A DNA stretch of 64,000 nucleotides from Heterodontus francisci (Eukaryota), in contig NC_090384.1 of the NCBI RefSeq assembly GCF_036365525.1, positions 40,631,883 to 40,695,882 on the forward strand, read 5' to 3'. Made by a program: the position numbers and the translations under genes. Position 1 is the first letter of the stretch, and every line of letters begins with the position of its first letter. Under the pieces are notes generated by a model. That model was not told where the DNA came from and searched no databases. It saw only the letters and a program-made list of their open reading frames with translations. Below, in pieces: positions 1 to 64,000 of the stretch.

Positions 1-1123
1 CTCAACACCATCCAAACACATTCAGTATAAATTATAATCAATACACCCAAACCCCACAGAGCTCAACACCATCCAAACACATTCAGTATAAATTATAATC
101 AATACACCCAAATCCCACTGAGCTCAACATCATCCAAACACATTCAGTATAAATTACAAACAACACACCATGATGACCAGGTAAGCAATGTCTAGGGGTC
201 TTTTATTATCTTCACCTGGTCTTATTGTACAGGGTTTAATTTTAAACACACTGTGTTTTGAGCTCCCCTTTTTGTGAATCCATGTTCACAGTTTCCAATT
301 ATCAGGCAAATAACTGAGCACAAACAGGCTTTCTTTAGTTTAATGCAGGAAGATGCAATTTATTAAACCTTGAACTCAAACTTTAATATGGTGCACGCCT
401 ACGGATATACGATGCGCTTACGCTAGCATGCTCACGTGATATAAACATGCATATTGGAATAGAAAACAGCAGAAGAAAAGATAAGCAGAACAGTTTGAGG
501 CAACACCTTGTTACTGTTTCTCAAGCTCGCTGTAGTCCTTGGTTGAAGATATGGTATTGCGATTTATTGGGGCCCAGTAATTTTCTTAAAACTTTGTTCA
601 CTTGGCAAATCCTTCTCTCTTTGAGTTTCACGTTTTTTCAATGGCTTCAGTTCCCTGAGAAAAGTGCAGGCAGGCAGGAGAGGAGATGTTCCTAGTCCAT
701 GAGCACACAGCGTTCTCTACCTGGCAATTCCTTTGTTTGGGAGTTCAAAAACTCTGCAACAGTCAGTCATGTGACCAAAACTGTTCCGACCACTTCTATG
801 TATTGGAGAAGCAGTTGCTGGATCCCCATTGTTTCAACATTGTCTGTTACCATGGAAATGTCTTTCCGGTCAGGGCTTGCAATTTTAAGTTTTAATGTTC
901 ATGTGGCGAAATCATGTGTGCCTCAGTCTTGGCAGGTGGGTGGTTTGCCTGACAACAACCAACCTCCACAGAGCTCAACACCATCTAAACACATTCAGTA
1001 TAAATTATAATCAATACACCCAAACCCACAGAGCTCAACACTATCCAAACACATTCAATATATATTATAATCAATACACCCAACAACACACTGCCCAACA
1101 CCATCCGAACCCATTCAGTATAA
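1..1123. repeat. ~60-bp tandem repeat array, interrupted by a solo LTR at 171-954
   Basis: Unit ccacagagctcaacaccatccaaacacattcagtataaattataatcaatacacccaa repeats at 1-170 and 960-1123. Confidence 0.9.
171..954 (-). mobile_element. Solo LTR, family A
   Basis: TG...CA ends (tgatgaccagg...gcctgaca), non-coding, aligns end to end with 15599-16410; AATAAA on the minus strand. Confidence 0.7.
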
Positions 1124-1135
1124 TGTTTTGTAGTA

Positions 1136-1560
1136 TTTGTTCATGGGATGTGAGCATCACTAGAAAAGCCAGCATTAATTGTCCTTGAGAAGTTGGTGGT
1201 GATCTTCTTCTAGAACCGCTGTAGTCCATGTGGTGTGGTAACACCCACAGTGATGTTAGGGAGGATGTTCCAGGATTTTGACCAAGCAACAGTGAAGGAA
1301 CAGCGACATAGTTCCAAGTCAGGATGGTGTTTGACTTGGAGGGCAACTTGCAGGTGGTGGTGTTCCCATGCGTGTGCTGCCATTGTTCTAGGTAATAGAG
1401 GTCACAGGTTTGGAAGGTGCTGTTGAAGGAGTCTTGGTGACTTCCTGCAGTGCATCTTGTACATGGTACACAGTGCAGCCACTGTGCGCTGCTGGTGGAG
1501 GGAGTGAATGTTTAAGGTGACGGATGGGGTGTGCACTGGTAGTGGAGGGAGTGACTGTTT
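1136..1560 (-). mobile_element. 3' part of a CR1-group LINE (family B), continued at 3510-4165
   Basis: Same tail (catgggatgtg...gaaccgctg) as 44925-46122 and 11265-11600. Confidence 0.75.
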
Positions 1561-1589
1561 AAGGTGATGGAAGGGGTGAATTAGTGTGG

Positions 1590-3484
1590 TGCGCTACAAA
1601 TGTGGTGAATACGGTTGGTGAGCGACAAGCATAAATAGCTGTACGGGAATATGATGAAGTGGCAATAACGGAAACATGGCTTAAAAATTGTGAGGACTGG
1701 GTGCTTAATATAAAAGGATATAAAGTGTTCAGAAAAGATAGGGAAGCAAAAAAGGGAGGTGGGGTGACAGTACTGATGAGGGAAGACATTGTAGTGCTGG
1801 AAAGGGAGGATGTCTTTGAGGGGGCAAGGGCAGAATCGATTTAGTTAGAATTGAGAAGCAAAAAGGGTATGATCACACTACTAGGGGTATTCTATAGGCC
1901 TCCAAATAGTGAGAGAGAGGTAGAGGAGCAAATCTGCAGGGAAATCGTAGATATGATAAGTCACCTGGTCTGGATGGCTTGCATCCTAGGTTGCTAAAGG
2001 AAGTGGGGGTGGAGCTGGTGGAAGGGCTTGTCATAATCTTCCAAACTTCCCTGGATGTGGGGGAGAGCCAGAGGATTGGAGAATGGAAAATGTGACATCC
2101 TTATTCAAGAAAGGGTGTAAAGACAGTCCTAGCAACTACAGGCCAGTTAGTTTAATATCAGTGGTGGGTAAGGTTTTAGAAACAATAATCAGGGAAAATA
2201 TCAACAGACGCTTGGAGAGGTTCGAGTTAATTAAGGATAGCAAGCACAGATTTGTAAAAGGGAGATCATGCTTAACTAATTGCATTTTTTGATGAAGTAA
2301 CAGGGAAGGTTGATGAAGGGAATGCAGTGGATGTTGCTTACATAAGGTTACCACATAAAAGGCTGGTTAACAAAATTGAGGCTCATGGACTAGGAGGGTC
2401 AGTGTCCAATTTGATTTTTAAAAATGGCTTAAGGACAGAAAACAGCGAGTCATGGTAAATGGTTCTTTTTCAGACTGGAGGATGGTAGACAGTGGTGTTC
2501 ACCAAAGGTCAGTGCTAGGACTACTGCTTTTTTTTTTGCTATATATAAATGACTTGGATCTTGGAATACAGAGTAAAATCTCAAAATTTGCCGATGACAC
2601 CAAACCTGGAGGTGCGGCAAACAATGAGGATGATATGAACTGCCTGCAACAGGACATAGATAGGCTAGCAGAATGAGCAGACAAGTAGCAGATGGAATTT
2701 AATACTGACGAGTGTGAGGTGATGCATTTTGGCAGAAGGAATAGGGAGAAGTAATATGTGCTTAATGTCACATTTCTAAAGAGTGCGCAAGAAGAGGGAC
2801 ATGGGTGTGCATGTGCATAGATCTTTGAAGGTGGCAGGACATATTGAGAGAGTGGTTATAAAGTATGTGGAATCTTGGGCTTCATAAATAGAGGCATTGA
2901 GTACAAAATCAGGGAAGTTATGCTGAACCTTTATAAAACTCTGGTTAGGCCCAAACTGGAGTATTGTGTCCTATTCTGGTCACCACACTTTAAGAAGGAT
3001 GTGAGGGTCCTTGAGGGTGCAGAAGAGATTGACCAGAATGGTTCCAGGGTAGGTGGATATTAGTTAGGTTAGGCTGGAGAAGCTGGGGTTGTTCTTCTTA
3101 GAGCAAAGGAGATTGAGGGGAGATTTAATAGAGGTGTACAAGATTATGACAGGCTTAGATATGTTATACAAGGAAAAACTGTTCCCATTAACAAATGGTA
3201 CAAAGACTGAGGGACACAGATCAAAGGTTTTGGGCAAGAGATGCAGGGGGTATGTGAGGAAGAACTTTTTACGCAGCAGATGGTAATGATCTGGAACTCG
3301 CTGCCCACAAGGGTGGTGGAAACAGAGACAATCAATGATTTCAAAAGGAAATTGGATGGCCACTTGAAGGAAATATACTTGCAGGGCAACGGGTATTGAG
3401 CGAGGGAGTGGGACTGACTGGATTGCTACGTGGAGAGCCAGGATGGGCTGAATGGCCTCCATCCATACCATAAATGACTCTATG
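1590..3484 (+). mobile_element. Decayed CR1 LINE ORF2 (endonuclease + RT) with internal deletion
   Basis: Broken frames AITETWL, NYRPVSL, KFADDTK, LVRPKLEYC, RRLRGDLIEVYK; CR1 tail ending tgactctatg. Confidence 0.9.
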
Positions 3485-3509
3485 GGATGCCAATTAAGTG
3501 AGCTGCTCT

Positions 3510-4165
3510 GTCCCAAATGGTGTCGAGCTTCTTGAGTATTATTGGAGCTGCACTCATCCAGGCAAATGGATAGTATTCCAGCACATTCCTGGCTTGTGCC
3601 TTGTAGATGATGACAAGTTTTGGGGAGTCAGCAGGTGAGTTTCTTGCAGCAAAATTCCCAGCCTCTGAGCTGCTGTTGTAGCCACAGTATTTATATGGCT
3701 GGTTCAGTTAAGTTTCTGGTCAATGGTAACCCCGAGGATGTTGATGGTGGGGGATTCAGTGATGGTAATACCATTGAACATCAAGGGTAGATGGTTAGAT
3801 TCTCTCTTGTTGGAGATGATCATTGCCTGGCACTTGTGTGCCAATTATCAGCCCAAGCTTGAATTTTATCCAGGTCTTGCTGCATGCAGGCATGGTCTCC
3901 TTCAGTATTTGAGCAGTTGCAAATAAAACTGAACAGTGTGCAAGTATCAGCGAACATCCCCACTTCTGACTTATGATGTAGGGAAAGTCATTGATGAAGC
4001 AGCTGGACTGAGGACACTACCCTGAGGAACTCCAGCAGTGATATCCTGGGCTGAAATGATTGGCCTCCAACAACCACAACTATCTTCCTTTGCGCTAGGT
4101 ATGTCTCCAGCCAGTGGAGAGTTTTCTCCATGATTCCCATTGACTTCAGTTTTTCTAGGTCTCAT
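3510..4165 (-). mobile_element. CR1-group LINE (family B) RT fragment
   Basis: ITAGVPQGSVL on the minus strand; homologous to 45350-46030. Confidence 0.8.
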
Positions 4166-4460
4166 AAATTACAGTTAATACATCCAATCCTGCAAAGCCC
4201 AACACCATTGAAACACATTCAGTATAAATCACAGTCAATTTACCCAACCCCACAGTCTGCATCATCTATGGACATTGTTAAATTCTAACCAACACACTCA
4301 GCCCCGCACAACCCAAAACCATCCAAACACATTCAATATAAATTGTAGTAAATAATACATCGACCCCTGCACAGCACAGCACCATTCAAACATATTCAGT
4401 ATAAGGTACAACCAATATACCCATCACCACACAGCCCAACTATCCAAACACATTCAAAGC
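4166..4460. repeat. Degenerate continuation of the ~60-bp tandem array
   Basis: Recurring ccatccaaacacattcagtataaa motifs. Confidence 0.75.
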
Positions 4461-4469
4461 AGTATACTA

Positions 4470-6220
4470 TAGACAGCTAAGTAATCCCACAATCAATGGA
4501 TCAGATCAAAGCTCTGTGGTCCTGCCACATCCAGTTGTGAATGGTGGTGGTCAATTAAACAAGTAAGAGAAAAAGGAGACTCCATGAACATTCCCATCCT
4601 CAATGATGATGGAGCCCAGCGTGTGAGTGCAAAAGAGACTGCTGAAGTGTTTGCAATTGCCTTCAGCCAGAAGTGCTGAGTGGATGATCCATCTCGGCCT
4701 CCTCCTAAATCCCAATCATCACAGATGCCAGTTTTCAGCCAATTCTCTTCACGCCACCTGATATCAAGAAACGGCTGAGAACTCTACGGGTCCCGACAAC
4801 ATCCCGGCTGTAATGCTGAAGAACTAGCCGTGCTTCCAGCCATGCTGTTCCAGTACAGCTACAATACTGACATGTACCTAACAATGTGGAAAATTGCCCA
4901 GATATGTCCTGTCCACAAAAAGCAGGACAAACCCCATCAGTCTACTCTTAATAATTCGCAAAGTAATGGAAGGTGTTATTAAGCGGCACTTACTCACCGA
5001 TAGCCTGCTCACTGATGCTCAGTTTGGGTTCCACCAGGAGCACACAGCTCCAGACCTCATTACAGCTTTGGTCCAAACATGGACAAAAGAATTGAATTCC
5101 AGAGGTCAGGTGAGAGTGACTGCGCCTGACATCAAGGCAGCATTTGATTGAGTGTGGCATCAAGGAGTCCTAGAAAAGGAAAGTCAATGGGAAATGGGGG
5201 AAAACTCTCTGCTGGCTGGAATCATACCTAGCACAAAGGAAGATGGTTGTGATATCCTGTCCTCAAAGATGCAGGACAAATCCAATCTGCCAATTACTGC
5301 CCATTAACCTAATCTCAATTATGAGCAAAGTGATGGAAGGTGTCATCAACAGTGCTATCAAGCAGTACATACTCAACAATAACAATTGCTGGAGTCATAC
5401 CTCGCATAAAAGAAGATAGTTTTGGTTGCTGGAGGCCAGTCATCTCAGTTCCATGGCATCAATGCTAGAGTTCTTCAGGGCAGTGTCCTCAGTCTAACCA
5501 TTTTCAGCTGCTTCATCAGTGACCTTCTGTCCATTATATGATGAGAAATGGGGATGTTAGCTGATAATTGTGCAGTTCCATTCACAACTGCATAGATAAT
5601 GAAGCAGTCCATGCCCGCATGAAGCAAGGCCTGGACAACTTTCAGTTTGGGCTGATAAGTGGCAAGTCACATTCGCACCACACAGGTGCCAGGCAATAAC
5701 CATCTCCAACAAGAGAGAGTAAAACCACTTCCCCTTGACATTCAACAGCCTTACCATCACTGAATCCGTCACCATCAATATCCTGGGGGGAGTGGGGCTG
5801 GGGTCATCATTAACCAGAAACTTAACTGGAGCAGCCAGATAAATACTGTGGCTACAAGAGCAGGTCAGAAGCTTGGTATTCTGTGGTAAGTGACTCACCT
5901 TCTAACTTCCCAAAGCCTTTCCACTATCTGCAAGATACAAGTCAGGAGTGCAATGGAAGTGTCTCCACTTGGCTGGATGAGTGCAGTTCCAACGACACTC
6001 CAGAAGATTGACACCATCCAAGACAAAGCAATCCTTTTGATTGGCACCCCGTCTACCACGTTAAACATTCACTTCCTCCACTACCAGCATACAGTAGCTG
6101 CGGTGTGTACCATCTACAAGATGCATTGCTGCAGCTCGCCAAGGATTCTTCACCAGCACCTTCCAAACCTGTGATCTCTACCACATGGAAGGACAAAGGC
6201 AACAAATGCACGGGAACACC
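4470..6220 (+). mobile_element. CR1-group LINE (family B) ORF2 remnant with internal duplication
   Basis: DAQFGFHQEHTAPDLITALVQTWTKELN, DIKAAFD, KIDTIQDKA; the aaagtaatggaaggtgt segment recurs near 4960 and 5328. Confidence 0.85.
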
Positions 6221-6350
6221 ACCAATGCTGTTTGGTAGGGAGTTCCAGGATTTTAACCCAGCAATGATAAAGAAATGGCAATATGTTTCCAAGTCAGGAC
6301 GGTGTGTGACTTTGATGGAAACTTGCTGCAGGTGGTGTTTTCATGTGCCT

Positions 6351-6706
6351 GCACAGTGGTGCAGTGGTTAGCACCGCAGCCTCACAGCTCCAGCGACCCG
6401 GGTTCAATTCTGGGTACTGCCTGTGTGGAGTTTGCAAGTTCTCCCTGTGTCTGCGTGGGATTCCTCCGGGTGCTCCGGTTTCCTCCCACATGCCAAAGAC
6501 TTGCAGGGTTGATAGGTAAATTGGCCATTATAAATTGCCCCTAGTATAGGTAGGTGGTAGGGAAATATAGGGACAGGTGTGGATGTGGTAGGAATATGGG
6601 ATTAGTGTAGGATTAGTATAAATGGGTGGTTGATGGTCGGCACAGACTCGGTGGGCCGAAGGGCCTGTTTCAGTGCTGTATCTCTAAACTAAACTAAACT
6701 AAACTA
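6351..6706 (+). mobile_element. tRNA-derived V-SINE (HE1-like)
   Basis: A/B-box-like head (tggtgcagtgg, ggttcaattc), V-domain gtgtggagtttgca...ggtttcctccca, CR1-like tail ending (taaac)n. Confidence 0.9.
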
Positions 6707-7129
6707 ATCAGCATTTGGTGGGATGGGAATTAGCCTGCTGCTGCATGGGTTTAAAGGCCTGCAGCATTTTAAAAGGAGCTACAACACAACGTTTACTTCT
6801 TTCGAGAATGCCAACAAGATCTGCAACAGAGTCCAGAAATATAGCCTGAATGGTGTTGTGCCATGGTGGTGGTCTGCCCGAGGGCAGGTCCTCTGCTCTT
6901 TTTCTTCCACCAGCAGAGATGAGCATGACTAGGGAAGAGGGTATATAAGGTAGTTTCCTGTTGCTTTCCTCAGACTGGAACTGTACTTGAACCCGTACTG
7001 TTGATATTGTTCTGAACCACATGCTAGTTATCTAGCCAACTGAACTTTTTGGTACCCCTCCCCGCCCCACCAGCCTGAGAGGTAAAAGTTTAAAATGAGT
7101 AGGAGCTAAGAGACCTGGGAGCAGGATAC

Positions 7130-8985
7130 AACAACATCTTATTTATATATAGCTCCTGTACCATAATAAAACGTCCCAAGGCTCCTTATAGGACCATTAT
7201 GAAACAAAGTATGACACCAAGCCACAAAAGGAGATATTAGGTCAGATGACCAAAAGCTTGGTCAAAGAGGTAGGTTTTAAGGAGGAAAGCGAGGTGGAGA
7301 GGTGTAGGGACAGCATTCCAGAGCTTAAGGCCTAGGCACCTGAAGGTGTGCTCACCAATGGTGGAATGATTAAAATCAGGGAGCAGAAGAGGCCAGAATT
7401 AGAGGAGTGCAGATATCTTGGAAGGTTGTGGGGCTGGAGGAGATTACAGAGGCAGGGTGGGGCAAGGCTCTGGAGGAATTTGAAAACAAGGATGAGAATT
7501 TTAAAGTCAAGACGTTGCTTGACCAGGAGCCAATGTAGGTCAGCGAGCACAGGGGTGATGGGAGAATGTGACTTTGTGTAAGTTAAGACACAGGCAACAA
7601 AGTTTTGGATGATCTCAAGTTTACGGAGAGTAGACTGCGGGAGACCAGACAGGAGTGTGTTGGAATAGTTTAGAGGTAACATAGTCATGAATGAGGATTT
7701 CAGCAGCAGATGAGCTAAGACGGAGTGAAGTCGGGCAATGTTACGGAGGTGGAATAACATGAATATGAGGTTGGAAGCTCATCTCAGGGTTAAATGTGAC
7801 ACCATGGTTGCGAACAGACTGGCTTAATCTCAGACTGTTGCCAGGGTGAGGGATGGAGTCGGTAGCTAGGGAACAGAGTTTGTGATATACATAAATGATT
7901 TGGAGGAAAGTATAGGTGGTCTGATTAGCAAGTTTGCAGACGACACTAAGATTGGTGGAGTAGCAGATAGTGAAGGGGACTGTCAGAGAATACAGCAGAA
8001 TATAGATAGATTGGAGAGTTGGGCAGAGAAATGGCAGATGGAGTTCAATCAGGGCAAATGCGAGGTGATGCATTTTGGAAGATCCAATTCAAGAGTGAAC
8101 TATACAGTAAATGGAAAAGTCCTGGGGAAAATTGATGTCCAGAGAGATTTGGGTGTTCAGGTCCATTGTTCCCTGAAGGTGGCAACGCAGGTCAATAGAG
8201 TGGTCAAGAACGCATACGGCATGCTTTCCTTCATCGGACGGGGTATTGAGTACAAGGGTTGGCAGGTCATGTTACAGTTGTATAAGACTTTAGTTCGGCC
8301 ACATCTGGAATACTGCGTGCAGTTCTGGTCACCACATTACCAAAAGGATGTAGATGCTTTGGAGAGGGTGCAGAGGAGGTTCACCAGGATGTTGACTGGT
8401 ATGGAGGGCGCTAGCTATGAAGAGAGGTTGAGCAGATTAGGATTATTTTCATTAGAAAGACGGAGGTTGAGGGGGGACCTGATTGAGGTGGACAAAATCA
8501 TGAGAGGTATAGACAGGGTGGATAGCAAGAAGCTTTTTCCCAGAGTGGGGGATTCAATTACTAGGGGTCACGAGTTCAAAGTGAGAGGGGAAAAGTTTAG
8601 GGGGGATATGCGTGGAAAGTTCTTTACGCAGAGGGTGGTGGGTGCCTGGAACGCCTTGCCAGCGGAGGTGGTAGACGCGGGCACGATAGCGTCTTTTAAG
8701 ATGTATCTAGACAGATACATGAATGGGCAGGAAGCAAAGAGATACAGACCCTTAGAAAATAGGCGACATGTTTAGATAGAGGATCTGGATCGGCGCAGGC
8801 TTGGAGGGCCGAAGGGCCTGTTCCTGTGCTGTAATTTTCTTTGTTCTTTGTTCTTTGTAGTCGGGACCGAAAGCAATGGCTTCAGTCTTCCTAATATTTA
8901 ATTGAAGGAAATTTCTTCTCATCCAGTACTGGATGTTGGATAAGCAGTCTGATAATTTAGCAACAGTGGAGGAGTCAAGAGAATC
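7130..8985 (-). mobile_element. L2 LINE 3' fragment, split by a CR1 at 7882-8858
   Basis: HLRNIARL...PITPVLADLHWLLVKQRLDFKIL is the typical L2 ORF2 C-terminus; the sequence resumes after 8858. Confidence 0.8.
7882..8858 (+). mobile_element. Young 5'-truncated CR1 LINE (family C)
   Basis: Uninterrupted 297-aa RT C-terminus (YINDL, KFADDTK, RPHLEYC) and (ttctttg)n tail; nearly identical to 56458-57430. Confidence 0.95.
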
Positions 8986-8999
8986 TTTAAAAGCAGGAA

Positions 9000-9600
9000 G
9001 ACAATTTGATCAATCTATTTTAAAAAGCAGAAGAGTAGATTTTATAAAATAGGGGCTTAGTCTATAGAAACAAAGTGTAATGCTAAACCTCATACAAATC
9101 ATTAGTTAAACCAAATATTGTGTCCAGTTTTGGGCATTTTATTTTAGCAAATAATGTCAAACCATGGGGAGAGTGCAGAAGAGATTCACTACAATGATAC
9201 CAAAGATGAGGGACTTAAGTTGTGGAGAGATATTGGAGAAAGAACAAATAAGATTAGGAGACCAAATGATTGTGGTGTTCAAAATTCTGAAGCATTTTAA
9301 TGAAATAAATTGGAAAAAACAAATTCTACTGATCAGTGAGTAAATAACTGAGGCAGAAATCTACGAAGAATTAGGTTGGGGAATTTTTTTATACAGAGGT
9401 TTGTTAGCACATGAAATGCACTTCGGAAAACAATGTTGGAAGCAGAATCCATCTTTTAAAAGGAAAGTGGATATATGTTTAAAATGGGAAAAAAATAAGG
9501 GGAGGGGCAGGAAAGTGGGACTCAGTGGATATCTCTTTCAGAGAGTGAATACTGATATGATGGGCCAATGGCCTCCATCTGTGTCATACAATTGTATAAT
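9000..9600 (+). mobile_element. Old CR1 3' fragment
   Basis: Decayed matches to the CR1 ORF2 end and tail (gatgggccaatggcctccatctgtgtc). Confidence 0.65.
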
Positions 9601-9842
9601 TCTAAATCTGCCAGTGGAGAGAAATATTATTCAGCACAGAGAAATGGAGCCATTAGATCATCAGCACATCATCAGTGGCAGAAGCTGACTGGGTCTGTGA
9701 GTGCCAAATATAAATACTGATGCATGGCAACCTAATGTCAGAACAAGTTTTATAACCTTGTTCTGTTCCACCTGGTCCTGGAATGAAATTTAAAAAAAAA
9801 CCTGTTTGGGCCTCTTCTGGCCATGGCTCCTCTTCCCACTGT

Positions 9843-10800
9843 AAATATATTCGTATGGCTGGGGAACTAATTATAGTTCGATTTTGAGGTTAACAAGCCA
9901 TTCAACGGCTTCAGCTGATACAGTGTGAATGGTTGTGATGCCACCAGGAATGGATCTCTCAGGGCAAGAGTTTAACATGTGAGCAATGGTCTAACTTGGA
10001 TGGCCACAGTTTGAGCTGGTCCTCGTGTTCTACTTGTGGAGCAAGTAGCCACATCTTCCCTGGCCCATCCTCAAGCGGTTGAGGGTTGTCCAGATTTTCA
10101 ATGGGAGGTTAAAACTGGGATTTCACCACTCGGATCAGTTACCAGGTTGCAGTTGTTGTTGTTAGCAGTCAATTAAGAGGTGTGCCATCGAGTGGTGGGG
10201 CAGTTGTTGGTTTGTCGGGTGTGGAGTGTGTTCCCATAAGAGCTGCAAGATTTCAGGTGAGTACATGAGTTATTTTTTGAGGTCCTGTATCAATGAGAAT
10301 GCTTCGTTAGCTGTCAGCCAGTGGTGTCCTTTGAGGAGAATATTTTCCCTGTGGACATCAGGTGGATCAATGTGTGCTAGCACAGGAAGCCACTCGAGCT
10401 GTGTTGGTCTCAACATTCCAGAAATAATCCTCATGATTTCCCAGAGCTGGATATCTACTGTGTTTGTGTGGCAGCTCCTGAGCCAGGTTGAGCAGCAGTA
10501 CTCTGCTGTTGGGTAGACCAGGGCGAGTGAAGCAGTGCGTTGTATGTTGGCTTTGCTGCCCCAGGTGGTACCTGCCAGTTTCCTTATGAGATTCAGTCTC
10601 GTCTTGACCTTGGCTCTAGTGTTTTGGAGGTGTTGCTGGTAGGTCAATGTATTGTCAAAAGTGATGTCAAGGTGTTTTGATGTTGGGTCATGGGTGAGTG
10701 GTTGGCCGTAGAACAGATCTGTGGGGGAGGCAGCAACCTTCATGTCATCACCTGTTAAAATAGTTTTCCAACTTGGAAACCTGCAAACTAATGCTTCCAA
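9843..10800 (-). mobile_element. I-group (Ingi/Vingi-like) LINE 3' fragment
   Basis: HLDITFDNTLTYQQHLQNTRAKVKTRLNLIRKLAGTTWGS...ALVYPTAEYC, an RT thumb motif of I-group elements. Confidence 0.7.
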
Positions 10801-11264
10801 GAGGGTGCTTGAACTCTAGTAACCGTCTCCCAGTGCAAGCAGTAAAACACCACTGGAAAATGGATTATTTTCCTGGTGTGAAAGCCACAGTGGCCTCCCA
10901 GCTCAGGCCACCCAAAAAAATTGCGGCTTGGTCCAATGATGACTTTGGACAGATGACCTGCTCAGTAGATCAGGTTAAAATTCAAAACAGTTTTCTGGCA
11001 ATTAAGTAACCTTAGTGATTTTAATTGCCCACCCACCTGCTTTCCACTCATCATTGATGCTGCTTTCAAAAAAAGAATGCTTGCCGAAGGTATACAGTCT
11101 GTGCAGGACTGGAGACCATGTCAGATAGTGTGCTGCAGATGGTGAAGCAAATGAGGAGTGTACTTCTCTGCATTTGCAGTACCTTCATGGATATGGCAGC
11201 TCCAAGCAGATCTGCAGTGAATGCCCTAACACAGAGAATCTAAGCACAGGCAGCGATTTTTAAA

Positions 11265-11600
11265 ATTAATTCTTGGGATAATGGGTGTTGCTGGAAAGGC
11301 AAATATTTATTGCCCATGCCTCATTGTTCTTGAGAAGTAAGACTTATCTTCTTCTTGAACCGCTGCATTCCATCAAGTGATGGTACTCACACAATGCTGT
11401 TATGTAGAGAGTTCCCGAATTTTGTCCCATCAGCAATGAAGCAAAGCAACATGTGTGCAAGTTGGGATGGTGTGGGACCTGGAGGTGATGGTGTTCGCAT
11501 GCACCTACTTCCCTTATCCTTCTAGGTGGGGGAGGTTGCGGATTTGGAAGGTGCTGTTTGGAGAGTTGCTGCATGAGCGGGGAGGCCACTGTGGCGTTCA
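11265..11600 (-). mobile_element. CR1-group LINE (family B) 3' tail
   Basis: Homologous to 1136-1500 and 44925-45280. Confidence 0.65.
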
Positions 11601-11639
11601 CACCAGCAAAAGCATCCATTTCCCTGTGGTGTTTTACTG

Positions 11640-12130
11640 CTTGGACTGGGAGCCCGGTTACTGGAGTTCAGACGCAATCTGGACAACCCTCAACTGCTTG
11701 AGGATGGGCCAGGGAAGATGTGGCTACTTGCTCCACAAGTGGCGGCACAGTGGCGCAGTGTTTAGCACCGCAGCCTCACAGCTCCAGCGACCCGGGTTCA
11801 GTTCTGGGTACTGCCTGTGCGGAGTTTGCAAGTTCTCCCTGTGACCGCGTGGGTTTCCACTGGGTGCTCCGGTTTCCTCCCACAGCCAAAGACTTGCAGG
11901 TTGATAGGTAAATTGGCCATTGTAAATTGTCCCTAGTGTAGGTAGGAGAATGATGGGGGTGTGGTAGGGAACATGGGATTAATGTAGGATTAGTATAAAT
12001 GGGTGGTTGTTGGGCGGCACAGACTCGGTGGGCCGAACGACCTGTTTCAGTGCTGTATCTCAAAATAAAAGTAAAATAAAAAAGTAGAACATGAGGACCA
12101 GCTCAATCTGTGTCATCCACAGATGGTCAA
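11640..12130 (+). mobile_element. Second Ingi/Vingi-like fragment, split by a V-SINE
   Basis: 11676-11740 plus 12084-12118 is the reverse complement of about 9998-10097. Confidence 0.7.
11741..12083 (+). mobile_element. V-SINE (HE1-like), full length
   Basis: Same head, V-domain and tail as 6351-6706; A-rich end. Confidence 0.9.
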
Positions 12131-13162
12131 AACTGTTGCTTTACAAACCAGGGTCACCAGATTGCAGAAGGCTATGTCTTCTGGCATTTAAATGATTGGG
12201 GCTAGGATATAGAGAAGTATCTCAAAGGGCTTCACTGAGCTCATTGCTACCATTAACTCTGCTTTCCTGCAGGTCGATGGCCATAAGGAGCCAATGCCCA
12301 GCATAGCAGGAATTGGTATAGTTGACTACTGTTTCTCAGAATTGCAGCATTGATCATCTCCTCATGTACACATGGCCGAAAGGACCCAGGAACAGGCTGC
12401 CCTTGCAAAAGCACATATGGTGGAGATTGCAGCAGGTTTATCTTACAGCTAAACAGATTTGAAACAAGGACACTTCAGTCCCAAGAAGCCACACATATGA
12501 ATACATCAGCCAGCCACTTCCCAGTCTCTGGCCACTGAGCTGGCACATGGTAGTACTGGATTAGGTTTAAGACCTCCCTCATCACAAATTTGCAACAAGG
12601 AGAAGCACTGTGGGAAGAAGCATTAAGCACATACACTGCCTAAATTTTCAGTAAAATTGCAGTTGCACAAAAGTGGCTGTGGATGTAAACATTGTTTTTG
12701 GCAACGTTTGGAACTGGCTGTGAAGTAGTATGAATTGGGAGCTGTGTGAATTGGTATGCAGAGAAAGGTCCATCACTGAGGGTAGTTTTGTAGTTGGAAG
12801 CCTGTTTGTGCAATGGCCATATGTGGTAGTCAAGAGAATACCTCCTAACTAAGAGAAACAATGGAATGTCTAACTGGGGTTTTCCTCACATCATGTCTGG
12901 TTCTTTTGTAGACTAATTGATAGAGATTGATTACTAAAATTAGTTAGCAACTCCATTGTTGTTGTATCATGCGACTATCAGGATAATAGAAGGTGATCTA
13001 CGTGGACCTTTGACTTTTTTCATCAGCAATTCCTATGTTCCTATCTACTGGCACAAGGGAACATATGATGTTAAGTACCAGGAAAACACACAGTATGCAT
13101 TTTCATTAAAATAATGGTTGTACAAGATACTTGCAGACATCGTTCTTGGCAAGGACTGGAAG

Positions 13163-13326
13163 CAATATCACCATTAAAATTTAGTTGTTGTGCGCAGCCA
13201 TTTTGTTTCAGTGCACAGTCCCTTCAAATTTCTTTGCGTACACGCATTAATTACAGAAAAGGCCTGCGCAGTACCTTTCAGGCTGCTCCGCGGCCGTGCA
13301 CCCCGCATTACTTAGTGGGAACATTG
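13163..13326. mobile_element. Short hAT-type MITE
   Basis: Imperfect TIRs caatatcaccattaa / ttagtgggaacattg; 8-bp TSD actggaag/attggaag; related copy at 52025-52199. Confidence 0.65.
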
Positions 13327-14137
13327 ATTGGAAGTGCCTTTGATGAGGTTGCATGAATGGGTGCACACAGTGAAGGTTGTGCACATGATGGTAGGTTAGT
13401 GGTGGGATAATTGCAAGATGGTTCCCATGACAGAAACTCTAAAGAGCCAAGCACATAAGGCTGTTCATGCTACAACTAAATGTTGTATTAAAGAGGTATC
13501 TTGTCTGGCACAAATGTGCTTTACAACAAAGAATGAGTTGTCCTCCACATCATCTTCAGGCTGCTGCCTCTGCTCCTGATGGAAATGCAGGTAGGAGCAG
13601 CTCTGCCGGTATCTTCAGGTATACAGTTATCATTGGGAGGCATTATTTATCTTCAATGCAAGCCCCCCATTTGACCACTTATTTTCTTCCAAGAAACAAA
13701 GATGTTAGGGAATCCCCAATGGGAAATTCACTTTGTGCCTTGTCTGATTGGGATGGGGGGGAGGCTGGTGCTAGAGGAAGCAGCAATGCAGTCGACAGCA
13801 GAAAGACAGGTGGAAAGTAGATGACTGAAGCAAAAAGCAAGGTAGATGAGGTAATTACCATAGAGTCAATGAAATAATAATGACCAAAATGGTTTGCATT
13901 GCATTAGCACATCAGTACTGCCTCATCAACAATTCCACCTATTTTAGGGCAGACACGTCCACTAGAAATGATTCCTCGGGAAACAGTGACTAGAAGAAAT
14001 CTTTTACAAGCACATGTAAATGGTGCTACACCTACTGACCAGAGAAATTCTTTACAGAAAAAACAAAGAGGCATGAACGATATCATTCAAAGAATTATAG
14101 AACTCTTACTAACAACATTTTAATGTAAATCCAGTCT

Positions 14138-14143
14138 TTTATT
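14138..14143 (-). promoter_or_regulatory. Candidate polyadenylation signal of the VWCE-like gene
   Basis: AATAAA on the minus strand about 400 nt after the stop codon, with ATTAAA at 14119-14124, in an AT-rich repeat-free 3'UTR-like stretch. Confidence 0.6.
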
Positions 14144-14538
14144 TCATGTACAAAAACGGTAACAATTCAAATATTACATTCCATAGAAAGACTCTGATTA
14201 AAGGAATACGATTTATACAATACTGTACAGAGTAGTTCTCAATTCTAATGAGGTAATAATATGGGAGCTGTACCATCTGAATAAATAAAATTCTGTTCCA
14301 TAATCTGTTGATCAGTAGTTCACAGTTTTGGTATCTAATGTAAAATACTTCACAAAGTCAGGCCTTAAAAATTTCCACTCAGCCTCCAGTGTATGTCTTC
14401 TAGTCTCAGGCCAGCTGTAGTGTTCAAATCCATTCAGTGAGGGCTCACTAACCCTTCCCATTATCAAACCATGTGGATTTGGAGTAAAGTTAATCAAATA
14501 GTGGATATAAATGGACCACTGCAGTGCGCCATCACAAG

Positions 14539-14627
14539 CTAGGATAGGAGGAGGCCTCCCTGGCTGTAGACTGATTCCATTGGACACAGTGAAGGTGGCA
14601 AACAATTCGACTGATACATGAAGAGAC
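14539..14627 (-). CDS. VWCE: Terminal coding exon, end of TIL domain: (G)LFMYQSNCLPPSLCPMESVYSQGGLLLS*
   Basis: Acceptor ttttatag, phase 1; supplies the last two TIL cysteines; TAG at 14539-14541. Confidence 0.88.
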
Positions 14628-14769
14628 CTATAAAACAGGAGAGGAACAGTATAATTGGCATAAGCACCTCTAAATTAGGGAATGTAAAGCCAAGATCCCA
14701 GCATCCATTAACCTAAGCTGAAAAGTGTGTGATGAGGATGTTGAATTAGAACAGGATGCCTCAATTTTG

Positions 14770-15035
14770 AAGACCTCTGGTAAATCTCCTTTTAACCTTC
14801 TCTAGGCTAAGGAGAACAATCCTAGATTTTTTCCACATAACTAGAATCCCTCATCCCTGTATCATTTAGAAAATCACCTCTGCATTGATATCCTTCCTAA
14901 ATTGTGGTCCCTAGAATTGGATTCAATACTCTAGCTGAGACCTAACTAGTCATTTATAAAAGTTTAGCATAACTTCCTTGTTTTTGTACCCTATGCCTCT
15001 ATTTATAAAGCCAAGGTTTCCATATATATTTTTAA
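14770..15035 (-). mobile_element. Old CR1 fragment
   Basis: Decayed reverse match to the GIEYK / LVRPxLEY / RRLRGD region. Confidence 0.6.
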
Positions 15036-15598
15036 AACAGCTATAAGTAATGGTGATCTGGTAGCTTGGAACTATCTTGGAAATAGTGCAATCAGTCATA
15101 TAATGGTAACTATCAGGCCTGAAGGGGAGAACAGGGAATCACAAACAACAGTTAACTCTGAAAGGATCAAGAGGTGTTCCAACTAAAAGCAGATTTTGGT
15201 GCGACAGTATTGGAGGATAAGAATGTACCAGAATCAAAAAATGAATATTTAGTCAGAAGGATTGGTCAAAGCCAGAGATACAGAAAAGATTAGACATTAC
15301 TGAAGGGAAGAAATTTATTTCTGTCCATACAGGACAGCGGTAATGAATAAACTAATGGATTAAAGCTAGATAAATATACAAGTCCTAGATGGTGTCCAGC
15401 TGAGAATATTACAATAGGTGAGGACATTGGTGATGCATTAGTTATGATTTTCCAAAGCGCTTAAGATTTAGGGATGGTACTAGATGATTTATATGCATGA
15501 TTTTCAAAAGGCATTTGACAAGGTACCACATAGGAGGCTTTTTACAAAAATTAGGCATGTGGTATCAAACGAAATGTAGCTGCAGAGATAGAGAAGTA

Positions 15599-16410
15599 TG
15601 TTACGACCAGGTGCGAAAGGTGTCTGGGGGCTGTTACTATCTTCACCTGGTCTTATTGTAACAGGGTTTTATTTTTCAACACACTGTGTTTTGAGCTCCC
15701 CTTTTGGGAATTCTTGTTCACAGCTTTCCAATTAGAAGGCAAAGAAACCAACACACCAGGTTTTCTCAGGTTTAAAGGAGAAAAGTGAAATTTTATTAAA
15801 ACTTAAACTCTAATACGGTTAACACCTACGGATATATGATGTGCCCACGCTAGCATGCACACGCGATACACACATGCAAATAGGGACTGAAAAGAGCAGA
15901 AGAAAATATAAGTAGAACAGTTTGAGGCAATGTCTTGTTACTGTTTCTCGAGCTCGCTGTAGTCCTTGATTGAAGATATGGTCTTGCGTTTCGTTGTGTC
16001 CCAGTATTCTTTGTAAACCTTGTTTACGTAGGAGATTTTTCTCTCTAAGTTTACGTGTCTTCACAAGATTCAGTTCCATGGGAAAGAGATGGAGTAGGCA
16101 GACAGGAGAGGAGGTAATACTCGCTTCAGTTCCAGGAGAGAGCCTCATTCCATGAATACGGCTTTGTCTCAGTTCAAATCCTGTTTTCTCCAATTTAAAA
16201 CTCTCAATTCAAACCTCTGCAACAGTCAATTAGTCATGTGACTAAAACTGGTCTGACCACTTCTATGTATCGGGAAAGCAACTACGGGTCGCCATTGTCT
16301 GGTACTATGCAAATGTCTTTCCAGTCAGGGGCTTGCAATTTTAAGTTTTAATGTTCATGTGGCAAAATCATGTGTACCTCAGTCTTGGCAAGTGGGGGGT
16401 TTGCCTGAGA
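15599..16410 (-). mobile_element. Solo LTR, family A, inserted in an old CR1 (about 15250-15598)
   Basis: tgttacgaccagg...gcctgaga, colinear with 171-954; flanks agta/agca are a possible 4-bp TSD. Confidence 0.75.
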
Positions 16411-18246
16411 AGCAGCCAAGGGATAGAAAATAAAGAGCTGAGTACCATTTTGTTTATTGGATGGGCAGGATTGTGTCCCAAGGATCCATTTTTATAATGG
16501 ATGGAAAAGTCCGAGATATTGGGATAGTAAAATAGGCTAACTGGCCTGGTTTGTTCGGTGTTTATGACCATTTTAAAACATTTGAACATCCAAGCTTCAG
16601 AACAATTCCTGGGGAAACCTTAAGGATGGCATTACTGTTCAGCAGTTGCCTACTTCCAGAAAGATTATTAGGTACAAGATACCTATAATAATTGATATAT
16701 TGAAGACCTTAAAATTTTTTTTTATAGAAGTAAAAGATGGCCTAAGGGATAAACTATATTCCTTTGATGTTCTGACATAAAAGGAGACAGCATAACTGCT
16801 AGTCTTAAGGAACCATTTTACAAACTGAAAGAAACTTGTGCAGCAAGAAAAGGCAAGAAGCTTCAGCTAAGTCCAGAGAGATGTAGCAGTATTGGCACCC
16901 CTTCATTCAGTAACACTTAGGAAGAAAAAGAAAAGAAGCTTGAGGAACCAAGAACAAATGTTGATCATTGATAATTTGCTGAAGACATAATCCAGATATC
17001 AAACCAGCCATTGCAGAGACTGACTGAATCAGATAGATGTAGAAGAGAATTTAAGTTCTGCCCAATCATTTCTAGAGCAAATGGGTCATAAGCCTTTTCA
17101 ACAATATCAGACTGAAATAGAATGCATACAATTTTGATTACAAAAAAAAGGAAACAACTTTTGGCATTTATATATCGCCTTTCACAACCACAAGATGTTT
17201 CAAAACACTTCACAACCAAGGATGACTGACTACAGTTTAGATTCACACACAGACTACAAAAGACTAGCTGGCAAATTTTCCACTAAATTTCAGGAAATCC
17301 AACTTAAATATGTAATTGTGAGCAGTTGTCAGGTTCCCTATTTCTGTATCCTCCTTCAACCTAACAGCCCTTCCACCAATTCTCTGTCCCTCTGACTCCA
17401 GCCTCTTGTGAAACCCCTCCCTTCACCCCACCATTAGTGGCCATGCTTTCAACCGCCTCATCCCACGTTCTGTAATTCCCTCCCTCAACCTCTTCGCTTC
17501 CCACTCCTCTAAAACCTTCCTTAAAACTCACCTCTTTGACTAAGCTTTTGACCACCCCTCCTAATATCTCCTTCAGCTCAGCATCCATTTTTTATCCTGT
17601 AAGTTTCTGAAACACCTAAGAATATTTTTCCATGTTAAGGATGCTATATAAATGTAAATATTTGTTCTTGCCAGACATCTGAACCAGTTAGGAAAATTTG
17701 TAGTGATTTGTACTATAAGAAAGTAATATACCTTTAAATATTCAAATTTCTTTCCTCTAATTTGTGTACACCCAATCACAGGTGCTAAATGCCTAAACCC
17801 AGAAATATGGGCAGGTTCAGGCATTTTCAGAGAGAGCACACTTCGGGAGCGTTTCCTGTGGCTTGTACTTGAGAGAGGGGATATAAAAACAGCTTCCTAT
17901 GTGCTCTAAAAGCTGCCATGAACTGAAATTTATTTCGATATATTAAGCTGAATCCAGCTGCAGCTTTAGGACTCTGGGGGGGAACCTAGCTACTGTTACA
18001 ATTTTTAACCTGAGTTACTTAAGTTGTTGTGAGAAATATTTCAATAACCAGCTGCATAGCAGTTGAAAAATATTGTTGGAGGAACAACTCAGTGTTGCCA
18101 TTCATTTCTTGATCTCTAGTAAGCCAAGAGTTAAACTTTTTAATCCAAATGCTTTTCAACCAACATTGTACTCAGATTAGTTTCTTAATTGATAATATTC
18201 AGATTGGTCTAATTTAGGACAAGTGGAAGCAAACCAAATATAGTTT

Positions 18247-19600
18247 CATATCCCAAACTCTGCTGCCCATGTCTTAACTCGCACCAAGTCATGTTCCCCT
18301 ATCACCCCTGTGCTAACTGACTTACATTCGCTGCCGGTCATAGAGTCATAGAATTTTACAGCACAGAAACAGGCCCTTCGGCCCAACGCACCTGCGCCAA
18401 CCATCAAGCACTCGTCTAAACTAATCCCATTTTCCTGCACTTGGCCAGTAGCCCTGTATGCTATGGCATTTCAAGTGCTCATCTAAATACTTCTTAAATG
18501 TTGTGAATGTTCCTGCCCCTACCACCCCTTCAGGCAGTGTGTTCCAGATTCCAACCACCCTCCAGGTGAAAAAATTCCTCCTCAACTTCCTCCCTGTGCG
18601 GAGTTTGCAAGTTCTCCCTGTGACCGCGTGGGTTTTCGCCGGGTGCTCTGGTTTCCTCCCACCGCCAAAGACTTGCAGGTGATAGGTAAATTGGCTGTTG
18701 TAAATTGCCCCCAGTGTAGGTAGGTGGTAGGGAATATGGGATTACTGTAGAGTTAGTATAAATGGGTGGTTGTTGGTTGGCACAGACTCGGTGGGCCGAA
18801 GGGCCTGTTTCAGTGCTGTATCTCCAAATAAATAAACAAACCTCCTGCCCTTACCTTAAATCAATGCCCCCTGGTTATTAACTCCTCCGCTAAGGGAAAG
18901 AGTTTCTTCCTATCTATCCTATCAATGCCCCTCATAATTTTGAATACCTCAATCAGGTTCCCCCTCAGCCTTCTCTGCTCCAAGGAAAACAAACCCAGCC
19001 TATCTAGTCTCTCTTCATAACTGAAATGCTCCAGCCCAGGCAACATCCTGGTGAATCTCCTCTGCACCCTCTCCATTGCAATCACATCCTTCCTATAGTT
19101 TGGTGACCAGAACTGTACACTGTACTCCAACTGTGGCCTAACCAGCATTTTATACAGCTCCATCATAACCTCCCTGCTCTTATATTCTATGCCTTGGCTA
19201 AACAATGTCTTGATTTTAAAATTTTCATCCTGGTTTTCAAATCCCTCCATGGCCTTGGCCCTCTCTATCTCTGTAATCACCTGCAGTCCCACAGCCTCCA
19301 AGGTATCTGCTCTTCTCTAATTCTGGCCTCTTGAGCATCCTCAATTTTAATTGCTTCACCATTAGTGGCTGCACCTTCAGTTGCCTAGACCCTAGGATCT
19401 GGAATACCCTCCCTCCACCTCCCTCCCTCACTTTCCTCCTCCAAGATGCTCCTTAAAACCTGTATCTTTGACCAAGCTTTTGGTTATCTGACCTGATATC
19501 TTATGTGGCTCAGTGTCTTATTTTGTTTTATAATGCTCCTGTGAAGAGCCTTGGGACGTTTTATTACATTAAAGGCACTGTATAAATACAAGTTATTGTT
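18247..19600 (+). mobile_element. L2 3' fragment containing a minus-strand CR1 3' fragment (18339-19200), which contains a V-SINE
   Basis: L2 sequence (cctatcacccctgtgct ... gattttaaaattttcatcc) is continuous across the insert; the CR1 reads GIEYKSREVMMELYKMLVRPQLEY. Confidence 0.8.
18594..18838 (+). mobile_element. 5'-truncated V-SINE
   Basis: V-domain and tail as in the other copies. Confidence 0.88.
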
Positions 19601-20453
19601 ATATATTGAAGCATTGAATGCAAAAGGTGAATTATTATGTTTCCTACATTGATTGTGGGCCTTATAATATTACATTTTTCCAATTGATGTTGGGGTCCAA
19701 ACTTTTACATTTTACCAGGGCTCAAATCACTGCAAATTTTCCAAACTGGTTCAGATATCTGGCAATAACAAATGCTTGCATTTATCTAGCACCTTTAATG
19801 TAGCAAAACATCTCGACTTACGGGAAAAATGGATGCTGTGTCAATGGAGATATTAGGAGGGGTGACCAAAACAAGACATACATTATTGCTGTCGGAGAAT
19901 CAACGTGGCTTTGTGAAGCATATGTCTTCTCAAACTAAATTAACACAGTTCTTTATTATATGAGTGCTGGGATAAATTGCTTAGTTACTATAATTTGCCA
20001 CCAGCACTGACAATTCACACTCAATTAGTACAGGCTATCAGTCAGTGGAGTGGCAGCGGGTGCAGAATACTTGGTTGGCACAGCCCCTAACCTGTCACAA
20101 TTAATGGGGACATGGTTGGTATAGACTGCAACAGAACAGTGATTGGAGGCTGTTGGTATCAACTGCTATACAACACAGTGAATCTGGACTGTTGGTATAC
20201 ACTGCCACACACCACAATGCATGGGTACTTGATTAAAAATAGAACCCTGATTCAGTTAGAGCAGAGGAACAGAGCCTGAGTGCCAGGGTTGGATGTGGAT
20301 TGAAGACAATGAAAGAGAACCAATGGCACATTGAGGCTGAGAGACCGAGTGGATTCTTGTTGCTTTCAACTGTCTTTCTCTTACTCTGATTCTGTGTGTT
20401 GGGTGATGATACATGGGAACTGATCTGAAACTGTGTATTTTTTCTTTGGTTAC

Positions 20454-20579
20454 CTTCAGGGCACTGGCAGCCAGGAACGCAGGAGGCAGTGGAGCACTGG
20501 GTGTTTGACTGCAGATAGGTAGAGCAAGTCTGAGGGCAGCTGCATTCTTTATAACTTGACCCACCATTGCAAATTACAC
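20454..20579 (-). CDS. VWCE: Exon, TIL domain: (G)VICNGGSSYKECSCPQTCSTYLQSNTQCSTASCVPGCQCPE
   Basis: 126 nt, phase 1-1, tttctcag acceptor, gtaacc donor; TIL cysteine spacing. Confidence 0.92.
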
Positions 20580-22029
20580 CTGAGAAAGAGAACACAGAAT
20601 TGAAAGCACTGTTTATCCTGGAATTCTGAGAAAGAATACCCTGGGTAAAATCTATCCCAGATACAGACCTAGTGAGATTTTATGTAACTGATTTTGCTAA
20701 TAGCACATAATTGTTGTAAATGATCCTGAAACTGGTGCTCCTCTGGCTCACTGGGTAATGCATTGCTCATGCTGGTCCTGAGCTATACAGACCTAAAGGT
20801 CCTGGGATTCTGGTCTGTGCTTAGTTAGTATTGCAATTCGCCTCAGTGCATCAGGGCTCAGGAGTGAGAAGTAAAACAAAAAACAGAGCCCTGTTTCTGA
20901 ACATTAAACAGCACCTACACTGGAAAACATGCATTTGTAAACATTGGAAGAGGACAAGATCTGGAACAAGCTTAGTTGTGATTATGCCATCTCATGGAAA
21001 AGATCCTATCGACGCTCACCATCTGCAGCGAAGAATGGCCACTTGGTTACTGGAGTATGAAACATCTCAGCAAGTTTCAACAACTTCAGGAACAGGAGAA
21101 GGCCATTCAGCCCATCTGCCATTTCATTGGATCATGGGAGATCAGTATCTTAACTCCATCTACCTGTTTTGGTAAGGGGGAGAACAAGAGAGGAGAAAAA
21201 AGGGGGATGTGTGGGAGAAGCAGAGTCGAAGCACAGTGAGGAGCAGACGATGGCAAGGCTTTTAGGGTTGCTGCTTAGCCCCTCATCTTGGTTGTTCATT
21301 GTTGCCAGGGCATCATAACTTATACTGGGGATGTTATGCTGGTGCAGGGCGTAACAGACCTGTGCCTGTAATTTCCAATGCAATGAAGTTCTGATCTCAC
21401 ATGTGTTGCTGGAAGGGAGTTACTGAGTAGAGCTCAGAGAAAATCAGAGGGATTATGACACCAGCCAACACCCACACACCTGCTACATTGGAATAATGTG
21501 GCTCCAGCTTCTCCCAAAGACCTGCTACCCAGCCTTAGAATGGCACCACCTATTAGTTGCAAGAGATCGCCCAAGTTCTTAGATAGGAAGAACTAAAAAA
21601 AAAGCAGAGAGTTAGATGAAAAAGATAAAACATTCCAACTGGAAGACTGATCCACTACTTCAAATCTTTGAGGTAAGGCAGACAATTCAGTCCCCAGGTG
21701 GTCTGTAATTGGAACTGCCCATTGGTGGTCATGCCTTCAGTTGCTTCAGCCTAAACCTCCCCACCTCTCTCTCTCTCCTCCTCGAAGGCACCTTAAAACC
21801 GATCACTTTGACCAAGCTTTTGGTCACCTATCTTAATATCTCCTTATGTGGCTTGGTGACAAATTTTCTTTGGTAATGCTCCCGTGAAGCACCATGAATG
21901 TTTTACAATGTTAAATACACAATATAAATGCAAATTGTTGTTGATATGGAATTAACTTGTCACTTTCACAAATTAGCTCCAACTGACCAATCACAGGCAA
22001 GCTCACTATGATGCCCAGCAAACACTCAC

Positions 22030-22210
22030 CGCATAGTGTTTCATTTCTCCAGTTTAAGATGATTCCATTTCTCAGGGAACGCAAAGCATAGGCTGACAGT
22101 ATGCTGCACAGGCACCGTGACTGTTCCACATACGTGCACAGGTCAGTCAGGCAGGCCTGGTAATAAGGCTGAGGGTCGACGCTCTCATGTGCTGCCTGAA
22201 ATAAGGGACC
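22030..22210 (-). CDS. VWCE: Exon, C8 domain: GPLFQAAHESVDPQPYYQACLTDLCTYVEQSRCLCSILSAYALRSLRNGIILNWRNETLC
   Basis: 181 nt, phase 0-1, ttcccag acceptor, gtgagt donor; VDPxPY..C..DLC and WR...LC motifs. Confidence 0.93.
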
Positions 22211-22699
22211 CTGGGAAGAACAGGACAGAGTAGACAATCACCAATGGAGTTCTTCAAACAGCACCACTAATATAACCAAAAACATTGTCGCAGGTAAGGG
22301 TGGGTTAGCAGTAGTGATTTTTAATTTCAATTCTAGCTAATTATTTTTTGAGTGAAATTTATCGATTGGAACATTCCACCTCTCACATCATGTCCCAACA
22401 TAAGCCTCACACTGGGCAAAAACAGATAAATGAGAGTAAAGTTCCCTCTACATTGTCCAGTCAAACATGGCAGGAACATTATGGAGTAGATTTTAACCTA
22501 GAGCGGATCTCCGGTGGAGCAACTGTGAAACATACATGCGGACCCAAGTCTCAAGCTTGAGGTATTTTGACTCCCGGGTTCTCGTTTAAATGCAACCAGT
22601 TCACTTGCTGCCTGGAACGGGCATGAAGAGGGTACAGAGTGGCTTTTGGTAGGTAAAGTTCAGACGGCCCTTGGTTGCCCACCAGCTTCCAGGTAAGAA

Positions 22700-23335
22700 T
22701 GAGGATCATCTTCAAATCCTCACTAGATACAGGTGAGGTACCAGACGATTGGAGGTCTGCGAACGTTATACCATTGTTTAAAAAGGGTGCAAAGGATAGG
22801 CCAAATAATTATAGGCCGGTAGTCTGACCTCGGTGGTGGGTAACTTATTAGAATAAATTCTGAGGGACAGGATAAACAGCCACTTAGAAAGGCACAGATT
22901 AATCAGGGATAGTCAAGATGGATTTGTTAGGGAAGGTCATGTCTTACCAACTTAATTGAGTTTTTTGAGGAAGTAACCAGGAGGATTGATGAGGGTAGTA
23001 CAGTGAATGTGGTCTACATGGATTTTAGTAAGGCATTTGACAAGGTCCCGCATGGCAGACTAGTCAGTAAAATGAAAGCCCATGGGATACAGGGGAAGGT
23101 GGCAGGTTGGATCCAAAATTGGCACAGGGGACAGGACAGTAGTCGACGGATGTTTTTGTGAATGGAAAGCAGTTTCCAGTGGCATTCCACAGGGCTCAGT
23201 TGTTGGGTCCCTTGCTGTGTGTGTTATATATTAATGATTTGGACTTAAATGTGGGAGGCATGATTGGGAAATTTGCTGATGACACAAAAATTGGCCGTGT
23301 AGTTGATAGTGAAGAAGATAGCCGTAGACTCCAGA
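22700..23335 (+). mobile_element. CR1 RT fragment
   Basis: NYRP, MDFSKAFDKVPH, YINDLD, KFADDTK across frameshifts. Confidence 0.85.
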
Positions 23336-25125
23336 AATGTTTGGAGTTATATGGAGGTTCTGCTCCCCCTTTCCACCAGCTGCCAACCTGCTTCATGCTT
23401 GGTGGGAAAGTTGCAATGGTACTCCTGCTCACATCCCAGTTTATATGTCATTGGGGTCTTATTGACCTAATAGGACCCTGATTTGCATAAATTCCAGAGG
23501 CTCCTGCCTGCTTTTACCAGGCTCCTCATCCAACTGCAGAAATCCACAGTTTAAAATTGGAGGCAGCAGGAAAAGCCAAGATCCGAGCAGGTTTTTAATC
23601 TGTCCAGCTGTCCCGTTTCTGACGGGCTGGTAGGGATAAAATCAATTCCCATCTTTTGAGATGCAGAGTAAATTTCCCCTCCCAGTCAGGTAGCAGATGC
23701 AGAATAGAAAAGATATGAAAATAGAAAATGGAGCAAGGAATGGCAGCAGTAACAAAGGTGGTTACCCTGGTGGGAGAAAGGAGGAATGTAGAAACAAGGG
23801 AATAAGAAAGACACATTAGAGTATTTTATAGATCGGACTGTGATGATTAGCAGAGGAATGTGTGTATATGCAGATTGGGGAGATATGCAAGAAGAAGGAT
23901 TCAGTGATTGGGTGTTCCCAGCGAGGAACACAGTTGGCAGGGATCTAGGTCAGATAATCACAGGCCAGCAGCTCATAATTTCCCATCTATTCATTTTAAT
24001 GAGCATTCCTCTCTGGGACTGCCCAATTTAAAGAATTAGGGTTTATAATTTTCATATAGATTGGGAGAGAAATAGTTGCACAAATTCAAAATAAGAGAAT
24101 ATATTGATTGAATAGTTCCAGAAGATTTCTCAAAGCATCATGCCTTACAGCAAATGAGGACAAAGAGAGAGCATGAAAAAAATCTTACAAATAGTATCAA
24201 AGGTTATATAGGCATATCAAGAAAAAAAAGTGATAAAGGAGGAGAAGGGCCAACTAGAAACAGATTTAGGATATGAGCATAGCAGAATTACGAAGTGAAT
24301 ATTTTGCTTCAGTCTTCATAGATACAATTCCAGAGAAGGAAGATACAATACCACAGGTACAGGGAAGACTAGGGTACAAATGTAAAAACAGAAAAATTGT
24401 AAATAATGAACTAATAGTATTGAAGCCAGAGAAATATACAAACCTAGACAATTTCTACCTGAGGTTGGCAAGGTCTGTGCTGCCAGTAGGATTGTCAACT
24501 CTGGTTGGACAGTATTCTGGGATGTTTCATCACATGACTTCCTGTGCCTAACTACAACATTGTCCTACTATTGGTCACCTAATACACCAGTCATTAATGG
24601 CAGCTACATTACCCACAATCTTCTACACCCCACAAACTACGATATCTATTGTGCTGTTTTACCTGGGCTGCCAGCTAGGGTTGGATGTATTGCGGGAGCT
24701 TTCAACCCATGATTTTCTGGCTCCAACTGCCCTGATCCCACGCCTCTGCCATTAGTTACCTGACAAGTTCATCCTTGTGGCACACCGCCTTCCCACACCA
24801 ATTGGGAAGCGAACAGACTCAGCATAACCTGATTGACAGTCATAGATCGTCCAAACAGCCATTATGCCCAAAACTCCAATTATTTTTTATATGTTACTAT
24901 GGTTTTCCTCCTGGGTTGCTTGGAGCAGTGACCAGGAGATAAATATTGAATTCTGGAGTCTCTGGGACAATCCAGGAGTGTTGGCAACTTTAGCTGTTAG
25001 CATGGAATAAGCTGAAGAGGAATAAGAAATCAGGCAAGGATTCCTTTCCACATTGGGCTGACGAAGCTCTTAAAGCAAGCTGCCTGGTGTTAAATCACAA
25101 AAATAATTAATTCAATAAAGGTTAC

Positions 25126-25291
25126 CATGATAATGCTGCAAGTGCTGTTTGCTGATTGGTGGTCAGGAAGAGTTGTTCCATTGCATGGGTCCTCAATGTC
25201 TTCAGCACTACACAGACTGCCCTTATTCAGCATGACAAGCCAGCTGTTTCCAAACCCAATGGGAGACAAAGCCACTTCTCCACTGGGCAAC
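25126..25291 (-). CDS. VWCE: Exon, VWD end / C8 start: LPSGEVALSPIGFGNSWLVMLNKGSLCSAEDIEDPCNGTTLPDHQSANSTCSIIM
   Basis: 166 nt, phase 2-0, ctctgacag acceptor, gtaacc donor; FGNSW motif. Confidence 0.93.
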
Positions 25292-26939
25292 CTGTCAGAG
25301 AAGGAATCCACTGTTAGCGGCCTTTGATTCATCCAACTTCACGTTATGAATTTGTAACTAGTAATTTAAGTTAGAAATTGCCATGAAAATTTAGCCAATC
25401 TTTCCAGTGAAGTGAATGTCAATGCTGACCTTGTGTGTCAGTTTTTTTTTTTGGTGAGTTTTAGCACACCCACAAAAGGGAAAGCAACGTAAGTAATAGC
25501 AATGGAATGCCTTACTCATCACGCAACCAGCTGTACCAAGTCAGTTATAATGTAACGCAGATGCAGAATAAAGCCACCTCTACGCCGTCCCTTCAGCACT
25601 GCTGGGTCAGCTACTATATGCGTCTAGATTCTTTACTTTGGCTGCAAACTCTTTGGTTTTCCAAAAAATGGTAAAGACCTGGTTGCAAATGATAGCTAGC
25701 GGGTGTAGCTACGGGTGGGGACTCCCTACACTAGGAGGTCCAATTCCTCAGGCTGCAGTGGTATCTGGTACATCAGTGGAGGCTGTTACGCCGAGTGAGT
25801 GGAAGTATATTGCCTCCATGTGGCCGAATATGTGAACCCAATTAGTACCGTCCAGCTACGTTTCTACATTAGCCCCTTGCTCACGGAGCCAATGGGAGTT
25901 TGGCCAGAATTTATGGGACTTGGATAACGTCACTCCCACAGAGCAGGCACCAGAATTTCTGGTCAGCATGGGCAGACAAGTGCTCTAGATGCACCTGTAG
26001 CACATATCTATCATAACTAAATGAGGCACCCTGCCCCACAAACCCCAGTGGGGTCAGTGTGGAGAGAACTATTTGGCACAATTCTGGCAGTTACACTGGA
26101 ATTGTGACTTGAGGAATTTCTGTGCCTTTGTCTTTAATCTGTTCTGCACCTGACATCAGAATACTTGGTGGGACAATGTAGAGAAAGCTCTAATTTGCAT
26201 ATCAGCCTGCTAAGCTGGAAATGCTTGATGCTAACACTGGATGTAAATGAACAAAATCATTTTATCAATGCATTGATATTCCACAAGCTGGATGAATCCA
26301 AAACGCAAGCAAAATTTGGAGACTATAAAAGATCATAGAGCAATTCCCTTAGCCTAAGCTCTCAGTGGGGAGGGCACTACTGCAGGCGGCAAAGGTCAAT
26401 GATAGGCGTACAACACTGTAGCCCTGATCTCCGGCCATACTTCCTGTGAGTACAGCTCTTGACTGGGAAAACACCTTCACAGAATTAGATCTTGTGCCAC
26501 AATTACATCATCAAACATAATTCAATGATGAGTGAAGTGAAAACATGAGCTGCTCTGGGCAGTCAATCTAAGCAACTGTACCTGAACAATGTTTCCCACA
26601 AGTTGCAGCGTAAGTTAACAGCAGTAATAAATGGAGTTGCAAAAATGTTCTAGTCAGTCAATGACACAAGGCTTGACTCATGCCAGAGACTAGGGGAATA
26701 ATTTTGATATAACCTGGCCTTCAGGAAACTGACAAGATTGGGTGGCATGCCAGTTTTACACTTCACCTGATTTTACACTGAATTGAAGTCAAAGAGCAAC
26801 ATTGGACTGGGTGTAAAACCTTTGTTCCTCAGATCCCCTGGGATTCTGTCCCAGCAAATTTGTTTAAAATTATCCCCCAGATGTTCAGATGGTCTCAGCG
26901 TCATTGTTCTGAGATGTATGCATGCACTTCAGCACTTAC

Positions 26940-27087
26940 ACAAAATCATCTGATGAGTTTCCATTAAAATTGCCACACAATCCACACATTCTTGATTGCA
27001 ACGATTCAGGGACATCGATTTCTACAAAACTTTTCCAATCCCACGTGATAGTAAGACCTTCCGGCAACTTCAGAATGGCATAGAGTC
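26940..27087 (-). CDS. VWCE: Exon, VWD: (G)LYAILKLPEGLTITWDWKSFVEIDVPESLQSRMCGLCGNFNGNSSDDF
   Basis: 148 nt, phase 1-2, ttcaacag acceptor, gtaagt donor; CGLCGNFNG...DDF hallmark. Not present in the ORF track. Confidence 0.95.
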
Positions 27088-27375
27088 CTGTTGAAAAGAA
27101 GCACCAGAAACCATTTACCTAGAACCATTTAGCTAGATATTGCTGTAACCTTGCGCAGTCTTACAGTGCAGTTGTCCAGAATGTACACAGCTATTTGTAA
27201 ACATAGCAATCCTGCAGGGTTTTCCAAAGGCAGGGAGCACTCAGTCATGCTTCCCGTGTTAAACTAGTGGAGATCTCTGATTATAGGATAAGAATATAAG
27301 AACATAATAAATAGGAGCAGGAATCGACCATATGGCCCCTTGAGCCTGCTCTGCCATTCAATACAATCATAGCTG

Positions 27376-27700
27376 ATAGAGTCATAGAGATACAGCACTG
27401 AAACAGGCCCTTCGGCCCACTGAGTCTGTGCCGACCAACAACCACCCATTTATACTAATCCTACATTAATCCCATATTCCCTACCGCATCCCCACCATTC
27501 TCCTACCACCTACCTACACTCGGGGCAATTTACAATGGCCAATTTACCTATCAACCTGCAAGTCTTTGGCTGTGGGAGAAAACCGGAGCACCCGGCGGAA
27601 ACCCACGCGGTCACAGGGAGAACTTGCAAACTCCGCGCAGGCAGTACCCAGAACCGAACCCGGGTCGCTGGAGCTGTGAGACTGCGGTGCTAACCACTGC
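27376..27700 (-). mobile_element. V-SINE inserted in a CR1 fragment (about 27295-28060)
   Basis: Reverse complement of the 11741 copy. Confidence 0.9.
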
Positions 27701-28624
27701 CTCAACTCCACTTTTTTTGCCTGCTCCCCATATCTTATCAAATGTCTTTTGGATACTGCATCCACTGGCTCCCCTTTATCTACCCTACTAGTTAGATAAT
27801 TTCCCTTTCGTAAAACCATGTTAACTCCGTCTGATCATGCTATGATTTTCTAAGTACATTGCTAAGACTTCATTAATAATAGATTCCAGCATGTTCTTGA
27901 TGACAGATGTCAGGCAAACTGACAAGTAGTTGCCAATTTTCTCTCTCCCTCCTTTCTTGAATAGCAATGTTACATTTGCGAAATTCTAATTTGTTGGGAC
28001 CATTGTGGAATCTAGGGAATTTTGGAAAATCATAACCCAGTGCATCCACTATCTCTGCAGCTAATAATAGAAGCATAGAGTGGTTACATCAGAGAAGGAG
28101 GCCATCCAGCCCATTCAACCTATGCTGGCTCTGTGCAAGAGCAACTCAGCTAGTCTCACTCCCCTGCCCTTTCACCATAGCCCTGCAAATGTTCTCCCTT
28201 GATTATACAATTCCCTTTTGAAAGCCATGATTGATTCTGCCCCTACTGCCCTTTCAAGTAGTGCATTCCGGATCGTAACCAGTCACTGTGTAAAAAAGTT
28301 TTCTTCATGGCGTCTTTGATCTTTTGCCAATCACTTTAAATCGGTGTCCTCTGGTTCTCAACCCTACCGACAATGGGAACAGTTTCTCTCCCTCTAGTCT
28401 GTCCAGACCCATGATTTTGATTACACCGCTATCAACTTTCCTCTCAACCTTCTCTTCTTTAAGGAGAACAGCCCCAGGTTCTCCATTGTATCCACAGAAC
28501 TGAAGTCCCTTATCCCTGGAACCATTGTCAATTTTTTCTGCACCCTTTCTAAAACCTTCACATCTTTCCGAAAGTGTAGTGCCAAGGATTGGACCCAATT
28601 TTCCAGTTGAGGCCAAATCAGTGT

Positions 28625-30045
28625 TTTTTCAGGTGTAAGTCTCCAGGAACTGATGGCATTCCTCCTGAAATGTTCAAGTATGGAGGAGCTCACATGGTTA
28701 GGAAAGTCAAGGAACGGTTGGAATGATCTTTGCAGCCTGTCAAATTCAAGAAAAGTTCACAAACCAACCAAGGACCTCGACATGGTGTTCATTGACCTGA
28801 CCAAGGTCTTCAACACAGTAAACCGTGAAGCCCTGGGGAAGACACTGCACAAATCCAACTGCCCTGAAAAGATGATCAGGGTCATCCACTCATTTCATGC
28901 ATGACAGCATGAGGGCTAGTGTGATGCCTTTCCTGTCGCCAATGGCACAAGCAAGGCTGCGTAATGGCTCCAGTACTGTTTGCCATCTGTGTTTCGGCCA
29001 TGCTCCTGCATGCACTCAAAGATCTTGACATAGGAGCACACATTCAGTTCAGGACAGACGGCAAACTCATCAATCTGCAAAAAACTCAAGGCTCGCACAA
29101 AGATTAAAGAACAGATACTAAATGAACTCTTGTTTGCCGATGACTGTAATCTCAACACACACTCCGGAGGACATCCAGCTGCTTGTTGACCAAGCCTCAG
29201 AATGCTTCGGTCTTACACTAAGTCTGAAAAAGACAGAGATTCTGTACCACCCTGCCCCTGGCCACAAACACCAAGACCCCATAGTCACAATCAACAATAT
29301 ACCCCTCAACTCAGTTCAGAAGTTCTGCTATCTTGGGAGTATCCTCTCCAACACCATGTTGAATGATGAAATTGCCCAACACCTGGCAAAAGCAAGCTCA
29401 GCATTCAGCAGGCTCATCCACAGGGTTTGTACAGAGCATGCTGTGTGTCACAAAACGAAGAACAAAATTCACCAGGCAGTGGTTCTCAGATCACTTCTAT
29501 ATGGCTGTGAGACCAGGACAACCTACTGGTGTCACGTAAAACAACTAGATGCATTCCATCTTTGCTGTTTAAGATCTATCTGCAAAATCAAATGGCAGGA
29601 CAAAATCCCTAGCACCGGAGTTTTTGCAAGGTGCTGTACACCTGGTATCGAGAGCATGCTCATCAGAGCTCAGCTTCACTGGGTCGGCCATGTGGTTCAC
29701 CATAGGACATCCCAAACTTCAAAGACATTCTGAAAGCCAATCTCAGAGTTTGTAAGTTGGACCCCACTACATGGAAAAAATAACCGTGGACAGATCCAAA
29801 TGGAGAAGCCTCTATCAAGCAATCGCAACACTTGAGGAGCACAGAATCAGGCCCCTACAGGACATGTGAGCATGCCATAAAACCAGTGCCTTCGCTCACG
29901 CCTCCAACAGTGACTTCATATGTAATATTTGCAATTGGATCTACAAATCAAGATTTGATTTAACATGAGAAAACACCAACCTAGACGGTGAACAACCAGT
30001 CTCCTTGCTGAACACTCATTGTCGAAGCAATGGGAGAATCCATCA
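28625..30045 (+). mobile_element. RTE-clade (BovB-like) LINE, decayed
   Basis: FIDLTKVFNTVNREAL, ELLFADDC, GLTLSLKKTEIL, FCYLGSILS, LLYGCET, RAQLHWVGHV. Confidence 0.88.
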
Positions 30046-30499
30046 TATCATAACTTCCTTACTTTTGTACTTAATACCTCTATTTAAAGAGCCCAGGATC
30101 CCATATGCCTGTTTAACCACTTTCTCAACCTGCCTGCCACCTTTAACTCCAGGTTTCTCCATTCCTGCACACGCTTTAGAATTGTACCCTTTAGTTTATA
30201 TGGCCTCTCCTCATTCTTCCAACCAAACGTATCACTTCGTACTTCTCTACATTAAATTTCATCTGCCACTTGTCCGCCCATTCCTCCAGCCTGTCTATGT
30301 TCTCTTGAAGTCGATCACTATGCTCCTCACAGTTCACTATAGTTCCAAGTTTTGTGTCATCTGCAAATTGTGCCCTATACACCCAAGTCTAAGTCATTAA
30401 TATATATGAAGAAAAGCAGTGTCCTTGTACCAATCCCTGGGGGAACACCACTGCATAGCTTCCTCCAGTTCAAAAAACAAACATTCTCTATAACTTGTT

Positions 30500-30880
30500 C
30501 AGTTTACTTACCCACTGTTTTTTTCATGTTTGTACTTGTGGCTGCTCAATTTTCAGTCCATTAACACCCTATCTGTACTAATGCTTTGTCTTTCAACACA
30601 CTATTAACATATTGTTTGCCTTTGCTCCACGACCTTCTGGTCAGCCATTCTGTGACCTTGTCCTATCTACACCTTCTCCTTTGTTATCTCTTGCCCCACC
30701 CCACTTTACTTGCTTATAACCTTTTACATTTCTAATATTTGCCAGTTCTGAACAAGGGTCACTGACCTGAAACGTTAACTCTGCTTCTCTCTCCACAGAT
30801 GCTGCCAGACCTGCTGAGTATTTCCAGCATTTCTTGTTTTTATTTCAGATTTCCAGCATCCGCAGTATTTTGCTTTTATT
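30500..30880 (+). mobile_element. Penelope-like terminal-repeat remnant with degenerate hammerhead motif
   Basis: ttctgaacaagggtcactgacctgaaacgttaac followed by cacagatgctgccagacctgctgagtatttccagca; related pieces at 55491-55593 and about 44015-44070. Confidence 0.65.
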
Positions 30881-33630
30881 CGCTATAACTCTGTTTTCTG
30901 TCACTAAACCAAATTCATAGCCATGCTGCCACTCTCTCTTTTATTCCGTGGGTTTCAACTTTGCTGGCCAGCCAAGTATGTAGCACTTTATCAAACGCCT
31001 TTTCGAAGTCCATATACATACAACCACATTACCCTCATCAGCAACCTCTGTTACCTCAACAGAAAACTTGATCAAGTTAGTTAAACATGATTTGGCTTTT
31101 ACAAACCTGTGCTGGTTTTCCTTAATTAATCTACACCTGCCCATGTGACTGTTAATTTTCTCCTAGAATATCATTTCTAAAAGCTTTCCCATCCCAGTGA
31201 GGTTAAACTGACTGGCCTGTAGTTGCTGGGTTTATCCTTGCACCCTTTTTTGAACAAGAGTGTAACATTTGCTATTTTTTAGTTCTCTGGCACCACCTCT
31301 GTATTTAAGGAAGATTGGAAGATTATGACCAGTACCTCCACAATTTTCACCCTTATTTCCCTCAGTAACCTCAGATGCATTCAACTGGTCCTGGTGACTT
31401 ATCAACTTTAAACTTTCTAGCACCTCCTCTATCAATTTTTAGCCCAGCCAATATCTACCTCCTCTTTCACTTTGGCTGTGACAGCATCTTCTACCTTGGT
31501 AAAGGGAGATGCAAAGCACTCATTTAGAACCTCAGTCGTGCCCTGTGCCTCCATGTGTAAATCTCCTCTTTCGTTCTTAATTGGCCCCACCCCTTCTTTT
31601 ACTACCATTTTACTATTTATATACCGAGTGAAGACTTTTGGATTCCCTTTTAGGTTGGTTGCCAAGCTCTTCTCATGCACTCTCTTTGCCCTTCTTATTT
31701 CATTTCTCACTTTGCCCTGAACTTCTTATATTCCGTCTGGTTGTCACTTGTATTATCAAGTGGACATCTGTCATACACACCCTTTTCCTGCTTCACCTTA
31801 CTCTCTATCTCTCTTGTCAACCATGGAGCTCTGGCTTTGGTTGCACTGCCTTTCTCCCTAACGGCATTGTTCTTTAACCAAACCAAAACCATCTCCTTTT
31901 TAAAGACAGCCCATTGTTTGATTACAGTATTGTCTGCCAATCTTTGATTCCAATTTACCTGGGACAGATCCGTTCTCACTCCACTGAAATTAACCCTCTT
32001 CCAATTCAGTTTTTATACTCTTGATTGCTCCTTGTCCTTTTCCACAGCTAATCTAAACCTTATGATACTATGATCCCCAAATGTTCTCCTACTATCTGTT
32101 TCCCCAGAACCAGATTCAGCAATGCCTCCTTCCTCTGGAAACATATTGATCAAGAAAATTCTCCTGAACTCACTTCAAAAACTGGTCCCTCTCTCTACCC
32201 TTTACACTATTACTATTACGGTCTATTTTAGGATAATTGAAGTCCCCTATTATCACTACTCTATGGTTCTTGCACCTCTCTAATTTCCCTGAAAATTTGC
32301 TCCTCTATATCTTTCTGTAGCTGGTGGCCTATTGAATACACCTAATAGTGTAATGGCACCTTTCTTAATTCTAAACCATCCACGGTGCTGTGGACTTGGC
32401 TCTGGTTGCACTCCCCAGATGAACCACCACCCTCACCAGTATTCAGAACTGAATACCAGCTAGAGAGTGAGATGAATTCAGGGGACTCCTGCATGACCTG
32501 ACTGGACCTCCTTGACTGGAGGTCACCCATTCCCTCTCTGCCTGAATTCGCTTAAGCTGCGGGGTGATCTCCTCCAGAAACATACAAGGCACTTAGCTCT
32601 CAGCCTCATGGATGCACTGCAGTGAGGCCAGCTGCTGTTTATGCTCCAAAACTCAGTTTGAACTCCTCTAGCTTATGACACTTCCGACACTAGAAGTGTC
32701 CTGGAGTTCCCACATGGAACAGAATGTGCAGTCGATGAGACTGAGATGCCCCGCCATGTCTCTATTTATTAAACTATTAACAACAGAAATAAACTTAAGA
32801 CATAAATAAAAACTCATCAGCTACTGGAGGTAAGAAAAAAATAAAAAGCAGCACCTCCTTCCCCCTCTGCACTGAATTCCCACTTGCACCAAATTCTCAA
32901 CTTTAGTACTCTGTTAACGATGCTGTCATTTCTGTGATCACTCTGTGCTCCCCACTCTGGTTAGGCCTTAGGTGGAGTATTGTGTACAATTCTATGATTC
33001 TCACCTATTCAACCTGAACCAATTGGGGACAGCATTCAGCTGTGTTCCATTTTGGTCGAGCACCAAGGAGCTCCATTTGGATGAAGTTTTCTGGACTCTA
33101 TAAATGTCTAATTTTTCAGGGAGTGCTACTCTTTTATGCATGAAACCTCTGTTACAAATTTGGTAACTGTTAAAAGTTAGGTGCAACCAGGCAGAGGGGA
33201 TAGATGCTGTTACAGCTAGCATTTAATATTTGTGTGTATTTAGGAGGTGGTCCTGTGAGTCTACATCCTTAGGAAATGTATGCAGTTTAAAAGCAAAACT
33301 TTGAAATCAGATTGCAGTTTGCTTTTATGAAAAATCTTAATTGGGGAGGAAAAACAATTCAGTAATTTCCCTGTCCTTATTGGCTCAGAGCCTGAAATGA
33401 TGTGATGGGAGCAGGAAAGCAAGTTATAAAATAATACACTGTTTAGGGCTGGATAATGACTGATTAAGTTACTAATGAATGTAAGCTTATTAAAGGGTTG
33501 TTCACGGCTGAAAATAGCTTTTCAAAGGCCTCTGTCAAGAAGTACTTGCAATTTTGCTCAGAGAGGTACATGCAGAAGAAATTTGAGCTGTTTACTTACA
33601 TTCAGTGAGAATAAAATTTTATAAGGACAA

Positions 33631-33975
33631 GGGCGGCACAGTGGCGCAGTGGTTAGCACTGCAGCCTCACAGCTCCAGAGACCCGGGTTCGATTCTGGGT
33701 ACTGCCTGTGTGGAGTTTGCAAGTTCTCCCTGTGTCTGCGTGGGTTTCCTCTGGGTGCTCCGGTTTCCTCCCACCTCCAAAAGACTTGCAGGTTGATAGG
33801 TAAATTGGTCATTGTAAATTGCCCCTAGTGTAGGTAGGTGGTAGGAGAATAGTGGGGATGTGGTAGAGAATATGGGGTTAGTGTAGGGTTAGTATAAATG
33901 GGTGGTTGTTGGTCGGCACAGACTCAGTGGGCCGAAGGGCCTGTTTCAGTGCTGTATCTCTAAATTTTAAAAAAA
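33631..33975 (+). mobile_element. V-SINE, full length with intact Pol III boxes
   Basis: A box tggcgcagtgg, B box ggttcgattc, V-domain, CR1-like tail. Confidence 0.9.
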
Positions 33976-34710
33976 ATTATAAATTAAGATCAGCACAGAT
34001 GGCAGTTACCTTCACAAAATGAGAAGTGATGGATTTGTGGAGGAATTCAGACTAGGATTTATGGAGATGACAGAGATTGAGTACAGCAAGACTGCAAAGA
34101 GATTTGAAAATTAGGATGGGAAGTTAGAAATCAATATGCTGGGCAGAGAGAGCCATTAGAGGTTTGTAAGGATGGAGGTGAAGGGTGTGCAGGATTTAGT
34201 CTAGTAGAAGATATGAAAGTATGAATGTCAAAATTTGGAGTGTGCGCTTCAAAACCAATGAAGTACTTTTGAAGTGTAGTCACTCTTGTAATGTAGGAAA
34301 CTCAGCAGCCAATTTGAATACAGCACGCTTCCACTAATACCAATGTGTTAACGACCAGATAATTAGGTGTGGCTTGAGGGATTAATGTTGGCCAGGACAT
34401 TGGGAGAATCTCCCTTATTCTTTAATCTATTCTGCTGTGAGATCTTTTACGCCCACATGAGAGGGCAGTTGGGGCCTCCGTTTAATATCTCATCCTATAT
34501 TACAACAGTAATTATATATTAAAAATACTCCATTGGCTATGAAGCAATTTCGAAAGTCCTGAGGTCATGAAAAGATGCTATATAAATGCAAGTCATTCAT
34601 TCTTTATCTTTTGACAGGGCAGCATTCGTTCATTACTGCACTAAAGTGTCAGCCTGGGTTACATGCTGAAGTATCTTGAGTGGAACTTGAAACCACAACC
34701 TGAGCTAAGT

Positions 34711-35415
34711 GTCAGCTGTGGCTTAGTTGATAGCACTCTCACCTTAAGTCAGAAGGTTGTGGGTTCAAGTCTCATGCCAGGGCATGAGCACATCAAAACT
34801 GACATCTCAGTGCAGTACTGAGGGAGTGCTGCACTTTCGGAGGTGCTGTCTTTCAGATGATATGTTAAACTGAGGTCATGTCTGTCCTCTCAAGATGATG
34901 TAAAAGATCCTATGGCACTATTTTGAAGAGCAAGGGTGTTATCCCCAGTGTCCTGGCTAATATTTATCCATCAATCAACATCACAAAAACAAACAGATTA
35001 TCTGGTCATTATCACTGTGCTGTTTGTGGGAGCTTGCTGTGTGCAAATTGGCAGATTGTGTGCAGATCTGTAGCATCAGCTGTCCATAACACACTGAATG
35101 GCTTCATTCCAAGTGTCAGAAAGTTACAATGGATCATGAGTGATCTGATATAACCAGGTTAACAGATCTGGAGCAGGTTGGTGTCCCTTCCTGACCTTAA
35201 TTCCAATTGTCAGTGCCCAGTTTACAGGAACTATGTCTCTGAGGTGGGCGATGTAACCAAAGATGACCGATGGTGACGATTAATGATGACTTCAAGTCTG
35301 CTTCCTACATTACAACAGTGACGACACTTCAAAAGTACTTCATTGGCTGCAAAGCACTTTGGGATGTCCTGTGGTCATAAAAGGCACTACATAAATGCAA
35401 GACTTTCTTTATTTT
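34711..35415 (+). mobile_element. DeuSINE-like (SacSINE1/AmnSINE1-type) tRNA SINE with a ~245-bp insertion
   Basis: tRNA-like head (gggttcaagtc), core gatgtaaaagatcctatggcactatt, L2-like tail ataaatgcaag; an older inverted copy lies at about 34250-34700. Confidence 0.7.
35063..35304. repeat. ~245-bp segment duplicated in direct orientation at 37071-37316
   Basis: cagatctgtagcatca...aatgatgacttcaagtctgcttc aligns end to end in both places. Confidence 0.9.
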
Positions 35416-35514
35416 AATGCTAGTTCACAACACCAGGGGCTGGTATTCAGGACTGAATGCAGTGTCAGAGTCACACACTGGCTGTGTTAAAGGGCCTGCA
35501 TGTGACAATTTGAT

Positions 35515-36255
35515 ATGTACATACGAATTAGGAGCAGGTGTAGGCCACTCGGCCCCTCAAGCCTGCTCCGTCATTCAATAAGATGATGGCTGAACTGATT
35601 GGAACCTCAACTCCACATTCCCGCCTACCCCCAATAACCTTTCACCCACTTGCTTATCAAGAATCTATCTACCTCTGCCTTAAAAATATTTAAAGACTCT
35701 GCTTCCACTGCCTTTTGAGGAAGAGAATTCCAAAGACTCACGATCCTCTGGGAGAAAAAGTTTCTAATTATCTCTGTCTTAAATGGGCGACCCCTTATTT
35801 TTAAATAGCGACCCCTAGTTCTAGATTCTCCCACATCCACCCTGTCAAGACCACTCAGGACCTTATATGTTTCAATCACGTTGCCTCTTGCTCTTCTAAA
35901 CTTCAGTGGATACAAGCCTAGCTTGTCCAACCTTTCCTCATAAGACAACCCACTCATTCCAGGTATTAGTCCAGTAAACCTTCTCTGAACTGCACCTAAT
36001 GCATTTACATCCATCCTTAAATAAGGAGACCAATATTGTACACAGTACTCCAGATGTGGTCTCACCAATGCCCTGTATAATTGAACCATAACCTCCCTAC
36101 TTTTGCTTTCAATTCCCCTCGCAATAATCAATAAAATTCGATTAGCTTTCCTAACTACTTGCTGTACCTGCATACTAAACTTTTGTGATTCATGCACTAG
36201 GACACCCAGATCCCTCTGCATCTCAGAGCTCTGCAATCTCTCACCATTATATGTT
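35515..36255 (-). mobile_element. CR1 3' fragment
   Basis: Open frame QRDLGVLVHESQK...LVRPHLEYCVQYWSP followed by a CR1 tail. Confidence 0.92.
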
Positions 36256-36435
36256 GCACTCAAACTCTGTGTCACACTGAAGCTACATGTCACTCATTCA
36301 TCCACAGCTGGAGACTGAACTGCATTCCCTTCTCTTGGCCTGTATTGGAGAAGGCTCAAGATGAGTTAAATTACTTATCTGAGAACACCCACCTTTCTTG
36401 CCCTGCCTCGTTTCTCCATTGGGTGAGCTGCATAC

Positions 36436-36610
36436 CTGAATGTTGGATGGAGATGTCTACTGCATCAGAGTAAGGAAGTTCGATTTCTGTGTTGTTAACT
36501 CGAACTTGACTCCTATCTGAAAGTTCGATGGTTCTATTTTCAATCTGTACAATCAAGGCCTTTGTCCCAGGCTCAGTGGAACTATCATTCCATTTACTCT
36601 GGTAAACTAC
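36436..36610 (-). CDS. VWCE: Exon, VWD: VVYQSKWNDSSTEPGTKALIVQIENRTIELSDRSQVRVNNTEIELPYSDAVDISIQHS
   Basis: 175 nt, phase 0-1, ttcttcag acceptor, gtatgc donor; V-x-VN...LPY motif. Confidence 0.9.
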
Positions 36611-37619
36611 CTGAAGAAAACAAATAGTTATTAGAACACAGTCAAGACTTATTTTGTGTGTTTATCGATGTTAACTTACATATAGATTCATTAAAAATCT
36701 CTTGAAGCCAGAAAGATGACTGAAGTGGTGTAATTGCACACTGGGGTTGAATCAGGTTTTGGCAATTGCATCTGTTTGGAGGAGGTAGGTTGGAACTGAG
36801 ATTTCACATGAAGCCAGGCATCTGAATTGCATGTGGATGCAATGATTTGGAGTGGAGCTGGAGCTAGGGCCTGGGCTAATGTCTGGCAAAGCCGGCTGTG
36901 GGTAGGTGGTAGGGTTGTGTGATTGGGGATGCCGGGGTGGAGGGGGGGAGGGAGGGTGGTGCGGCGAGGGGTGGCGGTGTTGCAGGGAGAGGAAGGTTGG
37001 TTTTGCAAAAACTGGAAATAAGACTTCTGTGATTGATCATCACTAAGCATGCGATTACACTTAGGCAGTTCAGATCTGTAGCATCAACTGTCCCTAATGC
37101 ACTGTCTGGCTTCATTCCTAGTGTCAGAAAGTTACAATGGATCATGAGTGATCTGATATAATCAGGTTAACCAATCTGGAGCAGGTTGGTGTCCCTTCCT
37201 GACCTCAATTCCAATCTACAGTGCCCAGTTTATAGGAACCATGTCTGTGAGGTGGGCGATGTAACCAAAGATGACCGACCGATGGTGACTATTAATGATG
37301 ACTTCAAGTCTGCTTCTCATTATTACATCGGTGTACTGGACCAAATCAAACCATCAAATTCTCAACCATCATCTCTGACAGCACATATGGAAACACTTTC
37401 ACATATTTGGAACAGAAATTCAGCTTGGGCAGTAATACAAAAGGGACAGTATTTTATTGGCCACCTGTTTTATGTCCCACCCGACATTCAATCCCATTGA
37501 CTGCAATGCTCCTGAATATTGGGCTGGAGGCTAATGCAATACCCCATTTTGCACTAGGTCCAAGCCAAATTTCTAATCCTTGATGTTTTACTTAAGCAGT
37601 GGCCGTGTTTCAGATCCAT

Positions 37620-38013
37620 AAATAAGTATTGGAAGGATGCAGGTCTGTTAGATCCATGCTTTTGTAGGGATTTTCACCTTCTTTTAGCTCCAGCCCCTGT
37701 GCAGGTCCTTCGTTGTTGTAGTTGCTAAGCCGATTGTCCTCACCACATCTGGTTCAGTACACCCAACCAGTTTGCTAACTAGGCAGATAAAGCCATCCAC
37801 TGCCTCCCTATAGTGAATGCCCTGTATCAGTGTTTGCGCTGGCACACTGGACTTTTGTGTTTGTCTGAGAAACCAGTAAGCCAAAGCTGACTCCCAAATT
37901 CTGACACTGCTCATAGCCTGACCAAGCAGAGCGATATTGTCCACATAGTGCAGGTTGGAAAACGTGATCTGATCAATGGTAATCCCAGTACTTGTGGGAT
38001 CAGATATGGTCAA
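37620..38013 (-). mobile_element. Old RTE-like RT remnant
   Basis: FSNLHYVDNIALL resembles a decayed LDFADD motif; VDGFICLVS resembles FxYLGS. Confidence 0.45.
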
Positions 38014-38549
38014 GAGACAACAGGAACAGCATTAGCCAGGGAATCCTAGTCAGTGCCAGGAGACCTGCAGGACTACTGATCGGGGAGATTTGTCAATTAT
38101 TTCAAAGTTCTAACAGACCAGCTCAAAATATTTCCTTTTGACTATGATGCCTCTGTGGTATATTATTAAGACAGGTACCCCATATTCCCTTATTCTGCTG
38201 TAAACTGGTCTGTGTAGAAATCACTATTTATACATGGAGTTCTCCTCTGATAGTACAGCAGAGATTAGAATCTCACCCCATGGAACACAGCATGTGGTCA
38301 ATCTTTACCTTCACCATAAGGGTAATAATCTGGCAGAATGGGCCACTCTTTCATTATAGGATCCATCCAATTTCCATTCCATTTTAAAACATCAGATATA
38401 TTCTATAATGGATGTGTGATCAACTACACCAGATTACTACCCATGTGATAGTGAATATTGAGCCTATTGTCCCTCCACAATAATCATTGCTGAACACTCA
38501 AGGGCACTGGGCATTGCCCCTCCACTACAAGAGGATAAACCTCAAAAGC

Positions 38550-38875
38550 ATTATCAAATGTACAAACATCAACAAGGACAATAGGATTAAGATAAATAAC
38601 AAAAATAACACGTGCATCAGCAAAATAAAGATCATTAATCTTTAATTGATGTTTCGATAACAAAGTGTTATCAAGAATACCATCAGCAACACTAAGGACA
38701 CCAACATCGACATCAATATCAAGCACATCATCACAAATAGCAACATCAAGAACACCAACAAGAACATTATCAGTAACAAGAACAGCATCATCATCATCAA
38801 CAGGAGCACCACCACCAACAAGAGCATCATCAACAATAACATTAACAAATCATCTTGAACACTATCAGCAACACA
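38550..38875. repeat. (AAC/ATC/AGC)n low-complexity tract
   Basis: Imperfect trinucleotide runs; explains the spurious Leu/Met- and Ser/Thr-rich ORFs here. Confidence 0.8.
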
Positions 38876-39139
38876 AAGGGCAGAATTTTTCCTGTCCTGT
38901 GAAGGCGGCTTTGGAGGCAGGGGGAGCCGGAAAATTTAGAACAAAAAGTGCAGGCTGGCTCCCCAACGTCTTTCCGCCTCTTTGTGCATTTCCCAGAGGC
39001 GGGAGCACAGCGGTAATAGCAACATGCCTGGCAGCGGCGAGCAAGTAGTTAACACAATTATTGATATAATTAGCGGGTATCTCTCGAATGGACTGCAATT
39101 TTGCTGAAGCCATATGGGAGCCCCGCTTCGTCTGCAGCT

Positions 39140-39725
39140 CACCTACACACAGGTCTCCTAGACAAGTGGAAACATCTCTATGTTTACTCCATTAAACTCT
39201 CCCATAATCTTAATGACCTCTATCAGGTCAGTCCTCAGTCTTCTCTGTTCTAGAGATAAGAGCCCCAGCCTGTTCAATTTTTCCTGATAAGTATATCTCA
39301 GTTCTGGTATTGTTTCAATGAATTTTTTTGCACCCTTCTGCAATGCCTCTATCCCATTTTTATAACATGGAGATCTGAACGCTTTACAGTGCTCCAAATG
39401 TCATCTAACCAAGATTAACATACCTTCTCTGCTTTTCAATTCTATCCCTCCAGAAATGAACCTCACCGCTTTGCTTTTTAAGTGGACTTATTAAACTGCA
39501 TCACTACTTTTATTGATTTGTGTATCTGTACTCTCAGATCCCTCTGTTCCTCAACCCCACTTATACATTTATTTTCCAAGGAGTATGTGGCCTCCTTAAT
39601 CTTCCTACCAAAATGTGCCACTTTGCCATTATGTATATTTCAGTTAATTTGCCAATTGCATGCACATTTTGTCGGTTTATGAAGGTCTTCCTGTTTTTTG
39701 TCACTGTCTCCTCCATATTAACTGC
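39140..39725 (-). mobile_element. Old CR1 fragment
   Basis: LNRLGLLSLEQRRLRTDLIEVIKIM. Confidence 0.8.
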
Positions 39726-40451
39726 ACCCCCAGGAGGTTGATGGATGTAGGTGCTGTCATGTCCAGTATTCTGCTGCTTTGCAGAACTGAACATTGGATA
39801 GGGGAATGATCAACACTATTGCAGAGTCATTCCCCTGTGGAACTGCCTGATTCCTTCCTTCATTCCCATGCCCCTAGCTTTTCCCTTAAGATTACTGCCC
39901 ATCTGTTTTTTTGATTCGCTGTATGAAAATTTCCAAGATGTAAGTCTGCACTGTCAGTTGGTGCCTTGCCCAGCAGCAATGTGCATGCTACCCACATATG
40001 GCCTAATTTTCAATATCTGACAAGAATGGTATACAGTCTCTCCCTCTCATTCACTGTTATCGACCACTGAACAATGGATTAGAGTGGTGCATTGCTTCTC
40101 CCTCTCATTTCCCTCTCGATAAGTGATACTGGAATCTGGATGTGTGTGAAAGAAGGTGTCTTGCTGATAACCACCACTCTCCTGCAGGAAGGGTCTCACC
40201 TCCCATCAGTGCCTCTCTGTCTTCTGCTGGTGATGTTTTCTGAGACCAGCACCTAACCTTGTTGGGACTGACCCCAACCACAAATGGCAGAATCTGCTTG
40301 CAAGTGGAATGTGCTGCATCACTGGTCAAAATCGTAGTAGACTTAGATGCAAACAAAGATTGTTTTGCCACCACTTCAGTCCATTTGGATAGCTCAAGAC
40401 TGATACAATCAAAACACAAACACAGCTCACCATCATATAAACAGTACTTAC

Positions 40452-40573
40452 GTTGAAACGGTTTGACTCACAGTCCTGTGCTAAAAGATAGGCACAGGTT
40501 CCATTGAAGTCATAGACGAGCCCATCAAAGGTCACGTAGTGCGACTGTCCAAACACGGTGCAGGAAGCGCCCT
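40452..40573 (-). CDS. VWCE: Exon, VWD start: (K)[40 protein letters not shown]
   Basis: 122 nt, phase 1-0, cctgcag acceptor, gtaagt donor; HY-x-TFDG...F-x-G-x-C-x-Y-x-LA motif. Confidence 0.95.
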
Positions 40574-42427
40574 CTGCAGGAAGGCAGCAATACAGTGAGC
40601 AATTCAAGAACATATTTATAAATACACTATCCTCAGGGCACAACAGATTATTTTACACCCAATGAATTACTGTTTTGAAGTACAGTCACAGTGGTTGTAT
40701 AGGAAAATGAGATTTTAAAAAAGACCAGTTAATTTGTTTGCAGTGTTGTTTGAGGAATTTTGGCCAGGACATTGGAGTCATGGCATTTGTTTTTTACATC
40801 CACCGAACTGGATATCAGTTTAACATCTCATCTGAAAGACAGCACCTCGAAGAGTGCAACCTTCCTTCAGTACTACACTGAAATGTCCATCTTGATTATG
40901 TGCTCAAGTCCTGGAATGAGGATTCAACCCTCAGTCTTCTGACTCAGCTGAAAGTACTGCCACTGAGCAAAGATGATACTTTCAGGCTAATTTTATGAAT
41001 GCCACTGCTGGCTGGAAGCCCCAGCCTCTGAGAGCACATATGCAGAAATCATGGACATGTTCTCTACAGTTTTCCATCCATGACAGCGGAATGTATGTCT
41101 GGCAAGTTGGCTTCTCATGGTATTGGAACAGTCGTAAAATCATACCGATTATATACCAATCTCTCCTGAAGATGTCACCCTTTGGTGATATCTGGAGCAT
41201 CAGCAACGCTTGACAAGTGACCATACTCCATATGGGAGCCCAAGTAGTGGCTGTGGGTAGGATATTCAACCATGGGAAGATCTGACCCGAACCCAATCCT
41301 GACTTTATCTGATGTTCACAGGGACACTTTCCAGCAGGGGTCACTGGACAGTGATCAACAGCAGGAACCCCTGTCATTTTGCCCTTTCCTGGATCAGTGA
41401 TGCAGAGGTGGACATTGAGCTCTTGAACTGATGGCTCTATTTCAGCACAGAAGAGGAACCTGCGATCTTCTCCGTACCACAGTGGATGAGTGTTTACTTT
41501 ATGGAGTCATGAATGAAATATTTGTTAGAAAGACACAGCTGTCATTATATGAGGCAGCCCCAGCCAGTCATTTCTCAGTGTCTGTTCTTTGTAAATAAAT
41601 TTTCTTTTAATTTGAAAGGTGTACAGAACACTCTCCTGCTATTCTCTGGAAATGCCAATCAATGAGTAGGATATTAGAACAGGTTAGGACAGCTTTCTCC
41701 TTGCCCTCACTAGCTTCGCAAGGGACACACAACTGTCTTCATCCAAAGGACAACCGATATGTCTTGAAGGTGGACCGGACAAACACCAGAGTCTGCATTG
41801 CCAAGCACCAGATACATGCACATTAACAAGACCAGGCCCATACCCGAACAAGCAAGGCCTGTTTACCAACAGATTTAGTCCAGTACCTCAAGAGAACTAA
41901 AATGACACTCAAATAAAACCAGGAAAACAACCCAACAGAACTGGGCCCACTCCCCAACATAGCCAGGCCCACACCCCAGCACAGCTGGGTCCACACCCCA
42001 ATGGAACTGTTCCATTGCTCCAACAGAACCAGAACCCTCATCCCAACAAAAGCAGACGACCGCATATGAAAGCAGACCAGAACACAAAAAGAAGCAAACT
42101 CATATCGCTACAGAACTAACCTACGACCCCAACAAGAACCAGATGCTACATCCCAACAGAACGAGAACAGCACACCAAAGGAATTAGATTATCACCTCAT
42201 CAGGACCAGACCAGCATTCTACTGAACCACTCGAACACCATAAATAGCCAGAGTGGCAACCATTGGAAGCAGACCAGCATCCCTTCAGAACCACAGCAGA
42301 ACCTCATCAGCAGCAGACACACTCCAGCAACACCTGAGTACAATGATAACAGTGCCCATTTAAAAGCTCCTTTCTTAAAACTTCAAAGTTTGGAAGGATC
42401 AGTTTGATGTATTTCATGCTGACTTAC

Positions 42428-42593
42428 TTGGATTCGCTCTTGGCACACAGCTCATGCAGCACTCTCCATCAAGCTGGGACAAGATGTGCTGTGCCGGACA
42501 GGAAATGGGATTAGAGCAGGGTTTGGGTTGACACTCCACCGTTCCATTGTTACAATGACAGAGATCACAGCCAACCAGCCACCGGGTCTGAGC
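42428..42593 (-). CDS. VWCE: Exon, last VWC: AQTRWLVGCDLCHCNNGTVECQPKPCSNPISCPAQHILSQLDGECCMSCVPRANP
   Basis: 166 nt, phase 0-1, tggtag acceptor, gtaagt donor; CxxCxC...CCxxC. Confidence 0.92.
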
Positions 42594-43625
42594 CTACCAC
42601 AAACAAAGCAGAGACAGAGTGCATCACTGAACAGCAGCACCGACAGTCTTATCAACCCAGCAGTAGCTCAGCACCAAGGGCCCAGCAAACAGCAGCTGGA
42701 AGACCCAAGGACCATGGACCTCAGACATAGCAGCTCACATACCTAAGTTCCATGGGCCTTACAAACAGGGATTCATACACCCAAGGCAGCGGATCCTCCA
42801 AACTAATCGCTTATAAACCCAATCAAGGGGTCCCTCTAACAGAATGTCTTGTACCATAGCAGGGTGCTGGTTTTAACAGCCTAGCTCAGAACTGTTTATT
42901 TATATTGATTGTATATATTTTTCTGCTAATTTTCCCTTTGAATATTTTCACTTCTATGGAAGGCACTGACTCTCATTGTGCTATGAATCCACAGGCACCA
43001 TGCATCTTGTACTCTGCATCTAACCCATACTGAACCTGACCTGGGAGTGCTTGATGGGCAGTGCAGAGGGAGCTTTACTTTATACCTGACCTGAACTGTA
43101 GGTGACTGGGGAATAATTGGTCCCAGATGGATGACCACTGCTGAACCAGAAGAAGCCACTGGGCAGTTAAATTGCAAAACGTGACCTAGAATCCTGGTCA
43201 GCCGCCGAAGTTTATGCAAGACTGTGAGAGGCAGATGGAATGGCAGGAAAGGATGCCACTGCAAGGCCCTCTCCCACCACTGGGGGAACCCAGGATGATC
43301 ACCATCACTTTCCAGGGGCCACTTCCATCTTTCCCATGGTGACAGATCAGCCATGATCTAACTGAATGTGGAACAAGCTTGAGGGGCTGAATGGCCTACT
43401 CCTATGTTAATATGACAGGAGAGAGTTCTCACCAGGCAGCCGGATATTGCTGCTTTCCACCACCCGGAATTGAGCCTTACCTCCAGCATTTGTTGTCATT
43501 CTCTATTGTGACTGTGAAGGGAATAGCGGCCATTGTATTGCAACGAATGGTAAACATAATGAACAAAGGAGACATTTTTGGAAATTATTTTCTCACATCT
43601 CTTGGGAAAGGTCAGCTATCCTCAC

Positions 43626-43766
43626 CTGATGTACTTGATCCTGGTGCACACAGAGTGAATCAACACACACTGGGCAGCATTGGCCCTCTGGGGTCTCCTG
43701 CTGCATTAAGCTGCACAGCAGGGCCGGGCACTGCTCCTTCTGTGACCTGCACATAACTCTCCCTTC
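43626..43766 (-). CDS. VWCE: Exon, VWC: EGRVMCRSQKEQCPALLCSLMQQETPEGQCCPVCVDSLCVHQDQVHQ
   Basis: 141 nt, phase 0-0, tttgcag acceptor, gtgagg donor. Confidence 0.92.
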
Positions 43767-44924
43767 CTGCAAATATAAAATATAACAATAGTTGCAGCAA
43801 AAATCTTTCGTATCAGACTTTAAAATTTATAGCTCAAAGTACTCAGCCTATACAACCTGCAAAATGATCACAGTCCGAAAGGCATTAATAGCATTGCTGC
43901 AGTGCCTGCTTCCTGCCATTAGATGGGAGTGTAACATTAGAAACTCCACCATCCACCAGTGCAGTATCTCTAACCGCTTGTGACCACTGACTCAAGTTCC
44001 ATTGATGATAAGCGTATCCAGTGTATCTGCTTTTGTTTCAGATTTCCAGCATTGGCCGTATTTGCGGTTTGTTTGCCGATCCCTAATTCTCAGCTGACTT
44101 ACTGTATTTACCTGAAGTCCTTACTCCACGTCTTCGTCACTTCCTGACTGGAATATTTGATACTCTTTGTTCTGGCCCCTCATCCTGTACTTTCCACAAC
44201 CATCTGTTCATCCAAAGCTCTGCTGCATGTATGCTATCCCACACCAAATCCCACTCACCCTTCCTTGATGACCTACATTGGCTCTCAGTCCTCCAAATCC
44301 TCATATTTTATACGTTAAAGCTTGTCTTGAAGTCCTTCTCTGCCTTGCCCCTCTTCATACCTCTGTAACCTCTACCTGTCCTATAACTGTCCCTCCCCTA
44401 TCCCCACTCTGAACCCTCCGTTCGTCTAATTGGCCTCTTATGTATTGTTACGAACATCTGGTTCATGGTTTGTATTAATATTTTAGATGCCACTTATAGT
44501 TTTGGGGAATTAAATGTGCTGTAAGAATTTCCAAAGGTTGCAGACCACCCAAGATTTAAAGTTCAAAGATGTCTCCATGAGTGCTTACAGAGACAGAGTT
44601 ACAGAGGCGAGAGCCAGAAACTGGCAGGTGAGCTTGTTTAGTTGAAAATTGGAGCCAGCAGGTCTGGAAGAGATTGTTCTGTCATTGTTAGCAATATTAA
44701 TTATTCATGTGGGCATCAGGAATTAGAGATGTTTTGAGAGTTGGAGGTAATTAGCTTAAATTGCGATCTGGGACATCCCATATGTACCTAATTGCTTTGG
44801 TGATAGATGATGCAGGGGGTGCCTGTTGGTGTTTTTTGGTCTGTGTGCTTGCTGACAGACAGGCAATTGGGTTTTTGCAAACTGTTGGCTTCAGATATGC
44901 TGTTGGTCACAAAGAAACCAGTTT

Positions 44925-46122
44925 TGTTTTTCATTCATTCATGGGATGTGGGCGTCACTGGCTAGGCCAGCATTTATTGCCCATCCCTAATTGCCCTCGA
45001 GAAGATGCTGGCCTTCTTGAACCGCTGCAGTCCGTGTGGTGTAGGTACACTCACAGTGCTGTTAGGGAGTTCCAGGATTTTGACCCAGTGACAGTGAAGG
45101 AATGGCGATATACTTCTCAGTCAGGATGGTGTGTGGCTTGGAGGGGAACTTGCAGGTGGTGGTGTTCCCATGCATCTGCTTCTCTTATCCTTCTAGGTGC
45201 TAGAGGTCCCGCGTTTGGAAGGTTCTGTCAAAGGAGTCTTGGTAAGTTGCCGCAGTCCATCTTGCAGATGGTACACACTGTTGCCACTGTGCGCGATGGT
45301 GGACAGAGTGAATGTTGAAGGTGGTGGATGGGGTGCCAATCAAGTGGGCTGCTTGGTCCTGGATGGTGTCGAACTTCTTGAGTGTTGCAGCTGCACCCAT
45401 CAAGGCAAGTGGAGAGTATTCCATCACACTCCTGACTTGTGCCTTGCAGATGGTGGACAGGTTTTGGGGAGTCAGGAGGTGAGTTACTCGCCACAGGATT
45501 CCTAGCCTCTGACCTGCTCTTGTATTTATAGGGCCATTCAGTTCAGTTTCTGGTCAATGGTAACCCCCAGCATGTTGATAGTGAGGGATTCAGTGATCGT
45601 AGTACCATTGAATGTCAAGGGGAAATGGTTAGTTTCTCTCTTGTTTGAAATAGTCGTTGCTCGGCACTTGTGTGGCGCGAATGTTACTTGTCACTTATCA
45701 GCCCAAGCCTGGATATTGTCCAGGTCTTCCTGCATTTATACACAGACTGCTTCAGTATCTGAGGAATCGTGAATGGTGCTGAACATTGTGCAATCATCAG
45801 CGAACATCCCCACTTCTGGCCTAATGATAGAGGGAAGATCATTGATGAAGCAGTTGAAGATAGTTGGGCCTAGGACACTATCCTGAGGAACTCGTGTAGT
45901 GAAGTCCTGGAGCCGAGATGATTGACCTCCAACAATCACAACCATCTTCCCTTGTGCTAGGTATAACTCCAACCAGCGGAGAGGTTTTCCCCCAATTCCT
46001 ATTGACTCCAGTTTTGCTAGGGCTCCTTGATGCCATACTCGGTCAAATGCTGCCTTGTTGTCAAAGGCAGTCACTCTCACCTCACTTCTTGAGTTCAGCT
46101 CTTTTGTCCATGTTTGAACCAA
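44925..46122 (-). mobile_element. CR1-group LINE (family B), 5'-truncated
   Basis: KAAFDRVWHQG, VLGPTIFNCFINDLP, GMFADDC. Confidence 0.9.
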
Positions 46123-46479
46123 GGCTTTTGGAAAGCTGTTGGCTTTGAAAGCAGCTGGGTTTATCAGCAAAGAGGCCATCAGAAACCAGGGGTGCTTCTG
46201 TTTTGAGGCAGGCCTGTGCTCAAGCTGGGAAGTCCAGATTCAGGAGGTGTTGGAAGAGAGCTGGAGGATTTGCCTAGCTGAAACTAGGGGGAATATCTCC
46301 AGGAGATCTCATTCCTCTGAAGATAGCTGAGAAATTAAGGAAATCAAAGTGAATTTCTCAGAGCTGTGGTACATTTTGGATTAATCCCAAGAGAAATAAA
46401 CAAACTGACAAGTTCCTGTAATGTATAGGGGAACTCTTGAGGTGGAAGTAACAGTCAAACAGAGATTTAGAGTTTAAAG

Positions 46480-47175
46480 CAGTGTTGTCCAACATTTTCA
46501 CATGGGGGCCACATTATAATTTTTGTCTTACATGGGGTCAGGTGGGGGGGGGGGGGTGCTGTGAGAAAATTTCAAGAAGATAAAGGCATTAAAATGTATC
46601 TTATTAATCAAAACAATAAAGTGCACTTTTGTGAAGAAGCTTTAAATGAGAAGAATAATTTATTGACTTACTTTCTGGTCACTATGTTGGACACTGATTT
46701 AGTGAAATACCTGGCATTTTTTTTGCTTGCACATGTAGTCAATGTTTGCCTGCATACTTGTTGTAGTGATGCAGAATATTCTGGATAGAAGTCATTCAGT
46801 TAATCATTCACAGTCTCTCTCGCTGCCCTCTCCTCTCTCTATCTATCCCCCTCTCTCACTCGCTGTTTCCCCTCGCTCTCTCTCTCTCTCTCTGACAATT
46901 GCAGAGAGTGGGAATGCTCAGCAGATGGTTGATCAGTTTTAATAAAAATCTCAATTCAGTTTCACAGTTGACAGACCCTGACATTGAAGTTCAGAAACTG
47001 CTGTTCCCAGACAGATTCAAAGTTTTCTGGTGGGCTTTTTAAAAAAGCCGATCTGACAATGGGAAATTTCGAATCTCCAGTTATGGACTCCTGGCGGAGT
47101 TGAGGAATGGCCCTGGGTACAGTTTATGTCCGCGGGCCGGATCCTGGCCTGTGGGCTGTATATTGGACAACCCTG
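46480..47175. mobile_element. hAT (Charlie-like) non-autonomous element
   Basis: TIRs cagtgttgtccaa / ttggacaaccctg; perfect 8-bp TSD gtttaaag (46472-46479, 47176-47183). Confidence 0.9.
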
Positions 47176-50100
47176 GTTTAAAGTATTCGCCTTCATGTTC
47201 TGTTAAGATTTTAAATTTAAAAGGTGTGTTTCCAAATTGTAGTGTTGTTAGTAGTGTTTTGCTTTAACTCTTGTGCAGTCAAGTTTTTTGTTTAAAATGT
47301 GAAATCTTGTGGCATAATTCTTTCCGTAATAACTGGGAATTCGACTTTCTCTTTTTAAAAGTTAATGGTCCCCAATGGGATTCTAACAGTATCCCCCATT
47401 CCCTGTGCTTTCCCATTAGTAGCCACGCCTTCAACTGTCTCGGTCCCACACTCTGGAATTCCCTTCCTAAATTTCACTTCATATCCATCTCCTCCTTTAA
47501 CGCCCTCCTTAAAGCTTACCCTTTGGCCAAACATTTGGTCATCGCGCTCAATCACCCCATAGAGTCATAGAATTATACAGCACAGAAACAGGCCCTTTGG
47601 CTCACTGTGTCCGCGCCGGCCATCAAGCCCATCTCTTCTAATACCATTTTCCAGCACTTGGCCTGTAGCCTTGTATGCTATAGTGTTTCAAGTGCACATC
47701 TAAATACATCTTAAATGTTAGAATCATAGCGTTATACAGCACAGAAACAGGCCCTTCAGCCCATCAGCATCCATTTTTCCTCATACTGCTTTGAAGCGCC
47801 TTGGGATGTTCTTCTACATTATATGTGCTCTCTAAATGCAACTAGTTGTCATTGATGTGTTTGAAACAACATCCTGTTCTTTCCATCTACTAATTCACCT
47901 CTGTACAAAGTGTACAACATATCAACAAAAGTCCAACATAAATTATCCAACTAGTTTACAGGAGAGCAGTAGTCAAACCCCAGGCAAACCTGTACCTGAT
48001 GCGATTATATTGATTGATAAATGCACTGTCAAATGTGGCACTGAGCCATACAAGTTCTAGCTCTACTCCCAAGTCTGTGTTAAATTCTGTAGTTGTTAAC
48101 CATCCACAGTTTGTGTAGAATTAGCTCCCAGGACTCACTTGCACTGTTCACATACAGGCTGCGAAAGAAACTGATGGTGGCTGTCTGAAGTCAGCCTTAG
48201 GGTCCATGGGTTATTGTAAACTCGGAGTCGAACCCAACAGTATATCCCCCAGTCTCACTTTCACCCTGGACTCCCTCAAACTGATGTGACAGAAATACTA
48301 AAGACCCTGCATAGGAGGTCAGAGACTGATTTCAAGCCCTCCTGCTGCACTCCAGCTCTGATTTGAATTGGATATGTTTCCAGACCCGGTTCTGTCTGAA
48401 ACACATTAAAAAGAAAATGAACCCAATCAACAATGACGGCCCCAAAACCCACAATTCCCCCTGTTTCAGAATTTGCTCTATGTGTCATGCTGATTTGCCA
48501 GTGAGACTGCACACGGACATACCCAAGGCAGAATTGTATCCTGAGAAATCTCTACTCCTGACATTTGTTGAGAAAAACTGAAAGACAATGTACTTCCCAA
48601 CGCAATCTTGGAATCAGCTGTTAGTTTGCAGTAAGGCACTTTGCCTGGAGAGGGAGAGATGGTTTTAAAAATATTCCTCCTGGACGCACACTGATTCAGA
48701 GGCCTCTGGGTGTTTACGAAGCCTTTCTCCCCATCTTTCTTCCCATTGCTAACCTCTTCTATTTGCTTTGGAGTCTCTGCCAATGTTCTCTCTAAGTTGT
48801 GCGTGTGCCACTGTTGTGCAGCAATCATAATAGTACTACACAGGCTGCTCACAAGCTGTCCCCTTTTGTGCACAGCCACTGCAATAAATTAAAGGGGCCA
48901 TGCATTGGAGTAAACAAATCCAGCACAACAAAGAGAACTTAGAGGAATCATTGCAGTCCACCCAGCAGTTTCTCCACTGGCCTACACAGAGTATACAGAG
49001 TAATATACAAATGCTGCCCTGTGTGCGCAGACTGTTCTTGGTAAGATTGATCACTACTGAAAATTTGAACTGCATAGTTGTTGGCCAACTGCTTTTCATG
49101 TGGATGTCAACTTCTGTCGTCCCCATTCACAGGGTGCCAGGAAAAGAACTGATCTTGGGCCAGGTGATCTTCCCCCATGATACACTAAACACAGAAGAGG
49201 TTAGTTGTGGTAGATTATGGGACAACCTCTGCATTCCCAGTCCCCATGTAAAGAGAGAGTGCAGAAATTTGGGACAGTTGACAATTATATAATAAAAATT
49301 AATAAACCTTTAATAAACTGTGGAGTTTTATCCCAAAACACTAATAAAAATCCCAAAACCCAATGTAATATGAAGGAATTTGTTAATTTGCTTTGAAGCA
49401 GTGGCCTTGTTCAAAATCTTTTAATTTGGGCTGGTTATTATTGAATTGTCAGTTTTGTTTTGAAGCTTTATCATCAGCTTTTCTGAGTTTAGTAGGTTGG
49501 CATGTCCGGAGAGGTCCAATCTCACCAGAGACGGCACTTGTGTGGACATTGCTGAGGACAGAACTGAGATTGGCTATCATGGTCAAATAGTCCATCAACA
49601 GTTACTGATCAGGCTCACAAATGAAAAATGGACTGTTGGAAGAGGCACTGGAGAGCGAATGGTGAATGTACCCAAGAAAGAGTCAGCCAGCACCTTCAGA
49701 AGATGATGTGATAAAATTGGCCAAGAAGAAAATAAACACTTGAAGAACAGCACCCTGTTCTACTCCGATTCCCTGGAACTTGAGACTTTTACCTATTCTG
49801 CCTGGGAAGCATTTTGTTTTAATTTATAATTATGTTGCTACTGTAAGGTTCAGTTTACAAAAGGTTAAGACTCCTAGACAAATGGAGGCATGTTGGTTTA
49901 CAATAGGATGTGAATCATTAGATAATTTTCAGCCTGCCTTCCAAAAAGTGAGGAGAATTCACATGGCAACACATGTTAATCATAGTATCCAGCTCCATAT
50001 AGAGTCCACTGTTACAATCTTCGGCCACACCAAGCATCAGTGGGGGCAATGAGATCTGGTTACGGGAGTGGCCAGTAATGTTGAACTCAAGAGGGTATCA

Positions 50101-50466
50101 ACTGTAAATCCTTTTTCAGCAATCCCAAGAGATCAAGACCATTTCTATCTACCCATTGTACAAAATCATAATAGGCAAAAAGTCCCCTTCTCACTCACTC
50201 CAATTCTTTAGGATCCCATTTGCTCCCATTGCGCTAAACCTCAATGAAGTAAAATATGGAGCAGCAAAAAAAGCATATTAGCCACATTTGTTATGTTCAT
50301 GGGTGAGGAGGATTGATTACAGTCTACTCCAGGAATGAAGACATGAAAATCTCTCACTGTGTTGGTAATATTCCTTTAATTAAAAGTTGATGTTTTATCG
50401 GCTCTATGTTTGACTATTTCCAAAATCTGTTTCCCATCAGATGGGGGACACGCAATGTTCACTTAC

Positions 50467-50549
50467 CAAGCAGCGACATTGAAGACAGGGCTTATCGTGT
50501 GGAATGAATAGAGATCCATCAGTGTAGTTCACGCCATTAAATATACAGC
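50467..50549 (-). CDS. VWCE: Exon, VWC first half: (G)CIFNGVNYTDGSLFIPHDKPCLQCRCL
   Basis: 83 nt, phase 1-0, ttcatag acceptor, gtaagt donor. Confidence 0.92.
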
Positions 50550-51409
50550 CTATGAAGAATAAATGGGATGCAAGCATTTAATAACCCCCTAAAATGTTAC
50601 TGGAAGAATGATTGCATCTTGCCCCTGATTGAGTGAGAGTTGCAAAGGCAGAGCCATGGACAGAGCCCATGTTAACTCCAAGGATCTGTTCAAGTGGTCA
50701 GTTTTTTGGTACAATTTGGGTATTTGGTCAGGAACCAATGAGTAAATTGTTATTATCACTTGTTTTGTGACAACACGTTAATTAGTATGGCGTTGACAAT
50801 GAATTAGCAAAGCTTGGAATAACCATCAATCCTAGAATTTCTATTGACCGCTGTGCTCATGAAACCATTAATGACTACTTTCCAGCAAAGTACCCCCAAA
50901 AAACTTTTAAAATTCAACAAACAAAAACATTTTTTTGGAAGTCATAGGCTGCAAGCATTCTCAAACCTGTCTTAATGAAGTATTTTCCACCAGTAGGGCT
51001 TTTTTTTTTTAAAGGTACTCGGATAAGATCCTGGGAAGACTTGTTTGCAGTAGCAACATGTATCCTGTTGCTGGGGTATTGGCCATTATACATGTGGCTT
51101 CGTTACTCAGACATACCATATTAGTCTAGGTCATGGTTATGAAAAGATTGTCTTATCCATTGTTTACACAGTCTCCCTAGACAATGTTTCCTGCAGTTAC
51201 ATTGACTGGATCACAAGTTTCAACCTATTTACAAGAAGGTGCCATCCTCTCCTATCACAGTGATGCTTTCTCATTACTGCTGAAGCATGGATCATTGAGG
51301 TTCTACTGGCCCTAAGCCTTCACCTCAGTATGAGCAGATACTGAAATCACTCCCTACTTCTTGCAATCAAATGGAGCTGTCCAAAATGGTCTTGATTAAT
51401 GCCTCTTAC

Positions 51410-51506
51410 CTTGGCAGGGGGGGCAACACTGACCCTCCTCTTTTACTGGATTGGTACATTCCTCCTGGATCAAGCAGCTGATGAGACTGCAGCTGATCTC
51501 GGTGTC
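51410..51506 (-). CDS. VWCE: Exon, VWC second half: DTEISCSLISCLIQEECTNPVKEEGQCCPPCQ
   Basis: 97 nt, phase 0-1, tgtacag acceptor, gtaaga donor. Confidence 0.92.
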
Positions 51507-52024
51507 CTGTACAAGGATTTTAAAAAGTAAATCATTAGGTTACAGCCTCTGTTGACAGATAGCTAACATTCTTTCTATCTCTGCTGACAGAGTTCAAATG
51601 CCAAGGTCAAAGTTTTGTAGATGGCTTCTGGAATCACTGTTTAAATCCTTTCAGGAATTTGCCTTATCCTATTGGAGATATTCTCTTTTTTCATTTCTGA
51701 CTGTTCTTGTTTCCCCATTAAAATACATTTTTGGAGGAAGTATGGTTCCCAAGTGTTGAAAGCAGCTTTCTGTTGGTCAGGAGTGGTCACATCTTCATCC
51801 TGCATCTCCGCAATAGTATCTTGGTCCTACTCTGGTTTCTGCTGTGGCGGAGGACACAAACACTGTAGCTTCAGCAAGCAAGAGAGGGAGAATCAGTGAA
51901 AATAAAAATTAACTTACACGTATAAATTACCTCATCAGATCCTCAGGATATCCCAAAATGTTTCAAAACCAATGAATTAGTTTTGAAATCCACTCACAGT
52001 TGTCATGTAGGCAAATAGGGCAGC

Positions 52025-52199
52025 CAGTGTTCCCTCTAATTTCCTATCGCTGTGCTCAGCCTATTTGATGCACTGCGCGGTCCCTTTAAGATTGCTATGT
52101 GGCCACACATGCGCGCATCTTACGGATTCCACTGCTTGTGTGTGGCACATTCCCGAATGCTGCACAGCTGCGCACCCACGCAGTTTAGCAGAAATGTTG
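52025..52199. mobile_element. Short hAT-type MITE
   Basis: cagtgttccctctaa / ttagcagaaatgttg ends; TSD agggcagc/atggcagc; similar to 13163-13326. Confidence 0.65.
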
Positions 52200-52599
52200 A
52201 TGGCAGCCCATAAACAGCAAGTGCGATGAATGATCACTTAATCTGTTTTTGGCAGTGATGGCTCAGGAATCAACATTAGCTGGTGGTCTATTCACTGGAG
52301 TTCTATGTACTTCAACATGATTGGTTAAAGCAGTTTTGCTAAAGTCATGGTAGGACATTGTTGCTGGCGTGCCCCATCAGCCGTGGCAAGGTTCGTGGAA
52401 AAAGAAGGGAGAGGGAGAAAATAAAGATCGATTTGAATATGCACCTTGTACCAAGCAGTCCGGATTACAGTAATGTGATTTGCCATTGATTTATCAGGGG
52501 CGTATAAAATATGCCATTCCCTTTGGGCCAAACCTATGACTTACTAGGTTACTTTCCATGTATGCTAAATGCAAGTGTGCTTTAAACCATGTTACTGAC

Positions 52600-52682
52600 C
52601 AAACACAGGCACTTGGCACAGGGATCACCCCTAGGAACACTCTCCCCGTGGCTGAACACCACTCCATTTTCATCCACACAAC
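52600..52682 (-). CDS. VWCE: Exon, VWC first half: CVDENGVVFSHGESVPRGDPCAKCLCL
   Basis: 83 nt, phase 1-0, tctttag acceptor, gtcagt donor. Confidence 0.92.
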
Positions 52683-53441
52683 CTAAAGAAACAGAAAACA
52701 GAAAATTAGATCAAGCAAATTCTATGGCACTAAATATCTAACATGCAGCATCAAGGAACAGGTAGGAAATGGCACAAAGGACACAGTGCCAAGAAGCAGA
52801 GGATTTAAGCTGCCAAAGACTGAAGAGGTCACAACACCAAGGAGTGCAGGGGACATGGCATCAGTGGTAGGAGGGGCCATGGTGCCAAGGTGCAGATGAG
52901 ATTCCGAGAGAATATAATTTGAACAGTGCCTCCATCCCTGAGGAAGAGTATCATTCAGAGAGTGCCTCCATCTCTGAGGGAGTGTATTGCTTAGCCAATT
53001 TCTAAATCTTCATCGCAACTGCTTTTTTCTCTGTGTGCTTTTAAAAAATTAATTAATACTTCTGGTTTCCCATTTTGTTCTCCGTGTGGCATTCCATGCC
53101 TTGCTGAGATTGCAGCAGTGGGTGTTGTGCTAAAGCTGCCATTCAGATCACCCACAATGAGGTGTGCAAGAATCCTGGGGCAGGGAATGTGCTTGGTGCA
53201 TTATAAATCAATGGAGAAAGACTAGCCTATAAACAGCCTGTTTCCTATATTCAGGTATCAGCTCTAATGGAATAATCAATATTATGATTCTATTATCCGT
53301 TCAAAATATATAATCAGAAATATGAACAATGTATTGTAAAAGCAATTGTGCTCCTGATTTCCTACAAGTGTAGTGTTTAACAAATTGAACATTTTTGCTC
53401 CTGTCCACTGGCAATCTGATTCTATTTTACAGACACCTCAC

Positions 53442-54041
53442 AGGACACTAACAGCGTTGATAGGTTCACAATCGCCTCTGACTCTCTTTTGCCTACTACA
53501 CTTGTGTGAGGTAGCCTGACTTCGCTCAGATCCTCATTGTCCATGTACCACTTAACCTGGAAATTTTCCTTCTGTGCTCCCCCCGTGCACTTACTTAAGT
53601 CTTCCTGGATAATCTTGTCTTTGGTACTTGCAACGTCTAGTGAAGTGGATTTGACTGTTGTTGGTAGAGGAAGCACTGCTCGTGGTTCGGAATTCCCCTG
53701 GGGTGCACTGTTTGTACTAGTGCCCATTTCTGCAGGATGCCCAGCCACTGCTTGCTCTGTTGTGACAATTCTTTGACTCTCAGGCGAAGCATTTAATCCC
53801 TGTGCCAACTTGCTCTTGACACTCCAGGGTAAAATCCTATGCAGGTTGTACTTCCTCATTGCTGGCCTGGCTGAAGGAGACAAGGATGTTAACCTGACTT
53901 CTGAGTCAGAGGTATGAGGTAGAACTGTTGCTCTCCGTGGGCTTCGGGAGAATCGTGTAGGTGCTAGTTTCTCAGGGATCGTGTTGTCTGTGATAGGAGG
54001 GTACAGTGCTGAGCTCTCAGTAGAAGGTGAAGCCATTGGCA
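53442..54041 (-). CDS. VWCE: 600-nt exon encoding a Ser/Thr/Pro-rich linker (PMASPSTESS...NLSTLLVS)
   Basis: Strong acceptor (t)9ctag in phase 1, 200 open codons, phase-1 donor cct|gtgagg. The donor is the least certain site in the model; read-through stops at 53422. Confidence 0.7.
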
Positions 54042-54701
54042 CTAGAAAAAAAAAAGAGAAATTTAGTAAACAACACCAGAGGCGAAAGATTAAGCCACTG
54101 TTACTGATAACACAAACATCAAAGATGATGGAGTTCATTTGGCCCATCTAGATCATCCTTCACTATGATATCACCTGTCACAATATCTAATTGCCTCTTG
54201 AATGATTCTCCTGTTTTTGTCTATACTGCTCTAAGAGATCTAATCATTCCTTGTCTGAATAAGTGCTTCCTGATACCAGTGTCGGAGATGCACTAGGCTG
54301 GGAATTTCCCTAGAACTGCTCCCGTTTCACCAGCGCTATTCCCAGGAAGTGTCTGAAAATTCCATTTTACGCATGTATACAAGTTATTTGCTGCACTTCC
54401 AGTGAAGTATCACTAGGAACAGCTCAAGGGAGTTAATGATCCTATAACCCTTTATCTGACAGTTATGACCTACACTGAAATTAGGCTCTGGATTTATGTT
54501 TCCAATTTCACTTAGGATCTCAGATACCCCTGTAAGGTCCCATCTCATGCAAAGCTCAAGAATCAGTTAGCCAATAAAATGTAATAGAGGGGTTAAATGT
54601 ATTTTTTCCATATTCCAATTGATAAAGTTCCACTAGCTATTGGAGAAGCTAATGATCTTCAGAGACAGTCTTCATCCAGTTCCACTGATTATGGTACTTA
54701 C

Positions 54702-54807
54702 GGTCAGGGCACATAGGACAGCAGCTGCCAGGGACATGAAGCAAAGGCTGTTCACACTCCAGCTCTGTGCAGCTGTCTCCTTTCCACTCACACTCCACAT
54801 TGCCTTC
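54702..54807 (-). CDS. VWCE: Exon, VWC second half: EGNVECEWKGDSCTELECEQPLLHVPGSCCPMCPD
   Basis: 106 nt, phase 0-1, ccacag acceptor, gtaagt donor. Confidence 0.92.
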
Positions 54808-55490
54808 CTGTGGTGAGAGGGGCAAAGAGCCAGGTTATTGCCAAAATATCTCGGTATCTCAAATAGGAAGAGCATTGAGCAGACTGACATTGGAAAAGCA
54901 ACCTGATTTGGATATGAAGTAAAGTCTTAGCATCTAACATATGAACTTCTGGCTTGTACAATGTTTATTTTTCACCAAGGGGGATTTCTGATATTCTGGA
55001 TTTGAGGCAAACGTTTATGATCCCCCAGTACATGGAATGATCAAATCACAGCCAACTCAGGAGTTATAGAGGAGACAAGTCACATTCTGACATGGTACCT
55101 TCAATGGAAATGACAAAGGATGCATTCCAGAGGAAACTTATTTTCTACATTTGGCACCCAGTGGGGTGCTGCTTTTTGCCATTGTGTGCTGTGGCTGTGG
55201 GGCACCCCCTTGAACCTACTGCCTGAAACACTGCATATTCATATTTCCTCCAGCATTTAGTGTAGTCAATTTAGAATTAACTTTTTCTTACAAAATTGTC
55301 TGAAAATGAAAACTCACCTGTATAACAACCCCTTAGCATTAGGAACCAATGGTAGCTTTGTTTTAATATTGCAAATAAAAGGTCAAATTTGAATTTGATT
55401 ACTGCTATGAATAATTAGAAATAGCAATAATTCACTAATTTTCTATCCATACGCAGGATTATGTTGAATTCTAGAGCTATGTTCAGCCTA

Positions 55491-55593
55491 TAATTCTGAT
55501 GACAGGTTACAGATCTGAAACGTTAACTGTTTCTCTCGCCACAGATGCTGCCAGACCTGCTGAATATTTATAGCATTTTCTGTTTTAATTTCA
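55491..55593 (+). mobile_element. Penelope-like remnant with hammerhead core boxes
   Basis: ctgatga-c-aggt-tacag-atct-gaaacgtta, followed by the same downstream sequence as 30790-30850. Confidence 0.6.
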
Positions 55594-56457
55594 GGCCTAT
55601 AATTATGTTTTCTTGAACCTTCAAGTTTGAACGCCCTAGTCCTCTGATTTTCAGTGACAGAACCGAAGTCAGGATAATTTTAGCACTTCTTAAATTTGGG
55701 CCCTCTCATGATTGCTGGTGGTCACCTCCCTCTGACTTGTATCTGGCTTCTGAGAACATTTGCCATGGCGGTTGGTTTCTTCCATGCAGGTGAAGAATGA
55801 AGTAGCCCAGTAGTGAACATGCTTCCTGAAGTCACAATTCAACCATGTACAGCTTGAGAGTCACTGGACAAATCAGAGTTGCAGAACTGAGGGAGTTGGT
55901 CTGAACAAACTGCTGCACAGTCTTGAATGGTATGGTTGGTGCCACTAGCTCACCAAAGGGAAGAAACAAAATCTCTGGGTACCCTGACTCACTATTCAGC
56001 ACCCTGTGTCTCCTTAAACTGCACTCCAATCCACATGAGTTGTCTACTTTGTGGAAGAATGTGAGAAACCATGGGATGAGAAGCAGCCATTTACCCCAAT
56101 AAACCTTCTCCTCCACAGACCATGTACAATCTAGCCTACTGTGAACTCTATCACAACTATTTAATCTCCTGAGGGAAAGTTCTGTGTAAATCGCCCTTGA
56201 TTCTCAAACTTAAAGCAAAACTCCATTTTCTTTATCCATCCTCACTGTTCAACTCTGGCCAATAGTGCAGGAACTGTCAAGTCCCATGGAGTATTTATTT
56301 TTGACTCTCACAATAACTATCCCCATAACTAATCCCATTCTCAACTGGAGATTGGTCCTGCTACTTTTTATCTGTGTTAATTGTTTCAGCCTCAGCTGCT
56401 TTTCCTGTCAGTTTGTTCTGCAGAATCACTACTCTGGACAGTTCCTTCTATTGTTTA

Positions 56458-58263
56458 AGAACAAAGAACAAAGAAAATTACAGCACAGGAACAGGCCCTT
56501 CAACCCTCCAAGCCTGCGCCGATCCAGATCCTCTACCTAAACATGTCGCCTATTTTCTAAGGGTCTGTATCTTTTTGCTTCCTGCCCATTCATGTATCTG
56601 TCTAGATACATCTTAAAAGACGCTATCGTGTTCGCATCTACCACCTCCGCTGGCAACGCGTTCCAGGCACCCACCACCCTCTGCGTAAAGAACTTTCCAC
56701 GCATATCCCCCCTAAACTTTTCCCCTCTCACTTTGAACGCGTGACCCCTAGTATTTGAATCCCCCACTCTGGGAAATAGCTTCTTGCTATCCACCCTGTC
56801 TATACCTCTCATGATTTTGTACACCTCAATCAGGTCCCCCCTCAACCTCCGCCTTTCTAATGAAAATAATCCTAATCTACTCAACCTCTCTTCATAGCTA
56901 GTGCCCTCCATACCAGGCAACATCCTGGTGAACCTCCTTTGCAACCTTTCCAAAGCATCCACATCCTTTTGGTAATGTGGCGACCAGAACTGCACGCAGT
57001 ATTCCAAATGTGGCCGAACCAAAGTCCTATACAACTGTAACATGACCTGCCAACTCTTGTACTCAATACCCCGTCCGATGAAGGAAAGCATGCCGTATGC
57101 CTTCTTGACCACTCTATTGACCTGCGTTGCCACCTTCAGGGAACAATGGACCTGAACACCCAAATCTCTCTGTACATCAATTTTCCCCAGGACTTTTCCA
57201 TTTACTGTATAGTTCACTCTTGAATTGGATCTTCCAAAATGCATCACCTCGCATTTACCCTGATTGAACTCCATCTGCCATTTCTCTGCCCAACTCTCCA
57301 ATCTATCTATATTCTGCTGTATTCTCTGACAGTCCCCTTCACTATCTGCTACTCCACCAATCTTAGTGTCGTCTGCAAACTTGCTAATCAGACCACCTAT
57401 ACTTTCCTCCAAATCATTTATGTATATCACAAACAACAGTGGTCCCAGCACGGATCCCTGTGGAACACCACTGGTCACACGTCTCAATTTTGAGAAACTC
57501 CCTTCCACTGCTACTCTCTGTCTCCTGTTGCCCAGCCAGATCTTTATCCATCTAGCTAGTACACCCTGGACCCCATGCGACTTCACTTTCTCCATCAGCC
57601 TACCATGGGGAACCTTATCAAACGCCTTACTGAAGTCCATGTATATGACATCTACAGCCCTTCCCTCATCAATCAAACTTTGTCACTTCCTCAAAGAATT
57701 CTATTAAGTTGGTAAGACATGACCTTCCGTGCACAAAACCATGTTGCCTATCACTGATAAGCCCATTTTCTTCCAAATGGGAATAGATCCTATCTCTCAG
57801 TATCTTCTCCAGCAGCTTCCCTACCACTGACGTCAGGCTCACCGGTCTATAATTACCTGGATTATCCCTGCTACCCTTCTTAAACAAGGGGACAACATTA
57901 GCAATTCTCCAGTCCTCCGGGACCTCACCCGTGTTTAAGGATGCTGCAAAGATATCTGTTAAGACCCCAGCTATTTCCTCTCTCGCTTCCCTCAGTAACC
58001 TGGGATAGATCCCATCCGGACCTGGGGACTTGTCCACCTTAATGCCTTTTAGAATACCCAATACTTCCTCCCTCCTTATGCCGACTTGACCTAGAGTAAT
58101 CAAACATCTGTCCCTAACCTCAACATCCGTCATGTCCCTCTCCTCAGTGAATACCGATGCAAAGTACTCGTTTAGAATCTCACCCATTTTCTCTGACTCC
58201 ATGCATAACTTTCCTCCTTTGTCCTTGAGTGGGCCAATCCTTTCTCTAGTTACCCTCTTGCTC
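56458..58263 (-). mobile_element. Young 5'-truncated CR1 (family C) with one frameshift near 57672
   Basis: The 198-aa and 379-aa ORFs join (FFEEVTK / IDEGRAVD) into one RT region; (ttctttg)n tail. Confidence 0.95.
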
Positions 58264-58375
58264 AAAGCTAGAATCGCTCAAAGCTTATGACTTTTAAACC
58301 TTTGTCTTCAAATTCTGTGCTGACAGTTAGAGAAACAGCCTATCTACCTCATCCATCCACTGTGACAGCACCTAC

Positions 58376-58458
58376 CGTACAGAGACAGACGACACAGGGG
58401 TCAGCAGCTGAGATGTAATACCCTCCATCTTCCAGAATCTGACCATCGTACAGACACA
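58376..58458 (-). CDS. VWCE: Exon, VWC first half: (V)CLYDGQILEDGGYYISAADPCVVCLCT
   Basis: 83 nt, phase 1-0, tttccag acceptor, gtaggt donor. Confidence 0.92.
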
Positions 58459-59895
58459 CTGGAAAGACGAATAAATAAACCGGCTAGAAAACATGGTAAC
58501 TGTCAATCACATGGCAGATTAAAAAAAAACTCAAGTCATTCACCAGACACCAGACATTAAAACACATTGAACGAGTCACACACTAGATTTAAATATGACA
58601 GGCTTGATGCTGTGTCAGTAACATTCTACAGGGGAGGGGGTGGGGTGGGGAGGGGATCATAACTCCTGCTCAGTCAGTTGTTGGAAGTTGTGGGCCAGTC
58701 ATCTGGAGGATTCTGTGAAGGGATCATTTCAATGACCAACCTCATGAGTATAAATGCAGCGAGCTGCTTCTATGCAACAGCTGCCCAGAGGTAGCTTGCT
58801 GGGTTAAGTCAGCATTAATTGGTATCATTTTCACCTGCATATTACAACAGTGACTACACTTCAAAAAGTACTTCATTGGCTGTGATGTGCTTTGAGATGT
58901 CCAGCGGTCATGAAAGGTGCTTTATAAATGCAAGTCTTTCTTAAGACCGATGGATAATGGGCAACCCGGAGGCTGCCTGCTAGCACTCAGCTATGTCATT
59001 GGGGAGGGATTTACACAAACAGAAGTCGAGGTGAGCCCAAGGAAACAGTGATCTAAATGTTCTTTTAGGCCTGGTGGAGTATTCCTGTTTCTCCTGGTCT
59101 CACAAAAATATGTTTTACACTAATCTGTCTCTGCTCAGCAGCTCATTAAAATGGCTTTGTGCTCCTATGTTAATCATAAGAACCTGATTTATATTTATTC
59201 ATGAGGTTTCTGCTTGAGTTGGGCACACATCTCAACCACCCGAGAAAACAGTGGCATTAAAATGACCATGGGGCATAAAAGAACAATAGTGCACAGCTTG
59301 GATTCTAATTCCAGCTCAGTCCAGTTTCTGTCGGACAGAGAAAATTAAAATTCTTCCTTATGATTTCAAGTGCACAATTTGTGCAGAATCACAGGCACCA
59401 GACTAACCCTACCAGTGGGTGGCACTACACATTCCCAAACCATAGCTCAGTGCGAACAGCAACTCATTGCCTCCTTGAAAAATCCCCTTAATGGGTATGG
59501 CACGTTACATTCACTGGAGCACTCCAACTCAAAGAAGATCCTAATAACCAGTCAGTCACAAAATCGGCTTGAAATATTTACCCCAAGGTTCTAGGCAAAA
59601 TTAACGTTTGAACGCATCACCAAAACACAGACAAACTTGGTAGAGAATCAGCAACAAAAATTTACTTACAAATATGATGACGTTGTGCTATAAATGTACA
59701 ATACAGCTGTGCAGGGTTATTGTTTGAACACTGCACCTCTCTCATAAATTGAGTTGGCATCAAGGCAGTGATGGAAGAGGATGAAAGGTCTACAAGTAAA
59801 GCTCATAGTAAAACACACAGAAGATGCAGGTACAGAGTTTGCTGCTGCTGCTACTGCCTCCCCTGCTAGTGACAAACAACTTTGTTTGATCTTAC

Positions 59896-59989
59896 CTGAG
59901 CAAGTGGGGCAGCATTCACCAGGCAGGGAATGGGGGTGATCACAGGAAGGTGGGTCACAGATCAGAACTTCACAGCTCACTTCTCCAAG
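59896..59989 (-). CDS. VWCE: Exon, VWC second half: LGEVSCEVLICDPPSCDHPHSLPGECCPTCS
   Basis: 94 nt, phase 0-1, gaacag acceptor after a long pyrimidine tract, gtaaga donor. Confidence 0.93.
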
Positions 59990-61125
59990 CTGTTCAAGAG
60001 AGATGGGCAGAGAATCAGAGGAGGGTGGTATGAAGAGAAAACGAGAGAGAGAGTTACAGAGAAGGGAGGTGGAGAGAGGGAACTGGAATGTTAGAGAGAC
60101 ACAGACCGAGACAGACACAGATGGAGAGACAGAGAAAAAGACAGGTACAGAGAAAAGGTGGAAAATTACAAAGCAGCATTTCCCAGAAAGCACAGGAGAT
60201 ATACAAAAGAATAATATGACAGCACCCACACATCACAAAACATTCCATTAGCACAGACTTGAACTCTGCTCCTGTCTCTAATTCAAAAAACTCTGTCAAA
60301 TACAGATGCCAATGATAAAACATCTAATGCTAGCATTCTCCTATACTGGGCTTGATGGTTGTCAATTACAAATAAATTGCTAATTTGTAATATGTCCAAC
60401 TTAAGCACAAGTTACGTATATAGTAAAGCTGCCTCTTCTCTGGCTCATGAAACACTCAGCTACAAGACAGGTTTGCTGCAGAGTAAAGCAACCCCAGAAC
60501 TACAAATACTTACTATGCATCTCACATCAACATTCAGCCCTTGTCCTGTGCTTAAGCCTCTCTGACTTATCTGATGTGAAGTCCCCACCTGCTCACTATG
60601 AACAGAATTTTATTCTGCCCTTGGAGACAAGCATGGAGGGGGAGGGGGAGGGGGGGGGGTGAGAAAGAGGGGGAAAGCAAAATGGCAGGGGGCACCATTT
60701 CAGATGTTGCCCAGCACCTCTGCCATTTTGGCCAGGACAGGGAAGGCCGAGGCCAATTGAGACCTTTAAGTAGCTGATCCCATGTCCATCTTCACTCCCA
60801 ACAAGCAGATCCGACTGACCAAAGTGGCGATTATCCACATGGAGAGCGGGGAGGTGCTTTGAATTCGCCTGATACAAGAACAAAGTGATGAGCTGGAGGA
60901 GCAGAGCTGAAAAAGGACCTTGAAGAAGTTCTTCAATTGGCCTGCCCACAGTGAAATGGCTTCAGGGGTCCGATGGAGAGCCGAGGAGAGGTCTCGCCCC
61001 TACCTTCAGGCCTGCAGCTGGGACACCCGTTGCAAGAATAAAATGCAGCCCATAGTATCTCAGTATTCTCCTACAATAAATGTCACTGCTCCTTCCTGCT
61101 CTCAATCTTGTAACGAGAAACTCAC

Positions 61126-61208
61126 TTGGCATTTGCAGTGGTAGCAGGGTCGGTTTTCAGGCTGAAATGATTGACCATTGGTGACCTTCCTCCCTTCATA
61201 GTTGCAAT
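61126..61208 (-). CDS. VWCE: Exon, VWC first half: (D)[27 protein letters not shown]
   Basis: 83 nt, phase 1-0, ctttcag acceptor, gtgagt donor; CNYEGRKV-x-NGQ matches recalled VWCE. Confidence 0.93.
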
Positions 61209-61710
61209 CTGAAAGGGAAAGACCATGTGAATAAATGAATGCAGCTACAATACAGAGATGAACCCCAGTATCTAAGCACTTACTTCATTGTCGGTAACTG
61301 CTCGCCATGGACTGAGTAATACTATCTTTCACAGCACACCATTCAACTACTCTGAGGCTTGAGTCTGAGGTGCACTTGTCTATTGATACTGATGCACCGC
61401 TCAGTTTGAGAGCATTCCTCTGAGTGAGGATTTGCACTCGCACAACTCTGACAGAGGATAGAAATGGGTGATGTGCAGCAGGACCAGCATCAGTCTGAGA
61501 GGTGTATAACTGCAGCTGATGAATTCCCTTTGTGGAAGCAGCTCTGCACAGCTATGCCTCTGAACCAGGCACTCGGGAATGGGATCATGTGCACACTGCC
61601 ATCCACCATCTCTTCATGGTACCGCATTTTGCTAAAAATAAGACCAAACTTTCAGATACCTCAGCATACCATGTCGGGTTCTCAAGGATGTGCCAGGAGC
61701 ATACATTGAG

Positions 61711-62078
61711 CAGTGAGGGAGACAGAGAGTAGGAGAAGGTGCCAGACGGTGAGGGAGACAGAGAGCAGGAGAAGGTGCCAGACGGTGAGGGAGACAGAGA
61801 GCAGGAGAAGGTGCTGGATAGTGAGGGAGACAGAGAACAGGAGAAGGTGCTGGACAGTGAGGGAGACAGAGAGCAGGAGAAGGTGCTGGACAGTGAGGGA
61901 GACAGAGAGTAGGAGACGGTGTTAGACAGTGAGGGAGACAGAGCCGGACAGTGAGGGAGACAGAGAGCAGGAGAAGGTGCTGGACAGTGAGGGGGACAGA
62001 GAGTAGGAAGGTGCCGGACAGTGAGGGAGACAGAGAGTAGGAGAAGGTGCCGGACAGTGAGGGAGACAGAGAGCAGGA
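61711..62078. repeat. 36-bp minisatellite, about 10 units
   Basis: Unit cagtgagggagacagagagcaggagaaggtgctgga; gives 12-aa periodic spurious ORFs. Confidence 0.92.
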
Positions 62079-63198
62079 GAATATTTAGGGCAGAGCTGTG
62101 AGAGTGGGGGTTCACAAAGAGAAGATAATTTGTCCTTTAGTAGCAAGGAAGGAAAATCAAAGGACAATTAACTCTGACCTCTTTCGTACAACTACTTAGG
62201 ACAATTCACAGAATCAATTCAGAATCTCTTCACGATATGGACTGCAGAACAAATAAACTGGGCTACTTTGGCATAAGGAACTGAATTGTTATTGCCGGGG
62301 TTACTGTCATTCCCCAGAATGGTTTTTCAATCCTGCCTTTTAACCAATATTTGGTAATTCACCTCTTCACATGCCAGGGACTGTGACTCTTTGCAAGCAG
62401 TCCCCCTGAAGGTGTCATCACCAATCATTATTTAAACAAAAATATTCAGATCATTCTTCAGAATTGGACAGCGATGCATTAATTGAGCAGATTAAAGTTC
62501 TGCTGCAGTACATCAGACAACTGCCTCATCCCTACCAGTTGATGGGACACAGATCCATCCTTGTAATTCCTGCCTCCCGAGTTCCCAATCTCAGCTACAT
62601 CATTGCATGGAAACAGGGAGCAGAGGTTAGATGCTTCCTCCCCAGAAGAAAGAGAAAACAGGAAGGAGATTATCCATGTGCATCTCTCTTTTTCACCGTT
62701 ACCCATCCTTTCGACAACATTATACATTCTGCATGTGCAGAAATAAATGTATAGGTTTTCCCTCATGGACCTCTCCATGAACAGACATGTGGGGGGATTT
62801 GTAACATGGAGCATGGTGTGGATGAGGGGTGGGTGGGAGATCAAGTTTGTGGAAAATGTGAATGTACTGGAAGCCGGCTCCAACCCATGACTTCAACATT
62901 TAACTCGGGCACGTTTGGCTATTTGCACTTAACCCCCCTTTGGAGAGGCGTGTTAGCAATTTAAACATGCAAATCGCTGGATTGCAGTGATATCTGAACA
63001 TACTTTCAGATTTATCAACATATCCACAGGTTTCCTGGGCTTCATGAACATGAGGCTCATTAAAAGTCAAGCAAATAGTACAATAAAAACTCAGCGCTCC
63101 CAGTTGCCTCCTTACCTACTATCGGGAAAGGGTTTGTTCACAGTACTTATAGTGACAGGTTAGTTTCTACGTTTGGATGTTTTGAGTTTCAGATCACA

Positions 63199-64000
63199 AT
63201 GGGTGGTGCCTTGGCTGCTTCAGATTGGACCTCGAACAAAGATCAAAATGTCTATCAGCAGCAACAACAGTCAGTTATGAAGAGACATGCAGCTGGTGAG
63301 CAGAGAGGGAATCAGTAGAGAGAGGAGTGGCAGAGGAGTCGAGCTCGCAGGAGGCACTACCCACATAACAGGATGTACCAGTAGAGGCTCAGCTTCCTTG
63401 ATCTCTCGGAAGAGCAGTGCTTCCACAGGCTGAGGCTGCCCTGTCAGATGGTGCCAGACATCTGCAGCCTCCTAGAGGAAAACCTGCTCTCTGCCGGACC
63501 TGGTGGCCATGCATTACCAGTGGCTGTAAAAGTGACAACTGCCTTCAACCTGTTTGCCTGCAGATCCTTCCATGGCTCTCCAGGAAATATATCGAGGATC
63601 CCTCAGTCAGTTGCACACAAATGCAGAAGGCACGTCACTGATGGGTTGTTTGCCAGGGCTGGCAATTATATCAATGTCGCCTGCGATGGCAGCATTTAGA
63701 TTGAGTGGGTGTTTGTGTTTCCTAAAGGTGAAGGGCATCATCAACTGTACACACATGGCAATCTACATGCCCCCGGATCAACCTGAAGTATTCATTCACT
63801 GCAAGAGGTTCCAATCCATCAATGTGCAGCTTGAGTGCAACCACAAGAATAGATTTATGAGGTGTCTGCCAGATTAACAAGGAGTTGCTACAATGCCTTC
63901 GTCCAGCGGCAGTTCAAGCTCCCCCAGCCCTTTGGACCAGCAAGATGACTTAAGGGATGCCAGCTAGTACCCACTTCAAACTGAGCTAATGACACACATG
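63199..64000 (+). pseudogene. Decayed PIF/Harbinger (HARBI1-like) DDE transposase
   Basis: RLSFLDLSEEQCFHRLRL, HALPVAVKVTTAFNLFA, VKGIINCTHMAI (GAIDCTHV-like), KRFQSINVQLEC; stops and frameshifts; runs off the window. Confidence 0.85.

Follow-up and report, generated by a model that had tools for sequence, protein, structure and literature searches.

The window analysed here, a 64,000-nucleotide stretch of the Heterodontus francisci genome (C14:40631883-40695882), carries on its minus strand (14539..64000) the 3' part of what sequence comparison identifies as the orthologue of VWCE. By exon map and Pfam search this part encodes VWC7-8, a linker, VWC9-11, a VWD domain, a C8-like domain, a TIL domain and the stop codon. 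The gene runs on for more than 315 kb past the window's right end, and the 43 exon blocks that were mapped account for amino acids 38-1749 of RefSeq model X1 (P0010). The 1749-amino-acid protein is laid out as an EGF array, VWC1-8, a spacer, VWC9-11, VWD, C8-like and TIL; Pfam finds 10 cEGF, 8 EGF_CA and 11 VWC stretches in P0010, plus VWD and TIL. VWC7 is spread over two exons (59896..61208, minus strand); on repeat comparison it is the counterpart of the VWC that comes last in amniote VWCE. An EGF-like sequence (...CVCVEGFKKVKGQCQ) at about window-equivalent position 193,740 on the minus strand resembles an exon of other sharks and is absent from both RefSeq models; it was not recovered above 70% identity in a second search, and is possibly an unannotated or decayed exon. 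Introns within the window hold reverse-transcriptase-like fragments, which we take to derive from LINEs, on the minus strand at 56537-58277 and 45197-46239.

A search with the linker retrieved a 100% identical RefSeq protein of H. francisci named kielin/chordin-like (KCP), a name that is misleading. The VWC5-7 segment is 66-73% identical to bony-vertebrate VWCE (66% for the human entry) as against 38-44% to KCP, and in a tree of the same segment the shark sequence groups with VWCE (93/89). In addition, a KCP-like gene is found elsewhere, on contig C27 at 48.47-48.50 Mb (52-77% identity, GDPH intact), and a VWD exon with GDPH, which we take to be BMPER-like, lies separately on contig C5 at 198.07 Mb. 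On these grounds the locus is assigned to VWCE; the VWC repeats are also collinear, repeat by repeat, with those of vertebrate VWCE. VWCE and DDB1 are linked in human. Exons presumably belonging to DDB1 occur on C14 at 45.73 Mb, approximately 5 Mb from the gene and not adjacent to it. The long shark form is thus already present in RefSeq under the KCP name; no paper on long shark VWCE or on VWCE truncation was found in a literature search that reached a minority of subscription papers.

Comparison with known relatives shows what is distinctive about the shark protein. With human and other amniote VWCE it shares the N-terminal region and the EGF repeats, and its VWC2-7 correspond in order to the six VWCs of amniotes; it differs in having more EGFs, two extra VWCs before the linker (1 and 8) and, after the spacer, a VWC9-11-VWD-C8-TIL segment, whereas the low-complexity stretch of amniotes is terminal. 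With KCP it has in common a VWC array followed by VWD-C8-TIL, and among the proteins compared KCP entries hold the top 15 places, sharks aside, as matches to the shark VWD-TIL; KCP is set apart by the lack of an EGF array and internal spacer and by the presence of GDPH. The VWC-VWD-TIL order is also that of BMPER (crossveinless-2), from which shark VWCE differs in its EGFs, its greater number of VWCs and its lack of GDPH. BMPER is described in PMC6456722 as having five VWCs and no EGF and as cleaving itself at GDPH.

The spacer between VWC8 and VWC9 is encoded by a single exon of 447 nt and phase 1-1 (53595..54041, minus strand), defined by RNA contig joints, the RefSeq exon map and composition: its product, about 150 amino acids, is free of cysteine and consists to 36% of Ser, Thr and Pro. 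Upstream lies the exon for the second half of VWC8 (54702..54807, minus strand), which ends CCPMCPD in phase 1, and downstream the exon for the first half of VWC9 (52600..52682, minus strand), which begins CVDENG; both are placed by the contigs and the RefSeq exon map. The original prediction had placed the end of the linker exon at 53442, giving an exon of exactly 600 nt. The interval 54041-53442 does count 600 nt, the acceptor at 54042/54041 and the phase-1 flanks are present in the minus-strand letters, and an in-frame GT (CCT|GTGAGG; 53436..53441, minus strand) stands where a donor for a long form had been proposed; the exon nevertheless ends at 53595, and the proposed site is used neither in the four RNA runs nor in RefSeq. 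The donor in use, TAA|GTAAGT at 53595/53594 (GTAAGT, 53589..53594, minus strand), lies 153 nt before it and matches the consensus; given this donor, 54041-53595 is a 447-nt exon of phase 1-1. It has the highest score of any GT in the stretch, 4.4 as against 0.5 for the site at 53442 (the weights are consensus frequencies; 3 of the 7 control donors were off register and were left out). The genuine donor at 52600, close by, reaches just 0.9, not far from the 0.5 of the 53442 site, so that strength alone cannot decide against the latter. The segment 53422..53594 (minus strand), which holds the 153 nt formerly called exon plus the codons for CEVSVK, is instead where the intron begins, with a frame left open by chance over 56-57 codons up to a TAG; it has zero RNA cover in the four runs, no homologue among the 154 proteins and cluster members compared, and no Pfam match.

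The RNA evidence comes from four of six listed runs, representing at most two samples from two studies; one source is almost the same as the window in sequence and the other is a close relative. None of the six is recorded as RNA, but the contigs span GT-AG introns, and on this ground we took the runs to be RNA. All four runs join 54702 to 54041 and 53595 to 52682, thereby splicing out a 912-nt GT-AG intron (53594-52683). Contig depth is 0 over 52812-53439, and the value of the 53440-53596 bin equals four overlapping bases multiplied by contig depth; no cover falls on 53442-53592, and the last 153 nt of the supposed 600-nt exon are bare in all four. No joint using 53442, no exon skip and no read-through was seen among the pieces listed for the four runs, bearing in mind that contigs drop rare variants. 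A 600-nt exon with a donor at 53442 was rejected on these results. They also go against the three-way isoform switch (short, long or linker-less) that had been envisaged for H. francisci: within the limits of contigs, which are blind to rare forms, the two outcomes that had been named as counting against it, a single junction pattern and a 53442-53592 segment without cover, are what the runs contain.

Annotated proteins tell the same story. RefSeq models X1 (P0010) and X2 (P0001) of this locus both read ...IIQEDLS|CVDENG, using the 447-nt exon. Coverage of the 199-amino-acid query by any one protein stays at or below 75%, and so the extra 50 amino acids occur in none; an internal acceptor near 53870, suspected from this 75% coverage, was ruled out on finding that it is the 3' end of the query that goes unmatched. 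The survey of sharks and rays took in 63 entries from 21 species (drawn from the best 120 of 310 matches, and excluding four unlisted members of one cluster). Of these, 59 have the linker, 139-152 residues long, followed by a downstream VWC, two have no linker, one stops in the linker and is flagged partial, and one is a fragment. The spacer is thus internal rather than terminal in 59 of the 63 entries and in all four runs, unlike the low-complexity tail of the amniote form. Neither the 600-nt long form nor the read-through form occurs in any run or in any of the 63 entries.

Several variants in the same data concern other parts of the protein or other species. Model X2 has an alternative last exon in the region of window position 21590 (minus strand), ends ...LCVLPI* and is without a TIL domain; it is an annotated alternative form in H. 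francisci. Within the set P0009, P0029-P0042, P0050 and P0054, carpet-shark entries are without the VWC9 module, the linker of bamboo and epaulette shark models stops at either of two points that lie 8 residues from each other, and rays carry a composite module made of VWC9 (first half) and VWC10 (second half). In the related organism (runs X1 and X4) the linker exon differs over 53595-54041 at nine listed positions in eight codons, of which four are synonymous and four changed, and neither an indel nor a stop was seen there in these runs. The exon is therefore one in which the frame is kept and the sequence loosely constrained in the related organism.

The predicted reading of the letters was correct in that continuation past 53442 adds CEVSVK and reaches TAG at 53424-53422. 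Beyond the true donor the frame stays open for 56 codons; of the gene's other 41 internal exon ends, three are open for longer (58, 59 and 72 codons). Counting the linker's own, 4 of the 42 internal exon ends in the gene are open for at least 50 codons (56, 58, 59 and 72), the median being 11. An open frame beyond 53595 is thus unremarkable and at chance level. The read-through peptide matched nothing at E<=1 among 154 proteins plus cluster members and nothing in Pfam, which lends no support, among the proteins compared, to its being a conserved C-terminus. The hexamer AATACA, suggested as a weak poly(A) signal, is indeed present in the intron (53330..53335, minus strand), but at chance level: it occurs in 16 of the 319 200-nt bins of the minus strand, any of 12 poly(A)-type hexamers occurs in 173 of the 319, and we rejected it as a signal. 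No AATAAA or ATTAAA is present in the intron (53594-52683). The sequence also bears out that skipping the linker keeps the frame (MCPD-R-CVDENG). In this gene, however, EGF exons and VWC modules are bordered by phase 1 as a rule, so a frame-preserving skip is to be expected and is no evidence of a switch.

How does the shark spacer relate to the tail of short VWCE proteins? The prediction had drawn on a likeness between the shark VWC8 end and the human protein, both of which place 'CPD' before a low-complexity tail. This likeness joins different repeats: the counterpart of the final VWC in human is shark repeat 7 (58% identity, 77 bits) and not repeat 8 (34%, 44 bits), and in all nine amniote entries tested the VWC series ends at repeat 7. 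On this repeat comparison 'CPD' is ruled out as a marker of homology. Other lineages carry more. After VWC8 and a low-complexity stretch paddlefish has three VWCs and bowfin up to 2.5; frogs have a degenerate, cysteine-rich post-linker VWC end in 22 of 25 entries; in the models of gar, lungfish, caecilian and newt the low-complexity stretch comes last, the gar and lungfish ends being single gene models. No VWD was found in the models of any of these groups.

The tail following VWC8 in salamanders and caecilians aligns with that following VWC7 in mammals (HHalign probability 57%, E 1e-4, a level reached in none of 40 shuffles), which implies that VWC8 was lost internally in amniotes. By comparison of sequences, the amphibian and mammalian tails are homologous and the shortening of VWCE was stepwise. 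For the shark linker, the match to the tail of amphibians is weak (E 0.04, 1 of 40 shuffles) and profile comparison detects no homology to the tails of mammals, amniotes or ray-finned fish (19, 12 and 23 of 40 shuffles, respectively), so that the link from shark linker to tail rests on position. For 63 of 66 entries (a redundant set, read from proteins) the residue at the border of the tail has a codon that begins with G, which fits a phase-1 intron. The shark linker thus probably corresponds by position to the tetrapod tail, and to this extent the suggestion that the short mammalian gene arose by fixation of a read-through form retains some force; the route was stepwise and not the fixing of one shark isoform. 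The motif R[SNHY]PR occurs in 5 of 16 shark and ray, 6 of 6 salamander and caecilian and 6 of 24 amniote stretches and in none of 41 control stretches; its occurrence in sharks is too patchy for a conserved protease site. In axolotl, RefSeq models (P0165-P0169, P0068) end in three ways: linker plus VCSLDG..., a skip to VCSLDG..., and an ending that looks like read-through. The VCSLDG segment is similar to the beginning of the VWC that follows the linker in frogs, and could be what is left of such an exon, cut short by an early stop. On the evidence of gene models, these endings would be the nearest thing to the proposed switch, in another lineage.

Taken together, we consider it highly likely that the feature at 53595..54041 is a 447-nt internal exon of shark VWCE, included in the sole splice pattern seen, whose cysteine-free spacer probably became the tetrapod tail. 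The proposed switch would then mostly be an error of exon boundary. A different account, that the 447-nt exon is a regulated cassette, mostly included and skipped in some tissues so as to set VWC8 against VWC9 and change the reach from the BMP-binding half to the anchor, draws on two linker-less RefSeq models among the 63 entries, XP_038663443.1 (Scyliorhinus canicula X9, P0043) and XP_069753335.1 (Narcine bancroftii X5, P0189). These have the same skip form as that proposed earlier, in other species and as computational models, so the linker-less form is annotated in 2 of 21 relatives. It is further favored by an axolotl model (P0167) that joins VWC8 directly to the last exon and by the preservation of frame on skipping 447 nt. 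Set against this are the lack of a skip joint in all four runs, the inclusion of the exon in both H. francisci RefSeq models, and the consideration that any phase 1-1 exon could be skipped as splicing noise; we regard such regulation as quite unlikely. Least probable by far is that sharks make, next to a 600-nt long form, a short VWCE-like protein by ignoring the donor or donors, with a stop at 53422 and polyadenylation inside the intron. The reading frame does continue to the TAG, an in-frame GT is present, and such endings appear in other lineages (gar models stop at the point from which bowfin goes on by splicing to a VWC, and an axolotl model has a read-through-like end); yet RNA cover is absent beyond 53593, none of the 63 entries ends in or extends the linker bar the one partial record, the open frame is at chance level, the intron has no canonical poly(A) signal, and the human 'CPD' comes from another repeat.

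The VWD-TIL end of the protein has a history of its own. At the start of the VWD (window 40573-40450, minus strand) GQSH replaces GDPH; other sharks and rays have GESH, GELH, GKSH, GGSH or GDSH at this place, and all found fit G[QEKDG][SL]H. None of the shark and ray VWCE entries with the motif has GDPH, whereas every KCP entry matched has it. Asp-Pro self-cleavage is accordingly predicted, from the motif, to be lost in the shark and ray VWCE VWD. In the trees the shark VWD is excluded from the KCP clade (99/98) and has a hemichordate protein as its neighbor (86/93; 87/86 with the BMPER-like exon). This neighbor, XP_077985114.1 of Glandiceps talaboti (P0097), has 13 VWCs, VWD, TIL and GDPH and is without spacer or EGF; among non-shark proteins it ranks first for each half of the shark protein, with which it is weakly grouped. 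The VWD trees, one without Haliotis and the other with Mastacembelus poorly filled, did not separate BMPER from KCP ancestry. VWD placement favors, short of proof, an ancestral long form.

That the VWD-TIL end was instead gained in sharks and rays, or is a fusion derived from KCP or BMPER, with bony vertebrates having lost just a few VWCs, is a reading that bears on history and not on the exon boundary. No bony-vertebrate VWCE with a VWD was found among the best 120 of 310 and 120 of 225 matches, the VWD search being crowded by FCGBP, mucins and tectorins. A search for jawless and invertebrate orthologues with a VWCE-specific exon of 42 amino acids gave 20 matches, several of them unnamed fragments, and no recognisable long form, which is weak evidence; no long form was recognised for chimaera, lamprey or amphioxus. 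These results, together with the weak support of the VWD trees, speak for a gain. Against it, paddlefish and bowfin retain repeats matching shark VWC10 and 11, and the position of the shark VWD outside the KCP clade and beside the hemichordate protein points to an old paralogue. We judge a gain unlikely.

Under the favored reading, a 447-nt exon included in the one pattern seen, the architecture suggests a secreted protein in which the Ser/Thr/Pro-rich spacer would act as a flexible, probably O-glycosylated hinge between an EGF/VWC half predicted to bind BMP and a VWD-TIL anchor of BMPER/KCP type. According to PMC6456722 the C-terminal part of BMPER binds heparan sulphate and its VWC1 binds BMP, and PMC7643001 states, citing another paper, that a VWC of VWCE binds BMP. 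By analogy, the shark anchor may tether the protein to heparan sulphate and, with GDPH missing, would not cleave itself. Skipping of the linker, which keeps the frame, is likely a minor form in some relatives. Historically, bony vertebrates would have lost VWD-TIL first; the post-linker VWCs would then have eroded in several lineages, leaving the spacer as the end, and amniotes would additionally have lost VWC8.

A broader proposal can be put forward tentatively, as possible though doubtful. VWCE might be a third ancient BMP modulator of BMPER/KCP type, with a VWC3-VWD-TIL anchor that depends on a single spacer exon subject to alternative handling. The form without this exon might be a minor isoform conserved across sharks, rays and axolotl; at the exon's 3' border, read-through or premature stops might have cut off the anchor repeatedly and independently in gar, lungfish, salamanders and caecilians, and amniotes; and the mammalian tail, with R-x-P-R and a Leu-rich motif, might be a relic of the spacer.

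The long shark form ties the poorly understood human VWCE, with its links to cancer and mTORC1, to the BMPER/KCP architecture; human VWCE is reported in PMC10733324 to act with KICSTOR at lysosomes in mTORC1 control, a point that counts against the favored reading. Shark, paddlefish, bowfin, frog, salamander and amniote provide living intermediates between an internal spacer exon and a terminal tail. With these in hand, a question becomes testable: did loss of VWD-TIL turn VWCE from a BMP modulator tethered at the cell surface into a free or intracellular protein?
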